Shown: positions 1 to 64,000 of the stretch, in pieces
How positions within the stretch are numbered: the first letter of the stretch is position 1
How the letters are laid out: each line of letters starts with the position of its first letter
DNA from: Candidatus Latescibacterota bacterium
GTDB lineage: Bacteria > Latescibacterota > UBA2968 > GCA-2709665
Reading direction: 5' to 3'
Length of the DNA stretch: 64,000 nucleotides
Assembly: GCA_965248435.1 (NCBI GenBank)
Contig: OZ252100.1
Coordinates: forward strand, 4,288,001-4,352,000
Made by a program: the position numbers and the translations under genes
Notes under the pieces: generated by a model
The model's input: the letters and a program-made list of their open reading frames with translations, nothing else
Databases searched by the model: none
What the model was told of the DNA's origin: nothing

Positions 1-2
1 CG

Positions 3-953
3 GAGGTCATATCTCATCTGCTAAGACGTCTTGATCAAACATTCTCGCATTCCTTGCGTCAAGAGCATCGAATTTCTGCCGTTACATATTGTTTCGTCGA
101 TGACGGTAGTACGGACGAATCAGTTCAGATGGTTCAAGATAACTCCTCGCATCAGGCGGATATCAAGATCATCCAGCTATCGCGTAATTTTGGCCACCAG
201 GCCGCAGTATCCGCAGGTCTTTTGCACTCCGATTCGGATGTAACGGCAATTATAGACGCAGATCTGCAGGATCCACCCGAAGTTATTTTGGAAATGCTAG
301 GACATTATCGAAAGGGCTATGAGGTTATTTATGCAGAACGTGCCAGGCGAAAGGGAAGTCGTGTTAAGGGATTTTGCTACTGGCTGTTTTACAGGCTCTA
401 CCGCGCGCTTACTTCGGTTCCCGTACCGATGGACAGTGGAGACTTTTGTTTGATGGGTAGGAGGGCCCTGGATGAACTCAACAGTTTGCCGGAGAGTCAA
501 AGATTCGTCAGGGGCATGAGGAGCTGGATTGGCTTTCCACAGATCGGTGTCAAATACGACCGTCCGGAGAGGGTTGCGGGAAGAAGCAAATACACGTTTT
601 CGCGTTTGTACGAATTGGCAACAGATGGAATCGCATCGCTGAGTATTCGTCCGCTTCGACTGGCTCAATTCTTTGCTCTGATCTACCTGATTCTATTTTT
701 GTCTATTGTCATTTTCTTGCTTTTTGGCTTCTCCGATCAGCTGAATGCAAATCCTATGTTGTCGGTGTTCCTTTTTATTACCCTTTTCAGCAACAGCATG
801 ATTTTGCTCTGCTTGTATATCATGGGATCCTACATTGGCAGGGCCTACCTCGAAGTCAAGAGAAGGCCGAATCACATTGTTGAACGAGTAATTACGTTGT
901 CCAAGGAAGAGTTCAATTATGGGAGTGCCAGAGCAGATCGAGCGGTTGAATGA
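3..953 (+). CDS. GT2 polyprenyl-phosphate glycosyltransferase (GtrB/ArnC-like), 5'-truncated by window edge
   Basis: Motifs FVDDGSTD, LSRNFGHQAA, IDADLQDPPE, DSGDFCLM and RVAGRSKY, plus two C-terminal TM helices. The frame is open from position 3, so the start lies upstream. Confidence 0.92.
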   Translation, partial: EVISHLLRRLDQTFSHSLRQEHRISAVTYCFVDDGSTDESVQMVQDNSSHQADIKIIQLSRNFGHQAAVSAGLLHSDSDVTAIIDADLQDPPEVILEMLGHYRKGYEVIYAERARRKGSRVKGFCYWLFYRLYRALTSVPVPMDSGDFCLMGRRALDELNSLPESQRFVRGMRSWIGFPQIGVKYDRPERVAGRSKYTFSRLYELATDGIASLSIRPLRLAQFFALIYLILFLSIVIFLLFGFSDQLNANPMLSVFLFITLFSNSMILLCLYIMGSYIGRAYLEVKRRPNHIVERVITLSKEEFNYGSARADRAVE

Positions 954-1689
954 ATTTCCTTCTCAGTGGCACGAAATCGCTCAACCCGGTCATTTTTGGT
1001 TTGAATGGCGTTTTCTTGTCTTTTTAGACCTGGTTAAATCACTGGATATGGGGATGCATGAGGCGGTCAAAGCACTAGATGTCGGATGTGGACACGGCCT
1101 TGTTCGAAGACAAATGGAGAAAGTGCTTTCCTGGACGATTGACGGGATTGACCTGGACAACGGGGTTTTAGAAAAGAATATGGATCTACGAGGAGAGACG
1201 TTCATTTACGACGTACATGAACGTCGAAGTGCTCTGAAGGAAAAATACGACGTCATTCTTCTTTTCGACGTGCTTGAACACATCCGGGATGTTAGGTCGT
1301 TCCTGAACTCCGTCATCTTTCATTTGAGAAAAGGCGGAATATTATTTGTGAATGTTCCTGCCTTGAATGGACTTCTAGGTCCTTTCGACAGAGTTGTCGG
1401 GCACCTGCGCCGGTACAATATGGCCGCTTTGCGCACGGATCTAATGACCTGCGAATTGAAGATCTTGGAGATACACTACTGGGGTTTCAGCATGCTCCCT
1501 CTGTTGGTCCTACGCAAGCTAATTGACGGAGACGAAGGAAGCACCTCAGAGACGATTCGGAGGGGGCTTAAACCGCCTACGTTAAGAGTGAATCGATGGT
1601 TGAAAAGCGTCATGCGGATGGAAACGATGCTGGTTAAAAAGCCATTCTTGGGGACTTCTCTTTTCACTGCTGCAGCCAAGGCTTGGTAA
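919..1689 (+). CDS. Class I SAM-dependent methyltransferase
   Basis: LDVGCGHG motif I, DVILLFDVLEHI and VNVPA...GHLRRY. Confidence 0.88.
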   Translation: MGVPEQIERLNEFPSQWHEIAQPGHFWFEWRFLVFLDLVKSLDMGMHEAVKALDVGCGHGLVRRQMEKVLSWTIDGIDLDNGVLEKNMDLRGETFIYDVHERRSALKEKYDVILLFDVLEHIRDVRSFLNSVIFHLRKGGILFVNVPALNGLLGPFDRVVGHLRRYNMAALRTDLMTCELKILEIHYWGFSMLPLLVLRKLIDGDEGSTSETIRRGLKPPTLRVNRWLKSVMRMETMLVKKPFLGTSLFTAAAKAW

Positions 1690-1701
1690 AGGCTTAGAAC
1701 T

Positions 1702-2972
1702 GTGGGCTATTTTAACGCACGACAAAAACTAAATCTGGCAAGAAGCCTCCTGACCAAGACTAGCCCGGCATACGTACAATACTACATCACAGCGCGGTGT
1801 AACCTTGCGTGCGAACAGTGCAATATCATCTATGCCGATGCAGACAGTCAGGAGATGAACATTCACCAGATTAGGACTGCAGCCGAGAACTTTTCAAGAA
1901 TGAATGTCTGTATGGTGCTACTCATAGGAGGTGAGCCCTTTGTACGTAGAGACCTTCCTGAGATCATAGAGGCGTTTACTCGGGTAGACATTCACGTCCG
2001 AATGCAGACGAATGGATTGGCGACAGAGGAAATGATGCAACGCTGCATCGAAGCAGGCGGCCACGACATCAGCATTTCTCTGGATAGCCTGGATGCGGTT
2101 GTACAGGATGCGATCAATGGGGGCTATAAGAACTCTTGGAAGCGCGCGATCAAAACAATAGCGATGGTGAATCGGCTCTTCCCTGAAAACGGGACCGCAT
2201 TTTTTGGAACCGTGTTGTGCCTAGAAATTTGGATCATATTGTGGACGTCTTGGAGTTTGCTACCGCGATTGGATGGGGTGTTTCTCTAGTCCCAGCTCAC
2301 ACATCTACCCCCGAGCGCCCGCAGGGGTTTCGAGCCTTTGACGATTCAGGCATTTGCCGTTTTCCTGAATCCACGTACCACCGAATTCGAGAGGTCCTCA
2401 ATGAGTTGATAGCGCTGAAAAAGCAGGGCATGCGTTTGTACGATTCCAACGAATATCTAGACGATATATATCGCTTTATTGTTGGGGAACCCTTACGGTG
2501 GCGAGAACGCAACCACAATGTATGCGATTCCCCTTCACTCTACTTTGCTATTGAACCGAACGGTAACATCAATCCGTGTTGTGATTTCAAACTAGGCAGA
2601 TCCTTTCCGGTATACGATCCCGAATTCCCGGAGTGGTATCGCAGCAAGGTCATCCACGAGGAAGTCTACAAATATACGAGGAATTGCGCGGGATGTATGT
2701 ATGGCAGCTATCCAGAAATGACAATAACAGCCCGTTACCTAAAACCCATGTTGAGCAGGTTCGTCTTCTTCAATACAAAGACCCGAAATCTTCTTAAGAA
2801 AGTGGATGAGAAAGAGGTGACAGAGCTGGCTCAGGACATCTACCATCGCAACGAGCAACGGAGGAGACGTCTGGGAGTCAAGCCAGTCTCTATCGACCAG
2901 GATGAAATATTGAATATCGCCACTACTGAGGCTGATAGTGAGGCGACTGTCGAGATTTCCGATGAAGAATGA
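1702..2972 (+). CDS. Radical SAM/SPASM protein split by a -1 frameshift near 2200-2217 (ORFs 1702-2289 and 2217-2972)
   Basis: The first ORF has CNLACEQC, GGEP, QTNG and ISLDS. The second ORF has the Cys-rich SPASM-like C...IEPNGNINPCCD...CAGC. Adding one base gives a contiguous ...GTVL(M)PRNLDH.... Confidence 0.85.
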
Positions 2973-3888
2973 GAATGCCTTAAGATACCTGCTCCTGCGT
3001 CACTTTCAGGATTTTCGAACCTATGTTCCCAGAGACCGATTTCTAGAAGTGACGAAGAGCCTCCGCGTCTCCTGTGACAGGAATGTTTATACAGTAGCGT
3101 GGGCAAGTTCTGGAAAACAAAGGCGAGCCACATACCAAAGGGGAGACTTTTCGTTCTACGAGAGGGGTGACACAAAACCTGAGGCGCGTTCTTTTACCGA
3201 TGATTTAGGGAATGACAACAGTCGGCTTGCTCGTGCGTTTGTCGGAAAAGCTCTAGAACTTCGCCCATTGCCCAGGGTCGCATCGGAAGAAACTCGTGAG
3301 TCTTTTGACCCCATTCTCAAGTGTCACGTGTTCGAGGACCTTGTGTTTGTCATTCTTATGGCAACCATCGGACATACGGGTTACTTGAATGGTGGCCTAC
3401 TACTCTTGCTGTTGTTTTCTGATTACCTGAAAAGAAGCCAATTGTATGTTGCGGGGTTGTTTATCGTACTTGGTTTCCTGGGTTTGCAGGGTGGGGTCTT
3501 ATTGGGTGCGTTCGTTTATGCGATCCTGCAATTTATGGATCCAGAACCTGAAAACAGGCCATTAAGGATAGCTCTTAGTTTGGGCGCCTCTCTGATCGCC
3601 TTCCTATATGGTATCACAGGGTGGGGAGATGAGATTTATGTCGAAGAGGTATTCCTGGTCTTAATCATCCCCGCTTTTGTCATTTCTTTTTCGCGTTCTC
3701 TGGTGTCTGTTCACTTTCGTAAGATGCCACTTGTATTGCCCTTCTTTTGTGCAGGACTGGCGCTCAACCACTACACAACCGCAGCGGTTTCAGGTTTGCT
3801 GGCATGCGCCCTTTTTACAGGGATCGAGTTCTACATTCATAAATTCTTCCCGGTGCAAAGTGAAAGGTTGCTAAACCCTAACGGCTAG
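2962..3888 (+). CDS. Hypothetical membrane protein (soluble N-terminus, multi-TM C-terminus)
   Basis: ATG at 2962 overlaps the end of the upstream gene, and the C-terminal half has several hydrophobic segments. No family recognised. Confidence 0.65.
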   Translation: MKNENALRYLLLRHFQDFRTYVPRDRFLEVTKSLRVSCDRNVYTVAWASSGKQRRATYQRGDFSFYERGDTKPEARSFTDDLGNDNSRLARAFVGKALELRPLPRVASEETRESFDPILKCHVFEDLVFVILMATIGHTGYLNGGLLLLLLFSDYLKRSQLYVAGLFIVLGFLGLQGGVLLGAFVYAILQFMDPEPENRPLRIALSLGASLIAFLYGITGWGDEIYVEEVFLVLIIPAFVISFSRSLVSVHFRKMPLVLPFFCAGLALNHYTTAAVSGLLACALFTGIEFYIHKFFPVQSERLLNPNG

Positions 3889-3896
3889 GTTGTTGA

Positions 3897-5369
3897 ATGG
3901 AAAGCTTTCAGAGTAGAATCAGAAAATTGAATCTGGATAACAAATCCGCACGAATTGTCTTTGTTGTACTCAGCCTGGTATTCCTGGTTGGTATAAACTT
4001 TTTCCATGATTACATACTGGCCAGGAACTGGGTGATTTATCCTAACCCTCTCAATGTGAGGATAGATTCATCAATCATCGATTTTAACACGGTGTCATTT
4101 TGGAGATTGTTTCTGCCAGTGGAAGTCTCTGGGTATTACCGCCTGGGAACTACGGGATGGGTATTGGCTGAGTATTTGAACAGATTCATCGAACCGGTTT
4201 ACACGCTCTATATTTTCAGCGGAGCACTGGTTGTGGTATCATTTCTGACTTCATGGTTTGTCTTTCATTCGCTCTTATTTAGTTGCACGCTAGCTCTGTG
4301 CATGACCTTCGGTATTCAGTTTGAAATCAAATACCTTGCAGGCAACAACGTATTTATTATCACCTACGCGATCTACCTTGTCCTTAGCCTGTTCTGTATA
4401 TATCAAGTAATGGTTAGGGATCGTGTTATCTGGAGAATCGGTTACTTATTCAGCTTAATTGCGTTTGCTCTATGTTTTGCGTCTTGGGTGAACATCCTGG
4501 CTTTTCTCGGCTTGTGTTTGAGCTATGTCCTCTTTCTCTCGCATCGTAACGGCCTTCCTGAATTCAAGCCAAGAGTTTTGTATGTTGCCGTTTCGTCTGC
4601 CGCTGTTGCCTTGGTATGGGCCGTTCTAAGATTTGTAGATTTCTTGCAAGGTGCGAAACATGGGGCGAGACATATGGGGATAAATACGGGTGGTGAAGAG
4701 GATCTGGTGTTCAACTATATTCGGAAGGGGTATCCAATAATAGCGATTGACGATATTGTCACGAATTTGATCAAGTATATCTACATGGCCTTGACGAATT
4801 ATCTGCCAATCACATTTACTTTTCCCACTTCGCTTCCTGTGTACGGAAGAGAGATCTTGATTGCTCAACAACACAGACACAACCTAACTTCCGAAAATCT
4901 TGCGAACTTCGACCTTATCTATGGACACTATCTGCTGTCTTGGTATCTGTATGCCGGTATCGTGTTTGGCATTTTCTGTTTTCTCTCTTTCAAGGTCATT
5001 TCGTCCTCCCTCAAGAGTCCGAGTCGTACCAATATCGCTTTGACCATTTTCCTTTTCTTGATCTGGTCTGGTTTTGCTACGCATATTTTCATTAAGATTC
5101 GTCCTTATACTGTAGTCCCTGCCCTTGGCTACAAGTATAGTATCAGCTGTTTTGGAGTTGCGCTTTTGATTTCCTATTTACTTATGATTTCCAGAGAACG
5201 AATTCGCAATTCGAGTTTTTCTATAGGTGTCATCTTTTTTTCTTGGTTCCTGATCATATACGCGGGATTAACAAAACCTAAATTTCTTGCTGCATTGGGT
5301 CAGTACTGTGGGATGTATTGGCCCTTCCTGGACTTTTTTACAGAAATCTCGTGGATGTTCCATAACTGA
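3897..5369 (+). CDS. Polytopic membrane protein, putative GT-C-fold glycosyltransferase
   Basis: 490 aa with many TM segments and two large loops, including an early loop motif GYYR. It follows a GtrB-like GT2. Confidence 0.55.
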   Translation: MESFQSRIRKLNLDNKSARIVFVVLSLVFLVGINFFHDYILARNWVIYPNPLNVRIDSSIIDFNTVSFWRLFLPVEVSGYYRLGTTGWVLAEYLNRFIEPVYTLYIFSGALVVVSFLTSWFVFHSLLFSCTLALCMTFGIQFEIKYLAGNNVFIITYAIYLVLSLFCIYQVMVRDRVIWRIGYLFSLIAFALCFASWVNILAFLGLCLSYVLFLSHRNGLPEFKPRVLYVAVSSAAVALVWAVLRFVDFLQGAKHGARHMGINTGGEEDLVFNYIRKGYPIIAIDDIVTNLIKYIYMALTNYLPITFTFPTSLPVYGREILIAQQHRHNLTSENLANFDLIYGHYLLSWYLYAGIVFGIFCFLSFKVISSSLKSPSRTNIALTIFLFLIWSGFATHIFIKIRPYTVVPALGYKYSISCFGVALLISYLLMISRERIRNSSFSIGVIFFSWFLIIYAGLTKPKFLAALGQYCGMYWPFLDFFTEISWMFHN

Positions 5370-5478
5370 AGCTTCACCATTGGTTAATGGCCAAGTTTCT
5401 CTGACGAGATCAGCATCAGGCTGGAGATGCCAAAAGTCGGACATGGTAATCTACACTAGCTGAAAGGAAGAAGGGTTT

Positions 5479-6264
5479 ATGAGGTACAAAGGCAGTGACG
5501 AATGGGAGAACAGAAGTGATTATGCGGAGACGTTCTACAAACGCGCCAAAGGGTCGCTTCCAGAGATGGAGTCCAGTAAGGCCGTTGCGAGTCTTTTGGC
5601 AGAGAAGATCAGCGAAGGCGACTCAATCCTCGATGTGGGTTGTGGCGCAGGACATTATCTAAGATCTCTTTTAGCGCGTGTTACGAAACCATTTAGCTAC
5701 CAAGGCGTTGATGCTACTCCAGATTTTATCGAGAAGGCATTGGTGGCATGGGGGCATCAGAAGAATGCTTGCTTCAGAGTTGGGGATATCTACGATTTAC
5801 CCTTTTCTGATCGCGAATTCGACATTGTAATGTGTAATAATGTGTTGCTGCATCTGCCGTCCATTGTCAAGCCGGTCCTAGAATTGTTGAGGGTGGCGCA
5901 AAGATTTGTACTGATTCGCACCTTGATCGGCGATCGATCCTTTAGAGTACAAGAGGTGTATTCAAAAGCGTTCTGGCCATTTTCTGACATTCCTGTGGAG
6001 AGGGAATTTGATGACTGCGGAGATCCGGTGAGCTATGGCTTTGAGAATATCTATTCAAGCGGTTACTTTGAGGCCGTAATTAGAAGGGCCCATCCTGATG
6101 CTTCAGTAGAGTTCATCAAGGATTCGTTTTTCGATCCGGAAGCGATCAATCGCTCAGCAAACACCGAAGGGTTACCGAACGCGACAAGGGTCATCGATGG
6201 AATGCAGACACTTGGATACATTATTACTCCGTGGACTTTCGTGTTCGTCGGACTTCAACGGTGA
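5479..6264 (+). CDS. Class I SAM-dependent methyltransferase
   Basis: ILDVGCGAG, GVDAT and GDIYDLPF...FDIVMCNNVLLHL. Confidence 0.9.
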   Translation: MRYKGSDEWENRSDYAETFYKRAKGSLPEMESSKAVASLLAEKISEGDSILDVGCGAGHYLRSLLARVTKPFSYQGVDATPDFIEKALVAWGHQKNACFRVGDIYDLPFSDREFDIVMCNNVLLHLPSIVKPVLELLRVAQRFVLIRTLIGDRSFRVQEVYSKAFWPFSDIPVEREFDDCGDPVSYGFENIYSSGYFEAVIRRAHPDASVEFIKDSFFDPEAINRSANTEGLPNATRVIDGMQTLGYIITPWTFVFVGLQR

Positions 6265-6278
6265 AATCGCGAGTCAAA

Positions 6279-6920
6279 ATGAAGCCAATGATCTTGGGTG
6301 TGATCCCTGCTCGAGGCGGGAGTAAGGGCCTTTCTGATAAGAACCTACGTCCTCTATTCGGAAAGCCGCTAGTCGCTTGGAGTATCAGCGCGGCCAAAGA
6401 GTCGAAGCTGATTGACCGGTTTATTGTTTCTACAGAAGATGACGAGATTGCCGATGTGGTGCATCAAGAAGGGGCAGAGGTTCTGTCTCGCCCTGCGGAA
6501 CTGGCTACTGACGATGCAACGACTTTGTCCGTTCTGATTCACGTGCTTGAACAGATCCCAGCAGACGTGGTGGTGTTGCTGCAGCCCGTCTGTCCAATCC
6601 GTGTGAATAATCTTGTTGATCGGGCGATTGATCGCTTTCTGAAAACTGGCGTGGACTCTTTGGCTACAGGTCATATTCTCAAAATTCTTGAATGGGGTAC
6701 ACACAACAACCTTTCTAGACAGAAGATAGACGGATTCTTTCACGACGATGGAAACGTGTATATTCATCGTGCAGAGGTGCTACGGAAAGGGAGATGGTAC
6801 GGCGAACGCTTGGAGCGCATGGTGGTTGAACACTATTATAATGTAGATATCGACGATGAGGTTGACTTATGGGTGGCCGAGGCCATCATGCAGAAGTTGA
6901 AAGCACAGGATGATCATTAG
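6279..6920 (+). CDS. neuA: Acylneuraminate cytidylyltransferase (CMP-NulO synthetase) 1
   Basis: IPARGGSKG...KN...GKPL, VSTED, LLQP and DIDD. The likely ATG is at 6279. Confidence 0.9.
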   Translation: MKPMILGVIPARGGSKGLSDKNLRPLFGKPLVAWSISAAKESKLIDRFIVSTEDDEIADVVHQEGAEVLSRPAELATDDATTLSVLIHVLEQIPADVVVLLQPVCPIRVNNLVDRAIDRFLKTGVDSLATGHILKILEWGTHNNLSRQKIDGFFHDDGNVYIHRAEVLRKGRWYGERLERMVVEHYYNVDIDDEVDLWVAEAIMQKLKAQDDH

Positions 6921-6959
6921 ATACAACAATCTGGTAGGTGAGAGAAAAGCGTCTACGAG

Positions 6960-8114
6960 GTGAGAAACTCTGAATTTTACGCGCCAACGCGGATCCTGTT
7001 GTCGGATAACTCCGCCGAGACGCTCGCAGAGATCTTAAAGTATAACAAGGCAGAACGTACGGTCGTGCTGGTGGATCGCAATGTGTTTTGCATTCGGAAA
7101 ATTCAGCAGATCATTCGATATCTCGAAAAGTTGGGTCTGGAAGCTAGGGTTGTAGAGGTAGATGCTCACGAGCCTGATACTGACCTCGTTGACGAGTACA
7201 CGAAAGTGTTCAAAACGGAACCGCTGGATTTCCTTGTGGGTATCGGGGGAGGGAGCACACTCGATCTGGCAAAAGCAGTATCTGTCTTGGCGTTCAATCC
7301 AGGCTGTGCAGCTGATTACCAGGGGCGCGATCTGTTGCCCAGTTCCGGATGTCCAAGTGTTATGATGCCAACCACCGCGGGTACAGGTAGCGAGGTAACG
7401 CCTGGGGCCGTTGTGTTAGACCCCAAGACCAAGCGGAAAGGGGCCATTTCGAGCCCCTATATCACGCCGGACTATGCCGTGTTAGACCCCGAACTGACCT
7501 TGTCCATGCCCCCTGAAGTAGCTGCGGCAACTGGCCTCGATGCGCTTGGGCACGCTGTTGAATCTTTCACTGCACAATGTGCGACTCCTATGACGAAGAT
7601 GTATAGTAAGGAAGCATTCCGGCTCATCACGAGCAGCCTGACGGCAATTCTTCAGGAGAAGGACAGTTTGGACAGGCGAAGGGGCCAACAGCTGGGAGCC
7701 ACGCTGGCCGGAGTTGCGATCTGTAACTCCGATACCGGAGCCTGTCATGCGATGGCCTACCCGCTTGGAATCTATTTTCAAATACCCCACGGTGTGGCCG
7801 TCGCCCTTTTGTTAGCCCACGTAATCGATGTAAACGTCCGAAAAGGGGCGCGGCAATACGCCGAACTCGCTGATTTGTTGCCGGAAGATTCTGAGGGGCT
7901 CTCTGAAGAGGAGAAGTGCTGGAAGTTTCAGCGGTTTGTCGCGGATCTGGTGCCCAGTGGTGTCCTCCCATCCTCACTTCGGCATTACGGTGTGGAGTCG
8001 TCAGACTTGCCGGAGTTGGCAGAACGAGGTCTCGACTTGAAAACGGCGTTGAGCAATAACCCTGTCGATTTCACGAAGGACGATGCTCAATACGTCCTCG
8101 AGCAACTCATGTAA
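6960..8114 (+). CDS. Iron-containing alcohol dehydrogenase family protein (KdnB-like by context)
   Basis: GIGGGSTLDLAK, PTTAGTGSEVT, DALGHAVES, HAMAYPL and PHG metal-ligand motifs. Confidence 0.9.
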   Translation: MRNSEFYAPTRILLSDNSAETLAEILKYNKAERTVVLVDRNVFCIRKIQQIIRYLEKLGLEARVVEVDAHEPDTDLVDEYTKVFKTEPLDFLVGIGGGSTLDLAKAVSVLAFNPGCAADYQGRDLLPSSGCPSVMMPTTAGTGSEVTPGAVVLDPKTKRKGAISSPYITPDYAVLDPELTLSMPPEVAAATGLDALGHAVESFTAQCATPMTKMYSKEAFRLITSSLTAILQEKDSLDRRRGQQLGATLAGVAICNSDTGACHAMAYPLGIYFQIPHGVAVALLLAHVIDVNVRKGARQYAELADLLPEDSEGLSEEEKCWKFQRFVADLVPSGVLPSSLRHYGVESSDLPELAERGLDLKTALSNNPVDFTKDDAQYVLEQLM

Positions 8115-8141
8115 TTCACAAAATGCGTTAGATCCTCTGAG

Positions 8142-9389
8142 ATGAAAAATAAGACTCAGGTCACAGGATTGAAGACAAAGGGTGACAGGATATCTGTACC
8201 CGATTCCTATATCCTTCCCTGGAGTGGTCGCGGAGTTGACTATACAGAAGAGGACATCCGCGTTGTTAGTGATGCGATGCGCCACGCTGATCCTTTGACC
8301 TGCGGACCCTATCTGCTGGAGTTCGAGGGCAAGTTCTCAAAGTATCATAGGGGTATTGCATCTTTCGGTGTGTCTTCTTGTACGGCTGCGCTGGAACTTT
8401 CCGCGATCTTGACTCAGGTTGGTCCTGGCGATGAAGTGATTATACCCTCACACACCTATTGCGCAACCGCAATTCCTTTTGCTCGAAGTGGGGCTAGCAT
8501 CGTCTGGGCGGACATCCATCCAGATTTCCGGGTCGTTACAGCGGAGACGATTTCGCAAAGGATCACGTCGAAAACCAAAGTGGTGGTTGTTGTGCATCTC
8601 TATGGGCTTGCGGCCCCGATGGCTGAGATCATGGGGTTGGCAAAAGACAAAGGGCTTTTGGTGGTCGAAGACTGCGCTCAAGCGATTGGTGCCAGTCACA
8701 ACGGTCGCAAAGTGGGGACCATTGGCGATTTTGGGTGTTTCAGCTTCCACGGTCAGAAGAATATCACGACTCTAGGGGAAGGTGGGATGCTGACGGTCCA
8801 ATCAAGAGAGCTTGCCCAGTTGGTGCCCGGTCTCAGGCAAAACGGCCATCGACCATATCCCGGAGACAGGGAACGGTACTGGCTGCCGGCCATGGTTGAT
8901 ACTGACTTTGACATTCCTGATGTCTGGCCCTATAAATATTCTCTAGGGGAAATTCAGTGTGCTCTGGGCGTGAACCTTATGATGCGGCTGGACGAGCTCA
9001 GCGCACTTCGGTTTCAGCAGGCAAAACGAATCGTCACGGCATTGGAATGCTATCCCGAACTCAGTTTTCAGCATACTCCCAAGGGTAGCTCACACGTGTA
9101 CCATCTTTTGAGTGCCCGGTACGACGGAGAGGAGTTCGGAAAAACACGGGACGACCTAATCGATCTGTTAGCCTTCAAGTACCGCATCCAGGCGATCGTG
9201 CAGTACTATCCGCTGGACCGATATCCATTGTTCACCCGGGCGGAATTCGGTGCGGGGGATTGTCCACATACTGACAACTTCTTCGATAACATGGTTTCAT
9301 TTCCTTTCTATCCCTGGTTCAGTGATCAGCAATTCGAATATTTGGTCGAGAGCGTTAAGGAGGCTCTGGAAACCCTAAGAGAGGGATAG
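8142..9389 (+). CDS. DegT/DnrJ/EryC1/StrS PLP-dependent aminotransferase
   Basis: SSCTAALEL, VVHLYG, VEDCAQAIG and FSFHGQKNITTLGEGG (PLP lysine). Confidence 0.92.
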   Translation: MKNKTQVTGLKTKGDRISVPDSYILPWSGRGVDYTEEDIRVVSDAMRHADPLTCGPYLLEFEGKFSKYHRGIASFGVSSCTAALELSAILTQVGPGDEVIIPSHTYCATAIPFARSGASIVWADIHPDFRVVTAETISQRITSKTKVVVVVHLYGLAAPMAEIMGLAKDKGLLVVEDCAQAIGASHNGRKVGTIGDFGCFSFHGQKNITTLGEGGMLTVQSRELAQLVPGLRQNGHRPYPGDRERYWLPAMVDTDFDIPDVWPYKYSLGEIQCALGVNLMMRLDELSALRFQQAKRIVTALECYPELSFQHTPKGSSHVYHLLSARYDGEEFGKTRDDLIDLLAFKYRIQAIVQYYPLDRYPLFTRAEFGAGDCPHTDNFFDNMVSFPFYPWFSDQQFEYLVESVKEALETLREG

Positions 9390-9394
9390 GCCAT

Positions 9395-9928
9395 ATGCCT
9401 GATCCACCAGACGTAGTAGCTCGGAAGGCACAGGAGATCCGTTTGGTCTGCACAGACGTCGATGGTGTGCTTACCGATGGCGGAATGTACTATTCTGAAA
9501 GCGGGGATGAACTCAAAAAATTTAACACAAGAGATGGAATGGCCATTGCACGGTTGCAGGCTGCGGGAATCGAGGTCGCTATCATCACTGGTGAGGACAC
9601 GGCGCTCGTTGCTCGCCGAGCCGCCAAGTTGAACGTGAAGTACCTGTTTCAGGGAGTTAAAGATAAGAAGCGGGTGCTAGCAGCGCTTGCGGATCGGTTG
9701 AAACTCAAGTTGTCCCAAGTTGCTTACATAGGTGATGACATAAACGATCTAGGCGCCCTTCGGGCTTCCGGATTAAGTGCCACAGTAAGTGATGCACTAG
9801 AATCAGTTAAGAGTGAAGTATGCTACGTTTGTCAAATGACTGGTGGAAGCGGGGCACTTCGAGAGTTCACAGAGCTGATTTTGCGAAGCCAAGACGAAAC
9901 TGGAAATGTTATTCACCAGATATCGTAA
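9395..9928 (+). CDS. kdsC: KdsC/YrbI-family HAD phosphatase (ulosonate-phosphate phosphatase)
   Basis: DVDGVLTDG, KKFNTRDG, IITGE, GVKDK and YIGDDINDL. Confidence 0.9.
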   Translation: MPDPPDVVARKAQEIRLVCTDVDGVLTDGGMYYSESGDELKKFNTRDGMAIARLQAAGIEVAIITGEDTALVARRAAKLNVKYLFQGVKDKKRVLAALADRLKLKLSQVAYIGDDINDLGALRASGLSATVSDALESVKSEVCYVCQMTGGSGALREFTELILRSQDETGNVIHQIS

Positions 9929-9962
9929 CGAACCCTTGTGATTGGTCAAGGAGCTTGGGTTT

Positions 9963-11051
9963 ATGAACATTCATATCGGGAACCACATCGTTGGTGGTGA
10001 CGCTAAATGTTTTCTGATTGCCGAGATCGGATTGAATCATAACGGGGATGTTCGTATCGCTCGAAAGCTGATCGAAGAAGCTGCCAGGGTTGGTGCCGAT
10101 GCAGTCAAGTTTCAGAAGCGGACAATAGAAGATGTGATCATTGGGGAGTATCTCGAAAGGCCCTATGCTGGCTATAACTCATATGGTGCGACGTATGGGG
10201 AACATAGGGCTGCGCTCGAACTTCAGGACGAAGTCTGGCCTGAGCTGCGTGATCTGAGCCTTAAGCTCGGATTGGAGTTTTTTGCCAGTCCGTGGGACGA
10301 GAAGAGTGCTGATTTTCTAGAGGAGTTGAACATTCCAGCCCTCAAGATCGCATCAGCTGACCTGACGAATCTTCCCCTTCTGAAACATGTAGCGGCCAAA
10401 GAGAAACCTGTGATCTTATCCACAGGCATGAGCACGATGAAGGAGATTGAAGAGGCCGTTTCCACCGTTCAAAAGATTAATCCGCAGTTGGCGTTGCTAC
10501 ATTGTGTCTCTACCTATCCCTTTGACGATCATCACGCGAATTTAAGTATGATACCTATTTTGAAGGACAGATTTCCACAAGCCGTGATTGGTTATTCCGG
10601 ACACGAAAAATCAGGACACATAATTTCTGTTATGGCAGCTGTGTTAGGTGCGAAAATCATAGAGCGGCATTTTACGCTAGATCGCACGCTGAAAGGCCCG
10701 GACCATGCCGCTTCCCTGGAACCACACGGGTTTGGTTTTATTCATGAGAACGTAAGGAAGGCTGAGGCTGCCATGGGTTCGGGAGAGAAGCGTATTCTAG
10801 ATAGTGAGAAACCGATTCGCGAGAAATTGGCGAAAAGCGTTGTTTCGAAATGCGATATCAAGGCAGGGACCGTCATCACAGCAGATATGCTCACTGTGAA
10901 GAGCCCTGGGATTGGGATAGTGCCGACACAGCTCCAGGATCTTTGCGGTCGGACCGCGATGGTCGATGTTGCAGTTGATACATTGCTCCCAACAGATGCG
11001 TTGACGTGGCCGCTGACGCGGGTTGAGGCGGCCCTTACTAGCTCGGATTGA
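9963..11051 (+). CDS. neuB: NeuB-family nonulosonate synthase 1 with C-terminal SAF domain, resembling 9-phosphate synthases (NANS-like)
   Basis: IAEIGLNHNGD, KFQKR, LERPY..SYG.TYGEH, GYSGHE and ERHFTLDR..GPDHAASLEP. Confidence 0.92.
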   Translation: MNIHIGNHIVGGDAKCFLIAEIGLNHNGDVRIARKLIEEAARVGADAVKFQKRTIEDVIIGEYLERPYAGYNSYGATYGEHRAALELQDEVWPELRDLSLKLGLEFFASPWDEKSADFLEELNIPALKIASADLTNLPLLKHVAAKEKPVILSTGMSTMKEIEEAVSTVQKINPQLALLHCVSTYPFDDHHANLSMIPILKDRFPQAVIGYSGHEKSGHIISVMAAVLGAKIIERHFTLDRTLKGPDHAASLEPHGFGFIHENVRKAEAAMGSGEKRILDSEKPIREKLAKSVVSKCDIKAGTVITADMLTVKSPGIGIVPTQLQDLCGRTAMVDVAVDTLLPTDALTWPLTRVEAALTSSD

Positions 11052-11114
11052 TCAAGATTGGGTGAATTTTTCAGTGAGAGTAATTTTGTATTTCACGTGA
11101 GGCTGTACTGTTCT

Positions 11115-11143
11115 GTGACAAATAGACAAGCGAATTCTAGAAT
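11115..11143 (+). promoter_or_regulatory. Candidate sigma70 internal promoter
   Basis: GTGACA, 17 nt, then TAGAAT in an AT-rich intergenic gap, ending 5 nt before the ATG at 11149. Confidence 0.35.
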
Positions 11144-11148
11144 AGAAA

Positions 11149-12507
11149 ATGGCTAAAACGGCTTTGATCGTCATCGACAATTCTAAGAGAGAACTATTTG
11201 GTTGCTCTTTGTTGAAGCGGTGTTTGGCTTCAATGGGCATTCGATCGCTGCTTTGCAGCCGGTTTGCGTTTAATACCTATTATGCACATTATGCTCCTGA
11301 TGCGATTGTATGGCCAAACGCGTTTTCTGATCTTTCGAGTTTTCAGAAGTCCAGCCACATTTTTGTATTGCCCAGTGAATCAGGAAATGGACAGCCCGAT
11401 CAAGTGGTTGCAACCCACGCGGGAACCGACATTCATCCGGTGTATCCGGAGTGTGTCGACCGATTCTTCTGCTGGGGACATGCGATGCGGGAGCTTCTAC
11501 TCCAGACCGGGACGTGGCGTGAGGACCAGTTGATTGCGACTGGAAGTCCGGCCACGGACCACTGGCTATTGCCCAGATCCGAGTCCAGGCTCACACCCCC
11601 GAGGGCTGGCTTGACGACCACGTTTAGGGCCATCAATAACGGCAAAACGAACCATTTTAAATGGCTTGATCAAGTTGAGCGTGTGGGGGGGGACGGAACC
11701 TACTTCGCTCCTCCGCAACACGCGGAGTCGTGGCTTTTTTTCGAGGCCTCACTCGCGCGCGTGATGGCGGACTTGGTGCGTACTCTCGCCTTGGATCGTA
11801 GCGAAATCATGACGATTCGCCCCCATCCGTTTGAAGACGAGGTTCGATATAAACACTTCCAGGAGCTTACGGACGGACGTGTATTTGTGACGAAACAGGG
11901 CACAATCACGGAGTGGCTTGATAGAATTTCAATCCTGTTCACCTGCGTCTCTGCTTCTGCGCTGGATGCTGTTGTCCGCGGTGTGCCGGTCGTATCGCTA
12001 AAGGGTCTGCTCGATCCGGATGCGGTCAGGAAAATTCCCTCCGATTTCCATTATGAATACGAGGATCTGCTATGGCAGCTGGAAGATACAGAACAGGCTG
12101 TTGATTATTTTCGGCTAGCAGCCAAGGGGGAACTCAGGCCATGCCGTGACGAAAAACGAATATTTGAGTTTCTACACAGACACTTCCTGTTTCCCAGGAG
12201 AATTCCGGCAGCAATGAATATTGCGCTGGAGATCAAAAACGCGTTTGAGGGGGGTGCGGATCGAAAGGGAGGATATACCGTTCCACGCTCTAAGGTCCTG
12301 AAGCACATGGTTCGCCGGCACGTACCGATGTTTCCCCAATTGATCGCCCTCCGAAAATACTTGTCAAGCCTATTGCCGAAGCGCAAGAACATCGGTTTCT
12401 CATATCAGCCCTGGCGTGTTCGGGAGCAGAGAACCGCCATACAAACTGCTGACAAGCTATTATCTGTTTGGAATAGGGACGGAGAGATAGTCACGGAGCC
12501 CCGGTGA
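11149..12507 (+). CDS. Surface carbohydrate biosynthesis protein, putative GT-B transferase
   Basis: N-terminal DNSKREL, then FCWG, TGSP..D, IRPHPFE and SASALDAVVRGVPVVS, a GT-B-like C-terminal pattern. Confidence 0.65.
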   Translation: MAKTALIVIDNSKRELFGCSLLKRCLASMGIRSLLCSRFAFNTYYAHYAPDAIVWPNAFSDLSSFQKSSHIFVLPSESGNGQPDQVVATHAGTDIHPVYPECVDRFFCWGHAMRELLLQTGTWREDQLIATGSPATDHWLLPRSESRLTPPRAGLTTTFRAINNGKTNHFKWLDQVERVGGDGTYFAPPQHAESWLFFEASLARVMADLVRTLALDRSEIMTIRPHPFEDEVRYKHFQELTDGRVFVTKQGTITEWLDRISILFTCVSASALDAVVRGVPVVSLKGLLDPDAVRKIPSDFHYEYEDLLWQLEDTEQAVDYFRLAAKGELRPCRDEKRIFEFLHRHFLFPRRIPAAMNIALEIKNAFEGGADRKGGYTVPRSKVLKHMVRRHVPMFPQLIALRKYLSSLLPKRKNIGFSYQPWRVREQRTAIQTADKLLSVWNRDGEIVTEPR

Positions 12508-13712
12508 GAATCTGCACCTTGGCGTGTAGGGTGAAAAGGGGATTTATACTGAAAATGAGAGTCAAAGGTATTTCGTTCTGCTTGCTGGGATTTATAGTGA
12601 CTTACAGCGGGGGCTTCGTGATTCTGTTGCTGAGACTCGTGAATCTACACCCTGAAACTAGTGAAATCGTTCGGACGGCTGCTATCGGTTTGGCAGGGAT
12701 ACTGTATTTAGCAGGATGCTACATTGCTACCGAACTGGCAAGCAAGTCCATTCTCCGCAGGGTACATCCATCTTTGCTCAAGGAAAGTGCGCAACCCGCT
12801 TTGCAAATGATGCCACATGTTTTCACTCACTTCATTCCTTGTAATTCATATGCTGATGTGAAAGACCATTTTCGCCTCGCTGCACGGGCCGACCGATCTA
12901 AGGTGGGAAAAATCGTATACCTAGCGGGAGACTGTACTATTTTCGAGGAACATTTAGATGTTCACGAAAGTATGGCTTTTCAGCTGAACGACCAACTATG
13001 CGATTGGAGTATGTTAAACGCGGGAGCACCTCATTACAGCATATTGCACGCGTACAACCGGTTGGTGTTTGATGTGAGCAGAGGCTACAAACCTGATATG
13101 GTCCTGTTGTTCTCCGCCGCAAACGATGTGCTGGGTTTTATTCACCACAAAGATGGTTTTATTGATGATGCGCACACGCACATGTACAGGCCTTGGTTGC
13201 CCTACGGGGGTGTCTCTAATAGGTTTGGCCGAATTCCGTCGTCGAGTTTGAAGCTGCTGTTTGCATATTTCATCATCGATAGACGGGACTGTGCTTGGAA
13301 CAATCTTGCGGAATCTACCTCTGATGTGTTTTTCGAGGAAGATAGTGTTAGAACTGCCAGGGACCTTTTCAACACTTCTACATACTCGAGATGTTTGGGA
13401 TTGTTTTTGTCCACGTGCAGAGCAATCGATGCTGAATTCGTGCCAACTACATTTTACTACAACAATTTGGATATGCAAAACGAGCCGCGTAGGACGTATG
13501 CCTGGGGGATCGATCAGATCAACGATTTGGTCATAAATTTTTCTCAAGCCAATGGTATTAGATTTGTAGACTTCGCAAAGCGGCTGGATCTAGTTCCGGA
13601 GCGTGACATACACAATAAGTGGCACTACACGCCGGACGGAAATCGGAAGCGCGCTCTGCTTTTGAAAGACGAGCTAGCTTCATCTGTCGGACTCAAAATT
13701 GGGAGTTACTAA
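12504..13712 (+). CDS. Membrane-anchored SGNH/GDSL-like protein
   Basis: Two N-terminal TMs, then block-like motifs GDC (Ser replaced by Cys), NAG, AND and HYTPDGN. Confidence 0.6.
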   Translation: MRICTLACRVKRGFILKMRVKGISFCLLGFIVTYSGGFVILLLRLVNLHPETSEIVRTAAIGLAGILYLAGCYIATELASKSILRRVHPSLLKESAQPALQMMPHVFTHFIPCNSYADVKDHFRLAARADRSKVGKIVYLAGDCTIFEEHLDVHESMAFQLNDQLCDWSMLNAGAPHYSILHAYNRLVFDVSRGYKPDMVLLFSAANDVLGFIHHKDGFIDDAHTHMYRPWLPYGGVSNRFGRIPSSSLKLLFAYFIIDRRDCAWNNLAESTSDVFFEEDSVRTARDLFNTSTYSRCLGLFLSTCRAIDAEFVPTTFYYNNLDMQNEPRRTYAWGIDQINDLVINFSQANGIRFVDFAKRLDLVPERDIHNKWHYTPDGNRKRALLLKDELASSVGLKIGSY

Positions 13713-13776
13713 CTTGCTATTCAAGGTCCGTATTTCAAAGGCAACGGATTCCATGTCGGTAAGGGAGATCATGTAG

Positions 13777-14730
13777 GTGAGAGTTCTTGTCACAGGCGGA
13801 TGCGGCTTTATTGGTTCCCACGTGGTAGACAAGCTGCGGGACAAAGGAATCGATGTTCGGGTCTACGACTTGATCCACAACGCCGAGTTGATGCGAGACG
13901 ATGTAGAGTACATCGGTGGGAGCATCCTTGATTTTCACCGTCTTGTGGGCGCGATGTCAGGGGTATACGCGGTCTACCACCTTGCCGCGATAGCGGACGT
14001 GAAGGAGGTGCTCGAAAATCCTCACCGGTCTGAAGAGATCAACGTTCGTGGCACGATAAACGTCCTAGAAGCAGCGCGCTGCATGGCAGTACGACGGGTC
14101 ATCTACGGAAGCTCGACCTGGGTGTACAGTGAGGCAGATGGAGACGAGGTGGACGAAACTACGCCGTTACTATCCCCATCGCATCTTTATACTGCAACGA
14201 AGATGGTGGGGGAATACTACTGTAGAAGCTACACGGAGCAATACGAGGTGCCTACTACTGTACTTCGCTACGGGATTCCATATGGCCCCAGGGCACGAGA
14301 TGGAGCGGTTCTGCCGATATTCGTTGAGAAAGCGCTCTGTGGCGAGCCTTTGGCAATTTCGGGAGATGGATCGCAATATCGGAAGTTCGTCTACGTTGAA
14401 GACCTTGCCGATGGAAATGTCAAAGCACTTAAATCCACCGCACCGTATCGTGTCTACAACCTTGACGGGCTCGAAAAGAATAGCATCAGACAGATTGCAG
14501 AGACGATCAGGGAAATCTTGGGAAGTGTGGAAATTAAATATGTTGAGGCACGTCCTGGAGATTTTTCCGGCAAGGAGGTTTCGAGCGAACGTGCACAGCG
14601 TGAGCTCGGTTGGGAGGCGACTACACCTTTCAAGGAGGGAGTTCGGCGCTACATAGAGTGGTACAAGGTGCGCCGTGAGGGTCGAGAGTTGATGGACAGG
14701 CGAGAGAGGGACCTGATCCAGACTCTTTAG
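13777..14730 (+). CDS. NAD-dependent nucleotide-sugar epimerase/dehydratase (extended SDR)
   Basis: VTGGCGFIGSH, HLAA, YTATK (YxxxK), YGP and GDGSQ.RKFVYVEDL. Confidence 0.92.
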   Translation: MRVLVTGGCGFIGSHVVDKLRDKGIDVRVYDLIHNAELMRDDVEYIGGSILDFHRLVGAMSGVYAVYHLAAIADVKEVLENPHRSEEINVRGTINVLEAARCMAVRRVIYGSSTWVYSEADGDEVDETTPLLSPSHLYTATKMVGEYYCRSYTEQYEVPTTVLRYGIPYGPRARDGAVLPIFVEKALCGEPLAISGDGSQYRKFVYVEDLADGNVKALKSTAPYRVYNLDGLEKNSIRQIAETIREILGSVEIKYVEARPGDFSGKEVSSERAQRELGWEATTPFKEGVRRYIEWYKVRREGRELMDRRERDLIQTL

Positions 14731-14932
14731 CCCCACTGCCGTAGAAATCGATCCTCTCATACGCACCTCTGATTCCGAGGTCCGCTGTCGGGACCGCCTA
14801 ACCCTAATACGAGCGCGGGTGCGACGCCAGCACCCCACAGGGGAAGGGTTCACTGGCGAACACCACAAGTTGTACAACAACGATGGCATACTACAACATC
14901 TCGATGTCCCGAATTGCCCTTGTGAGAATTTC

Positions 14933-15967
14933 GTGCCCCAGACAATCACGATAGAAGGCCGAATGATCGGACAGGGGCAACAGACCTTCATCATCGCGGA
15001 ACTGGGATACAACTTCCGAACGCCAGAAGAGGCCCTGGCTTCGGTCGACGCGGCGGCCGACTGCGGCGTCGACGCGCTCAAAATTCAGACGTTCAAGGCG
15101 GAGACGATCACGACGCAGACCGTCGACTTTCCGGAGGAGGCCGGCGGCGTCAATCAGTTCGACGAGTTCAAGCAATACGAGATATCTGAGGTGGTGCACC
15201 GTCAGATTTTCGACCGATGCCGAGAGCGGAGCTTGATCCCGTTTTCCACGCCGAGCCATCCGGACGACGTCGACCTGCTAGAGCGGCTTGGGTCGCCGAT
15301 CTACAAGGTCGGGTCCGACGATTTGACCAACTTGCCGTTTTTGGACTACGTCGGTAGGCAAGGTAGGCCGGTCATCTTCTCGTCGGGAATGGCGACGCTC
15401 GGCGAAGTAGACAAGGCGATTCACGTGCTTCACGAGGCGGGAAACCGCGACCTGATTCTTCTCCAGTGCGTGTCGAACTACCCGATCAAGGACGTGTCCC
15501 AGCTGGACCTGAACGTGATCCGAACGTATCGCCGTGTGTTCCCGGTCCACGTGGGGCTTTCGGACCATACGCAGTCATTTGTTGCTGCGATTGCGGCTGT
15601 CGCACTCGGCGCGTGCGTGGTCGAGAAGCACTTCACGCTCGATAAAGCGCTGCCGGTCCCGGACGCATTTTTCTCAGCCGACCCGCAAGAGATGAAGCAT
15701 CTGGTAGACGCGCTTCGGGAGGTGGAGCAGATGCTCGGAGCGGGGTACAAGACGCCTAGCGCGTCCGAAAAGGGTATGCGAACCGAAACGCGAAAGAGCA
15801 TCATCGCGCTGAGAGACCTGCCTGAAGGGCATCAGATCGGAGACAGTGACGTGATCATCAAGCGTCCGGGGAATGGCATCGAGCCGGCGCTCCTTCAGGT
15901 CGTGATCGGCCGGACGACCCGCACGGCGATTCCGGCGGATACACCAATCGAATGGTCAATGGTTTGA
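14933..15967 (+). CDS. neuB: NeuB/PseI-family nonulosonate synthase 2 with SAF domain
   Basis: IAELGYN, KVGSDDLTN, QCVSNYP, GLSDHT and EKHFTLDK. The start is placed tentatively at GTG 14933; the ORF is open from 14819. Confidence 0.88.
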   Translation: MPQTITIEGRMIGQGQQTFIIAELGYNFRTPEEALASVDAAADCGVDALKIQTFKAETITTQTVDFPEEAGGVNQFDEFKQYEISEVVHRQIFDRCRERSLIPFSTPSHPDDVDLLERLGSPIYKVGSDDLTNLPFLDYVGRQGRPVIFSSGMATLGEVDKAIHVLHEAGNRDLILLQCVSNYPIKDVSQLDLNVIRTYRRVFPVHVGLSDHTQSFVAAIAAVALGACVVEKHFTLDKALPVPDAFFSADPQEMKHLVDALREVEQMLGAGYKTPSASEKGMRTETRKSIIALRDLPEGHQIGDSDVIIKRPGNGIEPALLQVVIGRTTRTAIPADTPIEWSMV

Positions 15968-16986
15968 CGGATCCGGTATGCCGGGTCGCGTTTGTCGCGG
16001 AGTCGGAACAGGCCATCGGCACGGGTCACGCGGTCGAGACGATAGCGTTGTTGCGGGCGTGCGTCGGCTTCGGGATCGAGCCGAGGGCGGTATTCACGGC
16101 CGGGACGCCGCAGCCCCTGCTTGACGGGATCAAGACGGATTTCGAGACGATCGATGAGCCGGACGAGAAGACGCTCCGAGACACGGCTGCCCGACTGGCC
16201 TGGGACGGGGTGTCAACGGTGGTGACGAACTTTCGACGGATCACCGAGGACCAGATTCAGGCCCTGCGAGACGGAGGGCTGAGGACGGTCTGTATCGACG
16301 AGTTGGGCGGGCGGACCATTCACCCGGACGTCATCGTGAATACGTCGATCGTTCGGACTTTTCAAGTGTATCCCGGTACGCGCGCCCGGGTGCTAGCCGG
16401 TCCCGCTTATTTGCCGCTTGACACACGCTTTAGTACGGCGCGAACGAAACGGAACTTTCCGCAGGGGGTGCGGGCAATCGCGGTTTCGATGGGCGGAACG
16501 GACCGGACGCAGGCTACGCGCCGGGTGGTCGCGTCCCTGCGGAACGTAAGCGAAATCCGTCTGCACATCGTCGTCGGGCCCGGGTTCACGTTCACGGAAG
16601 CGCTAGCCCAGGAGGTCGCCGGATGCGCGGGACAGGCGACCCTACACCGAACGCCCCCAAAGCTGCAGCAGATTCTCGGGTGCGTGGATGTGGGGATCAC
16701 TGCTGGGGGCAACACTCTCTACGAGCTCGCGTGCCTCGGGACGCCTGCCCTGGTGCTGTTCGAAGATGAGCACGAAAGACTGCAGGGCGAGGCGTTCGAG
16801 GCCGCCGGGTTTGGCAGGTGCCTCGGGCAGGGGGTTTCGTTCCAACCGGAGGCGCTGCTGTCGGCGATCGAGGCCATGGACGAAGCCGGGACCCTTTCCG
16901 GGCACAGCGAGGCAGGACGAAAGCTTGTGGACGGACGCGGTGTGGAGCGTGTTTTGAGTGTCGTGCGGGAGATCTCCAAATACTGA
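15952..16986 (+). CDS. PseG/SpsG-like GT-B nucleotide-sugar hydrolase
   Basis: IGTGH, CIDE, LAGPAYLPL, VSMGGTD and ITAGGNTLYELACLGTP. It is adjacent to NeuB. Confidence 0.8.
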   Translation: MVNGLTDPVCRVAFVAESEQAIGTGHAVETIALLRACVGFGIEPRAVFTAGTPQPLLDGIKTDFETIDEPDEKTLRDTAARLAWDGVSTVVTNFRRITEDQIQALRDGGLRTVCIDELGGRTIHPDVIVNTSIVRTFQVYPGTRARVLAGPAYLPLDTRFSTARTKRNFPQGVRAIAVSMGGTDRTQATRRVVASLRNVSEIRLHIVVGPGFTFTEALAQEVAGCAGQATLHRTPPKLQQILGCVDVGITAGGNTLYELACLGTPALVLFEDEHERLQGEAFEAAGFGRCLGQGVSFQPEALLSAIEAMDEAGTLSGHSEAGRKLVDGRGVERVLSVVREISKY

Positions 16987-16998
16987 CGGGAGCGAACC

Positions 16999-18075
16999 AT
17001 GCTAGATCACAAATCGATGCGTGACAACGATCAGTCCTACCTGAGTAGCCGGTGGGAGAACATCCGATTCGTCCTGCTCCGCGGGAAGGGACACCGGTTC
17101 CGGTTCCTGAAGAACCGTATCAAGTGGCATATTTATCCACGGTTCGGGTGGCTGCCGAAGTTTCCGGACCACCTGGATCTCGAGCTGTCCAGCGCGTGTA
17201 ACATGCGGTGCCCGATGTGCTTTACGATCACCGATGAATTCAGGCAGAACGTGAAGCTGACCAACATGAGTTTCGATTTGTTCCGGAAAATCGTGGACGA
17301 GGGGGTCCGACACAAGCTGTTCTCCATCCGGCTGAGCTGGCGGGGTGAACCCACGCTGAACCCCCATATGGTGGAGATGACGCAGTACGCGAAGGACCGG
17401 GGGATCAAAGAAGTGTCGACGCTGACGAACGCTCTGAAATTGTCGCCGGAGCGATTCGAAGCTCTGATGAACGCAGGGCTCGACTGGCTGACGATCTCCT
17501 TCGATGGCATGGGGGAAACCTACAACCGGATCCGCAAACCGGCGAAGTTCGAAGATGCGGTCGCCAAAATCCGAGAGTTTCATCGGATCAAACAGGCGGA
17601 AAAGTCCCAGAAACCTGTGATCAAGATTCAGGGCGTCTGGCCTGCGATCAAGGAAGACCCTCAGGAGTTCTACGATCTCTTTCGACCGATCGTCGACCAG
17701 GTCGCCATCAACCCGCTGCTCGACTACCTTCGGAATGACAAGGAAATTGAATACCGAGACGGGTTTACGTGCCCTGTGCTATGGCAAAGGCTGGCGATCG
17801 GCGCGGATGGTCTCGTTCCCCTCTGTACTCACGACGAGATGGCGCACCACATCGTTGGTGACGCGAACAAGGAATCTGTCTACGATATCTGGAATAGCGA
17901 CACTCTATCTCAGGCGCGGAGTGCACACATGGAACATCAGGGGGTCGAAAAATACACTGCATGCAAGGAGTGTTTCCTACCACGCTCCTCAGAACCGGAG
18001 CTCGTGGAACTGGAGGACGGCAGGCTTGTGTCGGTGGAAAACATGGTAGACCGGACGGACGTGATTGGAGCATGA
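16999..18075 (+). CDS. Radical SAM protein with SPASM/twitch domain
   Basis: CNMRCPMC, RGEP, TLTN, ISFDG and C-terminal C...DG.VPLC...CKEC. Confidence 0.9.
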   Translation: MLDHKSMRDNDQSYLSSRWENIRFVLLRGKGHRFRFLKNRIKWHIYPRFGWLPKFPDHLDLELSSACNMRCPMCFTITDEFRQNVKLTNMSFDLFRKIVDEGVRHKLFSIRLSWRGEPTLNPHMVEMTQYAKDRGIKEVSTLTNALKLSPERFEALMNAGLDWLTISFDGMGETYNRIRKPAKFEDAVAKIREFHRIKQAEKSQKPVIKIQGVWPAIKEDPQEFYDLFRPIVDQVAINPLLDYLRNDKEIEYRDGFTCPVLWQRLAIGADGLVPLCTHDEMAHHIVGDANKESVYDIWNSDTLSQARSAHMEHQGVEKYTACKECFLPRSSEPELVELEDGRLVSVENMVDRTDVIGA

Positions 18076-18187
18076 TCCATGAGCATCCAGGAAGACCTGT
18101 GGAAGATTTCGGATCGGCTTGGGAGGGCTTGTCCCCGTCTAGCAATGACGAAGCTTCGGCTATGATCGAAGCCGTTCGGGCCTGCTC

Positions 18188-19162
18188 GTGAAGGGACCGA
18201 GCTCGTTCAAGCTGCTGCAGCGATTCCTTCAGCTCTACTGGCTGAAGCCTTTTGACGCAGTGAACGATACGGCGAACGCTGTCGCACTTCGGAGTTGCAG
18301 ATGGGCGCCACCGATCCTGGAGATCGGATCAGGAGATGGTGTATTCTCCTTCATCATGCATGGAGGAGTGTTCGCGTTCGAAGATGATCGCTACACGCAA
18401 TCAGACCTGAATCGATCAGGTGACATTTTCGACGTCTATGAGCGGGATCTTAGGATGACTTGCGAGCAACAGGCGCAGCTCAGGGTGACGGCGACGATCG
18501 ACATGAAGCGTTCCCATCTCTACAAATGCGGCGAAACCGGGCTCTATGACGGGCGGGTCCAAGCCCCGCCCTTTCCCCTGCCCTTCAGGAGCAACTGCTT
18601 CCGTACGGTCTTTCTCTATTTTCCACACGGACTGGCCGAGCGGAATCATCGAGTGAATTACGAGAAAACGTTGGCCGACATACGACGGGTACTTCGGGAC
18701 GATGGACGGCTGGTGATGACGGCGTTCGACCGGGAGGTGAAGCACTTTTTCGTCTGCGATCCTCTGGCGCGCTTCTTTAAGTCCCTTGGGTTTGAAAGGA
18801 TGGCGCGCTACTTCCACCGTCTGGATTCCGGACGGTGCAAAGAAATCAGCGGACTGAGCAAGACGATGGATGAATGGAAGTGTCTAATGGTGAAGAGCGG
18901 CTTCAGGCTTCGGTCATCCTGGAACCACATCAGGCCGTTGGCATGGCGAGTCTATGACCTGCAGACGCGTCCGGTCCTCAGATTCCTCATTCGATGGAGT
19001 AAGTCTCTCGAGAAGCTGGGATGCAAAGGGATCGTCAAGAACATCTGGGTGCACACACTTGCGCCATTTCTCTGGCTGTTCTACCTCGTTGCCGCGCGAC
19101 CCAACGTGAACGCTCGGGGGGGTCTGCTTTACGTGTTTGAATGCGAGCCACTTGCGAGATGA
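18188..19162 (+). CDS. Class I SAM-dependent methyltransferase
   Basis: LEIGSGDG and LPF...RRVLRDDGRL. Confidence 0.75.
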   Translation: MKGPSSFKLLQRFLQLYWLKPFDAVNDTANAVALRSCRWAPPILEIGSGDGVFSFIMHGGVFAFEDDRYTQSDLNRSGDIFDVYERDLRMTCEQQAQLRVTATIDMKRSHLYKCGETGLYDGRVQAPPFPLPFRSNCFRTVFLYFPHGLAERNHRVNYEKTLADIRRVLRDDGRLVMTAFDREVKHFFVCDPLARFFKSLGFERMARYFHRLDSGRCKEISGLSKTMDEWKCLMVKSGFRLRSSWNHIRPLAWRVYDLQTRPVLRFLIRWSKSLEKLGCKGIVKNIWVHTLAPFLWLFYLVAARPNVNARGGLLYVFECEPLAR

Positions 19163-19202
19163 GCAAGGATTACCACGACTAGGTAAGAAAAGAGTAGCCG
19201 AT

Positions 19203-21008
19203 ATGATTGTGTTGTCCTTTCTATGGTCTGCTTGTTCGACCGCAGCAGTTATGGTCGACGGAGTTGTGGCCGCTTGCACTAGTGAGGAACGCTTCAGCAG
19301 AATCAAGAATGACGAGCGGTTTCCAGGCCGCGCCATACACGCGGTTCTGCATGAGGCGGGTGTGAAGCCTGAAGACATCGACTGCATTGCCTTACCTGGT
19401 TTAACTTGGTCGCCCAGATATCAGATATCAAGGAGGTACTCCGTTCGCGGACAGGAGAACAGGTTGCGAGAGCAGCAAGAGTACTGGTACCCAATAATAT
19501 ACCGAGGCAAAAATCCGGATTACTACGAAGTGTTTCATGACTTCCTCGATCTCGACCAGTATCCGGGCAACTGGGAGCGCCACATCGAAGCAGACAGGGA
19601 ACTAAGCGGAGACGCCCACGATCGGTACTTTCAAGACTTTCGGACACGAGTCACCTGCAAATTTCTTGGGATAGATCCAGATCCCTCAATTGTGACATTT
19701 GTGCATCATCATCGGTGCCACGCCGCCTACGCATACTACTCGAGCCCATTTGTACCTGAACCTGCATTGGTGCTGACCGCAGATGCGTGGGGGGATGATA
19801 TGAACGCTGGGGTCTATGCGGCCAGGAACGGTCAAATTAAGCTGATTTCCAAGTCACAGAACCTCCTCGTCGCACGTCTGTACCGATCCATGACGTTGCT
19901 GCTTGGTATGAAGCCAGACGAGCACGAATACAAAGTGATGGGCTTGGCCCCCTATGGCAAGGAAGCTTACTACCTTCCTACGCTGGAGGTGTTCCGCAAC
20001 ACGCAGTACGTCGACGGGCTCGGCTTTGCCTTCAAAGAGAAGCCACAAGACTTGTACGTCCATTTCAGGGATCGGTTGGAAGGTGTGCGTTTCGACAACA
20101 TCGCAGGCGCGCTACAGCACTACACGGAGGAGATTCTAACCCACTGGACTCGAAACTCGATAAAAAGCACCAGCCTGTCGACGGTCTCGTTCGGAGGCGG
20201 TCTAGGGATGAACGTGAAAGCGATGCTGAAGTTGGCGGAACTCCCCCAAGTGGACAAGCTTTACGTGCCGCCCACGCCCTCGGACGAGTCGCTGGTGATG
20301 GGAGCGGCTTACGCGGTCACGGATGATTACGCGAAATTAAACGGGTCCACTGAGCTACGGAGTCATCCGCTGGACAACGCCTATCTCGGTCCGGATCTCG
20401 AAAAGACGGAGGTCGCATCCACGGTGGACCGAGCCAGATCGCAGGGTTTCCGTGTGATGGAGTTGAGCGACAACGAACCTATCGTGGATCGGCTCGTGAA
20501 CGGCAAGATCATAGGGCGCTGCGTCGGGCGGAGCGAATTTGGCGCGCGCGCGCTCGGCAATCGCTCGATCAACGCCGATCCGAGATCTGCGGACGTCATT
20601 GGCCGGATCAACCGGACCATCAAGAGCCGCGACTTCTGGATGCCGTTCGCGCCGTCGATCCTCGCGTCCCGGGCGGCCGAATACCTTGTGAACCCGAAGC
20701 AGCTTGACGGCCCCTACATGACGGTCGCCTTCAACTCAACCGATCTGGCTTGGGAACACCTTCGGGCTGGGCTTCATCCCGCGGACCGAACGTGCCGCCC
20801 GCAGATCCTCAGTGAGTCAGTCAATCGCGATTATCATGGCATGATCGAAGCCTTTTTCCGAAGAACGGGGGTCGGCGGCGTTCTGAACACGTCCTTCAAC
20901 GTGCACGGCGAGCCGATTATCCAGACCGCTTCAGAGGCCTTGAGAATTCTCGAAGAGACGGATCTGGACGCCGTGCAACTGCCTGGTGTTCTGATAGAGA
21001 AGGACTAA
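19203..21008 (+). CDS. Carbamoyltransferase (NodU/CmcH/TobZ family)
   Basis: EERFSRIKN, HHRCHAA, EYKVMGLAPYG, EFGARALGNRSI, RDFWMPFAP and LNTSFNVHGEP. Confidence 0.95.
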   Translation: MIVLSFLWSACSTAAVMVDGVVAACTSEERFSRIKNDERFPGRAIHAVLHEAGVKPEDIDCIALPGLTWSPRYQISRRYSVRGQENRLREQQEYWYPIIYRGKNPDYYEVFHDFLDLDQYPGNWERHIEADRELSGDAHDRYFQDFRTRVTCKFLGIDPDPSIVTFVHHHRCHAAYAYYSSPFVPEPALVLTADAWGDDMNAGVYAARNGQIKLISKSQNLLVARLYRSMTLLLGMKPDEHEYKVMGLAPYGKEAYYLPTLEVFRNTQYVDGLGFAFKEKPQDLYVHFRDRLEGVRFDNIAGALQHYTEEILTHWTRNSIKSTSLSTVSFGGGLGMNVKAMLKLAELPQVDKLYVPPTPSDESLVMGAAYAVTDDYAKLNGSTELRSHPLDNAYLGPDLEKTEVASTVDRARSQGFRVMELSDNEPIVDRLVNGKIIGRCVGRSEFGARALGNRSINADPRSADVIGRINRTIKSRDFWMPFAPSILASRAAEYLVNPKQLDGPYMTVAFNSTDLAWEHLRAGLHPADRTCRPQILSESVNRDYHGMIEAFFRRTGVGGVLNTSFNVHGEPIIQTASEALRILEETDLDAVQLPGVLIEKD

Positions 21009-22237
21009 TGACAAAGGGCCTCAGAAGGAACGTCGAAGAAGAGGTGATGTCCGTCTACAGGCGGGTATCGCCCTCGGCCGTCCCCATTGAGGAACGCGAA
21101 ACATTTGAGAAGTATTCATCCGCCCACCGGGAGCTGATGCAGTACAGGTTGCGGATGCCATTAAGACTGTTCGAGAGTGCGCGTGTGGTAGACTTTGGCT
21201 GCGGGACGGGTGAGCTAGACATCGTTATGGCCGACTGGGGTGCGTCTATTGATGGCTTCGATCTGAACGAGAAATCAATCACTCGAGCAAAGGAGCTTGC
21301 TTCACAGTTCTCAATGCAGAATTATACGAATTTCTGGGTTGATAACGCTTGTAGCGTTGACTTGGGACGTAGGCGATACGATATCGTCTCAAGCTACGGC
21401 GTGATCCCTCACGTCGCTGATCAGCAAGCAATGCTCGACCTGATGTGCGATGCAGTTGCAGTGGGCGGGTTTCTAGTCCTAGGATATATATATAGAGCCG
21501 GCATTATTCAGCGGTGGCTGCACCGAGAAATCATTCAGGCCTTTGCATCCTCAGATGAATCCTTGATTGAGGAACTTGCGACCAGATATTTCGGAGAGCA
21601 CATAGGACGATCAGTAAAGCGGGGGGGAAGGGCGCCAAAGTCTGTCATATACGACTACCTGGTCAACCCCCACTATCAGGCTCTCCGGTTCGTCGAACTG
21701 GCAAGACAGCTTGGAGAAAAGGGATTTCGTTACTACTCCGCATGGCCGACACCTGACTTGCCTTTCTGCATCAACAGTTGCGCGGCTAGGCAGATGGGCG
21801 CGACTGACTCCTCGTACAAGATCTTTGCCGCTTTCCTGGATTTGCGGTGGTTGTTCGCTCAGAGAGAGGACCAGGATGTATACGCCAATCTGGGACAATC
21901 GCCGGCAGTTGAGGCCGTGGTCCAACACATTAATGGTCTTATGGACAGGGCGGAAGAGCTACTTGACTTTGATAGAGATGCTCGACACTACGCATCTGCC
22001 TTCAAGGAAAGCTGTCAGAAAACGGCCGATGCTGTCGTCTCAGCGATCGACCAACTTGCTGCATCATTAAGACTAAGGGTACCTGAAGCCTTGGAAGAGC
22101 TCTCAAAGGCGTTTTCCTTGGTCGATGCCCTGAGACGTGGGGAAGAAGCGCCCGACCTAGCATTCGATCATCTATTTCACGGGTACAACGGCCTGGGAAC
22201 TTCCTATGTTTCCTTCGTATGTGAACGAGATATATGA
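21008..22237 (+). CDS. SAM-dependent methyltransferase with C-terminal extension
   Basis: VDFGCGTGE, GFDLN and YDIVSSYGVIPH. Confidence 0.85.
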   Translation: MTKGLRRNVEEEVMSVYRRVSPSAVPIEERETFEKYSSAHRELMQYRLRMPLRLFESARVVDFGCGTGELDIVMADWGASIDGFDLNEKSITRAKELASQFSMQNYTNFWVDNACSVDLGRRRYDIVSSYGVIPHVADQQAMLDLMCDAVAVGGFLVLGYIYRAGIIQRWLHREIIQAFASSDESLIEELATRYFGEHIGRSVKRGGRAPKSVIYDYLVNPHYQALRFVELARQLGEKGFRYYSAWPTPDLPFCINSCAARQMGATDSSYKIFAAFLDLRWLFAQREDQDVYANLGQSPAVEAVVQHINGLMDRAEELLDFDRDARHYASAFKESCQKTADAVVSAIDQLAASLRLRVPEALEELSKAFSLVDALRRGEEAPDLAFDHLFHGYNGLGTSYVSFVCERDI

Positions 22238-22370
22238 TCCTTGGACTGACTCTGGCAACGGGGTGGGTCCAAAAGTCTGTTCGTGGGCAAGCGGCTTATC
22301 GCAAAAGGATCGATCGATGGGTCGTATCGACGAAGGACAAGGAATCGCGGAAGTCGCCCGCGCAGCCTGA
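22234..22370 (+). pseudogene. Degenerate remnant of a third neuA-like cytidylyltransferase
   Basis: Read across frameshifts it gives MILGLTLA-RGGSKS...GKRLIA...RIDRWVVSTKDKE-(I)AEVAR. This is collinear with the NeuA N-terminus at 24379 (MILGLIPARGGSKG...GKPLI...RLDRLVVSTEDDEIAEIV). It overlaps the upstream stop as ATGA. Confidence 0.75.
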
Positions 22371-22597
22371 TACTTACGGACCTGAGGTATTTTTTTTCCA
22401 GATTTTTGGGTTGATTCCCGTTCGAGCTAGATCCAAAGGGTTTCCGCCAATCTGTCTCATAATTGTTCAGACATGGTAAACAACTCTGATGAGGCTCGTA
22501 AGAGCGTCAGCGAAGAACTTGCTGAACGATTGGCTGAATATTCAACGCCAAGTGCTCTATGTTTTTAGAGGCTAACTTAATTTCTTTGGTTGCTTGA

Positions 22598-24382
22598 ATG
22601 AAGGAATTGGTTTTAACAGGTATCCATGGGATCTGGCCTGAGGATGAAAACTCTGCGATTTTCTTGGGCCCGTGGTGTTTCGCTGGGCACCCCAAGTATG
22701 CATTCTGGGACCAAGCGCAATTCGAATTGGCACCGAGTCCCTGGAAGTCTAAGCGTGACATACTCCTTACATCTGCGTATCTGGATTCACTTGTAGAACG
22801 AATTGTCCCTGTTTTAGCAGAGTATTTAAATGATTGGTATGGAAGTGATTACAGTGAGCGTTTCTGGAGATTGAATCTCATTTGCTGGCTGGTTCACTGG
22901 TTAGGGATCGTTTACGATCGATTCAAGAGACTGGAATATTTGGAGCAGGCATATCCTGGACAGAAGTTTTTTGTCCGCGTGATAGGCGCAGATGCACAGA
23001 ATAGGCGCTTTGCCAATTATCAAGAGTTTTCAGGCCAATTTTCGGATCACAATATAAATCTATGTTTTTTCTCACAAATCGTACACCTGGCACAGTTCAA
23101 GTTCTTAGAAAAAGTCATCATTGCAGACTCCTGGAGCCCTTCGTCCACCGGCGCTGGAAATTTTCAGCTCAACCATAGAGAACCCTTGGGCAAGCGACTG
23201 AGGGGTTTTCTGAAAGCTCGTGTCGTCGAAGGACTGTCGTCTTGCGCCGGGATCCGTCTGGGTCAGATTCACGGCTTATCTGGCCGAGACCGCTTTTTTC
23301 TCCTGTCGTCTGTTCTGATTCGAAGTCATGAAAATAGAGTGCACCGAATTGCCGCTCTAGGAAACACAGAAGGACATAAACAGCGCCTTCCCGATGAAGT
23401 AATTTATTTCGAGACACGGAATCTCTTTGAAGAAGTGATTTCAAGGATGGTTCTGGGACACGTCCCCGAGAACGTACTTTCTCTTTCCAACGGTCAGCAT
23501 GTGAGAAAGAGAATGGCCAAGGTTTGGATCGGTAATGACATTTGGAATCCTCAGATGACCCTTGAGCTTGCATCCTTGACAGAAGCTGGCGGAAAATGGA
23601 TCTCGGTGCAGCATGGAGGAGGGTATGGACAGAATTCTTCTTTCCCCATAGGTAAGATAGAGTATGAAGTGGCAGATGGCTTTATCAGTTGGGGTTGGAA
23701 CAAGCCGCACCTTTATGACTGTTGCATCTATCCTCTTCCCTCACCTTTTCTAAGCAAACTTCCATGTTACAAGAATAGAACGGATAAATTGATATATGTG
23801 GGGAGAGAGGCTCTTCCTTATCGCTATCGTTTGCATAGCCTCCTCAGTCCAGAAGAGCTGTTTCCCTATCTCCTGAATCAGAGAGATTTTCTACAGAATC
23901 TAGACCCAATGATCCGAAGTTCGGTGCAGTACAGAGCTTATCGAAATAGTTATGGGGTTGATGAGAAAAGGTGGATTATGCGCCTGCTCGGACAGAACCA
24001 GATGCTTGATGACGGCCGGCTCTTAGATCACATGGCCCGGGCTAGGCTAGTTGTGATTGATCATCTAGGAACCAGCCTACTGGAGTCCCTCGCTATGGGA
24101 GCACCGACGATCTGTTTCTGGAATCCAGAGCATTTTAGAGAGTGTGAAGAGGCACGTACCTATTTTGATTACTTAAGGGACGCGGAGATTCTGTACGACT
24201 CTCCGGAAGCAGCCGCCACCAAGGTCAACGAAATCTGGGACGGTGTTCACTCATGGTGGCATTCCGAGGCTGTGCAGACGGCTCGAATTCAATTCTGTAG
24301 GCAGTATGCGCTGACGAGCAAGAACTGGCTCAGGGAGTGGGCCACGTTTTTGCGCAGCTTTCTTGGTTCTGAAGCGGCATGA
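22598..24382 (+). CDS. LIC12162-like putative transferase (Leptospira-type surface glycan protein)
   Basis: FLGPWC, QHGGGYG, FISWGW and TSLLESLAMGAPTICFW, with a C-terminal W...WW....Q.AR..F pattern. Confidence 0.75.
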   Translation: MKELVLTGIHGIWPEDENSAIFLGPWCFAGHPKYAFWDQAQFELAPSPWKSKRDILLTSAYLDSLVERIVPVLAEYLNDWYGSDYSERFWRLNLICWLVHWLGIVYDRFKRLEYLEQAYPGQKFFVRVIGADAQNRRFANYQEFSGQFSDHNINLCFFSQIVHLAQFKFLEKVIIADSWSPSSTGAGNFQLNHREPLGKRLRGFLKARVVEGLSSCAGIRLGQIHGLSGRDRFFLLSSVLIRSHENRVHRIAALGNTEGHKQRLPDEVIYFETRNLFEEVISRMVLGHVPENVLSLSNGQHVRKRMAKVWIGNDIWNPQMTLELASLTEAGGKWISVQHGGGYGQNSSFPIGKIEYEVADGFISWGWNKPHLYDCCIYPLPSPFLSKLPCYKNRTDKLIYVGREALPYRYRLHSLLSPEELFPYLLNQRDFLQNLDPMIRSSVQYRAYRNSYGVDEKRWIMRLLGQNQMLDDGRLLDHMARARLVVIDHLGTSLLESLAMGAPTICFWNPEHFRECEEARTYFDYLRDAEILYDSPEAAATKVNEIWDGVHSWWHSEAVQTARIQFCRQYALTSKNWLREWATFLRSFLGSEAA

Positions 24383-25026
24383 TTCTCGGTTTGATTCCCG
24401 CGCGCGGGGGATCTAAGGGTGTTCCCCGAAAAAATATCAGGATGATTGCGGGGAAGCCGCTTATTGTATGGACTATCGAGGCTGCCCAACGGGCTCGAAG
24501 ACTTGATCGGCTCGTTGTCTCAACTGAGGACGACGAGATCGCTGAGATCGTCCAATCCTATCAGGCCGAAGTTCTGCGCCGTCCCCAAGAGCTGGCTACT
24601 GATGAGGCCACATCCCTGAGCGTTTGGCAGCACGTGCTGTCTGCTATTCCTGCCGATATCCTCGTGAATCTGTATCCTACCTCACCGATCCGGGAAGAGG
24701 GCTTGATTGATCAGGCGATCGAACGATTCCTGGAAACGCGTCCTACATGTCTCGCAACAGGTTTTATATGCAAATACTTGCCGTTTGGAGAGGCTGACGA
24801 TGGAGCAACGAATTTACGCGGACGGCAGGATGTGGAAGGCTTTTTCTGCGATGATGGTAACGTCTACGTCGCAGATTCCCGAACCATTATGGATGGTCGG
24901 CAGTACGGAGATCGGCTCGAGCACCTTTTGACGGATCGGGAATGCAACATTGAAATAGATGATCAGTTTGATTTTTGGATAGCAGAGCAGATTCTACTTA
25001 AACGTCTCACTAAGAATAGAATTTAA
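24379..25026 (+). CDS. neuA: Acylneuraminate cytidylyltransferase 2
   Basis: IPARGGSKGVPRKN, GKPL, VSTED, PTSPIR and EIDD. Confidence 0.9.
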   Translation: MILGLIPARGGSKGVPRKNIRMIAGKPLIVWTIEAAQRARRLDRLVVSTEDDEIAEIVQSYQAEVLRRPQELATDEATSLSVWQHVLSAIPADILVNLYPTSPIREEGLIDQAIERFLETRPTCLATGFICKYLPFGEADDGATNLRGRQDVEGFFCDDGNVYVADSRTIMDGRQYGDRLEHLLTDRECNIEIDDQFDFWIAEQILLKRLTKNRI

Positions 25027-25079
25027 GATATCCCAGAAAAGTCTTCTGAATACGATACAGAATCGCTTCGTATACCCTT

Positions 25080-25751
25080 ATGAATATCCTAGTAATAGCT
25101 CCTCATATGGACGACGAAGTACTGGGCCCAGGCGGTACCATCTGCAAGCACGTGGCTGCTGGAGACACAGTCAAAGTACTTTTTGTTTCGAATCGTGTTT
25201 ACAACCATCAATTAGATCAGAAAGCGCTTGAGCGGGAAGAAGAGCATGCAATGGCGGCAAAGTCTATTCTAAACTACCAGGAGGTTGAATTCGCGCGCCT
25301 GCCAGATGAACAGCTCTACAAACACGTTTTAGATGTGCTGGATGTCATCGAAAGAGTAGTGGAGCAATTTGGGCCTGATATCGCGTATGTCAATCATTGC
25401 AGCGACATTCATCAGGACCATAAAACGGTCTTCGAAGCGGCGATGATCGGGTTTCGATCACTGAACAGATCCGATAAACGAATAAGACGCGTTTCCTGTT
25501 ATGAGACGCCGTCATCTACTGAACAAGCGCCTCCGTTTCCAGATCGTGCCTTCCTCCCGAATTTCTATGTGGACATATGCCCTTATATCAACTCGAAGCA
25601 AGAGGCGATGGCTTGTTATAAAACCGAGCAAAGAACATTTCCTCATCCCCGTTCTGCTGAAGGTATTGGCGCGCTCGCAAAGGTTCGAGGCATGGCGTGT
25701 GGTTTTCCAGCGGCAGAAGCATTCATGGTCATTCGAGAGGAATGGCGTTAG
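25080..25751 (+). CDS. PIG-L/LmbE family deacetylase
   Basis: IAPHMDDEVLG, HQDH, YET.SSTE and PHPRS. Confidence 0.9.
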   Translation: MNILVIAPHMDDEVLGPGGTICKHVAAGDTVKVLFVSNRVYNHQLDQKALEREEEHAMAAKSILNYQEVEFARLPDEQLYKHVLDVLDVIERVVEQFGPDIAYVNHCSDIHQDHKTVFEAAMIGFRSLNRSDKRIRRVSCYETPSSTEQAPPFPDRAFLPNFYVDICPYINSKQEAMACYKTEQRTFPHPRSAEGIGALAKVRGMACGFPAAEAFMVIREEWR

Positions 25752-26662
25752 CTTGCCTGTGTTGGCGGAAGATGCTCATGGGAAAGTGGCTAATAAGAAG
25801 TCTCCTTAGCGGCGATCAATACGAGGCCTTGAGGCAGAGGTTTGGTTCCTTCATAGCGTCCGTTGTGAGGAGGCTGCCAGAAATCGTATTGCTCAAGATC
25901 AAGGCCGAGGTTCATCTGATAAAGCGATTGGACTACGGTAGACGCGACATCTTTATGCACGTTGAGTCAGAACTCGAAAATTTTAGATTGTTATCCTGCC
26001 GAAGGGAGTCCAAAACAGTAGAGTGGATTGAAACCTATATAAAACGAGGCGATATCCTTTATGACATCGGTGCAAACGTGGGCGCTTATGCTTTGGTTGC
26101 GTCCAAATTTTTCAATGGCTGTGTTCGAGTATACGCCTTCGAGCCGGCCGCCAGCAACTTCCTTCAACTTTGCAAGAATATCCAACTGAATAAATGCCAG
26201 GATGCTATCGTACCTTTGCAGGTTGCACTGTCTGACAAAACAACCATAGATACGTTCAACTATCACAGCCTGGTTACAGGCAGTGCCATGCACGCGCTTG
26301 GTGAACCTGTCAACGACCTTGGTGCTAGATTCGAGCCAGTTTTCAGGCAACTTATCTTGGGCTACACAATTGATGGTCTTGTAGAACAATTTCATATTCC
26401 GGTTCCAAGTCACATGAAGATTGACGTCGACGGCAAGGAATTAGCGGTCTTAAGGGGTGCAGATTCAACGCTTTCAAATTCATCTGTCCGCAGTATCATT
26501 GTGGAATTGCAGCCAGACGAGTCGTCCAATCAGATCTCGAAATTTCTATGCACGAAGGGGTTTGAAATCAAGGATACCTTCGAGGTCGGTAACCGAGGAA
26601 CCCGCAACTGTATTTTCGCTCGCCCACCTGGGGTAGAAACCGATGAAATGGCAGTGCGATGA
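25697..26662 (+). CDS. FkbM family methyltransferase (true start probably near 25772-25778)
   Basis: YDIGANVG.Y, YAFEP and KIDVDGKELAVLRG. Confidence 0.9.
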   Translation: MWFSSGRSIHGHSRGMALACLCWRKMLMGKWLIRSLLSGDQYEALRQRFGSFIASVVRRLPEIVLLKIKAEVHLIKRLDYGRRDIFMHVESELENFRLLSCRRESKTVEWIETYIKRGDILYDIGANVGAYALVASKFFNGCVRVYAFEPAASNFLQLCKNIQLNKCQDAIVPLQVALSDKTTIDTFNYHSLVTGSAMHALGEPVNDLGARFEPVFRQLILGYTIDGLVEQFHIPVPSHMKIDVDGKELAVLRGADSTLSNSSVRSIIVELQPDESSNQISKFLCTKGFEIKDTFEVGNRGTRNCIFARPPGVETDEMAVR

Positions 26663-28683
26663 CGGAGAAACGTAGACGTTATCTCATTGTCACAGATACA
26701 GCGTCGAAGGATTGGATTGATAAAGCGGCTTCCTATTCAGGGCAACCGGTAGATTGGTACATTATGCCGCTCGGAGTTTCGGGCGAGCGATATATGACTA
26801 GCTGTGGAGGCGCTTTAGACGAACTGGAAAGCGCAACCACTATCGATATTACGAAATTTTCAGAACGGGCGAAGCAACGCCTCAATGCATTCTATATCCA
26901 GTTTATTTCAAAACTTCCGAGAACCCCATTATTGCGGGGTCGTACACTATTCTCCGAGCTAGCTACGCCCATGATGAACCTCTGGTGGTGTATGGAAATC
27001 TCTGAAAAGAATCCGTATCGTGGGTCTCTCATTTTCAAGCGGCTTTACTTTGTGGCACTCGTGAAAGCAGCTGTGGAGAATGGACATTTTGACGAGATTT
27101 GGGTGTCGTTGGAGGATCGTTTGCTTTCGGGTGCTCTTGGTGACCTACATCCGGCTTCACGGTCTCACGACGTTCATTCGAAACCCGATAGTACATCATC
27201 GATCAATCAGTGGTTCCTAGTCCGATTCGTCACCGCAGCATTTCGAACGTTTCGCCGTGCTGTCGGTTTGCATCTTCTCACGATATTTACCAGAGGATTT
27301 CGACTGGAAACATCCCGCTCACTCGCGATGCTCTTTACATTCTATCCGTTGCTGTGGGATCGACCGTACGAGAAATCTTCTAAAGATCGCATGTACGGGG
27401 GACTAAAGGAGGCGCTGGAAAGGCACACAGAAGTTTGTTACGGGGCGTGGGTGAATGAACCCCTGAGGGAAGCCTGGCGGCATCGACGGGCTATGAAACG
27501 ACATTTTCTGTCGAATGATGTCCTCGTGTTGAATCGACTGTGCAAGCTCCGGGATTTTTGTCAGGCCTGGTCGATTCGGCGTTTTTTTAAGACTCTTTTT
27601 GTTGAAAGCCGTCTGGTTCCCCAGATTCGCGCGGTTTTTGAAGACGTTGATATTTCTCCTTTCGTTCAAGAAGAAGTGCGGCGGTCTTTTTGCCGGCCCG
27701 AGTTTTTTACGAATGAGCTTCTTGCGAGTGCTGTCGCAAGAAGCATTGATCGTTTTGGGATTAGGAGCATTATTCACTACATGGAATTCCAGTTGTTTGA
27801 AAAGGCGATTTGGTACGGCGCTCACAACAGGACAAAGACGATCGGTTTTCAGCATTCCTCAATCCGAAAGGACAATTTGCTATACCTCTTTTCCGGGGAA
27901 GAAATCTCCGAGGCTCTGAATTCCGGAAGCTCGTTCCAGGCGATGCCGTTCCCCGATCTGATCTTCACGAGCGGGCACTATCCCTTCGAAGTACTTCGGA
28001 GAAACGGCATTCCTGAGGATCGACTTGCAATTTGTGGAGCTGTTCGGTACGAAAAGTTGGCTTCCTGGATTAGTCAGATGCCTGATCAGCGGCAACTTCG
28101 CCGTACCCATAGGATTCAGATTCAAACAAAGGTGTTGCTGGTCGCGTCGTCCTCAGATTCTCTGGATGGCGCCATCGACCTTATCAGATGCGTCTTGCAG
28201 TCTATCCCCCCTGAGGCTCACGACGTGCTGGTTGTGATCAAATGCCACCCCATGCTTCCGATCGATTGGCAGATGATTGATGGAATAGTGCCAAATGGAT
28301 TACTTTTTGAAATTCGTCTCCTGCCTGCTGATGCACCGCTCTTAGATTTCGTGGCGCTGTCTGATGCCGTTTTTCAAACCGGTTCGTCAACAGCGGTTGA
28401 GGCAGCCGCTTTGGGCCGAATTGTGGTGACATACGACAATTGCGCGGTTCTCAATTTAGCCCCTGTTCCGGATGTTTCCCGCCTCGGACTCGTAGCAAGG
28501 ACAGATGAAGAGATGCGTCGTGCCGTTGACAAGGTGTTGACAGGCGAGGTGTCGTTGAATGGACTGCGAGAGAGTAGCAGATGCGAAGTGGATGAGGTGT
28601 TCAGCTATCTTGATGGGACGGCTAGCGACCGGTTCGTCCAACTCTTGCAGAAATTCGGGGTCCTGGACGAACATTGTTCCTAA
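26659..28683 (+). CDS. Large uncharacterised surface-carbohydrate protein, putative GT-B transferase
   Basis: NLWW..EISEKN, DRMYG, EFQ.FEKA, GFQHS, VIKCHP and STAVEAAALG. Confidence 0.65.
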   Translation: MTEKRRRYLIVTDTASKDWIDKAASYSGQPVDWYIMPLGVSGERYMTSCGGALDELESATTIDITKFSERAKQRLNAFYIQFISKLPRTPLLRGRTLFSELATPMMNLWWCMEISEKNPYRGSLIFKRLYFVALVKAAVENGHFDEIWVSLEDRLLSGALGDLHPASRSHDVHSKPDSTSSINQWFLVRFVTAAFRTFRRAVGLHLLTIFTRGFRLETSRSLAMLFTFYPLLWDRPYEKSSKDRMYGGLKEALERHTEVCYGAWVNEPLREAWRHRRAMKRHFLSNDVLVLNRLCKLRDFCQAWSIRRFFKTLFVESRLVPQIRAVFEDVDISPFVQEEVRRSFCRPEFFTNELLASAVARSIDRFGIRSIIHYMEFQLFEKAIWYGAHNRTKTIGFQHSSIRKDNLLYLFSGEEISEALNSGSSFQAMPFPDLIFTSGHYPFEVLRRNGIPEDRLAICGAVRYEKLASWISQMPDQRQLRRTHRIQIQTKVLLVASSSDSLDGAIDLIRCVLQSIPPEAHDVLVVIKCHPMLPIDWQMIDGIVPNGLLFEIRLLPADAPLLDFVALSDAVFQTGSSTAVEAAALGRIVVTYDNCAVLNLAPVPDVSRLGLVARTDEEMRRAVDKVLTGEVSLNGLRESSRCEVDEVFSYLDGTASDRFVQLLQKFGVLDEHCS

Positions 28684-28750
28684 ATCGTCAGTTTGCTTCT
28701 TGTCGCGTCTAAGGTAATCTCGACACGAATACTAAAGGAGATGGATCCGA

Positions 28751-29704
28751 GTGGTATCTTCAGAGACTAAGGTGCTCATTACAGGGAACGGCCTGCTTGC
28801 CAGCGCCCTCGCAAGAACGAGATCCCTGGACAACCTGACTTGCACCTTTTTTACCCATTGTACTAGACCGATCGGTGCTGACATACTTGGAATGGATGTT
28901 ACGGACAGACCAAGTGTCTTGGACCTCTTCGAAGCAGTGCGCCCCGAGGTCGTTGTTCATACGGCCTCAATCGGCAGCGTGGATTACGCAGAAAAGAATC
29001 CGGACGTCTGTTATAAAACCAATGTAGAAGGGACACAGAACGTGATTTCTGCGTGCCAGAACTTTGGCGCCTTGCTTGTTTTTATTTCCTCCAACGCCGT
29101 TTTTGGTGGCGAAAACGCTCCTTATTCAGAACAAGACGACCCAGATCCGATTAACTACTATGGAAAACTCAAAACTGAAGCGGAACACCACGTCGCCAAG
29201 TCAAACCTCTCCTGGACGATTATCAGGCCCATATTGATGTATGGGTGGCACAGTCCCCAGCATCGAAACAATCCCGTTACCTGGTTACTTGAATCTCTCA
29301 GGGAAGAAAAACCAGTCAAAGTTGTTGACGATGTCTTTTGCAATCCGATGTGGGCGGACAATGGGGCAGAAGCAATTTGGGCTGCAGTTGAAAAACAGGT
29401 TGAGGGGATCTTTCACGTCGCCGGTCAAAACCGGCTGAGTCGATTAGAGTTCGCGTTGGAGTCCGCCGAGGTCTTCGGGCTCGATCCTGACCTGGTCGAA
29501 TCTGTCAGAAGTTCCTATTTCCCCGAGATCGCTCCTCGTCCTGTGGACACCTCTTACAATGTAGAAAAGGCGGAACGAATTCTTGGAATCCGGGCTTTGA
29601 CCACTCGCGAAGGCCTCGAGCGGATGCGGGCGCAGGAGACTGAGAAATCGGCATGGTGGACGGACGAGTCTGAAGTAAACAGGAAGGAATTATGCCGGAA
29701 GTAA
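28751..29704 (+). CDS. RmlD-like SDR (dTDP-4-dehydrorhamnose reductase family)
   Basis: ITGNGLL, ISSNAVF.G, PINYYGKLK, SRLEFA and APRP. Confidence 0.85.
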   Translation: MVSSETKVLITGNGLLASALARTRSLDNLTCTFFTHCTRPIGADILGMDVTDRPSVLDLFEAVRPEVVVHTASIGSVDYAEKNPDVCYKTNVEGTQNVISACQNFGALLVFISSNAVFGGENAPYSEQDDPDPINYYGKLKTEAEHHVAKSNLSWTIIRPILMYGWHSPQHRNNPVTWLLESLREEKPVKVVDDVFCNPMWADNGAEAIWAAVEKQVEGIFHVAGQNRLSRLEFALESAEVFGLDPDLVESVRSSYFPEIAPRPVDTSYNVEKAERILGIRALTTREGLERMRAQETEKSAWWTDESEVNRKELCRK

Positions 29705-30645
29705 GCTTGATTATACCCTGTTATAACGCCGAGAAGTATTTAGGAGAGACGCTTCAGAGTCTTGTCAGGCAGACGTACAGTGATTTTGAAGTCATCGTCG
29801 CCGATGACGGCTCTACAGATCGGACCCGCGAGATCGTAGAGGAGTTCCGACAAAAGCTGCGGATAAAGTACACTTATCAGTCAAACAAGGGACCAGGCAG
29901 CGCTCATAAGCGCGGATTCGGGATAGCGAAGGGGGAATACCTTGCCCTGCTGGATCACGATGATAATTATCTTCCTCACAAGCTCGAAAAGCAGGTTTCC
30001 CTGTTGAAAGAAAATCCCGACCTGGGTATGGCGTATTCGGACGCCTTTGTAATCGACTCGGAAGGCAATCGGATCGGACGGTATTTCAACTTGCGAAAAA
30101 TAACACCCTGCCGGGGTCACGTCTTCCTGGAATTCGTTGTTCGAAATCGCTGCCAGACTTCCACAACAATGTTTTCCAGGACCGCGATAAAGCAGGTCGG
30201 AGAGCTTCGGTCCTATCGATACGCGAATGATTACAATCTGTATCTGCGCGTACTCCATAATTTCCCGGCCGATTTCCTTAACGAACCTCTCTCCGAGCAT
30301 CGATTTCATCCCACGATGACCTCAAACATGGTCGGGCGGGCCCTGTACGATGAGCCGATTGAGATCATGGATGAATGGCTGGAGCGCACATCTATGAGCG
30401 ATCTGGCGCAGCGAAATACAATCATAAAACGCAGAGGAGAATTGAAGCTGAGGTTATCGAAGTGGCTGTTTGAGCGCGACAAGACGGAGGAAGCCCGGGC
30501 GATTTACAGGGAAGCCCTTCAGGATGACGGCCATTTGGGCAGGGGCGTTCGCACGCGTGTCATGTTCCATTTTCCCAGGCTCTGGAGATCTCTTAGGGGA
30601 TGTGCGAAATTCTGCGCGCGTATGAAGAATCAAATTGCTGAATGA
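29692..30645 (+). CDS. Glycosyltransferase family 2
   Basis: VSLIIPCYN, VADDGSTD and LLDHDD. Confidence 0.92.
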   Translation: MPEVSLIIPCYNAEKYLGETLQSLVRQTYSDFEVIVADDGSTDRTREIVEEFRQKLRIKYTYQSNKGPGSAHKRGFGIAKGEYLALLDHDDNYLPHKLEKQVSLLKENPDLGMAYSDAFVIDSEGNRIGRYFNLRKITPCRGHVFLEFVVRNRCQTSTTMFSRTAIKQVGELRSYRYANDYNLYLRVLHNFPADFLNEPLSEHRFHPTMTSNMVGRALYDEPIEIMDEWLERTSMSDLAQRNTIIKRRGELKLRLSKWLFERDKTEEARAIYREALQDDGHLGRGVRTRVMFHFPRLWRSLRGCAKFCARMKNQIAE

Positions 30646-30793
30646 GGGTCTAATCACACTGGATATTCGAAGGGGTTCGGGGGGCGAAGAGGAGCTGAAG
30701 AATGGATTTAGAAAGGCCACTTTGACGCTCCAAAGTCGATCAAGTTTCGGATTCCTTGCCGTCAAGTCTCCGTGAGAGGACACTGAACCAGAC

Positions 30794-31816
30794 GTGAGTC
30801 AGACGAACCGAACAGTTGTTGAAGGAGGAAGCAAATGTCAGGGACGTGAGGTGATCTTTGAAAATTATTACACTCATCCAACACGTTTTGAAAGAACGGT
30901 ATCGGTCTTCGCGGGATTGGGCTATCTCGTATTCAATGACAGGATCGACGATGACGAGGCAAGACACGTAAAGATAGTCGTCAACAAAACACGAGAACTC
31001 GATTCACGTTTCATAAAACGGTTTCCAAACCTGCGAACGATCGTTATCCAGGGAAACGAAGACTGGATGATGAACTTCGACACCTCCGAAACGGATCTGG
31101 ACATTGTTACCCTGGATGCTGACCGGGGATATGATGTTGCGGAGCAGGCCATCGTGTTGATGCTGGAGGGTCTGAAGAAGATCTACCAGTTGAAACGGCC
31201 CCGGCATGTTTTCGCCCTCAGAAATCTGCGCGGCTGGCTTTTTCCCAGGAATGCTGCAGAGGTTGGAGGTGAACACAACTGGGTCCGCATCACGACCAAT
31301 ACGGCTTACGACAAGCGCGTCGGGATTGTTGGATACGGTCTGATTGGAAGACAGATACACAAGCGATTGATCGGGTTCCGATGTGAAATTTTCTACCACA
31401 GCAGGCGTAGATATTCCCATCCGGTGGAAAAACGTCTGGGCATCTCTTTCCTTGATCTCGAACCCATGTTTCAGACCTGCGACATCATTTTCTTGCAGCT
31501 TCCATACCATGAAAACACGGCTGGTCTAATCGATCGTGACGTGATCTCAGGCTGCAAGAAAGATCTGGTGCTGATCAACTGCGGTAGAGCAGGCGTGATT
31601 GACCGAGATGCGCTTTATTCGACCCTGAGAAGAAACAGGCGGATGTTCTATGGTTCAGACGTGTTTTGGAGGGAACCGATGCCCCTGTTTGATAAGTACC
31701 GTCTTTTAAGCAACTGTCTCATTACGCCGCATATGTCCGAAAGCCTAGAGGAGGGTCCGCCTGATATGCTCGCTTTAGTGGAGGAGGCCGTCCAGACCAT
31801 TGGAGAGCGGCCGTGA
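30794..31816 (+). CDS. D-isomer-specific 2-hydroxyacid dehydrogenase family protein
   Basis: VGIVGYGLIG, INCGRAG, DVF..EP and ITPH. Confidence 0.82.
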   Translation: MSQTNRTVVEGGSKCQGREVIFENYYTHPTRFERTVSVFAGLGYLVFNDRIDDDEARHVKIVVNKTRELDSRFIKRFPNLRTIVIQGNEDWMMNFDTSETDLDIVTLDADRGYDVAEQAIVLMLEGLKKIYQLKRPRHVFALRNLRGWLFPRNAAEVGGEHNWVRITTNTAYDKRVGIVGYGLIGRQIHKRLIGFRCEIFYHSRRRYSHPVEKRLGISFLDLEPMFQTCDIIFLQLPYHENTAGLIDRDVISGCKKDLVLINCGRAGVIDRDALYSTLRRNRRMFYGSDVFWREPMPLFDKYRLLSNCLITPHMSESLEEGPPDMLALVEEAVQTIGERP

Positions 31817-32625
31817 CAGATTTGGACTTTGACCGTGCTCGCGATCAACTGCTTGATCCAGATTTCGGCTTTTTCAAGTTAGATCGGTATTTAGGTCAAG
31901 ATCAAGTGGACGCTTATCGTAGTGAGTGTGCGAGATTTCTTGAGACGGGTCCTGTATTCTACGCCAGGATCAATACTGATACGATGTGCGATTATGTCCA
32001 GCCTCGCTCACACGACAACGTCGACCGGACGATCAGGATATATCAGTTTTTTCACAATCAAAGGTCCTCCCGGTCAGATCAGTTGCTGAAGGACGCATTC
32101 GAATTCAGAAATGAGATCGAAGAACCCTGGTTAAAAAATGATGCCTACCGTTTGGAGAGGGACCGACTACAAGACTATATCATTGTGACGAAGTATCACC
32201 CCGATTCCGGTATGCTTTTGAAGCACAAGGACTACGAAGGTAACCTGGATTTCCCCTTGATTCAGTTCATGATTCTGCTTTCAGAGCCATCGGTTGATTA
32301 TGAAAAAGGTGATTTTAATTTGTTCACGAGGCGGGGAAAGAAACTCAGTATTCAAAAAGATTTGAATATGCGAAAGGGCGACGCGCTCGTTTTCGACAAG
32401 TCTCTGTACCATCAGGTGGAAAGGACACGGGGCTCCAAAGCAAGTGATATCGGACGGTGGAGTGTATTGATTGGTGCTCGAGCAAAACTGGATTTGCCCG
32501 AAGGTGCCCGCAAGAAGATGGAGATCTCGTTTGAAACAACTCGGGAGTCATCCTACAAATCGATTCTGTCTCCAGTTCGAAGACTCCTGCGGCCGCTAAA
32601 GGATGCTCTGCGCACTTCGAGATGA
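31813..32625 (+). CDS. 2OG-Fe(II) oxygenase superfamily protein
   Basis: HxD (KHKD), distal His (LYHQV) and Arg (GRWS), with a GD.L.F strand. Confidence 0.72.
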   Translation: MTDLDFDRARDQLLDPDFGFFKLDRYLGQDQVDAYRSECARFLETGPVFYARINTDTMCDYVQPRSHDNVDRTIRIYQFFHNQRSSRSDQLLKDAFEFRNEIEEPWLKNDAYRLERDRLQDYIIVTKYHPDSGMLLKHKDYEGNLDFPLIQFMILLSEPSVDYEKGDFNLFTRRGKKLSIQKDLNMRKGDALVFDKSLYHQVERTRGSKASDIGRWSVLIGARAKLDLPEGARKKMEISFETTRESSYKSILSPVRRLLRPLKDALRTSR

Positions 32626-32679
32626 GTTTGTGTAAGGCTACAAACAGGCTGAATCCGATCGGGGCCTTTAGACATCTTT

Positions 32680-33001
32680 TGATAAAGCGGCAGACGTGTT
32701 TGTTCTTCCTTCTCTCACCGGAAGGGATGCCGCTGGCTGTGATCGAAGCCATGGCTTCGGGGACCCCATTGTGACAACTGATGCTCCGGGATGTCGAGAA
32801 AGTTTTTCCACTAGGTCGGGAGGCCCGTCGGCGCCTTCGGATGAGATCGCCTCTGTGCTTTCGAATGAAACGTTGCGTAAGAAATTGGTGACAAACGCAT
32901 CCAAATGTGTGAACGGATATGATTTGGATTCGGTTGCTCAGCGTTATATGCTCACCTTTGAGCGTACGATTTCACATAAGACAAGAAGAACATCGCGGTA
33001 A
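32680..33001 (+). pseudogene. C-terminal remnant of a GT4 glycosyltransferase
   Basis: Read across two compensating frameshifts it gives KAADVFVLPSLT-EGMPLAVIEAMASGTP-IVTTDAPGCRE, the GT4 EX7E signature. No N-terminal domain is attached. Confidence 0.8.
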
Positions 33002-33089
33002 CATATCCAATGGTTTCTTGGACGTTCGCACCGTGGGTCTGTCGTGATGCTTAAATTCTGGATCTAGAGGACAGAAAATAGATGTTCAG

Positions 33090-33983
33090 AAATGGCATCA
33101 GCAGGACAGCGCTAGCTAACGCCGCGACAGCCGGGGGGGGTATTGGCCTCGCTGATTGTCATCATCGATACCACCACGGGCCGCTGGTACGAGGGTGGAT
33201 TCATGCTTTCAACGAGGCACATCATCGCATACTACGCTTTACCAGCATCTATTTTACTCTCTCTAACCTATTCATTAGTTTAAGGGCTTGGAAGAATACA
33301 AGATTCGATTGGCAATGGTTGTTTTTCACGTATTTTCGGCTTCTACATTATCGAACTGGGATTCGGTTTGCGATGGTTTCAGATTCTTCCCATGGGGGAC
33401 AAGAGAACAAAACTTCAAGTCGTACAAGATTGCCAGGGACGTGTTGGTTTTCAGTTTTCTTTCCTAACCACTTTATTCTTTTCGATAACTGCCCAAAATA
33501 GATGGTCGTGAGGTATTTTCGCTAAGTAGCATATCGAATGTCACTTCGGTTCATAACAACGAAAGTGGGGAGTTTCTAGTTTATGAATCCGATGAGCATG
33601 GATTCCACAATTCAAAAGGTTTGCATGGGTCAGGCATATATATTTGTGTAGTTGGAGATTCGTATACAGATGGGCGCTGCGTAAAATCCGATGAGAACGC
33701 TGTCGCGCTAATTAGAAAGGTTTATCCAAATACACTCAATCTTGGAGTAGGCGGAAGCGGAGCCTTATCAATGTTGGCAACAATCAGGGAATTCGTAGAG
33801 CCACTAAAGCCAAAGACCGTCATCTGGATGTTTGCTGCAAAAAACGATTTGAAGGATACGGCGCGAGAATCGCAAAAGATGGGACTCTACAGTGACCTGA
33901 GTCCGATAGTAAGTTTAGGTACGAACAGATTTTTGAAAGAGGAGTTACGATACGAAGCTCACGCTGGGTTGAACTATGAGTAG
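33090..33983 (+). pseudogene. Degenerate membrane-anchored SGNH-like gene
   Basis: The segment YESDEHGFHN...VVGDSYTDG...NLGVGGSG...KNDL is in frame from about 33489. The upstream TM and DKRTKLQVVQD segments are in another frame with stops, and the C-terminal His block is absent. Confidence 0.6.
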
Positions 33984-35019
33984 GCTAAATGTGAATAGGC
34001 CAGTTGCCGTCGCGATTTTGGCCATTTTTCCGTGCGTCTCCGAGGCCATCGATTCCATCTATACCAATAGCCTTGTGGACACTCGAGAAGCCGTAGAGCT
34101 TGTCAGTGTTCAGAATTCCGATCTCTTGGGAACGTTAACTCCTATCCATGGGACAAGAATCGAGGCAGGCCACGGAGTTGAGATTTATGGGTGTGACGTG
34201 ATCGTGCAAAACGAAGCCGAATCAAACAGACGCTTGCAGGAAGGCGAAAAGATCCAGCTCGGTCTGCCATACGATTTGCGGATCTACTATCGGCTCGTGG
34301 ATTTACCGTATGAGAATCCGTCACACCATATCATTCTTAAATCCGACGACAACTCCACGTTCTATTCATTTCCGATGTTTTCGGAGTTTCTAGACGACCC
34401 TCCTCGTCTGGGCGAAACCAGGGCTCGTGTCATTTCAATTGTTCCAAGATTGGTTGTTGGAGATCTGAATGTGTATCTTAGCTTGGGCAGTCTTCAACAC
34501 GTTGAAGGGCAGCACATTCGTTCCATTCAGTTCGAGGAGAATCCACGCCTCAAGAATATTGCGCGGGGACGTCCCTGTGAATTCGTTCCGGATTTGAACT
34601 GGCACCGACCTCAGAATGCCTCCTGGATACTGACCGATGGGAACATGCCGTTTAGCCACGAGGCTGGGCTCGTGGGATGGATCAAACACGAGACAGTGCG
34701 TATCGAACTCGACCTTGGTGACATCTACCGCGTGAGAGCGCTGGGAGTCAAGGCCAAGGGCGGAGGTGTCTACAATATCTACTTTCCATCGTTGTTGACG
34801 GCCCAGGGTAAGAAACGCGATGGATCGGACGACATTTACCTGGGATCATTTGTTCCAGCTCCTAACGGCGTCTTTAATTTGCGTCCCGAAGATAGGTTTT
34901 ATGCAAATACGTGGTTCGTGGTCAGTTGCGATATCCAGATGAGGTATATTTCTCTCCTTATTTGGCCCAATTATGTCCTGGGATGCGACGAGATCGTTGT
35001 ATTGGCCGAAACAGATTGA
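33976..35019 (+). CDS. Putative secreted protein with C-terminal F5/8 type C (discoidin)-like domain
   Basis: Signal-peptide-like N-terminus (..VSEA), then NIARGRP...LTDG...GW...IELDLG. Confidence 0.55.
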   Translation: MSRLNVNRPVAVAILAIFPCVSEAIDSIYTNSLVDTREAVELVSVQNSDLLGTLTPIHGTRIEAGHGVEIYGCDVIVQNEAESNRRLQEGEKIQLGLPYDLRIYYRLVDLPYENPSHHIILKSDDNSTFYSFPMFSEFLDDPPRLGETRARVISIVPRLVVGDLNVYLSLGSLQHVEGQHIRSIQFEENPRLKNIARGRPCEFVPDLNWHRPQNASWILTDGNMPFSHEAGLVGWIKHETVRIELDLGDIYRVRALGVKAKGGGVYNIYFPSLLTAQGKKRDGSDDIYLGSFVPAPNGVFNLRPEDRFYANTWFVVSCDIQMRYISLLIWPNYVLGCDEIVVLAETD

Positions 35020-36230
35020 GATTCCGGGTTAAGAGTTTGAATTGCAGGGACTTAAACGTATTCGTCGTCTTGCCCAATTACAAAGATTATGTCGATCGTT
35101 TCAAGCTGTTTCGAAATGTCGCGAATCACGTAAATCACGTCCATCTCCTCTTGATGAACGGTCGTCCCGAGATTGCTGGCGATGAACAGCCAATGAACAA
35201 TTTCACCTTGCTGGCCTTCAACGAGGAGAACACCTTTCTGGGAAAGCTGCTCGCTCTTTATCATTTGAGCAGGCAAATTGATCCTTCACTGCCCACCGTT
35301 GTGCATGACACATTTTTCGGGAAGTTGACCCTTTTTGTTCGGAGTCAGATAGTTGGAAGACCGAGAGCGAATATCCGGTTCGTCTTATCGCTGTATTTCC
35401 CGAATCCGAGTTGTCTGTTTTCGCGATGCTGGGATTCAAGAAGGGAGGAGTCGTATTGGCACAATGTGAAGAATTACCTCGCTTTTGGACGAAGAACCAT
35501 CTGGGAGTTTGTCTCTTGCAGGATGACGGACTTCGTAGCAGCAAATTCTCAGGACATTCTAAACGGTTTGGCTCGATACTATCACTTGAGTCAAAGAAGA
35601 CTTTGTTTGGTACCTACAGCTATTTGCACAGATACGTTTAGACCCCGCAATACGAAGGGCCGAAAAGAAGGGAAAAGCCCTTGTTCCTTGCTGTTCGTCG
35701 GAAACATTACGCATCGCAAGGGCGTCGATACCCTCCTAAAAGCGCTGGGTGTCATCATTGGATCGTACAACCTGGAGTTCAAATTTCTGGGCTCGCTGAT
35801 GGATTATAGCCGCCCCTGGTTTTGGCGGTTGATCGATCGGCATGGCCTTAGAGACTCAATAAGTCTAGAGGGGCAGGTGGACAGGGGTCAATTGGTTCAG
35901 TATTATCAAGGGGCGGATATCCTTGTTTGCCCGTCCAGAGTTGAAGGCTCTCCAAGGGTTGTCAAGGAGGCCGCAGCTTGCGGCTGTAGTGTTATCGCAA
36001 CGAGAATCCCAGGAACCACGATCATCGATCCGGATGAGGCGTTTCTCAACTACGTGGACGTTGACGATGTGGTCGGTTTGGCGAACAAGATCTCAGAGCT
36101 TATCGACAATCCCCGGCTACGACTTGAGAAGGCCAGACTGGGAAGAGAGTTAATAGAGGACAAATTCTCTCCGCCGGCTATAGCCGAAAAGATGACTGGA
36201 TTTTATCAGAGCCTTTTCATTCAGGTTTGA
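34911..36230 (+). CDS. Glycosyltransferase family 4 (true start probably near 35030)
   Basis: LFVGN...RKG, ADILVCPS..EGSPRVVKEA and VIATRIPG. Confidence 0.88.
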   Translation: MVRGQLRYPDEVYFSPYLAQLCPGMRRDRCIGRNRLRFRVKSLNCRDLNVFVVLPNYKDYVDRFKLFRNVANHVNHVHLLLMNGRPEIAGDEQPMNNFTLLAFNEENTFLGKLLALYHLSRQIDPSLPTVVHDTFFGKLTLFVRSQIVGRPRANIRFVLSLYFPNPSCLFSRCWDSRREESYWHNVKNYLAFGRRTIWEFVSCRMTDFVAANSQDILNGLARYYHLSQRRLCLVPTAICTDTFRPRNTKGRKEGKSPCSLLFVGNITHRKGVDTLLKALGVIIGSYNLEFKFLGSLMDYSRPWFWRLIDRHGLRDSISLEGQVDRGQLVQYYQGADILVCPSRVEGSPRVVKEAAACGCSVIATRIPGTTIIDPDEAFLNYVDVDDVVGLANKISELIDNPRLRLEKARLGRELIEDKFSPPAIAEKMTGFYQSLFIQV

Positions 36231-36247
36231 TTGCTTGAGGCAGATCC

Positions 36248-37558
36248 ATGTCGAAGCGGATTCCCTTGGCCCTGATTTTCTCAGTCTTTTTTGTTCCTCC
36301 TTTATTCGTACTTGGCATAGCAGGTCTGATATTTTCATTCGGGATATTGGCGTGTCTGCGCCGGGGTTACCATATCACAACTCCGTTGAGTAAGTTCGTG
36401 TCGGTATTCCTGGCGCTGACCCTCATATCGGCGTTTATGAATTGGACGGATCCAATCTCAACGGGGATGTTTCTTGGTTTCCACCTGCTGCCTGTAGCAG
36501 GATTTTGGGGAGTTGTTCAGCTTGGCTGTAATGATCTTTCAATCAACCGGGCCATTCGTTGGATGGGGTGGTTCGTGCTCATTCAGGTTCCAGCGTTTTG
36601 CCTTCAATGGTATCTCGCGGGCGCGAGGGGTTTGACAGATATTTCGTACGATCTCTTTGCAGGATCGATTGCTCGCTCCGAAATCAGCACCCACACTGCT
36701 GGTGTTGTGATGATGTTTGCAATGGTCATCTCGTTCAGTCTTTTTCACACCACGAGGCGAAGATTCTATTTGTGGGCTGCGGTCGCTGGATTCGCGGGGT
36801 GGATCCTTTCAGCAACAGGCCATTCTTATGTGGCGTTCATGGTCGGGGCTGTCATTTTCGCGGTCTATGAGCATAAGAATCGGTTGCTTCGCACTTTTGT
36901 GAGAGCCGTTCCAGCAGTCGCGATCGTATGTTTGGCCATCATTTATACACGGGCTCCGATTTTCCAGGTCATTCAGGATCACTTTTTTTATCCTACCGTG
37001 ATACTCGAATCCGATAAGTTCAAAGCCTACGAACGAACATTCTCTTTGTCCTATTCGTTTGAGGAGATTCCGAGGTGGAATTCGTTGATCGGAGTTGGGC
37101 CCGGGATGTATACGAGTCGCGGTGCGTCGATGAAGACAGGAAAATACTTTAGAGGACGCACATATTCTTTCTTTCCATTTCCCGAGTCGTCTCAGTTCAC
37201 AGACACGGCATTAAGATATCAAACAAAAAGTTCGATTGGCAACGCCCCCTGGTCCTCCTTGATCTCCCTGTGGGGTGAGGTAGGGCCCGGCGTGGTCATC
37301 ATCATCTTTTTGATCTTTTTCGCGGTTTTCCGGATGGCCGGACGCGTCAAGAACGCTACGAATGATCCGTTCTTCAAGGGCCTTTCCGAAGGTGTACAAC
37401 TTTGTTCAATTCTGTATCTCCTGATCATGGGCATAGAGAATTGGCTCGAATTTCCAAAAGTGGCTGCCTTTTTCTGGGTTCTCGTAGCCCTTGTCTATTG
37501 TCATGGATTTAATGCCAGGCGGGCTGCCGCATTGACCGGTGTGAGAGCCGCCGCGTAA
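36248..37558 (+). CDS. Wzy-like polysaccharide polymerase / polytopic membrane protein
   Basis: About 10 TMs with a large late loop containing LIGVGPG, then GEVG and a C-terminal ENWLE.P. Confidence 0.62.
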   Translation: MSKRIPLALIFSVFFVPPLFVLGIAGLIFSFGILACLRRGYHITTPLSKFVSVFLALTLISAFMNWTDPISTGMFLGFHLLPVAGFWGVVQLGCNDLSINRAIRWMGWFVLIQVPAFCLQWYLAGARGLTDISYDLFAGSIARSEISTHTAGVVMMFAMVISFSLFHTTRRRFYLWAAVAGFAGWILSATGHSYVAFMVGAVIFAVYEHKNRLLRTFVRAVPAVAIVCLAIIYTRAPIFQVIQDHFFYPTVILESDKFKAYERTFSLSYSFEEIPRWNSLIGVGPGMYTSRGASMKTGKYFRGRTYSFFPFPESSQFTDTALRYQTKSSIGNAPWSSLISLWGEVGPGVVIIIFLIFFAVFRMAGRVKNATNDPFFKGLSEGVQLCSILYLLIMGIENWLEFPKVAAFFWVLVALVYCHGFNARRAAALTGVRAAA

Positions 37559-37562
37559 GGAA

Positions 37563-38183
37563 ATGATCGCTACCCATCGACCCGTCCAGTATTCCTTTCG
37601 GAAATATGTCTTGCCCCGGGTGGAAGGAATCCGGGTGCTGGACGTGGGGTGTGCGGCCGGCAACTATTTGGAGCTTTTCGATGGGCACTCTGTAGGCTTA
37701 GACGTTAGCACTGGAGACCTGGGGGTCTGCAAGTCCAAGGGGCTCAGGGTGGCCTTGTGCGAGTTCAATCAAGGTCTGTCCTCACAATCAGGAAAGCTAG
37801 ACGCTGTCTTTTGCTCACACGTCCTCGAACACGTGAATTCACCCATCTGTCTACTAAAAGAATGTCACCGTGTGCTGTGTGATGGTGGGCTGTTCATTTT
37901 GGGACTCCCGTTCGAGAGTACCCTGGCCGGATTGTTGAGGAAAGTCAAATACTTCAAACATCACGAAGGCCACCTCTACGCGTTTAGTTTGGAAAATGCA
38001 AGAGTTCTTCTTCAAAAGGCAGGCTTTTTCGCACCAGACATCTATGTAGAACCGTGGCCTGCCCGCAGACTTCAAAGCGTCGGCTTGCTGAATCCAGTTC
38101 TGTCTTTGGTACAGATGCTTCCAAAGAAGATCGGATTATATATATCTTGCGGCCTCTGGTTGGTCTCTCGAAAATCAGGATGA
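37563..38183 (+). CDS. Class I SAM-dependent methyltransferase
   Basis: VLDVGCAAG, DAVFCSHVLEH and HLYAF. Confidence 0.88.
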   Translation: MIATHRPVQYSFRKYVLPRVEGIRVLDVGCAAGNYLELFDGHSVGLDVSTGDLGVCKSKGLRVALCEFNQGLSSQSGKLDAVFCSHVLEHVNSPICLLKECHRVLCDGGLFILGLPFESTLAGLLRKVKYFKHHEGHLYAFSLENARVLLQKAGFFAPDIYVEPWPARRLQSVGLLNPVLSLVQMLPKKIGLYISCGLWLVSRKSG

Positions 38184-38232
38184 TTTTTACCGACGTTGGC
38201 TGGCGGCCAGGGAGGCGCTTGTCAACCTCCAG

Positions 38233-39360
38233 GTGAATATGAAGATTCGGCGTGTTGCGATTCTACAGCGTCAGATTCCCCATTATCGGATACCCTTTTT
38301 TCGATCACTGGGTGAAGTGAAGGGCGTCGATCTCGTTGTGGTTCATGGCGATGCGGCTCGATTGGGCCAGACTGATCTGCCGTTCAGAACGCATTATTCA
38401 CCTTATTATGATGTATCTGTTCTTGGATTTAACTTCTGGTTCCAGCCTAGAGTCCTGGGTGTGGTAAGCGCCTATCGAAGCGAAACCGTGATCGCTGAAG
38501 GCACATTCGGAATCCTGACCAATCTCCTCGTTGGATTCTATTGTCGTATGAAGGGGGCGAAATTCGTCTGGTGGGTCTGCGGATGGGACCGACCCGGGCT
38601 TACGCCCCTCCAGTGCTGGATGAAAGAGGCCTATGTCAGGGTCGCGCTGAAATCGGCCGACTCCTTTATCACCTACAGCTCGAAAGCTCGTGAATATGTC
38701 GAGCGAATGGGCGCTCGGCGAAGAAGGGTCTACATCGCGTTCAATTCTGTTGATACTCACGAGATTTTTGAGAATCGTGAACTATATGCCCGTGAGGCAA
38801 GAGGGCTCAGATCTTCCTTAAAGCTCGATGGAAAGAAAATCATACTCAGTGTGGGCAGACTCTTGCCTGAGAAGCGTGTAGATATTCTAATTCGAGCCGT
38901 TTGTCGCGTACGTAAAACCCTTTCGGACGTCGCCTTAGTGATCGTCGGAGAGGGGCCTGCCAGGCCTGAGCTGGAAGAACTGGTTAGAACACTTGCGTTG
39001 GAGAACACGACCTTCGTAGGAAAGCAGGTTGATACCGTCAATCAATACTTTGCGATGGCGGACCTGTTTGTTTTGCCAGGAATGGGTGGACTCTCGATCA
39101 ACCAAGCGATGGCCTTCGGAAAGCCGGTTATCTGCTCCGAAGCGGACGGGACCGAGTTGGACCTGGTCGAACAAGGCGTCAATGGTTACATCCTGAAGTC
39201 CGGGGACACCGGGGGTCTCGCTGTTGCTTTGGAGTCGTTGCTCACGAACGAACAACGAACTAAGAAGATGGGTATTGAATCCTATCGGATCGTCAAAGAA
39301 AAAATCAATCTGCGCAACATGGTGGGAAAATTTGTCAGCGCAATCGACGGAAAAGCGTGA
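38233..39360 (+). CDS. Glycosyltransferase family 4
   Basis: PHYR.PFF, SVGRL..EKR and ADLFVLPG.GGLSINQAMAFGKPVI. Confidence 0.92.
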   Translation: MNMKIRRVAILQRQIPHYRIPFFRSLGEVKGVDLVVVHGDAARLGQTDLPFRTHYSPYYDVSVLGFNFWFQPRVLGVVSAYRSETVIAEGTFGILTNLLVGFYCRMKGAKFVWWVCGWDRPGLTPLQCWMKEAYVRVALKSADSFITYSSKAREYVERMGARRRRVYIAFNSVDTHEIFENRELYAREARGLRSSLKLDGKKIILSVGRLLPEKRVDILIRAVCRVRKTLSDVALVIVGEGPARPELEELVRTLALENTTFVGKQVDTVNQYFAMADLFVLPGMGGLSINQAMAFGKPVICSEADGTELDLVEQGVNGYILKSGDTGGLAVALESLLTNEQRTKKMGIESYRIVKEKINLRNMVGKFVSAIDGKA

Positions 39361-40093
39361 TCAGGCGCCTGCGTCCGAGGACCAGGAGCTCTGGAATTCG
39401 ACGAATGAGATGATGCGTGGGAGAATCGCTCCCCACAATGTGCTCCTCAGTCACATGATCGCAAGGTCTCCATTGATGAAGGAGATCGGCACAGTGCTCG
39501 AAATCGGATGCGGCTCCGGGCAGTTCTCCTTTTTCATGCACCGCAGCAAATGCAAAGTGACGCTTATCGATGCATCGAAGGAGGCCATAACGTGTTGCCG
39601 GGCTATGTTCAACGGGCATACTGAGAATGTGCAGTTCGTTCTGGAAGACGTCCTGACCTACAAACCAGAGGAGAGGTTTGATCTCGTCTATTCGGGCGGA
39701 TTGTTGGAACACTACAAAGGGGGCTTCCTGCGGCAGATGTTCGAGGCGCACGTTCGAGCCAGTGCGAAGTATGTCATGGTCGCAGTGCCTGCTGACACAC
39801 CTCGAAACTGGTCCAGAGCAATCCGTAATAGGAACAAAACATCGCGAGAGGGTGCGCTACCAGACTGGACGCCAATGGGCGAAGCACAGCTTCTTGAACT
39901 ATTCCAGGAACTTGGCATCGAAGTCGTTCTCCTATGCCGGATCGATGAAACATATGGGCGAACCGGTGTATTTTCGAAACTGCGGCGGGAGTTGATTCGG
40001 AGGAGATTTCAGATTTGTAGATCGATTGACACAAATTCAGGCGGTTTGGTCGTAGGCATAGGAAGAATCACACCTTCTTCCTCAAAGGAGTGA
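39224..40093 (+). CDS. Class I SAM-dependent methyltransferase (start uncertain, probably near or after 39357)
   Basis: VLEIGCGSG, LIDAS and FDLVYSGGLLEH. Confidence 0.82.
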   Translation: MLWSRCSRTNNELRRWVLNPIGSSKKKSICATWWENLSAQSTEKRDQAPASEDQELWNSTNEMMRGRIAPHNVLLSHMIARSPLMKEIGTVLEIGCGSGQFSFFMHRSKCKVTLIDASKEAITCCRAMFNGHTENVQFVLEDVLTYKPEERFDLVYSGGLLEHYKGGFLRQMFEAHVRASAKYVMVAVPADTPRNWSRAIRNRNKTSREGALPDWTPMGEAQLLELFQELGIEVVLLCRIDETYGRTGVFSKLRRELIRRRFQICRSIDTNSGGLVVGIGRITPSSSKE

Positions 40094-40156
40094 CCTCCAG
40101 AAAGTCTCTTCTTCACTCAGCTTTCAGGAAAGGTAGGCGGATAGAGCCTTTTTATC

Positions 40157-41218
40157 ATGCAGGTACAGCAAGCCAGGAGAGACGCGAACATTTCTGATTT
40201 CAACGAGTATAAGAGGTTGGCTTCTTGTGGTGAGGGTCTGGAAGTTTATGTACTTGATGACGGATCATACAGGAGAGTTCGTATAAAAGGGCGCCACGTC
40301 CTTCCTTCAGGAACGTTCGAGCTTTGCGATCGAAGTGATTTCGAGACGATGTTGTCCGTGAGTACTTTGGAGAAAATCGCTTTGAAGAAAGGTCGGTACT
40401 TCAGGGATGAGGTAGCTAGAAGTGAAGATCCTGGGTATATGAAGGGTGTTCAGCAGGTTATAGAGGAATTTAGCATACCGGTCAGTAATGCGAGAATCTT
40501 GGACTTTGGCTGTGGGGCAGGTGCGTTCGCACTGAACCTTTTGCGACAAGGCGCGAGCGACATCATCGCAGTAGACGTAGACGCGGAGCTTCTGGATATC
40601 GCGGTCTCAAGGTTGAACGATTTCCGTCTTTCAGGTTGCGAGTTCAAGAGTATCGACTTCGTTGACAAAACTACCGGGTTGCCCTTTCATGATGGTGAAT
40701 TTGACATCGTGTGGCCCCACGCCGTGTTGGAGCACGTGTTTCCACGCCAAAGGAAGTTTGTGCTGAGGGAATTGTGGCGGGTGCTGAAGAAGGGAGGGCT
40801 TCTCATTGTGGACGCTACTCCAAACAGACTCTGGATCAAGGAGTATCACACTTCAAGGTTGTTCTTCGTGAACTACCTTCCATTAAGCCTCGCCGCGGGT
40901 CTCGCTCGTCGTTTTTCGGAAAGAGTGGACTCGAATGAGCCAGGAGCATCTTTGCTCGCAAGGGGCTTTCGCGGGTCGACGTATTGGGAAATTGCGAGGG
41001 CGATCCCCGGATCAACCTGCTTGAATAACCTTGTTCGAAAGAGGGAGCTGAGTATCTGGATGGAGAGCTGGAGAAAAGAGGGCGACTCTCGCATAAAGCG
41101 TGGCATCAAGGAAGCATACAATATATTCATGGGTGCTCTTGATCCGGTGCTTGGCTTGCTAAAGATTCCCCAATCCGTCTTGCTTCCAGCACTCATACTG
41201 GTCTTTCGAAAGCCGTAG
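40157..41218 (+). CDS. Class I SAM-dependent methyltransferase
   Basis: ILDFGCGAG, LPF..GEFDIV...VLEHV and RVLKKGG. Confidence 0.88.
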   Translation: MQVQQARRDANISDFNEYKRLASCGEGLEVYVLDDGSYRRVRIKGRHVLPSGTFELCDRSDFETMLSVSTLEKIALKKGRYFRDEVARSEDPGYMKGVQQVIEEFSIPVSNARILDFGCGAGAFALNLLRQGASDIIAVDVDAELLDIAVSRLNDFRLSGCEFKSIDFVDKTTGLPFHDGEFDIVWPHAVLEHVFPRQRKFVLRELWRVLKKGGLLIVDATPNRLWIKEYHTSRLFFVNYLPLSLAAGLARRFSERVDSNEPGASLLARGFRGSTYWEIARAIPGSTCLNNLVRKRELSIWMESWRKEGDSRIKRGIKEAYNIFMGALDPVLGLLKIPQSVLLPALILVFRKP

Positions 41219-41279
41219 ACTTGCGACAAGGTAGGATTTCTGGGCACAGCCGCCCGAAAAGAATCGGTGGGACCATTTT

Positions 41280-42209
41280 TTGCAAGCGTCAATCGATCAG
41301 GTGAGGCGTTTCTGGGATGAAAATCCCTGCGGAAGCAACCTTTCCACGGAGGAAAACCGGAAACGCTATTTTATCGAAGTCGAATCCACTCGATATCAAA
41401 CTGAACGACACATTCCAGAGGTCGCAAGGTTTCAGGAGTTCCACGACAGGGACATCCTTGAAATCGGATGCGGAATCGCTACCGACGGCTTGCAGTTCGC
41501 GAAACACGGCGCCCGCTATACCGGCATTGATTTGTCTCCCGCTTCTGTTGCGATCGCAACGGAAAGATTCGGTTTGTACCAACTCGAGGGGAGACTCGAG
41601 GTCGCCAATGCCGAGAAGTTGGCGTTTCCCGACGAGAGTTTTGACCATGTCTACAGCTTTGGCGTGATCCACCACTCGCCCGACACGCAGGCGATTGTTC
41701 GTGAAATCTACAGAGTCCTCAGGGCAGGTGGATCATTCTGCATTATGGTCTACAATCGTTCTTCAATCAACTACCATGTTGAAATCATGGCCTTGCGGAG
41801 GCTGTTTCGACTCCTCCTTCGTCCAGGTTTTATGACACGGCTGATCTCCAGGCTTACGGGTTTGGACCGATCCAAGCTGGAAGGCCATCGTCAGATTATG
41901 GCGGAGAGGCCGAGACTGGAAAAACAGGAATGGCTCAACATGAACACGGACGGGCCCTGGTGTCCGTTGGCAAAAGTCTACAATGCCAGAGAGGGCCTGG
42001 AGCTTTTTGAGGGATTTGATGACGTAAAGACTGAGGTCTGGCATTTCGACCGGTCCCATTGGCCGTTCATCGGAAGGTTGATTCCGGATCGGCTCCACCA
42101 CCGGCTCGGTCGGACGTGGGGGTGGCACAGGACAATTACGGGGAGAAAACCGGTGAATCGGCCAACAGTCGAGAGTGGTGAGTCCAGAGCAAAAGCAGTT
42201 TCAAGCTGA
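41280..42209 (+). CDS. Class I SAM-dependent methyltransferase
   Basis: FWDENPCG, LEIGCG and FDHVYSFGVIHHSP. Confidence 0.9.
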   Translation: MQASIDQVRRFWDENPCGSNLSTEENRKRYFIEVESTRYQTERHIPEVARFQEFHDRDILEIGCGIATDGLQFAKHGARYTGIDLSPASVAIATERFGLYQLEGRLEVANAEKLAFPDESFDHVYSFGVIHHSPDTQAIVREIYRVLRAGGSFCIMVYNRSSINYHVEIMALRRLFRLLLRPGFMTRLISRLTGLDRSKLEGHRQIMAERPRLEKQEWLNMNTDGPWCPLAKVYNAREGLELFEGFDDVKTEVWHFDRSHWPFIGRLIPDRLHHRLGRTWGWHRTITGRKPVNRPTVESGESRAKAVSS

Positions 42210-42284
42210 AACAAAGCGTTATGGACCCCGCAATTTTGATGTCAACAAGAAACTAGAAATCTCAAAACTAGAAACTGGTTCTAA

Positions 42285-44201
42285 ATGTGTGGGTTCTGCG
42301 GAGTCTGGCCGACAAGCAGCAAAGGATTGATCGAAAGGATGCTTGCGCCGATTCCGCATCGGGGTCCCGATGACAGCGGGAGCTTCCACGATCCGGAGAT
42401 CGGCTTGGGCCTGGGCCATCGACGTTTGAGTATTATCGATCTTTCAGTGGCGGGCCGCCAGCCGATGTCGAACGACGATCAGACGATCCGGATCGTCTAT
42501 AACGGGGAGGTCTACAATTTCGGAGAGCTCAGAAAAGAGCTGGAGGGCAAGGGATATCGGTTTCGATCGCAGACCGATACAGAGGTCGTCCTGCGTGCAT
42601 ATGAGGCGTGGGGCCCGAGTTGCCTGCGACGATTCAACGGGATCTTCGCGTTTGCCATATGGGATTCGCGAGAACATCAATTGTTCCTGGCGAGGGATCG
42701 GTTTGGCGTAAAACCACTGTATTATCTGCTTCAGGGAAAACGGTTCCTGTTTGCATCGGAGATCAAGTCGCTCCTGCAATGCCAGGATGTTCAGGCTGAG
42801 ATAGACCTGGAGGCCTTGAATGCCTATCTGACTTTCCGATACGTCCCCGGATCCCGAACTCTTTTTACGGGGATTCGGTCGCTCCCCCCTGCGTCCTACG
42901 CCCTCTTCTCTGACGGCCGATTGGAGATCAACACGTACTGGCGTTTGAAGTTCGAGCCGTGCTCGATGACGATGGAGGACCGGGTCGATCAGACGCGCGA
43001 GTGTCTGAAGAATTCAGTAAGGAGGCAGCTGGTCAGCGACGTTTCGCTGGGCGTCTTCCTGAGCGGAGGCCTGGATTCGAGTGCCATTCTGGCCATGATG
43101 GCGGAAGTTGTGAGCGAGCCGATCAAGACCTATACCATCGGGTTCAAGAAGGAAGATGAGGCCCTGGAGGGCCAGAACAAAGACCTCGAGTACGCTAGGA
43201 AAATTGCCGGAGTCTTTGGTGTGGATGCGCGCGAGAGGGTTCTCGAGCCTGACGTCGTTGGACTGCTGCCAGGGGTCGTCAGACACCTCGAAGAGCCCGT
43301 GGGCGATCCAGCAGCAATTACGAGCTATCTGATCTCCGAGGCGGCTCGTGGAGATGTAAAGGTCCTGCTTAGCGGACAGGGAGGAGACGAGGTGTTGGGT
43401 GGATATCCCTGGCACCTCGCCGGGAAGATCGCCTCCGATTATGACAGGCTACCGGGAACTTTCAGGACGTGGAGCGAGAGGTTCCTGACCCAGCTTCCCA
43501 TGGTGAAATCCAGATATGCGGCTCGAACCATCCGGAGAATGTGGAAATTCCTGGAGAATGCGCCTTTGCCTTCACGCGAGCGCTACATCGGATTCTGTTC
43601 CTACATCAGTGGTGATGATCGGCAGGCGATCTACTCGAATGAGATCAGGGGCGAGATGGCCGGGTATGACCCGTGGGCGATTCACATGTCCCACTTCGAT
43701 GCCTGTGAGGGCTATTCCTTTACCGATCAGATGCTTTACGTTGATCTGATGACATTCCTGCCCTATCTTAATCTGACCTACACGGACAAGACTAGCATGG
43801 CACACTCGATCGAGGCCAGGGTCCCTTTTCTAGACAACGAGTTTGTTGATTTCATGTCCGGGGTCCCGGGAAGTCTTAAGATCAAGGGACTCACCCAGAA
43901 GTACATTTTGAAGAAGGCCATGGAGGGCATCTTGCCGAAGGCCGCCATCTATCGCAAAAAGGCGGGGTTCGGCGCACCGATTCGCTCCTGGCTCGTGAAA
44001 GACCTGGCCGAAATGGTGAACGATCTATTGTCAGAGAACACAATCAGAGCGAGGGGGCTGTTTGATCACCAGACGGTCCGACGCATCGTCGAAGAGAACC
44101 GGTCCGGGTCGGCTGACCACAACTATCTGATATACAGCCTCCTGACCCTGGAGATCTGGTGTCAGACCTTTCTTGACGCGCCACGCGTCGTGGGTTCTTG
44201 A
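42285..44201 (+). CDS. asnB: Asparagine synthase-like amidotransferase (glutamine-hydrolysing; probably a sugar amidotransferase)
   Basis: N-terminal Cys (MCG), HRGPD, HRRLSIIDL, LSGGLDSS, SGQGGDE and EARVPFLD. Confidence 0.93.
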   Translation: MCGFCGVWPTSSKGLIERMLAPIPHRGPDDSGSFHDPEIGLGLGHRRLSIIDLSVAGRQPMSNDDQTIRIVYNGEVYNFGELRKELEGKGYRFRSQTDTEVVLRAYEAWGPSCLRRFNGIFAFAIWDSREHQLFLARDRFGVKPLYYLLQGKRFLFASEIKSLLQCQDVQAEIDLEALNAYLTFRYVPGSRTLFTGIRSLPPASYALFSDGRLEINTYWRLKFEPCSMTMEDRVDQTRECLKNSVRRQLVSDVSLGVFLSGGLDSSAILAMMAEVVSEPIKTYTIGFKKEDEALEGQNKDLEYARKIAGVFGVDARERVLEPDVVGLLPGVVRHLEEPVGDPAAITSYLISEAARGDVKVLLSGQGGDEVLGGYPWHLAGKIASDYDRLPGTFRTWSERFLTQLPMVKSRYAARTIRRMWKFLENAPLPSRERYIGFCSYISGDDRQAIYSNEIRGEMAGYDPWAIHMSHFDACEGYSFTDQMLYVDLMTFLPYLNLTYTDKTSMAHSIEARVPFLDNEFVDFMSGVPGSLKIKGLTQKYILKKAMEGILPKAAIYRKKAGFGAPIRSWLVKDLAEMVNDLLSENTIRARGLFDHQTVRRIVEENRSGSADHNYLIYSLLTLEIWCQTFLDAPRVVGS

Positions 44202-44205
44202 GGGC

Positions 44206-46386
44206 TTGAGACAGGTCCTTCAAAACTACCGGACAGGCGACCTCTTTATCGAGGAGCTCCCCCCTCCCGTGCTGCGTCCGGGTGGCGTGCTCGTTCGTAC
44301 CGCCTGTTCCCTGATCAGCTCCGGTACTGAGAGACAGAAGGTGAACCTGGCACAGCAATCTCTGTTGGGAAAGGCCAGGGAACGGCCCGATCAGGTGATG
44401 AAGGTCCTGAGCAGCTTCAAGCAGGAGGGGTTTCTCAACACGCTGAAAAAGGTGCGGGACCGCCTGGACCAACCGATGCCTCTGGGCTACAGCTGCGCAG
44501 GAGAGGTGATGGAAGTCGCGGATGGCGTGGACGAGTTTCAAACAGGCGATCACGTTGCTTGCGGCGGTGAAGGTTACGCCAACCACGCAGAAATCAATTA
44601 CCTGCCGAAGAACCTGTGTGTGAAGGTGCCCGACGGCCTGCCGTATGAATCTTCAGCCTATGCGACCGTTGGCGCGATTGCCCTTCAGGCGGTCAGGCAG
44701 GCCGGTCTGGGCGTGGGGGAACGCGCGGCCGTGATCGGAATGGGTCTGGTCGGCAATCTGATCGCGCAGCTCCTGAAGACGGCAGGCTGTTCCGTGGTGG
44801 GTGTAGACGTGGATGACTTCCGGATTCGGATGGCGGAGCGGGTCGGGGCCGACATTTCGCTGAACGGTCTTTCGGGGGATCTCGAGAATCGGATCGAGGC
44901 GTTCTCGGACGGTCTTGGAGTGGATGCAGTGATCATTTCCGCAGCCACAAAGAGCAACGATCCGATTGTCCTCGCCGGCGAGATTTCTCGGGACCGCGGC
45001 ACCGTGGTCATCGTGGGGCAGGTGAAGATGGACATCCCCTGGAAGCTGTATTACGAGAAGGAGCTCTCGGTCAAATTGTCCCGATCATACGGGCCCGGCA
45101 GGTATGACAGCACCTACGAAGAGAAGGGCATCGATTATAACGTCGGCTACGTGCGCTGGACCGAGAAACGGAACATGGAAGAATTCCTCCGTCTCGTTGA
45201 CAGCGGTCGGGTAGACCTGGAGACGATTACGACGAACCGGATTCCCATCGAAAGGGCGCCGGAGGCCTACCGCCTGATCCTGGAAGGTAAAGTGCCGCAC
45301 CTGGGGGTGCTCCTGGAGTACCCGGGAGATGCCAGGGCCCCTTCCTTCAAGATCCCGTTGAAGCGGTCCACGAGACCCGCTGGGAGCGGCGGGAAGATTC
45401 GGATAGGTTTTATCGGTGCGGGGAAGTTCGCGCAGACGACGTTATTGCCCAATTTACGAAAGAATCGGCACGTCATCCTGAAGAGCATCGCTTCGGCGGG
45501 CGGCGCTTCGGCCCAGCACCTGGGGACGAAATTCGGGTTTGAAGACTGCCGGAGCGACTATCGGAATATCCTGAGCGATCCCGAGATCGATGTAGTGGTG
45601 ATCGCGACCCGCCACGACCAGCACGCGACGATTGCGTGCGAGGCGCTGAAAGAAGAGAAGCACGTTTTCGTGGAGAAACCTCTGGCTCTGACTGAACAGG
45701 ATTTGAAGAAGGTCGCGGACGCGTGGGCGTCTTCCCCCGCCGGATTGACCGTGGGCTTCAACCGTCGGTTCTCCGCGCTTTCCGAGGACGCTCACAAACT
45801 GTTCGAGAGGCGCGATCATCCGATCGAGATCGTCTATCGAGTCAACTCCGGCATGCAGGAATCGGATTCGTGGTATCGAGACATTGAAGTGGGGGGAGGC
45901 GGCATTCTGGGCGAAGCGTGCCATTTTATTGATTTCCTCAGGTATGTCACCGGCTCCAGGATTACCCGGGTGTTTGGCTCTTCGGTCTGCGATGGAAGCG
46001 GAAAGGTGGACCGGGAAAACTTCACCGCCAGCCTTGCCTTCGAGGATCGTTCGATAGGGACTATACATTATTACAGCAACGGCGATCCTTCCTACGAGAA
46101 GGAAAGGGTCGAGATCTTCGGCGGAGACAAGACCGTGGTGATTCGGAACTTCAGAAGACTCGTCGTCTCCGAGGGGGGAAGGATCAGAAAGTCCACGAAA
46201 TTCCTGGGTGACAAAGGACATAAGGCAGAGTTGGACCGTTTTGTAGACGCGATCAGACTTGACATGGAGATGCCGATTCCATTCAGCGAAATCGTGGAGA
46301 CGTCATTGGCCACACTGAAGATTCTGGATTCTGTCGCAGAAGGCCGTGCCCTGGGAGTGGAAGTTGTTCAATTGGACGCAAGCTAG
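44206..46386 (+). CDS. Bi-domain oxidoreductase (Zn-ADH-like plus Gfo/Idh/MocA)
   Basis: SLISSGTE, PLGYS, SRSYGPGRYD, IGAGKF, HVFVEKP and GFNRRF. TTG start at 44206. Confidence 0.9.
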   Translation: MRQVLQNYRTGDLFIEELPPPVLRPGGVLVRTACSLISSGTERQKVNLAQQSLLGKARERPDQVMKVLSSFKQEGFLNTLKKVRDRLDQPMPLGYSCAGEVMEVADGVDEFQTGDHVACGGEGYANHAEINYLPKNLCVKVPDGLPYESSAYATVGAIALQAVRQAGLGVGERAAVIGMGLVGNLIAQLLKTAGCSVVGVDVDDFRIRMAERVGADISLNGLSGDLENRIEAFSDGLGVDAVIISAATKSNDPIVLAGEISRDRGTVVIVGQVKMDIPWKLYYEKELSVKLSRSYGPGRYDSTYEEKGIDYNVGYVRWTEKRNMEEFLRLVDSGRVDLETITTNRIPIERAPEAYRLILEGKVPHLGVLLEYPGDARAPSFKIPLKRSTRPAGSGGKIRIGFIGAGKFAQTTLLPNLRKNRHVILKSIASAGGASAQHLGTKFGFEDCRSDYRNILSDPEIDVVVIATRHDQHATIACEALKEEKHVFVEKPLALTEQDLKKVADAWASSPAGLTVGFNRRFSALSEDAHKLFERRDHPIEIVYRVNSGMQESDSWYRDIEVGGGGILGEACHFIDFLRYVTGSRITRVFGSSVCDGSGKVDRENFTASLAFEDRSIGTIHYYSNGDPSYEKERVEIFGGDKTVVIRNFRRLVVSEGGRIRKSTKFLGDKGHKAELDRFVDAIRLDMEMPIPFSEIVETSLATLKILDSVAEGRALGVEVVQLDAS

Positions 46387-48397
46387 GGCCGTGGCCTGGC
46401 TGGATAGGAGTGTTTTCACCGCTCGCCGCCTGTCTCTGATAACGCTTGAAGAAGCCATCTACCGCGGCTACCTTCTGGTCTGGGCCACGTGGCAAAGGTT
46501 GTTGTTTTGTCTTCGTTCCAAGCGCCCCCCTTCGGCTCCCTCTCCCTTACCTGAATCATCAACCTCCAGGTGCTTTATCTTCGATCCTTCTGAACGGGAA
46601 GCCATACGGGGCGCCTACGTCCGTCTTTTCCCGCACGGAATAGATCGGCTCGCCGAGGAGGCGGAAGCGGTTCTTGCACACAGGCATTCGATATTCGAAA
46701 GGGATGTCGATCTGGGGGATCGGATCGACTGGCATCTTGACGTGAAGTCCGGTCATGCCTGGCCGATGAAGTTCTATGCCGACCTCGATCACAAAGATAA
46801 CCGCATCGGCGCTGTAAAATATGTTTGGGAGTTGAACCGACACGCCCATTTCTACGTCCTCGGAAGGGCCTATTTTCTAACCGGAGATGAGCGCTACGCA
46901 AGGGAGATCTGCAACCAGATCGAGGACTGGATAGAACAGAATCCCTATCCCGTCGGGATCAACTGGGTGAGCCCACTGGAGATGGCGATTCGGATGATTG
47001 CGTGGTTCTGGGTACTCCACTTTGTCGAGGGATCGTCTTCGATGACGAGAGCGCTTCGCCGGAAAACGATGGAATCAATCTGGCTCCAGGCGAATTTCAT
47101 CGAGCACAACCTGTCCCTGTTCTCCTCTGCGAACAACCATTTGATCGGTGAGGCCGCTGGGCTGGCGTTTGCCGGACAACTCACCCGATTTCCGGAATCG
47201 GAGGGCTGGAAGCGGCGGGGCCTGAGCATCATCTGCCGGGAGGTTGAACGGCAAGTTCACGAGGACGGGGTGCCGGCGGAGCAGAGCAGTCACTATGCCA
47301 CGTTTGTACTGGATTTCTATCTCCTTGTCGTTATTCTGTTTATGAGGGCCGGACAGCAGTTGCCTCGGAAGGTCCTCGATTCCATGGGGAAAATGTGTGA
47401 CTTTCTCCAGGCCATCAGAGATTCGGGGGGACGACTGCCAATGATCGGTGACTCTGATGATGCTGTGTTGGCAGAGCTTGGGCAGGACAGAGCAGAAGCG
47501 TGTGAAAGCCTCATGACGGCGGCATCTGTCGTTTTGGAAAGACCGAAACTGAAGAATCCGGATCGTGCGTTTGATGAAAAGTCATTCTGGCTGCTAGGAA
47601 AGGCCGGTTACGAAAAATACAGAAAGTTTTTGGGCAAAGGAGCAGATTCGGAGCTGAGCGTATTTCCCCGGGGGGGCTACGTAATCCATCGCTATGGCAG
47701 GGAAGAAACCAATTCTCTTATGGTTTTTGACTGCGGCCCGCTGGGATACCTTTCTACGGCCGCCCACGGACACGCGGATGCATTGAGCTTTACCCTGAAC
47801 GTCGGCGGACGGGAATTCCTGATCGATCCCGGGACTTACGCGTATCACGAAGATTCCACCTGGAGAAGCTACTTCAGGAGTACGGCGGCGCACAATACGG
47901 TCCGGATAGACGAAATGGACCAGTCTCAAATGGCCGGACCGTTTATGTGGCACAGGAAGGCGAGGGCCTCGCTCATTCGACGCGGTCGAACCATCGTGAG
48001 AGGCCGTCACGATGGCTATTCCTTTCTGTCCGATGGGGTGATGCACACGAGAGAGGTCTATTGGGTGAAAGAGGAGTACGCCTACAGGATCGTTGACGAA
48101 ATCGAGTGCAAGAAGAAGCATCTCGTCGAGATCTTTTTTCATTTTTCAGAGGATTGTTTGGTTCAAGGGCTAGAGGATTCGGTATGCAAGGTGAAGAACG
48201 GGAGCACGCTTAATGTTCACCTGGATCCAAAAGTAGAGTGGGAAATCGTTGTCGGGAGCGAAGCGCCCATTCTTGGATGGATATCCAGGTCTTACGGAAG
48301 AAAGGTGCCCACGCATACACTGAGAGGCTGGGGTATTTTCGACCAGCGCGTGGTGCTAAAGACGACGCTGTCTGTTGAAGCGCCGGAGAACCAATGA
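46346..48397 (+). CDS. Heparinase II/III-family (alginate lyase-like) protein
   Basis: VWELNR, NNHL, EQSSHY, HGHADAL, IDPGTY.Y, FRSTAAHNT and HDGY. Confidence 0.9.
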   Translation: MPWEWKLFNWTQARAVAWLDRSVFTARRLSLITLEEAIYRGYLLVWATWQRLLFCLRSKRPPSAPSPLPESSTSRCFIFDPSEREAIRGAYVRLFPHGIDRLAEEAEAVLAHRHSIFERDVDLGDRIDWHLDVKSGHAWPMKFYADLDHKDNRIGAVKYVWELNRHAHFYVLGRAYFLTGDERYAREICNQIEDWIEQNPYPVGINWVSPLEMAIRMIAWFWVLHFVEGSSSMTRALRRKTMESIWLQANFIEHNLSLFSSANNHLIGEAAGLAFAGQLTRFPESEGWKRRGLSIICREVERQVHEDGVPAEQSSHYATFVLDFYLLVVILFMRAGQQLPRKVLDSMGKMCDFLQAIRDSGGRLPMIGDSDDAVLAELGQDRAEACESLMTAASVVLERPKLKNPDRAFDEKSFWLLGKAGYEKYRKFLGKGADSELSVFPRGGYVIHRYGREETNSLMVFDCGPLGYLSTAAHGHADALSFTLNVGGREFLIDPGTYAYHEDSTWRSYFRSTAAHNTVRIDEMDQSQMAGPFMWHRKARASLIRRGRTIVRGRHDGYSFLSDGVMHTREVYWVKEEYAYRIVDEIECKKKHLVEIFFHFSEDCLVQGLEDSVCKVKNGSTLNVHLDPKVEWEIVVGSEAPILGWISRSYGRKVPTHTLRGWGIFDQRVVLKTTLSVEAPENQ

Positions 48398-49719
48398 TGG
48401 ATGTGAGCGTGTTCGGGCTGGGATACGTGGGCTGTGTGACTGCCGCCGGTTTTGCCAGGGAGGGTCACCAGGTTACGGGCGTGGACGTAAACCCCCAGAA
48501 GGTAGAGATGATCAATTCTGGGAAGAGCCCGATCATCGAGCAGGGCATGGATGACCTCGTTCGAACGGTTCGGGAGGCCGGAAGGCTGAGGGCGACGGGG
48601 AGCACCGAAGAGGCGGTTGAGCATAGCGACTTGTGTTTTGTCTGCGTGGGCACGCCGAGCAACCCAGATGGCAGCCTCGATGACCGGTCTCTGAAACAGG
48701 TCTGCACCCAAATTGGGAACGTGCTGTCCAAGCTGGAGAAATTCTCCACGATCGTCATAAGGAGCACGACCGTTCCAGGCACCGTGGAGAGGAGTCTCCT
48801 GCCTGTTCTGGAAGAGGCGTCGGGAAAGACTTTGGAAAGAGACTTTGATCTGTGTGTCAACCCGGAATTTCTCCGTGAAGGGAGCTCAATTTCAGACTTC
48901 TTCGCGCCGCCCAAGATCGTAATCGGGGAACGGAACAGCTCGGGCGGTGACCTCCTGGCCTCGCTTCATGGCTCCATCGAAGCGCCGCTGTTCCGCACGA
49001 ACATCATGACCGCGGAGCTGGTCAAGTACGCTGACAACGTGTTTCACAGCCTGAAGATTACGTTCGCCAATGAAATGGGCAACATCTGCCGGCGTCTGGA
49101 CCTGGACAGCCATGAATTGATGAAGATCTTCTGCCAGGATACGAAACTCAACATCTCGTCCGCCTACCTCAAGCCCGGGTTCGCGTTCGGCGGGTCCTGT
49201 CTGCCCAAGGATCTGCGCGCATTGCTTCACAAAGCGAGGTCTGTAGATCTGGACCTCCCCGTTCTTGAATCCATTTTGGAGAGCAATAAAAAGCAGCTCG
49301 ACGCTGCGCTCGATATTGTCCTTTCGACCGAAAAGAAGCGGGTGGGTCTGCTCGGACTCAGCTTCAAACCGGGAACGGATGATCTCAGAGAGAGCCCGCT
49401 CGTGGATCTGGTGAAGCGCCTGCTCTCGAAGGGACGTGAGGTAAGCATCTATGACGAGAATGTGTCCTTCGACAAGATGCTGGGGTCCAACAAGGCCTAC
49501 GCGGAGCAGCAGCTTTCAAATTTGAGCGGCTTGTTGTGTGAGTCGATCGATAACGTGGTGAGGAACTCCGAGGTGATCGTCGTGGGGCACAAGAACCGGG
49601 CTTTCAAGGAGGCTTTACGTCAGGTGACAAAGGATCAGGCCGTTGTCGACCTTGTCAGGCTTTACGAACCCGAGGAGTCCGGGGCATTAAAGGGCCCCTA
49701 TCATGGCATCTGCTGGTAA
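48394..49719 (+). CDS. GDP-mannose/UDP-glucose 6-dehydrogenase (AlgD-like)
   Basis: GLGYVG, CVGTP, NPEFLREG, PGFAFGGSCLPKD and FKPGTDDLRESP. Confidence 0.92.
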   Translation: MMDVSVFGLGYVGCVTAAGFAREGHQVTGVDVNPQKVEMINSGKSPIIEQGMDDLVRTVREAGRLRATGSTEEAVEHSDLCFVCVGTPSNPDGSLDDRSLKQVCTQIGNVLSKLEKFSTIVIRSTTVPGTVERSLLPVLEEASGKTLERDFDLCVNPEFLREGSSISDFFAPPKIVIGERNSSGGDLLASLHGSIEAPLFRTNIMTAELVKYADNVFHSLKITFANEMGNICRRLDLDSHELMKIFCQDTKLNISSAYLKPGFAFGGSCLPKDLRALLHKARSVDLDLPVLESILESNKKQLDAALDIVLSTEKKRVGLLGLSFKPGTDDLRESPLVDLVKRLLSKGREVSIYDENVSFDKMLGSNKAYAEQQLSNLSGLLCESIDNVVRNSEVIVVGHKNRAFKEALRQVTKDQAVVDLVRLYEPEESGALKGPYHGICW

Positions 49720-50911
49720 GATCCTGATTATTGTTCAGAACCTGCCCGTGCCCTTCGATCGCCGCGTCTGGCTCGAAGCCGTGACGCTGAAGGAACGCAA
49801 CTACAGGATTTCCGTGGTCTGTCCCAAAGGAATGGGTTTTACGAAGACTTTTGAAGAGATAGACGGGATTTCGATCTATCGGTATCCCTGGTACGAGGCG
49901 CGGAGCCATCCCTTGAGCTTCGCGTTCGAGTTTGCATATTGCTGGATGATGACCGCGATCCTATCCGTCGCTGTATTTTTCAGGGAGGGATTCCAGGTCA
50001 TCCACGCGTGCAATCCTCCGGATACGTTTTTTCTTCTTGCGTTGATCTATCGGCCGTTCGGAATCAAATTCGTGTTCGATCAACACGACCTCTGTCCGGA
50101 GATGTACCTCAGCAACAACCGTGTTTCGGAGGGTCGTGGGATCATCTATCGGTCCTTGCTGGTACTGGAGCGGCTGACCTACGCGTCGGCAGAAATAGTG
50201 CTGGCTACGAATAAATCCTACAAGGAGGTGGCAACAAAGAGGGGAAGACTTGATGAAGAGTGCGTCACCGTGGTCCGGACAGGACCGGATTTCAACCGTT
50301 TGAAGATCGTGCCTCCCGATGAATTACTCAAGAAAGGCAAGCGGTTTCTGATCTGTTATCTGGGATCGATGGGTTCTCACGATGGGGTCGACTACCTCAT
50401 CAGATCTTTCAGGACGCTGGTCACAGACCTGCGATTCAAGGACGCGCACCTCGCCCTTATCGGAGGGGGCACTCACGTGAGCGAGCTCAAAGCCCTGGTC
50501 AAGACTTTCGCGCTTCAGGAATATGTTACATTCACGGGCAGAATTTCTGATGAGGAGGTGAATCTCTATCTGTCGACGGCAGACCTGTGCGCGAGTCCGG
50601 ACCCCAAAGATTCGTTCAACGACAAGTCGACGATGAACAAAACGCTTGAATACATGGCGATGGCAAAACCGATCGTAGCTTTTGATCTCAAGGAAACGAG
50701 ATTCTCCGCCCGGGATGCTGCGCGCTATGCCCACCCAAATGACGAAAGGGATTTTTCCGAACAGATGAAGGCACTTCTTCTGGATCCGCTGGAGCGAGAA
50801 AGGATGGGAAGATTTGGAAGGGTGCGGATCGAAAACGAATTGTCGTGGGAGCATACAAGACATGCTCTGTTGAAGGCTTACTCTGGGCTGATCCAGAAGA
50901 GCTATACGTGA
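49703..50911 (+). CDS. Glycosyltransferase family 4
   Basis: NLPVPFDRRVW, HACNPPD and STMNKTLEYMAMAKPIV. Confidence 0.92.
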   Translation: MASAGKILIIVQNLPVPFDRRVWLEAVTLKERNYRISVVCPKGMGFTKTFEEIDGISIYRYPWYEARSHPLSFAFEFAYCWMMTAILSVAVFFREGFQVIHACNPPDTFFLLALIYRPFGIKFVFDQHDLCPEMYLSNNRVSEGRGIIYRSLLVLERLTYASAEIVLATNKSYKEVATKRGRLDEECVTVVRTGPDFNRLKIVPPDELLKKGKRFLICYLGSMGSHDGVDYLIRSFRTLVTDLRFKDAHLALIGGGTHVSELKALVKTFALQEYVTFTGRISDEEVNLYLSTADLCASPDPKDSFNDKSTMNKTLEYMAMAKPIVAFDLKETRFSARDAARYAHPNDERDFSEQMKALLLDPLERERMGRFGRVRIENELSWEHTRHALLKAYSGLIQKSYT

Positions 50912-52221
50912 TTCGTTCCAACAAGCAGGCTGTTCAGAATAGAAGGGTCGTCCTGGGTTTGACCCTTGTCTTCGCCGCCATCGTCCCTCACAGATACCTG
51001 ATCCTGCCCGAATTCCAGAGTCTATTCCAACCCGTTTTCCCCCTTCTCTTCCGGTTCTTGCCTGTCGTCGTCATTTTCGCGCTGGCAGCAGAATGGATTC
51101 TGCGCGAAGGCGTGCATTCCGTCCTCCGCGGCGCGGCGTCCAGCCCAGCGGCAATCTGGCTGGCATGCCTCCTGCTCTCCGGAATCTTGAGCGTTTGGAA
51201 CGCACCGAATCCGGCATTCTCGTTGGCAAGGACCCTTTACTATTTCCTGCCGGGGATATTGTGCTATTTCGTCTTTCTGCGCTTTGGGGGAGATGAGCAC
51301 GGCGTCAAGTGGCTTGTCACAGTCGTTTTCTGCGCGGGTGCTGTGATAGGCCTCTATGGAATCGCTGAGTTCTTCGCTGGAAAAAACTTCCTGTTCAGAG
51401 AGACGTTCAGTGTGCAAAATCCGCTGTATCGCCAATTCGCACACACCGGATACGTCTGGCGGATTTCGGCAACGATCGGACATCCCGTATACACCGGAAC
51501 GTTTCTGATGATGTGTCTACCCTTCGGTTTTTTCCATTACGTGTCCGCGGGCTCCTGGAAGGGAAAGACGCTGTCGGCGCTTGGTACTTCCGCAGTAACG
51601 GTCGCACTATTTCTGACCTTCACGCGCGGGGCCTGGATTGGGGCATTGGTGAGTCTCTTTTTTTTCTTGAGGAGACGTCCAGAGGTCTATAAATTATTAA
51701 TTCTTATAGTATTACTCGGAAGCATAGTGGTTTTCGCCAGACCGAATCGAACTTTTCAAGTTCTGAAATCGCGAAATCCATGGGAGGATGTCGGCAAGCT
51801 GCAGGGCTTCGGTTTCCGTCTTATGTCCTACAAACATTCCTCGGTTGCCATTGAAAGGCACCCTTTGTTCGGAATCGGATCGGGAAATTACCGCTATCTC
51901 CCCCTTAGCCACGGAGAGAAGAGCGATACTCCCGATAATATGTATCTCCGTGTCCAGGCCGAAAACGGTCTATTCGGCCTCGCTTCCCTGGTGGGAGTTC
52001 TCGTGGTCATCCTCAGAAACAGTCTGGCAGGAAGCCGGAGGAAAGGAATCCCTGGAGTCCTTTCCTCGGCGTTCTGTGCGTCATTCATTGGTTTCTATAT
52101 CGATCTGCTGACCTGTGACGCGCTTTACTTTCCGTTGACAAGAATGACATTTTGGGGCTTGGCGGGCCTGGAGATGGGCCTTTCAAGCCCAGAACGCGAA
52201 GAAACAGAGGAAATCGTTTGA
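50908..52221 (+). CDS. O-antigen ligase/Wzy_C family membrane protein
   Basis: RISATIGHP, LTFTRGAWIG, HPLFGIGSG and DNMYL....ENGLFG. GTG start at 50908. Confidence 0.85.
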   Translation: MIRSNKQAVQNRRVVLGLTLVFAAIVPHRYLILPEFQSLFQPVFPLLFRFLPVVVIFALAAEWILREGVHSVLRGAASSPAAIWLACLLLSGILSVWNAPNPAFSLARTLYYFLPGILCYFVFLRFGGDEHGVKWLVTVVFCAGAVIGLYGIAEFFAGKNFLFRETFSVQNPLYRQFAHTGYVWRISATIGHPVYTGTFLMMCLPFGFFHYVSAGSWKGKTLSALGTSAVTVALFLTFTRGAWIGALVSLFFFLRRRPEVYKLLILIVLLGSIVVFARPNRTFQVLKSRNPWEDVGKLQGFGFRLMSYKHSSVAIERHPLFGIGSGNYRYLPLSHGEKSDTPDNMYLRVQAENGLFGLASLVGVLVVILRNSLAGSRRKGIPGVLSSAFCASFIGFYIDLLTCDALYFPLTRMTFWGLAGLEMGLSSPEREETEEIV

Positions 52222-53641
52222 GACCTAGAAATTTCATAACAGCTATTCTTGTCCTTATGGACTTTCTTCTGCTTGACCTGACTTTCCTGCTGGCCTATTG
52301 GCTTAGGTTCAACCTGCCATTCTTGCCCGTAAGGCCAGTGGAGCCCTTTGACCTCTATTTGAGGTTCTCCTTTCTCGTTGCCTCCTTCGGATGTATCGCA
52401 CTTTACACATCACGTACCTACGACTTTGATCGGTCTTTCGGGCTGCGTCAGATTTTCGACATCGTTCGTGCGCTAACCCTGGCCTCACTCAGCTTGATGA
52501 TCGTTGTGTATTCATTGAGGGGGTACATTACGCACTACGATACCCAGTTGTATTCCAGACTCGTCATCATCCTGTCCTGGTCTTTGAGCCTGGTTTCAAT
52601 GACGGGCTGGAGATGGGCTTTAACCGGTTGCTGGGTCGTCTTAGGGCTACCGGAAGAGCGGTCAACCGCGTCCTCCTGCTGGGAACTGAGGAAGCGAGTT
52701 GCAGACTCTACAGCACGATGATGAAAAGGCCGGTGCTGGGCTACCGCCCTGTCGGGTGTCTGACCGACTCCGACCTGCACCCTGTGTCGCACGAAATGGA
52801 GATCCTGGGGACGTTGCAGCATCTTCCTGAAGTCTTAAAAACCAGGGTTGTGGATGAAGTGATTCTGACGATCCCGCACCTAAAAGGCGAGTTAATCGCG
52901 ATGCTGATGAATGCCTGTCAGCGGGCCGACGTGAAGTTCAGCATGGTTCCAAGCTTTTTCGAGATCCTGACGAGCCATACGGAGCCTAGGGAGGTCTCCG
53001 GGATCCCCATCTTTTCGGTAGAGGAGCCAATTCTTCGGGCGTGGAATCGTCGGGTCAAACGGGGAATGGATATTTTCTTGAGTCTTGGATTCATTGCTGT
53101 GACGTTTCCAATCTGGATGTTCTCTGCACTGGCGATCAGGCTGGATTCGCCGGGGTCCGCGCTCTTCAGGCAGCGGCGAATGGGAAAGGGAGAAAAGTAT
53201 TTTGAAATGTACAAGTTTCGGTCGATGACAGAGGGCGCAGAGGAACTTCGCGATGAACTGGAAGACCTGAACGAAGCTCAGGGACCGATCTTTAAGATTC
53301 GGGAAGACCCCCGAACCACATCGGTCGGTCGGTGGATTCGGCGCTGGAGCATCGACGAGCTTCCTCAACTGATTAACGTAATAAAGGGCGAGATGAGTAT
53401 CGTCGGTCCGCGTCCCTATCCGATCACGGAGTCCGAGCAGTTTGACACGTTCGAGCGACGTCGTTACGACGTCCTACCCGGGGTTACGGGGCTCGCTCAG
53501 GTGAGTGGACGCAGCGATCTGGACACAGATGAAATCCTCCGGCTCGATCTCTACTACATCGAAAACTGGTCCATCGGCCTGGATATCGAAATCCTCATAA
53601 AGACACTTCCGGCCGTCGTCACACGCAAAGGAGCATATTGA
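52218..53641 (+). CDS. WcaJ/WbaP-type priming sugar-phosphate transferase split by a -1 frameshift near 52615 (ORFs 52152-52721 and 52613-53641)
   Basis: The first ORF holds the 4-TM N-terminus. The second ORF holds the middle domain and the PGT core KR..DI, KFRSM, DPR.T.VG, DELPQL.NV..GEMS.VGPRP and D..YIENWS. Confidence 0.88.
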
Positions 53642-53642
53642 C

Positions 53643-55184
53643 ATGTCTCCGACTCTGACGAACAGGTCTGCGCAGCTCGTTATTTACATTTGTTCGATCC
53701 TGATCTTGATTGCCGGTCTAAGTTCATTCGGACATTTGACCTGGAGGGAGTGTCTGCGCTTGTTCTTGATTATGTCGGGAATCCTTGTCCTCTACTTCCG
53801 GTATCGCAAGGTGCTTGGGTCAGCCGTTTCGAAGCACGACCCCCGAGATGAGGGAATATTCTATTCGGCAGCCGTAATCGTTGCCCTGACTTTGATCTTC
53901 GTGACGACACAATTTGATCCTTTCTTTTCGGGTTCAGGAAACAGGACATCCGAAACTTGGCTGAGTCCCTTCTTAGTCTCTACAATACTGCTGGCAGGTG
54001 TTATGACGGCTTCATATCTCGGGTCGGGTAGGACAGCGCGGCGCAATTTCTCCAACCTGGACTGGATCGTGCTTTGGATGATCGTCGTCGTTATCCTCAT
54101 ATCTTTGCTTTCGAACCAATTCCTTGGCGGGGGGATCACATCCACCGACTTGGTTTCGAATACGAAGATTTTGAGCTATCTGCTGGTCTGGTTTCCGGTC
54201 ACGCGCGTTCTGTCAGATTCGGAGTGGGCCGCCGACTCGGTTCTCAGTCGATCGGGTTTGAGGCTGGTTTCGGATCGATGGAAGGGGCTGCTCGCTGGCG
54301 TCATGGTGTTATTCGTATCAGCTTTGATCTTCGGTGTCTATCGAGCAGGAGCGGTCATCTATCGTTATGACGTCAGTCAAAGGCTATACGAGTCCGGTGA
54401 TCTGGAGTCGGCAAAGGCGCATTACGCGATTCTAAGGAAAATGAACAAATCAATCGACATGGGTTGGATGCGCGATAGATATCTGAGCGATTTGGCGGCG
54501 ATATTGCTAAAGGATGGAGACCAGGCCTCCGCGCAGGCAGCGATCGCCGAAATGCAGAATGCCACGGTAGATCCATCTGATGCACATCGCAAGGCAGGGG
54601 AGGTCTATGGTAGAGCGCAGCGGTGGGACCTGGCCGCATCATCCTTCGGGAGAAGTCTAAAAGAGGTGAAAGGCGTCGGTTCCAATACAGGCCTGGTTGC
54701 GCGTCTGGGAACGGCCTACATGAATCTACGCGATCCAGGGTGCTTTCAACGATTGATCGAAGAACACAAGCAAGTGCCTGACGTTGAGGCCTCTACCTAC
54801 GGGGATCATATTTTTCTCGGGAATATCCATCTTTCTCGGCAGGATTATTCGGCTGCTCGGCACCATTTTGGGGCTTCTGTAGAGTTGAAATCTCTCGATT
54901 CCTACGCGATTTACAAGATAGGTCGAACGTATCTTGAAGAAGGAAGGTATGAGAAGGCGGAGGAGAGGTTTGAATACGCGGTCGAGATCGACCCTGAATT
55001 TGCGGATGCATACTATTGGCTGGGTGTTAGCCTTGAACGGCTTGGAAAAGAAAAAAGGTCCGCAAAGATGTACAGGAGAGCCGTTGAGATTCTGCCCAGT
55101 CATCTTGACGGGCTTGTGGCGCTACAAAGAATGCGCCCCGGAAAACAATTGAACTCAGACAATCCTAGAATTGAGAAACGGTGA
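53643..55184 (+). CDS. Membrane protein with C-terminal TPR repeats
   Basis: About 7 N-terminal TMs, then TPR-like repeats (IGRTY..EGRYEKA...FEYAVEIDPEFADAYYWLG). Confidence 0.78.
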   Translation: MSPTLTNRSAQLVIYICSILILIAGLSSFGHLTWRECLRLFLIMSGILVLYFRYRKVLGSAVSKHDPRDEGIFYSAAVIVALTLIFVTTQFDPFFSGSGNRTSETWLSPFLVSTILLAGVMTASYLGSGRTARRNFSNLDWIVLWMIVVVILISLLSNQFLGGGITSTDLVSNTKILSYLLVWFPVTRVLSDSEWAADSVLSRSGLRLVSDRWKGLLAGVMVLFVSALIFGVYRAGAVIYRYDVSQRLYESGDLESAKAHYAILRKMNKSIDMGWMRDRYLSDLAAILLKDGDQASAQAAIAEMQNATVDPSDAHRKAGEVYGRAQRWDLAASSFGRSLKEVKGVGSNTGLVARLGTAYMNLRDPGCFQRLIEEHKQVPDVEASTYGDHIFLGNIHLSRQDYSAARHHFGASVELKSLDSYAIYKIGRTYLEEGRYEKAEERFEYAVEIDPEFADAYYWLGVSLERLGKEKRSAKMYRRAVEILPSHLDGLVALQRMRPGKQLNSDNPRIEKR

Positions 55185-55343
55185 TGAGCCTCGGGTTCCT
55201 CTTCTGGGGTTTCGAATCTACACCTCGTCCGTCTCTTCTCCAATGCACTACAGGATCTTGCAGGTACGGAGCAATGACCGAAAATTTAAGAGGTCTGGTA
55301 AAGTGTGTGGAGGAATTGACAGGCGACCTCTATAAGGCACAAA

Positions 55344-57578
55344 CTATCGCTGGTTGATGGCCCTTAACGTTGAAAGCTTTTGCCGAACGTTTTCGACCAC
55401 TTCAGATTCGCCCTCCCAAAGATCCAAGAACTTCCCGTAAGCCTCTATCGCTTCAGCTATTCTTCCTTGCCGGGCATAAAGCATTCCAAGTCCCAAGTAG
55501 GGTTCGGGTAAATTCGGTTCCATTTCCGTCGCAGATTCATAAGCTGCCAGCGCCTCCTCTTCCCTCCCTAACAGCAAAGCCGATGTTGCCAATCCAATGT
55601 ATGCTTGTGCGAACCGTGGAAGTAACCTAACGGCTTGGCGATAGCGTCGTAAGGCATCCTCATTCCATCCCCGATCGTGGTAAAACCCTGCCAGGTTAAA
55701 CATCAGTTGCCCATCATTTGGACTGCGGCTAACTGCCCTCTCGTAGGCCCCGTGCGCCTCCTTGATCTGGCCGAGGCGGCGATAAGTAACTGCTATGTCA
55801 CGATACAGGGAGCCCTCTAGGGGTTCCAGTTCCAAGGCTCTGAGGAAGGCCTCCTTGGCGGCTTCCAGCTGATTCAGTAGAATCGATAGTTTTCCGATCC
55901 TCTGATACGCTTCCACCGAGTTTGGATGATACCTCAAGCATCCCCTGCTGGCCTCCAAGGCTTTTTCGTATTTACCGTCCTGAGCGTAGGCATGCGCTTG
56001 TAACAGCAACAGGCGATAGTCGAATACCCCCAAAGAAACGGCACGTTCTACAGCATGCTGAGCCGCGTCCCAGTTTTTTCCATTCGAGAATGCAAGGGCC
56101 CAGTAGAACGCCCGCGCAGCACGATATGTCCGAGTGACTGGATAGATACTTGCAGCCAAGCAAATGAAGCAGATCCCGGGAATCAGCACAGATTTTAGAG
56201 CCACCCTGGTTCCTGGCTTGGTCTTGGGATCCAGAGTCCCCCAGGTCCCGGAGACGATACCCAAGTAGAACCAAATTAACATGGTTGGCGGAATACGCTC
56301 ACGAGGGAAACTGAAGATGGCGTGTCCAGAAATAGCAAAGATACTCACTGCGATGGCAAACAGAGTGAGTCCAAGCCACGGATCCTTTTGGCGCTGGAGC
56401 ATCCGGAGAATCAGGAACATAACCGAAACCAGCAACCAGAAGTAGACCACAAGGCCAGGGAGGCCCAATTCAGAAGCGATCCACAGGAAGTCATTGTGCG
56501 GTCGCATATAGAGGGCGCCGGACGAAAGGACGAAGTTCTCCTGGCCATATTTCAGATGAACAAGCGCCCAGTTCCCGATTCCAACTCCGGTCATCCAATG
56601 ATCGCTCGCGATCTTAAGCGTTTTTTCCCATAAGGGGAGACGGGCCGCAAAATGTCTGTGACCTTTTAGTTGGTCAGCCTTCACGATCGATTTCACGGTC
56701 TCCAAGACCTCGGCCTTCTTCTCCTCCAGTGGAGCAGGGTCCCTCCGGGAAGCAACTGTGGTGGTTTTTTCGGGATGAATCTGAGCACCTCCGACAATCA
56801 CGCACAGAATGAGGATTCCGATGAGGATCTTACGTCCTCTGAAGGAGGACCTGAGATCCCGAAATAGGGGCCAGGGACGTGTGAGGATGGCCAGGATCAC
56901 GGTTAGAAACGTGATTAGAAGGGCGCCGGCCATCCCCACCCAGGCTCCCCGGGTTCGTGTGTATATCAGAAAGAGGACCGGTAGGGTGAACAAAAGGCCC
57001 CAGGCAAACTCCCATTTCGCCTCGCGGGCCATCACGAATGGGATCACAGCGAGGGGGATGACCATCACAAGGTACATAGCTGCCAGATTGCGGTAAAAGA
57101 GCGTCGAACTGGGCTGCCCGGCCGATGGGATGTCCAGGAATCCGATACGAATATACTGGCATATCCCGATGGCAGAGATCAAGGCCGCAGTGCACGTAAG
57201 CACGTGGATCCAGATGATGAGGTTGCGCCTGTTGAAGGTGCGGGATACGGCAAGGAAAAGGACGAAGCCAGCAAATAACTTGATGACCTCAAGGCCGCTG
57301 CTGAATGGATTGATGGCTCTAAACCACGAGACGCCCGAAATCAAAAGAAACAGCAGGGCAGGCAGATCAAGAGGAAATCGTCCGGAAGTTGAGCGACCCT
57401 GCCAGGCCAGTATCATCCAGCGGGCTACCAGGACGAGCGTCGCGATCTGGGCGGTAAGGAGTTTGGGCCAAAGCACAAAGTCGGGATATTGATGCTCCGC
57501 GTAGACAAGAGGCACCGCCACAAGCAGCAGGATCCCCCCAAACAAGGTCACATTGATGCCCGTGTTTTTAGTTAGCAT
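55344..57578 (-). CDS. O-antigen ligase (Wzy_C) domain fused to TPR repeats
   Basis: YTRTRGAWVG, GVGIGNW and PHNDFL....ELG..G, followed by several TPRs in the last ~250 aa. Confidence 0.87.
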   Translation of the reverse strand: MLTKNTGINVTLFGGILLLVAVPLVYAEHQYPDFVLWPKLLTAQIATLVLVARWMILAWQGRSTSGRFPLDLPALLFLLISGVSWFRAINPFSSGLEVIKLFAGFVLFLAVSRTFNRRNLIIWIHVLTCTAALISAIGICQYIRIGFLDIPSAGQPSSTLFYRNLAAMYLVMVIPLAVIPFVMAREAKWEFAWGLLFTLPVLFLIYTRTRGAWVGMAGALLITFLTVILAILTRPWPLFRDLRSSFRGRKILIGILILCVIVGGAQIHPEKTTTVASRRDPAPLEEKKAEVLETVKSIVKADQLKGHRHFAARLPLWEKTLKIASDHWMTGVGIGNWALVHLKYGQENFVLSSGALYMRPHNDFLWIASELGLPGLVVYFWLLVSVMFLILRMLQRQKDPWLGLTLFAIAVSIFAISGHAIFSFPRERIPPTMLIWFYLGIVSGTWGTLDPKTKPGTRVALKSVLIPGICFICLAASIYPVTRTYRAARAFYWALAFSNGKNWDAAQHAVERAVSLGVFDYRLLLLQAHAYAQDGKYEKALEASRGCLRYHPNSVEAYQRIGKLSILLNQLEAAKEAFLRALELEPLEGSLYRDIAVTYRRLGQIKEAHGAYERAVSRSPNDGQLMFNLAGFYHDRGWNEDALRRYRQAVRLLPRFAQAYIGLATSALLLGREEEALAAYESATEMEPNLPEPYLGLGMLYARQGRIAEAIEAYGKFLDLWEGESEVVENVRQKLSTLRAINQR

Positions 57579-57636
57579 TTACTGTATTTTGGAAGTGAGA
57601 TTCATTAGGGTTCAAAATCTGAAAGGAATTAGCGAT

Positions 57637-57681
57637 AAAAAAGAACAGCCCACAAACGGCTTAAGCGTTCGCGGGCTGTTC
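57637..57681 (-). terminator. Rho-independent terminator of glnK-amtB
   Basis: Inverted repeat GAACAGCCC...GGGCTGTTC (57643-57681), followed by a T6 run on the minus strand, about 50 nt after the amtB stop. Confidence 0.75.
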
Positions 57682-57734
57682 CCGTATTCAAAGGCGTAGA
57701 TTTACGACACCTTCTTTCTCGAATCTCGTGGTTG

Positions 57735-59063
57735 CTAAAGGTTGTAGCCCTGTTCGTCGTGAAGCGAGATATCCAGGCCTGAGGTCTCCTCTTCCTGAGT
57801 GACCCGCAGGCCGATGGTGGCGTCTATAATCTTGAGCAGGATCAGTGAGACAATGCCGCAATAGATGATCGTTGTAACAACACCGATAAGCTGCGCCCCG
57901 AGCTGCTTGCCGATCGTCATGCCCTCAGCCAGCCCCGCACCGCCGAGCCCTTCAGCCACGAAGACCCCTGTGAGCAAGGCACCGACGATGCCGCCGACGG
58001 CGTGGACCCCAAACGCGTCCAGGGAGTCGTCATAGCCGCATTTTCGCTTCAGAGTGGTCGCGGCCCAGAAACAGATCACGCCCGAGGCGATGCCGATCGC
58101 GATGGCGCCCATCGGCCCGACGCTCCCCGAAGCCGGAGTAATCGCCACAAGACCCGCCACAGCGCCGGTAACCGTTCCCAGGGCGCTGGGTTTTCCATGT
58201 TTTCCCCACTCCGTTAACATCCAGGCCAGTGCTGCTGTAGCAGTGGCGATTTGGGTCACGAGCATGGCCATTCCCGCCGCGCCGTCGGCTGCCAGGGCGC
58301 TGCCGGCGTTGAAGCCAAACCAGCCCACCCAGAGCATAGACGCACCCACGACGGTGAGGGTGAGACTGTGGGGAGGCATGGGCGTGTTCGGATATCCCTG
58401 ACGCTTGCCGATGACCAGGGCTGCCATGAGGGCTGCGACGCCCGCATTGATGTGGACGACGGTCCCGCCCGCGAAATCCAGCACGCCTCGATCTCCGAAG
58501 AACGATCCGTCACCGCTCCAGGCCATGTGGCAGACCGGCGCATAGACGAGGATGGACCAGAGGCCCATGAACCAGAGCGTAGCCGAGAACTTCATGCGTT
58601 CGGCAAAGGCGCCGACGATCAGGGCTGGGGTGATGATAGCAAAGGTCAACTGGAATGTCACAAAGACCGATTCAGGAATGGTTCCACTGAGCGTGTCTGT
58701 TTTGATTCCTGAGAGAAAGGCCTTGCCGAGACTTCCGACAAAGGAACGGAGGTTCGTGACGCCCGCCGCCATGCCAGTGGTATCGAAGGCTAGGCTGTAG
58801 CCGCAGACGGTCCAGATAATCGTGATCAGTCCAGTGATGGCGAAGCATTGCATCAAGACTGAAAGGATGTTCTTGGAGCGGACGAGACCGCCATAGAATA
58901 AGGCTAGGCCGGGTATGGTCATAAATAGGACAAGGGCCGTCGACGTGAGCAGCCAGGCTGTGTCCCCTGAACTCAGCTCATCGGCCAAGGCTGGTGCAGG
59001 CAGGCCTACTATGAGGAGAAATCCAAAACATGGCAAGCACAGACGAATGATCCATCTGGTCAT
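57735..59063 (-). CDS. amtB: Ammonium transporter
   Basis: GLALFYGG, FQLTFA, DFAGGTVVH, WFGFNAGS and DDSLDAFGVH. Confidence 0.97.
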   Translation of the reverse strand: MTRWIIRLCLPCFGFLLIVGLPAPALADELSSGDTAWLLTSTALVLFMTIPGLALFYGGLVRSKNILSVLMQCFAITGLITIIWTVCGYSLAFDTTGMAAGVTNLRSFVGSLGKAFLSGIKTDTLSGTIPESVFVTFQLTFAIITPALIVGAFAERMKFSATLWFMGLWSILVYAPVCHMAWSGDGSFFGDRGVLDFAGGTVVHINAGVAALMAALVIGKRQGYPNTPMPPHSLTLTVVGASMLWVGWFGFNAGSALAADGAAGMAMLVTQIATATAALAWMLTEWGKHGKPSALGTVTGAVAGLVAITPASGSVGPMGAIAIGIASGVICFWAATTLKRKCGYDDSLDAFGVHAVGGIVGALLTGVFVAEGLGGAGLAEGMTIGKQLGAQLIGVVTTIIYCGIVSLILLKIIDATIGLRVTQEEETSGLDISLHDEQGYNL

Positions 59064-59090
59064 AACAAATTCCCTCCCCGGTGACAGCGC

Positions 59091-59429
59091 TTACAGCGCA
59101 TCAGGACCTGTTTCTCCAGTTCGAATCCGTACGGCCTGTTCCAGATTGGAGACGAATATCTTACCGTCTCCGACATTCCCGGTCTTGGCAGAGCGTTCGA
59201 CGGCGTCGATCGCGCGCTCCACCTGGTCGTCACCCAGAGCGATCTCGAGCTTGACTTTCGGTAGGAAATCGATCACGTACTCGGCGCCACGGTAGACTTC
59301 CCGGTGACCCTTCTGGCGACCGAATCCCCTGGCTTCCGTAACCGTCATTCCCTGGACCCCGACCTCGGCCAGGGCCTCCCGAACGTCATCCAGCTTATGG
59401 GGCTGGATCACAGCCGTAACAAGTTTCAT
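59091..59429 (-). CDS. glnK: PII nitrogen regulatory protein
   Basis: 112 aa from the ATG at 59429, with GFGRQKG, YRGAEY (Tyr51) and GDGKIFV. It lies directly upstream of amtB and has the SD GAGGAGG. Confidence 0.95.
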   Translation of the reverse strand: MKLVTAVIQPHKLDDVREALAEVGVQGMTVTEARGFGRQKGHREVYRGAEYVIDFLPKVKLEIALGDDQVERAIDAVERSAKTGNVGDGKIFVSNLEQAVRIRTGETGPDAL

Positions 59430-59546
59430 GCGCCCCCTCCTCATTTTCTGCCCTATCAAGGCAGGACGTTAGATTCCAAACCTCGCCGAGCCTGCCCACT
59501 CACTGCCTCGGACCAGAACGATTCAGTATCGAGAATCTGGATCGGT

Positions 59547-59574
59547 AAATTAGCCCTGACTAGACGAATGTCAA
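59547..59574 (-). promoter_or_regulatory. Candidate sigma70 promoter for glnK-amtB
   Basis: On the minus strand, TTGACA, 16 nt, then TAATTT, about 115 nt upstream of the glnK ATG. Confidence 0.45.
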
Positions 59575-59708
59575 GGGCAAAATTGGGAAACGTCGGGACA
59601 AGACGCAAGTTGAATGTCTAGGGAAATATGCGGGCCTCAAATATGGCTAGGTTTTGAAAATCTGGTAGGGGGGAAAATTCGTATCAAGCTCCTTTTAAAG
59701 CGACCTGC

Positions 59709-60896
59709 TTAAACCGACTTATGACCTTGTGTCTTCTGGATAGCCAAGCCGTAGGTTTCCAGGAGCATCTTGTAATTTCCTTGAGCAGAGTATTGTTTTT
59801 CGTAATCCCTTCTCGCTGACTTTCCCATCTCCTCAACTGCCTTTCCATGGCTCCACGCCCACTTAACCTTCCCGGCCAGGTCTTCGAAATCGCCAGGCGC
59901 AAAGTGCAGGCCGGTGTGTTTATCATCGACGAGTTCCTGCATAGCGCCGAGGCGAGAAGCGATCACCGGTACGCCGCAGGCAAAGGCTTCGGCAATGGAC
60001 AAGGGGAAACCTTCGTACCACTCCGAAGGAAAAATCAGGCAATGAGCCTTCCGCATATGTGCGATAACGGAATCGTGAGAACAGTGCCCGAGCATTTCCA
60101 CACATCTCAGATTCCGAGTTTCGATCAATCCACGGAGTTCGTGCTGCAATGGTCCATTTCCCACGATCTTGAGGGGAATATCACCGACGCTCTGCCACGC
60201 GTCCAGCAGTGTCTTGAGGCCCTTTTCCGGTGCGAGCCGGCCGACAAAGAGCATATGTCTGGGTGCTCGTCCGTCATGTCCCGGGTCAGGATGGATGAAA
60301 TTGGGTTTTACAACGATCTTCTCAGGTGGAAGACCCCCCTCGATGAATTTTCTGCGGGAGAATTCGGTGAGCGCGACAAAAATGTCCACCTTCTCTTGCC
60401 AGGTCCTGATCCAGTGATGAAAGGTGATCATGGCGGTGATGACGGAAGTCTTCGCTCGAGATCCGTGGTAGCACGCGTGTCGAATTCCTGGAAGGGGAAG
60501 CGTGTGTCCCAGACAATCTTCGCATACCCGACCCTTTCGATAGAAGGTCCCGACAGGACATAGAAGGCGATAGTTGTGGAGGGTTTGGACGACTGGAACA
60601 TCAAACGCACGGCACGCATCATAAGCTGAGGGAGAGATCAGGGGAAAGGTGTTGTGAAAGTGCGCGATATCGGGTCTTTCATTACGCAACAATTCGAGCA
60701 ATTTGGCTTTAGAAGGGGATGACCATATGGTTCGGGCCGCGGTCGCAAGCCTGCTCGTCTGGTCAATTCGGTCATTGTGATCCACGAAACTGATGACCTC
60801 GTGGCCTTTTTGCCTGAGGAGCGCACTTTCTGCAGCGAAAACGGCATCCTCTCCACCGGGTTGTTGATAATAGTTATGAGCGGTAAGAATCTTCAT
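59709..60896 (-). CDS. Glycosyltransferase family 4
   Basis: HNYYQQPGGED, QTLHNYRL, FVGRL..EKG and SEWYEGFPLSIAEAFACGVPVI. Confidence 0.93.
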   Translation of the reverse strand: MKILTAHNYYQQPGGEDAVFAAESALLRQKGHEVISFVDHNDRIDQTSRLATAARTIWSSPSKAKLLELLRNERPDIAHFHNTFPLISPSAYDACRAFDVPVVQTLHNYRLLCPVGTFYRKGRVCEDCLGHTLPLPGIRHACYHGSRAKTSVITAMITFHHWIRTWQEKVDIFVALTEFSRRKFIEGGLPPEKIVVKPNFIHPDPGHDGRAPRHMLFVGRLAPEKGLKTLLDAWQSVGDIPLKIVGNGPLQHELRGLIETRNLRCVEMLGHCSHDSVIAHMRKAHCLIFPSEWYEGFPLSIAEAFACGVPVIASRLGAMQELVDDKHTGLHFAPGDFEDLAGKVKWAWSHGKAVEEMGKSARRDYEKQYSAQGNYKMLLETYGLAIQKTQGHKSV

Positions 60897-60917
60897 CGTG
60901 GTGATCGGGCGACAGCA

Positions 60918-61874
60918 TCACTCCTTCCTTACGGATTGGATGAACGCGCCGCTGGTGCACAAGTCGTCATCCGAAATGTCCCTGAATCTTTGAGCAAGGT
61001 TATTCCTCGAAATGTTCGAATTTGAACACACCTTCTTTTCGCATACCACCCTGAAGCCTTCATCCCGCAGGGTTCTGATGTGTGCTGAGTGTGGCTTGCG
61101 ATTCAGTAAATAGGGGCGTCCTCCTCTGATCAGCCTCCACGTCAAGTCTGAATGTGTCCAGTGGCCGTTCCATTCCGCAGCGGTTCCATGGGACCGGTAA
61201 TCGATCTGGTGCGAAATGAATCCGTTCGGTTTAAGCCACAATCCCATGGCCCTGTACGTCTCTTGGAGATCGTCAACGTGCTCCAGAACCGCTTGGGAAT
61301 AGATCATATCCACGGAATGTCTCTGGATACCGTCTCCAGAGTGCCAGGGGACCCTATACTCGACCATTGAGTCCACTCGACCCGGATTCGTTATCGAATC
61401 CTGGATCCTTTGGACGCGGTCCGTATTCAGAGCATTCTGCAACTTTTCACCGTTTAGAATTTGACCTGGGAATTCATAGGTATCCAAATAGGGTTTGACT
61501 TGAGGGAATTCATCTTGTCCGGGAATATTCACTCTATTTTTGAACAGGGACACCAAATCGGTAAACGTCTTCAAGTTCCTTTCAAGACTCGCGTGTTCGA
61601 CAACATCTAGGGCGTAATATTTCTCTGATCCAGACAACAGGGCCGCCAACCCGATCCCGATCGAATCGCCGGGCCCCAATTCAGCCACAATTTCGGGCCC
61701 GGTATTGAGCCTACTTTCGCTTGCCATCACCAGATGTCTTAGCCAGACGGAGTAACAATATCTCGCATTGTCCGTTCCACCGGTCGCCCCGCCGCGAATT
61801 CGAAGACGATAGAGGCCCGGAATGAAGGTCGCGATTCCGTAGGCCAGTTGGTTTAGCTTGATTTGCCCCTTCAT
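60918..61874 (-). CDS. SAM-dependent methyltransferase-like protein
   Basis: AELGPGD, YALD, DMIYSQAVLEHV and LKPNG. Confidence 0.75.
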   Translation of the reverse strand: MKGQIKLNQLAYGIATFIPGLYRLRIRGGATGGTDNARYCYSVWLRHLVMASESRLNTGPEIVAELGPGDSIGIGLAALLSGSEKYYALDVVEHASLERNLKTFTDLVSLFKNRVNIPGQDEFPQVKPYLDTYEFPGQILNGEKLQNALNTDRVQRIQDSITNPGRVDSMVEYRVPWHSGDGIQRHSVDMIYSQAVLEHVDDLQETYRAMGLWLKPNGFISHQIDYRSHGTAAEWNGHWTHSDLTWRLIRGGRPYLLNRKPHSAHIRTLRDEGFRVVCEKKVCSNSNISRNNLAQRFRDISDDDLCTSGAFIQSVRKE

Positions 61875-62111
61875 CGTAGATGAAATGTTATACCTTTCGC
61901 TGGATGCGTTAAGAAAAATGCGAGTGGCTCCTTTTGATCAGGAGCCGCTTAACTAGCGACCGAGGACCGTAACTTTCGCTTGACCTGTTTCTAGATCGAG
62001 TCAAATCTACGAAATTCCTGTTTCAGGACAAAACCCTTTATGCTTGATTTGAAGGCCCCTAACAGCCTAAAACGGCTTAACTTGAGTCGAATTCTAGCGG
62101 ATACTTTCCTG

Positions 62112-62140
62112 TTGACGATTTCGTGCGGCCTTAGTATGTT
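62112..62140 (+). promoter_or_regulatory. Candidate sigma70 promoter for sdhCA
   Basis: TTGACG, 17 nt, then TATGTT upstream of sdhC. Confidence 0.5.
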
Positions 62141-62206
62141 GTATCGGATTTGAGGAGGAATTCAGCCGTAATCCGGCCCATTTGCATCCGTTGATCCAGG
62201 TCGCTA

Positions 62207-62836
62207 TTGATGATCGCATTTTTCTCATCGAGCATCGGCAAAAAGGCCGGCATGGCCGTGACGGGGCTCCTGATCTATGGCTTCCTCGTAGGCCATCTTG
62301 CGGGCAACTTGCTGCTGTTCAATGGTGATGGCGGCGGCGCGTTCAACGCCTACTCTGCCTTCCTGACAAATCATCCCCTCTTGATCCCCATCGAATTCGT
62401 TCTCCTGGTCATTTTTGTGCTGCATATCTGTTTTGCCATCAGCGTGACGCGTGACAACCGGCGGGCAAGGCCCATCGAATATCAAGCGAGGAGCCGAGCC
62501 GTAGGCGGTAGGACCTGGGCATCTTCTACGATGCTGTATTCAGGAATTCTCATCCTCGTGTTCGTTGCCATTCACCTCAAGACCTTCAAATACGGCGACT
62601 TAGGCGGAGGCACGCTGTATCATCTGGTTGCTGCGACGTTCGACCAGACAGGTTATATTGTCTGGTACGTGGTTGCGATGGCCGTGATGGGTTTCCACCT
62701 CTGTCACGCCTTTCAGAGCGCATTTCAGACCCTGGGTCTCAAGTCTCAGGTGATCAAGGTGTTTGGTCTGGTCCTGTCTCTCGCGCTAGCCGTCGGGTTT
62801 GGTCTCATACCGCTGGTAATGGGCGTTTTGATGTAG
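62207..62836 (+). CDS. sdhC: Succinate dehydrogenase/fumarate reductase cytochrome b subunit (b558 type)
   Basis: SSIGKK..MAVTG, HL.GN and HL.H.FQSAFQTLG, with 5 TMs. It is upstream of the flavoprotein gene. Confidence 0.92.
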   Translation: MMIAFFSSSIGKKAGMAVTGLLIYGFLVGHLAGNLLLFNGDGGGAFNAYSAFLTNHPLLIPIEFVLLVIFVLHICFAISVTRDNRRARPIEYQARSRAVGGRTWASSTMLYSGILILVFVAIHLKTFKYGDLGGGTLYHLVAATFDQTGYIVWYVVAMAVMGFHLCHAFQSAFQTLGLKSQVIKVFGLVLSLALAVGFGLIPLVMGVLM

Positions 62837-62849
62837 CAAGGGATAACGA

Positions 62850-64000
62850 ATGGCACTGGATGGACACATCCCGGGCAGTCCGCTTGAGCAGAAATGGGAC
62901 AAGCACCAGTTCGAGCTCAAGCTCGTGAACCCAGCCAACAAGCGCAAGCACGACATCATTGTCGTGGGTACCGGGCTGGCCGGCGCCTCCGCCGCCGCGT
63001 CTCTCGCGGAGCTCGGTTACCACGTGCTATCGTTCTGTATACAGGACAGCCCCAGGCGCGCGCACAGCATCGCTGCGCAGGGTGGGATCAACGCCGCGAA
63101 GAACTACCAGAACGACGGGGACAGCGTATTCCGGCTGTTCTACGATACCATCAAGGGAGGAGACTACCGCTCCCGAGAGGCGAACGTCTACCGGCTGGCC
63201 CAGGTCAGCAGCAACATCATCGATCAATGCGCCGCACAGGGAGTGCCCTTTGCGCGGGAATATGGGGGCACACTGTCCAATCGGTCGTTCGGGGGGGCAC
63301 AGGTCTCGCGGACCTTCTATGCACGCGGACAGACGGGCCAGCAGCTGCTCCTCGGCGCCTACAGTGCCCTGATGCGGCAGGTGGATGCGGGAAAGGTCAG
63401 GCTGTTTCCCCGACACGAGATGCTGGACCTGGTGCTCGTGAATGGCGAGGCCCGGGGCATCATCACCCGAGACCTGGTTACAGGGCGATACGAGAAATTC
63501 GCGGCGGACGCGGTGGTACTCGCCACGGGCGGCTACGGCAATGCGTTCTTCCTCTCCACGAATGCGAAGGCGTGCAACGTGACGGCCACCTGGCGCGCCC
63601 ACAAGCGCGGGGCGCTTTTCGCGAATCCCTGCTTCACTCAGATTCACCCGACGTGTATCCCTGTCTCCGGAAACTATCAATCCAAACTGACCCTGATGAG
63701 TGAGAGCCTGCGCAACGATGGCAGGGTGTGGGTCCCGAAAAATGTCGGGGATTCACGGCCGCCCGAGGGGGTCCCTGAAGAGGAGCGGGACTATTACCTG
63801 GAGCGGAGATACCCCAGCTTCGGAAACCTGGTTCCGCGAGACGTGGCTTCGCGCAACGCGAAGGCCGTGTGTGATGAAGAACGGGGCGTGGGCGCCTCGG
63901 GTCGGGCGGTCTATCTCGATTTTCGGGATGCCATCGAGCGGGACGGGGAGGCGATCATCCGGGAGAAGTACGGAAATCTTTTCGAAATGTATGAAGACAT
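62850..64000 (+). CDS. sdhA: Succinate dehydrogenase/fumarate reductase flavoprotein subunit, 3'-truncated by window edge (absent from the ORF track)
   Basis: The ATG at 62850 reads MALDGHIPG...VVGTGLAG...[17 protein letters not shown]...QIHPT...[10 protein letters not shown], and the frame is open to the window end. Confidence 0.95.

Follow-up and report, generated by a model that had tools for sequence, protein, structure and literature searches.

Positions 5,479 to 12,507 of the stretch analysed here, a window of 64,000 nucleotides from a Candidatus Latescibacterota bacterium, raise the question of which sugar is made by an operon that combines nonulosonic acid (NulO) genes with an alcohol dehydrogenase and an aminotransferase. 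The product is probably a sialic-acid-like nine-carbon sugar in which an amino group takes the place of one of the hydroxyls, most likely that at the terminal carbon, and we favour with moderate confidence an amino-nonulosonic acid in CMP-activated form, the likeliest candidate being a 9-amino-9-deoxy Kdn derivative. The original prediction described seven contiguous genes, and all seven ORFs were found where it placed them, on one strand and, for the first six, with matching families. Since the gaps between consecutive genes are only -34 to +98 bases, they form a single, tightly packed operon-like run, and the cofactor and catalytic motifs that were checked were intact in the operon enzymes. 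The gene order that it proposed to look for elsewhere recurs in a Gemmatimonadaceae MAG contig (L099/L100), which carries the methyltransferase, CMP-transferase, Fe-ADH, DegT, HAD and NeuB genes in identical order (56-69% identity across the six-gene set). The grouping is far beyond chance.

Table. Features of the operon and its downstream region, in window coordinates.
Feature	Position	Strand	Basis
SAM-dependent methyltransferase, class I	5479..6264	+	PF13649 and other Pfam families
CMP-nonulosonate synthetase, NeuA/PseF-type cytidylyltransferase	6231..6920	+	PF02348, 93 bits
Fe-dependent (group III) alcohol dehydrogenase (Fe-ADH)	6960..8114	+	PF00465 and PF25137
DegT-family PLP aminotransferase	8142..9389	+	PF01041, 283 bits
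KdsC-like HAD phosphatase, predicted nonulosonate-9-phosphate phosphatase	9395..9928	+	NF058599, 174.9
NeuB-family nonulosonate synthase with SAF domain	9942..11051	+	PF03102, 267 bits
"Surface carbohydrate biosynthesis" protein, candidate NulO transferase	11149..12507	+	weak TIGR04396 match
Weak SGNH/GDSL-like protein	12504..13712	+	PF13472, 22.8 bits (cut-off 32.9)
Possible accessory tailoring set	16999..24382	+	homologues in Leptospira locus L138
Radical SAM/SPASM protein	16999-18075	+	28% homologue in L138
ORF without assigned function, accessory-set member	18188-19162	+	
Carbamoyltransferase	19137-21008	+	40% homologue in L138
Methyltransferase, accessory set	21008-22237	+	
594-aa protein	22598-24382	+	30% homologue in L138

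In the pathway that we propose, NeuB would join PEP to a hexose 6-phosphate, and mannose 6-phosphate would be the most economical substrate because no ManNAc-forming gene was found among the annotated ORFs of the window. The KdsC-like phosphatase would then free the terminal C9 hydroxyl, the Fe-ADH would oxidise this primary alcohol to an aldehyde, and the DegT enzyme would transaminate the aldehyde. The sugar would be activated by the cytidylyltransferase, tailored by the methyltransferase and transferred by the 11149 protein. We infer the substrate and Kdn backbone, the C9 position, the order of steps (on the free or the CMP-sugar), the N-methylation and its site, and the transferase. A Neu5Ac-like backbone is possible in some hosts, since a Prevotella locus carries a UDP-GlcNAc 2-epimerase. 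As originally claimed, no characterised route of this kind, with an Fe-ADH and a DegT enzyme aminating a nonulosonate, was found in our literature searches.

One line of evidence is linkage, which was counted within 6 kb of the DegT gene in the best 80 loci of its subfamily. A redox partner was present in 75/80 loci (Fe-ADH in 51, 2 of them fused; aldo/keto reductase, AKR, in 24), NeuB in 57/80 and a CMP-transferase in 50/80, whereas a candidate SDR dehydratase was seen in only 7/80. Fe-ADH and DegT are adjacent in all eight genomes with the window-type Fe-ADH motif. The same functions are also joined in single proteins: DegT with Fe-ADH (L101 and L102, 753 aa; P0147), DegT with CMP-transferase (PF02348; P0189, P0208), NeuB with CMP-transferase (L103), and CMP-transferase with HAD (L105, L110, L111 and several Anaerolineae loci). 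The operon genes are thus linked across phyla, and a pattern scan confirmed 373 relatives of the DegT subfamily in species genomes. The same uncharacterised gene set recurs across hundreds of microbial species, pathogenic Leptospira included. Because of this linkage, the fusions, the KdnB-type partners and the NeuB clade described below, a predicted oxidise-then-transaminate step on a nonulosonate is well supported.

We then considered the aminotransferase, for which legionaminic and pseudaminic acid synthesis (LegB/LegC, PseB/PseC) offers a precedent with a DegT aminotransferase and a NeuB synthase in one cluster and a CMP-activated product. In those pathways LegC and PseC act before condensation, on NDP-4-keto-6-deoxyhexoses made by SDR enzymes. 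A PseC/LegC-like DegT of this kind might serve another NulO gene set that lies downstream (SDR 13777, NeuB 14819, PseG-like 15952, CMP-transferase 24379), which has no aminotransferase of its own by family matches, and the Fe-ADH would then be unrelated; PseC is indeed the top NCBIfam match of the DegT protein (217.5 bits). We regard this explanation as very unlikely, since the protein scores far below the PseC, LegC and WecE equivalog cut-offs and its subfamily forms a single clade set apart from LegC by a long branch (2.68 changes per column; SH-aLRT 99). The DegT fusions to Fe-ADH or CMP-transferase in several lineages and the rarity of SDRs beside abundant Fe-ADH or AKR partners also argue against it, and bear out the original placement of the pair in a NulO rather than an NDP-4-keto-sugar pathway. 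K206, D177 and Q180 are invariant in the DegT alignment (A2), and the enzyme belongs to a distinct NulO-linked subfamily; we predict that it catalyses the amination step.

For the alcohol dehydrogenase, the closest biochemical precedent is Shewanella oneidensis, where KdnB and KdnA turn the CH2OH terminus of a 3-deoxy-2-ulosonic acid into CH2NH2, and the resulting Kdo8N is then activated with CMP. The likeness is one of family, an Fe-ADH-family oxidase with a DegT-family aminotransferase (5k8c and 5k8b; enzyme names tabulated in PMC5125639). The idea that the window pair is KdnAB-like in sequence did not hold: among solved structures KdnB ranked 30/41 for the window Fe-ADH (100 bits), which belongs to another Fe-ADH subfamily, and KdnA ranked 20/55 for the window DegT (113 bits). 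A KdnA-like identity was likewise rejected for the DegT subfamily in the loci tested, Leptospira included (101-113 bits; rank 25 and 101 bits for the Leptospira protein). The connection to KdnB fails for the window Fe-ADH and survives indirectly, as orthologues of its DegT partner adjoin true KdnB-type Fe-ADHs in 31 of the best 80 loci, Leptospira among them; for these partners, the top score of any enzyme other than 3rf7 and 5k8c was 75 and 102 bits. Partner type switches repeatedly inside the single DegT clade, which suggests that the different partners perform the same chemistry.

The window Fe-ADH conserves GGGS, D194, H198, H263 and H277 (alignment A1), and its best solved relatives, methanol dehydrogenase, 1,3-propanediol dehydrogenase and FucO, are all primary-alcohol enzymes; we predict that it is the oxidase making the carbonyl for transamination. 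These relatives use small alcohols, and nonulosonates frequently bear unusual acyl decorations, both of which would suit a pair making a small amine-bearing group (an amino alcohol or an amino acid side chain, for example) that is then attached to a conventional nonulosonate. Such a role seems very unlikely to us, as the loci compared show neither a ligase nor an acyltransferase conserved alongside the pair, and the DegT-CMP-transferase fusions together with lyase/DegT/AKR operons indicate that the DegT substrate is the sugar acid itself. The same genome also encodes a paralogous Fe-ADH (41% identity) with Gly in place of His263; it lies in a legionaminic-acid cluster that also holds another DegT.

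The size of the sugar and the route to it were addressed through the NeuB and HAD proteins. Bacteroides thetaiotaomicron makes Kdn with a Kdn-9-P synthase, the Kdn-9-P phosphatase BT1713 and a CMP-Kdn synthetase, and the operon shares with it a NeuB-family synthase, a KdsC-like C0 HAD phosphatase and a cytidylyltransferase; to our knowledge the Bacteroides pathway, unlike the operon, has no oxidase or aminotransferase. The window HAD falls just under the KDN-9-P phosphatase cut-off (180) and scores 172.4 on the KdsC model (cut-off 208), with 131 bits to BT1713 (3e81) and 138 bits to KdsC (3mn1), and it has the Glu, Arg and Lys of BT1713 at the positions aligned to residues 56, 64 and 67. NeuB scored 318 on TIGR03569, below the cut-off of 399.65. 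A HAD gene accompanies 21/23 members of the window NeuB's clade (support 98) but 2/43 NeuBs outside it, the window HAD is the only KdsC-family match in its genome, and no KdsA scored above its profile cut-off there. The NeuB/HAD pair thus looks like the predicted 9-phosphate module. Across the wider module the phosphatase is optional; because it was found in only 19 of the best 80 loci, the 9-phosphate route is not required for the amination chemistry.

The near-equal HAD scores, the lack of a KdsA above its cut-off and the frequency of KdnB-type partners would also fit an eight-carbon, Kdo8N-like acid, with the NeuB-family enzyme and KdsC-like phosphatase replacing KdsA and KdsC where an organism has neither. 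We consider this highly unlikely: all characterised NeuB-family enzymes known to us make nine-carbon acids, and the cytidylyltransferase scores as a NeuA/PseF-type enzyme (113.9 on the PseF model, cut-off 205.7, against 37-54 bits on KdsB models). Moreover, the window HAD and the 20 examined from the loci, 21 in all, have the Glu of BT1713 where a KdsC-like protein has Arg, a residue difference that we take to be significant. The partnership with NeuB and a NeuA-type CMP-transferase, a further difference from KdnB/KdnA, points to a sugar of nine carbons and not eight.

Within a nine-carbon sugar, our proposal of C9 as the aminated carbon draws on analogy. The same oxidise-then-transaminate module could instead act at another carbon, either at a secondary hydroxyl of the nonulosonate (C5 of Kdn, giving neuraminic acid, or C7, C8 or C4) or, ahead of condensation, at one of the hexose phosphate. 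Ring ketones are the usual substrates of DegT enzymes; the best solved matches are scyllo-inosose-type and NDP-ketosugar aminotransferases; and the AKR partners resemble ketone as well as aldehyde reductases, their best solved relatives including the ketoreductases DepB and MtmW. Legionaminic-type sugars are 9-deoxy, and the same DegT occurs alongside Leg-type genes (LegC, NeuD, SDR) in L113 and L121; the genome's own legionaminic-acid cluster likewise holds a paralogous Fe-ADH. Moreover, Leptospira, a carrier of the module, has been reported to produce Neu5Ac (PMC3438082). Against this, the C9 hydroxyl is the only primary alcohol in Kdn or Neu5Ac, the sole characterised member of the KdnB-type partners oxidises a terminal primary alcohol, and the nearest characterised relatives of the window-type Fe-ADH all interconvert primary alcohols and aldehydes. 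The conserved core of the loci compared contains no N-acyltransferase, and free 5-amino neuraminic acid is unstable, its 5-amine cyclising onto C2 as a 9-amine should not. On balance amination away from C9 appears unlikely, though clearly less so than the three explanations discussed above, and C9 remains our preferred position.

The Leptospira interrogans "sialic acid" cluster, LA_1605-LA_1615 (PMC3438082, PMC4758666), provides a described counterpart. By gene order, anchored by an LA_1612-family match, LA_1613 (neuB2), LA_1614 (aminotransferase) and LA_1615 (neuA2) correspond to the NeuB, DegT and CMP-transferase genes of our locus L138, whose DegT is 50% identical to the window protein. The published tables end at neuA2 and give the aminotransferase role as "4, 13, or ?" (PMC3438082, PMC4758666). 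The gene that follows neuA2, outside the published cluster table, encodes a KdnB-type Fe-ADH, and the text of these accounts contains 0 mentions each of "dehydrogenase" and "alcohol dehydrogenase". Leptospira NeuB2 also differs from the window NeuB in having CBS and xylose-isomerase-like domains, and no HAD was detected for it.

Finally, we examined the genes at the edges of the operon. The methyltransferase has a 64%-identical orthologue at the same position in L099/L100; it lies outside the conserved core, since none of the other 79 loci has an orthologue within 6 kb of its DegT gene, and is a candidate tailoring enzyme. The 11149 protein matched no Pfam family at E<=0.001, its profile had zero matches in the PDB, and its hits to TIGR04396 (84.2, below 125), a BFO_1060 glycosyltransferase family (39.7, below 200) and the DUF6716 "putative glycosyltransferase" (E=0.0016) are weak. 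It has 41 homologues (34-100% identity); L133 and L135 each have a homologue no more than 6 kb from DegT, directly upstream in L135. The SGNH/GDSL-like gene that overlaps its 3' end was not found in the other loci compared. In the possible accessory set further downstream, the radical SAM, carbamoyltransferase and 594-aa proteins have counterparts (the last of ~590 aa) that in L138 also come after the core DegT, CMP-transferase and Fe-ADH genes, and they occur within 6 kb of DegT in 16/80, 8/80 and 8/80 of the best 80 loci, respectively.

Annotation of the open reading frames confirmed the contiguous seven-gene run of the original prediction: every ORF was found at the expected position on the forward strand, with families assigned by Pfam and NCBIfam (weak matches for 11149) and spacings between neighbours of −34 to +98 bases. 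The interpretation placed on this run, in which a nonulosonate (NulO) is oxidised by the Fe-ADH and then aminated by the DegT protein, was partly supported. The run is enclosed in a polysaccharide locus of more than 50 kb that extends to a Wzy-like protein and an initiating sugar transferase. The module is accessory: a DegT match was present in 3 of 40 relatives (46–47% identity) and absent from the same-genus genome. Sequencing runs listed as containing the DNA of the operon number four, all from one study, and no RNA run is listed for it. A promoter and terminator scan of the operon region gave no more sites than shuffled sequence; the top sigma-70-like match of the region, agreeing at 10 of 12 positions, falls in the 98-base gap ahead of 11149.

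Coordinates of the features discussed (window positions unless a locus is named; L, genomic loci; P, DegT homologue proteins; G000, the whole genome)
Feature	Position	Strand	Remarks
Class I SAM methyltransferase	5479–6264	+	Pfam, NCBIfam
PF02348 cytidylyltransferase	6231–6920	+	PseF model 113.9 bits; KdsB models 37–54
Fe-ADH	6960–8114	+	PF00465, PF25137
DegT aminotransferase	8142–9389	+	Pfam, NCBIfam
KdsC-like HAD	9395–9928	+	NF058599 174.9 vs cut-off 180; KdsC model 172.4 vs 208
NeuB+SAF synthase	9942–11051	+	PF03102, SAF
Candidate transferase	11149–12507	+	Weak matches: TIGR04396, BFO_1060 glycosyltransferase family
Sigma-70-like match	11115–11143
Second NulO-like set	13777–26662		SDR, divergent NeuB (14819), PseG-like, radical SAM/SPASM, carbamoyltransferase, methyltransferases, second cytidylyltransferase (24379), PIG-L deacetylase, FkbM methyltransferase
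Split radical SAM gene	1702–2289, 2217–2972		Two overlapping ORFs, different frames
Second NulO locus of the genome, genes 1540–15239	L086 (G000:C1:1701000–1720000)		Legionaminic-acid-type
Leptospira NeuB2	L138:5712–7973		753 aa; CBS-like N-terminus, NeuB, SAF, xylose-isomerase-like TIM barrel
Leptospira interrogans KdnB-type Fe-ADH	L138:9887–10954
DegT+Fe-ADH fusions	L101:7992–10253; L102		753 aa; two CPR bacteria
DegT+Fe-ADH fusion	P0147		673 aa
DegT+cytidylyltransferase fusions	P0189, P0208		627 aa
NeuB+SAF+cytidylyltransferase fusion	L103:9184–10965		593 aa
Cytidylyltransferase+HAD fusions			381–437 aa; several phyla
DegT sub-clade	DegT at ~8001–9245 of L141, L147, L148, L151–L153, L155, L158, L159, L162, L163, L167, L168, L171, others		Two ABC permeases, MFS_2 transporter, BT_1020-like beta-propeller, DHDPS/NanA-like lyase, DegT, aldo/keto reductase

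The DegT aminotransferase proved to be the constant element of the module. Its supposed sequence likeness to KdnA of the Shewanella Kdo8N route (PDB 5k8b) did not hold, since KdnA ranked 20th of 55 PDB chains at 112.7 bits against 8142 and 25th of 35 at 101.3 bits against the Leptospira orthologue; the chains closest to 8142 were WecE, perosamine synthetase and entries named scyllo-inositol or sugar aminotransferase. The protein also scored below the NCBIfam equivalog cut-offs for PseC (TIGR03588, 217.5 vs 423.5), LegC (TIGR04181, 139.5 vs 420) and WecE. At least 120 DegT homologues at 55–77% identity were found, and a scan of species genomes with an alignment of the subfamily matched 404 stretches, 373 of which were confirmed as relatives. 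The predicted pathway is widespread; cultured non-pathogenic carriers include Treponema primitia ZAS-10 (L097) and Nitratidesulfovibrio sp. HK-II (L179). A quick IQ-TREE analysis of 83 rows recovered the DegT subfamily as one clade. The branch that sets it apart from the LegC and the second DegT of the same genome is 2.68 changes per column long (SH-aLRT 99).

To describe the neighbourhood of the subfamily, we used the best 80 of the 373 relatives (46–68% identity), of which 54 reached 3 kb on both sides of DegT, so that absences partly reflect truncated contigs. Genes counted within 6 kb of DegT were Fe-ADH (51 loci; fused to DegT in 2, with L101 confirmed by Pfam), NeuB (57), cytidylyltransferase (50) and HAD (19). 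An aldo/keto reductase (AKR) replaces the Fe-ADH in a further 24 loci, usually at most 10 bases downstream, giving a redox partner in 75 of the 80. The solved relatives of the AKR partner include both aldehyde- and ketone-type reductases, and it is thus uninformative on the choice between the two. SDRs are the usual source of NDP-4-keto sugars, and an SDR homologue lay within 6 kb of DegT in 7 of the 80 loci. Several combinations of the proposed steps also occur as natural gene fusions (Table).

The window Fe-ADH, 6960, belongs to the group III alcohol dehydrogenase family (PF00465, 126.9 bits; PF25137, 134.6 bits). In an alignment of Fe-ADHs, the GGGS nucleotide motif (G96–S99), D194, H198 and H277 were invariant and H263 nearly so; by comparison with FucO, we take the conserved Asp and His residues to be metal ligands. 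Among all PDB chains, the closest to 6960 were methanol dehydrogenase (186.6 bits), 1,3-propanediol dehydrogenase and lactaldehyde reductase, at 167–187 bits. The original prediction had called 6960 KdnB-like, and by sequence it is not: KdnB (PDB 5k8c; enzyme name from PMC5125639) ranked 30th of 41 at 100.1 bits, with the alignment confined to residues 70–283.

Metagenomes from many phyla contain homologues of 6960 (40–69% identity), which share the motif N-S-[ND]-T-G-A-[CA]-H, with Tyr replacing the usual second His. A DNA pattern for this motif matched 8 species genomes in a collection of 185,579 species, a lower bound because an exact match was required; these were Methanoregula, two Gemmatimonadota, an Omnitrophica, Prevotella, Treponema primitia, an Elusimicrobiota and a Verrucomicrobiota. 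In all 8, an orthologue of the window DegT (53–69% identity) directly adjoins the Fe-ADH. NeuB lies within 3 kb in each of the 6 contigs of sufficient length, and a HAD is present at these loci, as a separate protein or as part of a fusion with the cytidylyltransferase. One Gemmatimonadaceae contig exactly repeats the order of the first six genes, methyltransferase to NeuB, at 56–69% identity. An earlier scan seeded by the Fe-ADH alignment was discarded, as its universal family motif retrieved 80 generic loci of at most 40% identity (most at most 38%).

The Fe-ADH partners were sorted by whichever of three representatives gave the highest bit score: 31 were KdnB-type, 8 were window-type and 9 resembled the Fe-ADH paralogue of the genome. 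The KdnB-type enzyme of Leptospira interrogans matched 5k8c over its full length with 382 bits, and an alphaproteobacterial one (L104) scored 299 bits; outside the 3rf7/5k8c pair, the top enzymes scored 75 and 102 bits. The 31-member type is genuinely KdnB-like, these two members having been compared with the PDB and the remaining 29 placed in it through BLAST matches to the Leptospira representative. Partner changes on the DegT tree numbered at least 8 for the KdnB type, 6 for the window type and 5 for the paralogue type. One aminotransferase family has swapped its oxidoreductase again and again, which speaks for a shared reaction. The only KdnB to have been characterised acts on Kdo, oxidising its terminal CH2OH. 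Because KdnB acts terminally and the nearest characterised relatives of the window Fe-ADH are specific for primary alcohols, which is the main argument on this point, we infer that amination would take place at C9.

The original prediction also placed the aminating pair within a 9-phosphate NeuB module. The window synthase is a NeuB-family protein (PF03102, 267.4 bits; SAF, 35.7 bits) that scores 318.1 on the Neu5Ac synthase equivalog TIGR03569, below its cut-off of 399.65, and so is not classed as a Neu5Ac synthase. A FastTree built from 66 NeuBs placed it with 22 others in one group (support 98); 21 of these 23 loci carry a KdsC-like HAD compared to 2 of 43 outside the group. From this HAD-linked clade, 9942 may use a phosphorylated substrate. 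The HAD, 9395, has the catalytic DxD as DVDG. Glu occupies the position aligned with Glu56 of BT1713, the Kdn-9-P phosphatase of Bacteroides thetaiotaomicron, in all 21 HADs compared (that of the window and 20 from the loci), where the KdsC-like 3mn1 has Arg; an Arg aligns with position 64 in 19 and a Lys with position 67 in all 21, the window HAD included. We take these three residues to be marks of Kdn-9-P specificity. The NeuB–HAD pair resembles a 9-phosphate module; the HAD falls about 5 bits short of the NF058599 cut-off.

We also considered that 9395 could be a housekeeping KdsC. It is the sole KdsC-family match in the 5.67-Mb genome, where no KDO-8-P synthase (KdsA) scored above cut-off (best 124.8 bits vs 314), and its presence follows the NeuB clade; a housekeeping Kdo enzyme was ruled out on these grounds. 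With its only KdsC-family gene in the operon and no KdsA above cut-off, the organism may make no Kdo. No UDP-GlcNAc 2-epimerase was found among the annotated ORFs of the window, making mannose 6-phosphate and Kdn the economical guess for substrate and sugar; the Prevotella locus carries such an epimerase. At loci without a HAD, amination could occur on the free hexose at C6 and yield the same product. In some loci, Leg-type genes are mixed with the DegT subfamily. Leg sugars are 9-deoxy, which means that either the SDRs of those loci spare C6 or another carbon is open to the pair.

A sub-clade of 27 DegT rows (Anaerolineae, Planctomycetota, Lentisphaerota, Armatimonadota) lacks a neighbouring Fe-ADH and lies in an operon of transporters, lyase and reductase (Table). 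An AKR is present in 24 loci; the lyase adjoins DegT in about 15 and lies within 5 kb of it in 17, 3 of these matches being just 23–30% identical. This operon looks like a mirror image, on the catabolic side, of the biosynthetic pair.

For Leptospira, L138 (L. interrogans ATCC 43642) was equated with LA_1612–LA_1615 through gene order and a match of 512.7 bits to the LA_1612 family. Its KdnB-type Fe-ADH sits just beyond neuA2, outside the published cluster table, which stops at LA_1615 in Fouts et al. 2016 (PMC4758666), where alcohol dehydrogenase is never mentioned. Ricaldi et al. 2012 (PMC3438082) give the role of the DegT orthologue as '4, 13, or ?', never use the word 'dehydrogenase', and report DMB peaks at m/z 407 and 440 without assignment. 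For a C11H20N2O8 sugar such as 9-amino-Neu5Ac, the DMB derivative after loss of water has a calculated nominal m/z of 407, which isomers fit equally, and the peak is a lead only towards such a sugar. Calculated [M+H]+ values of the DMB derivatives are 384.140 for Kdn9N, 398.156 for its mono-methylated form and 425.167 for Neu5Ac9N (407.156 dehydrated). PMC4758666 speaks of a phosphatase domain in NeuB2; no HAD or phosphatase domain was found in this protein with Pfam or NCBIfam.

Literature searches, beyond whose reach most subscription journals lay, returned no paper on NulO with iron-containing alcohol dehydrogenase and aminotransferase, and nothing relevant on KdnB, KdnA, Kdo8N, 9-amino nonulosonic or triamino ulosonic acids. 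The pathway is predicted to apply Kdo8N-type chemistry to nonulosonates, and was not found described in the literature searched. A tentative proposal, which we place a little short of an even chance, is that a core class of NulO has gone unrecognised, the terminal 9-amino-9-deoxy sugars (such as Kdn9N or Neu5Ac9N), often tailored further. They would be made by a dedicated DegT subfamily paired with one of several exchangeable oxidoreductases (KdnB-type, either of two other Fe-ADH types, or AKR). The module would span hundreds of species of bacteria and archaea, pathogenic Leptospira among them, with a mirror-image catabolic operon in Anaerolineae and other phyla, and the unassigned Leptospira peak at m/z 407 may represent one of these sugars. 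Microbial surfaces are capped by nonulosonic acids, which shape host, phage and immune recognition. If the proposal is true, the terminal amine would give the most exposed end of the sugar a positive charge and a new chemical handle, and functions would be given to the '?'-marked aminotransferase of the Leptospira 'sialic acid' cluster and to the Fe-ADH gene left out of the published cluster tables. 9-Amino sialic acids are otherwise synthetic and used as probes and inhibitors; the enzymes would then offer a biocatalytic route to them.

Around the run, protein 11149, a putative GT-B protein in the original prediction, matched no Pfam family at E ≤ 0.001 (DUF6716, E = 0.0016), its profile had 0 matches in the PDB, and hhalign against two GT-B-like proteins of the window gave a probability of 0.07. 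Directly downstream of the run lies a second NulO-like gene set in which no aminotransferase of its own was found; it may be a pathway in its own right or may serve the first as tailoring. Leptospira shares the radical SAM, carbamoyltransferase and 594-aa genes found downstream, and the roles of these, of methyltransferase 5479 and of 11149 are guesses. Upstream, another radical SAM gene is apparently split; the domain is in the N-terminal ORF, the other ORF matches a radical SAM family weakly, in its C-terminal part, and the split may be a frameshift or sequencing error. Elsewhere in the genome, the second NulO locus encodes LegI (451 bits) and LegC (479 bits), both over cut-off, with NeuD and a PtmE-like transferase. 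Its paralogous Fe-ADH is 41% identical to 6960 and has Gly at the His263 ligand position, and its other, unrelated DegT is 32% identical to 8142. The NeuC of this locus follows an IS30 transposase and matches model positions 64–365 only, and so looks truncated.
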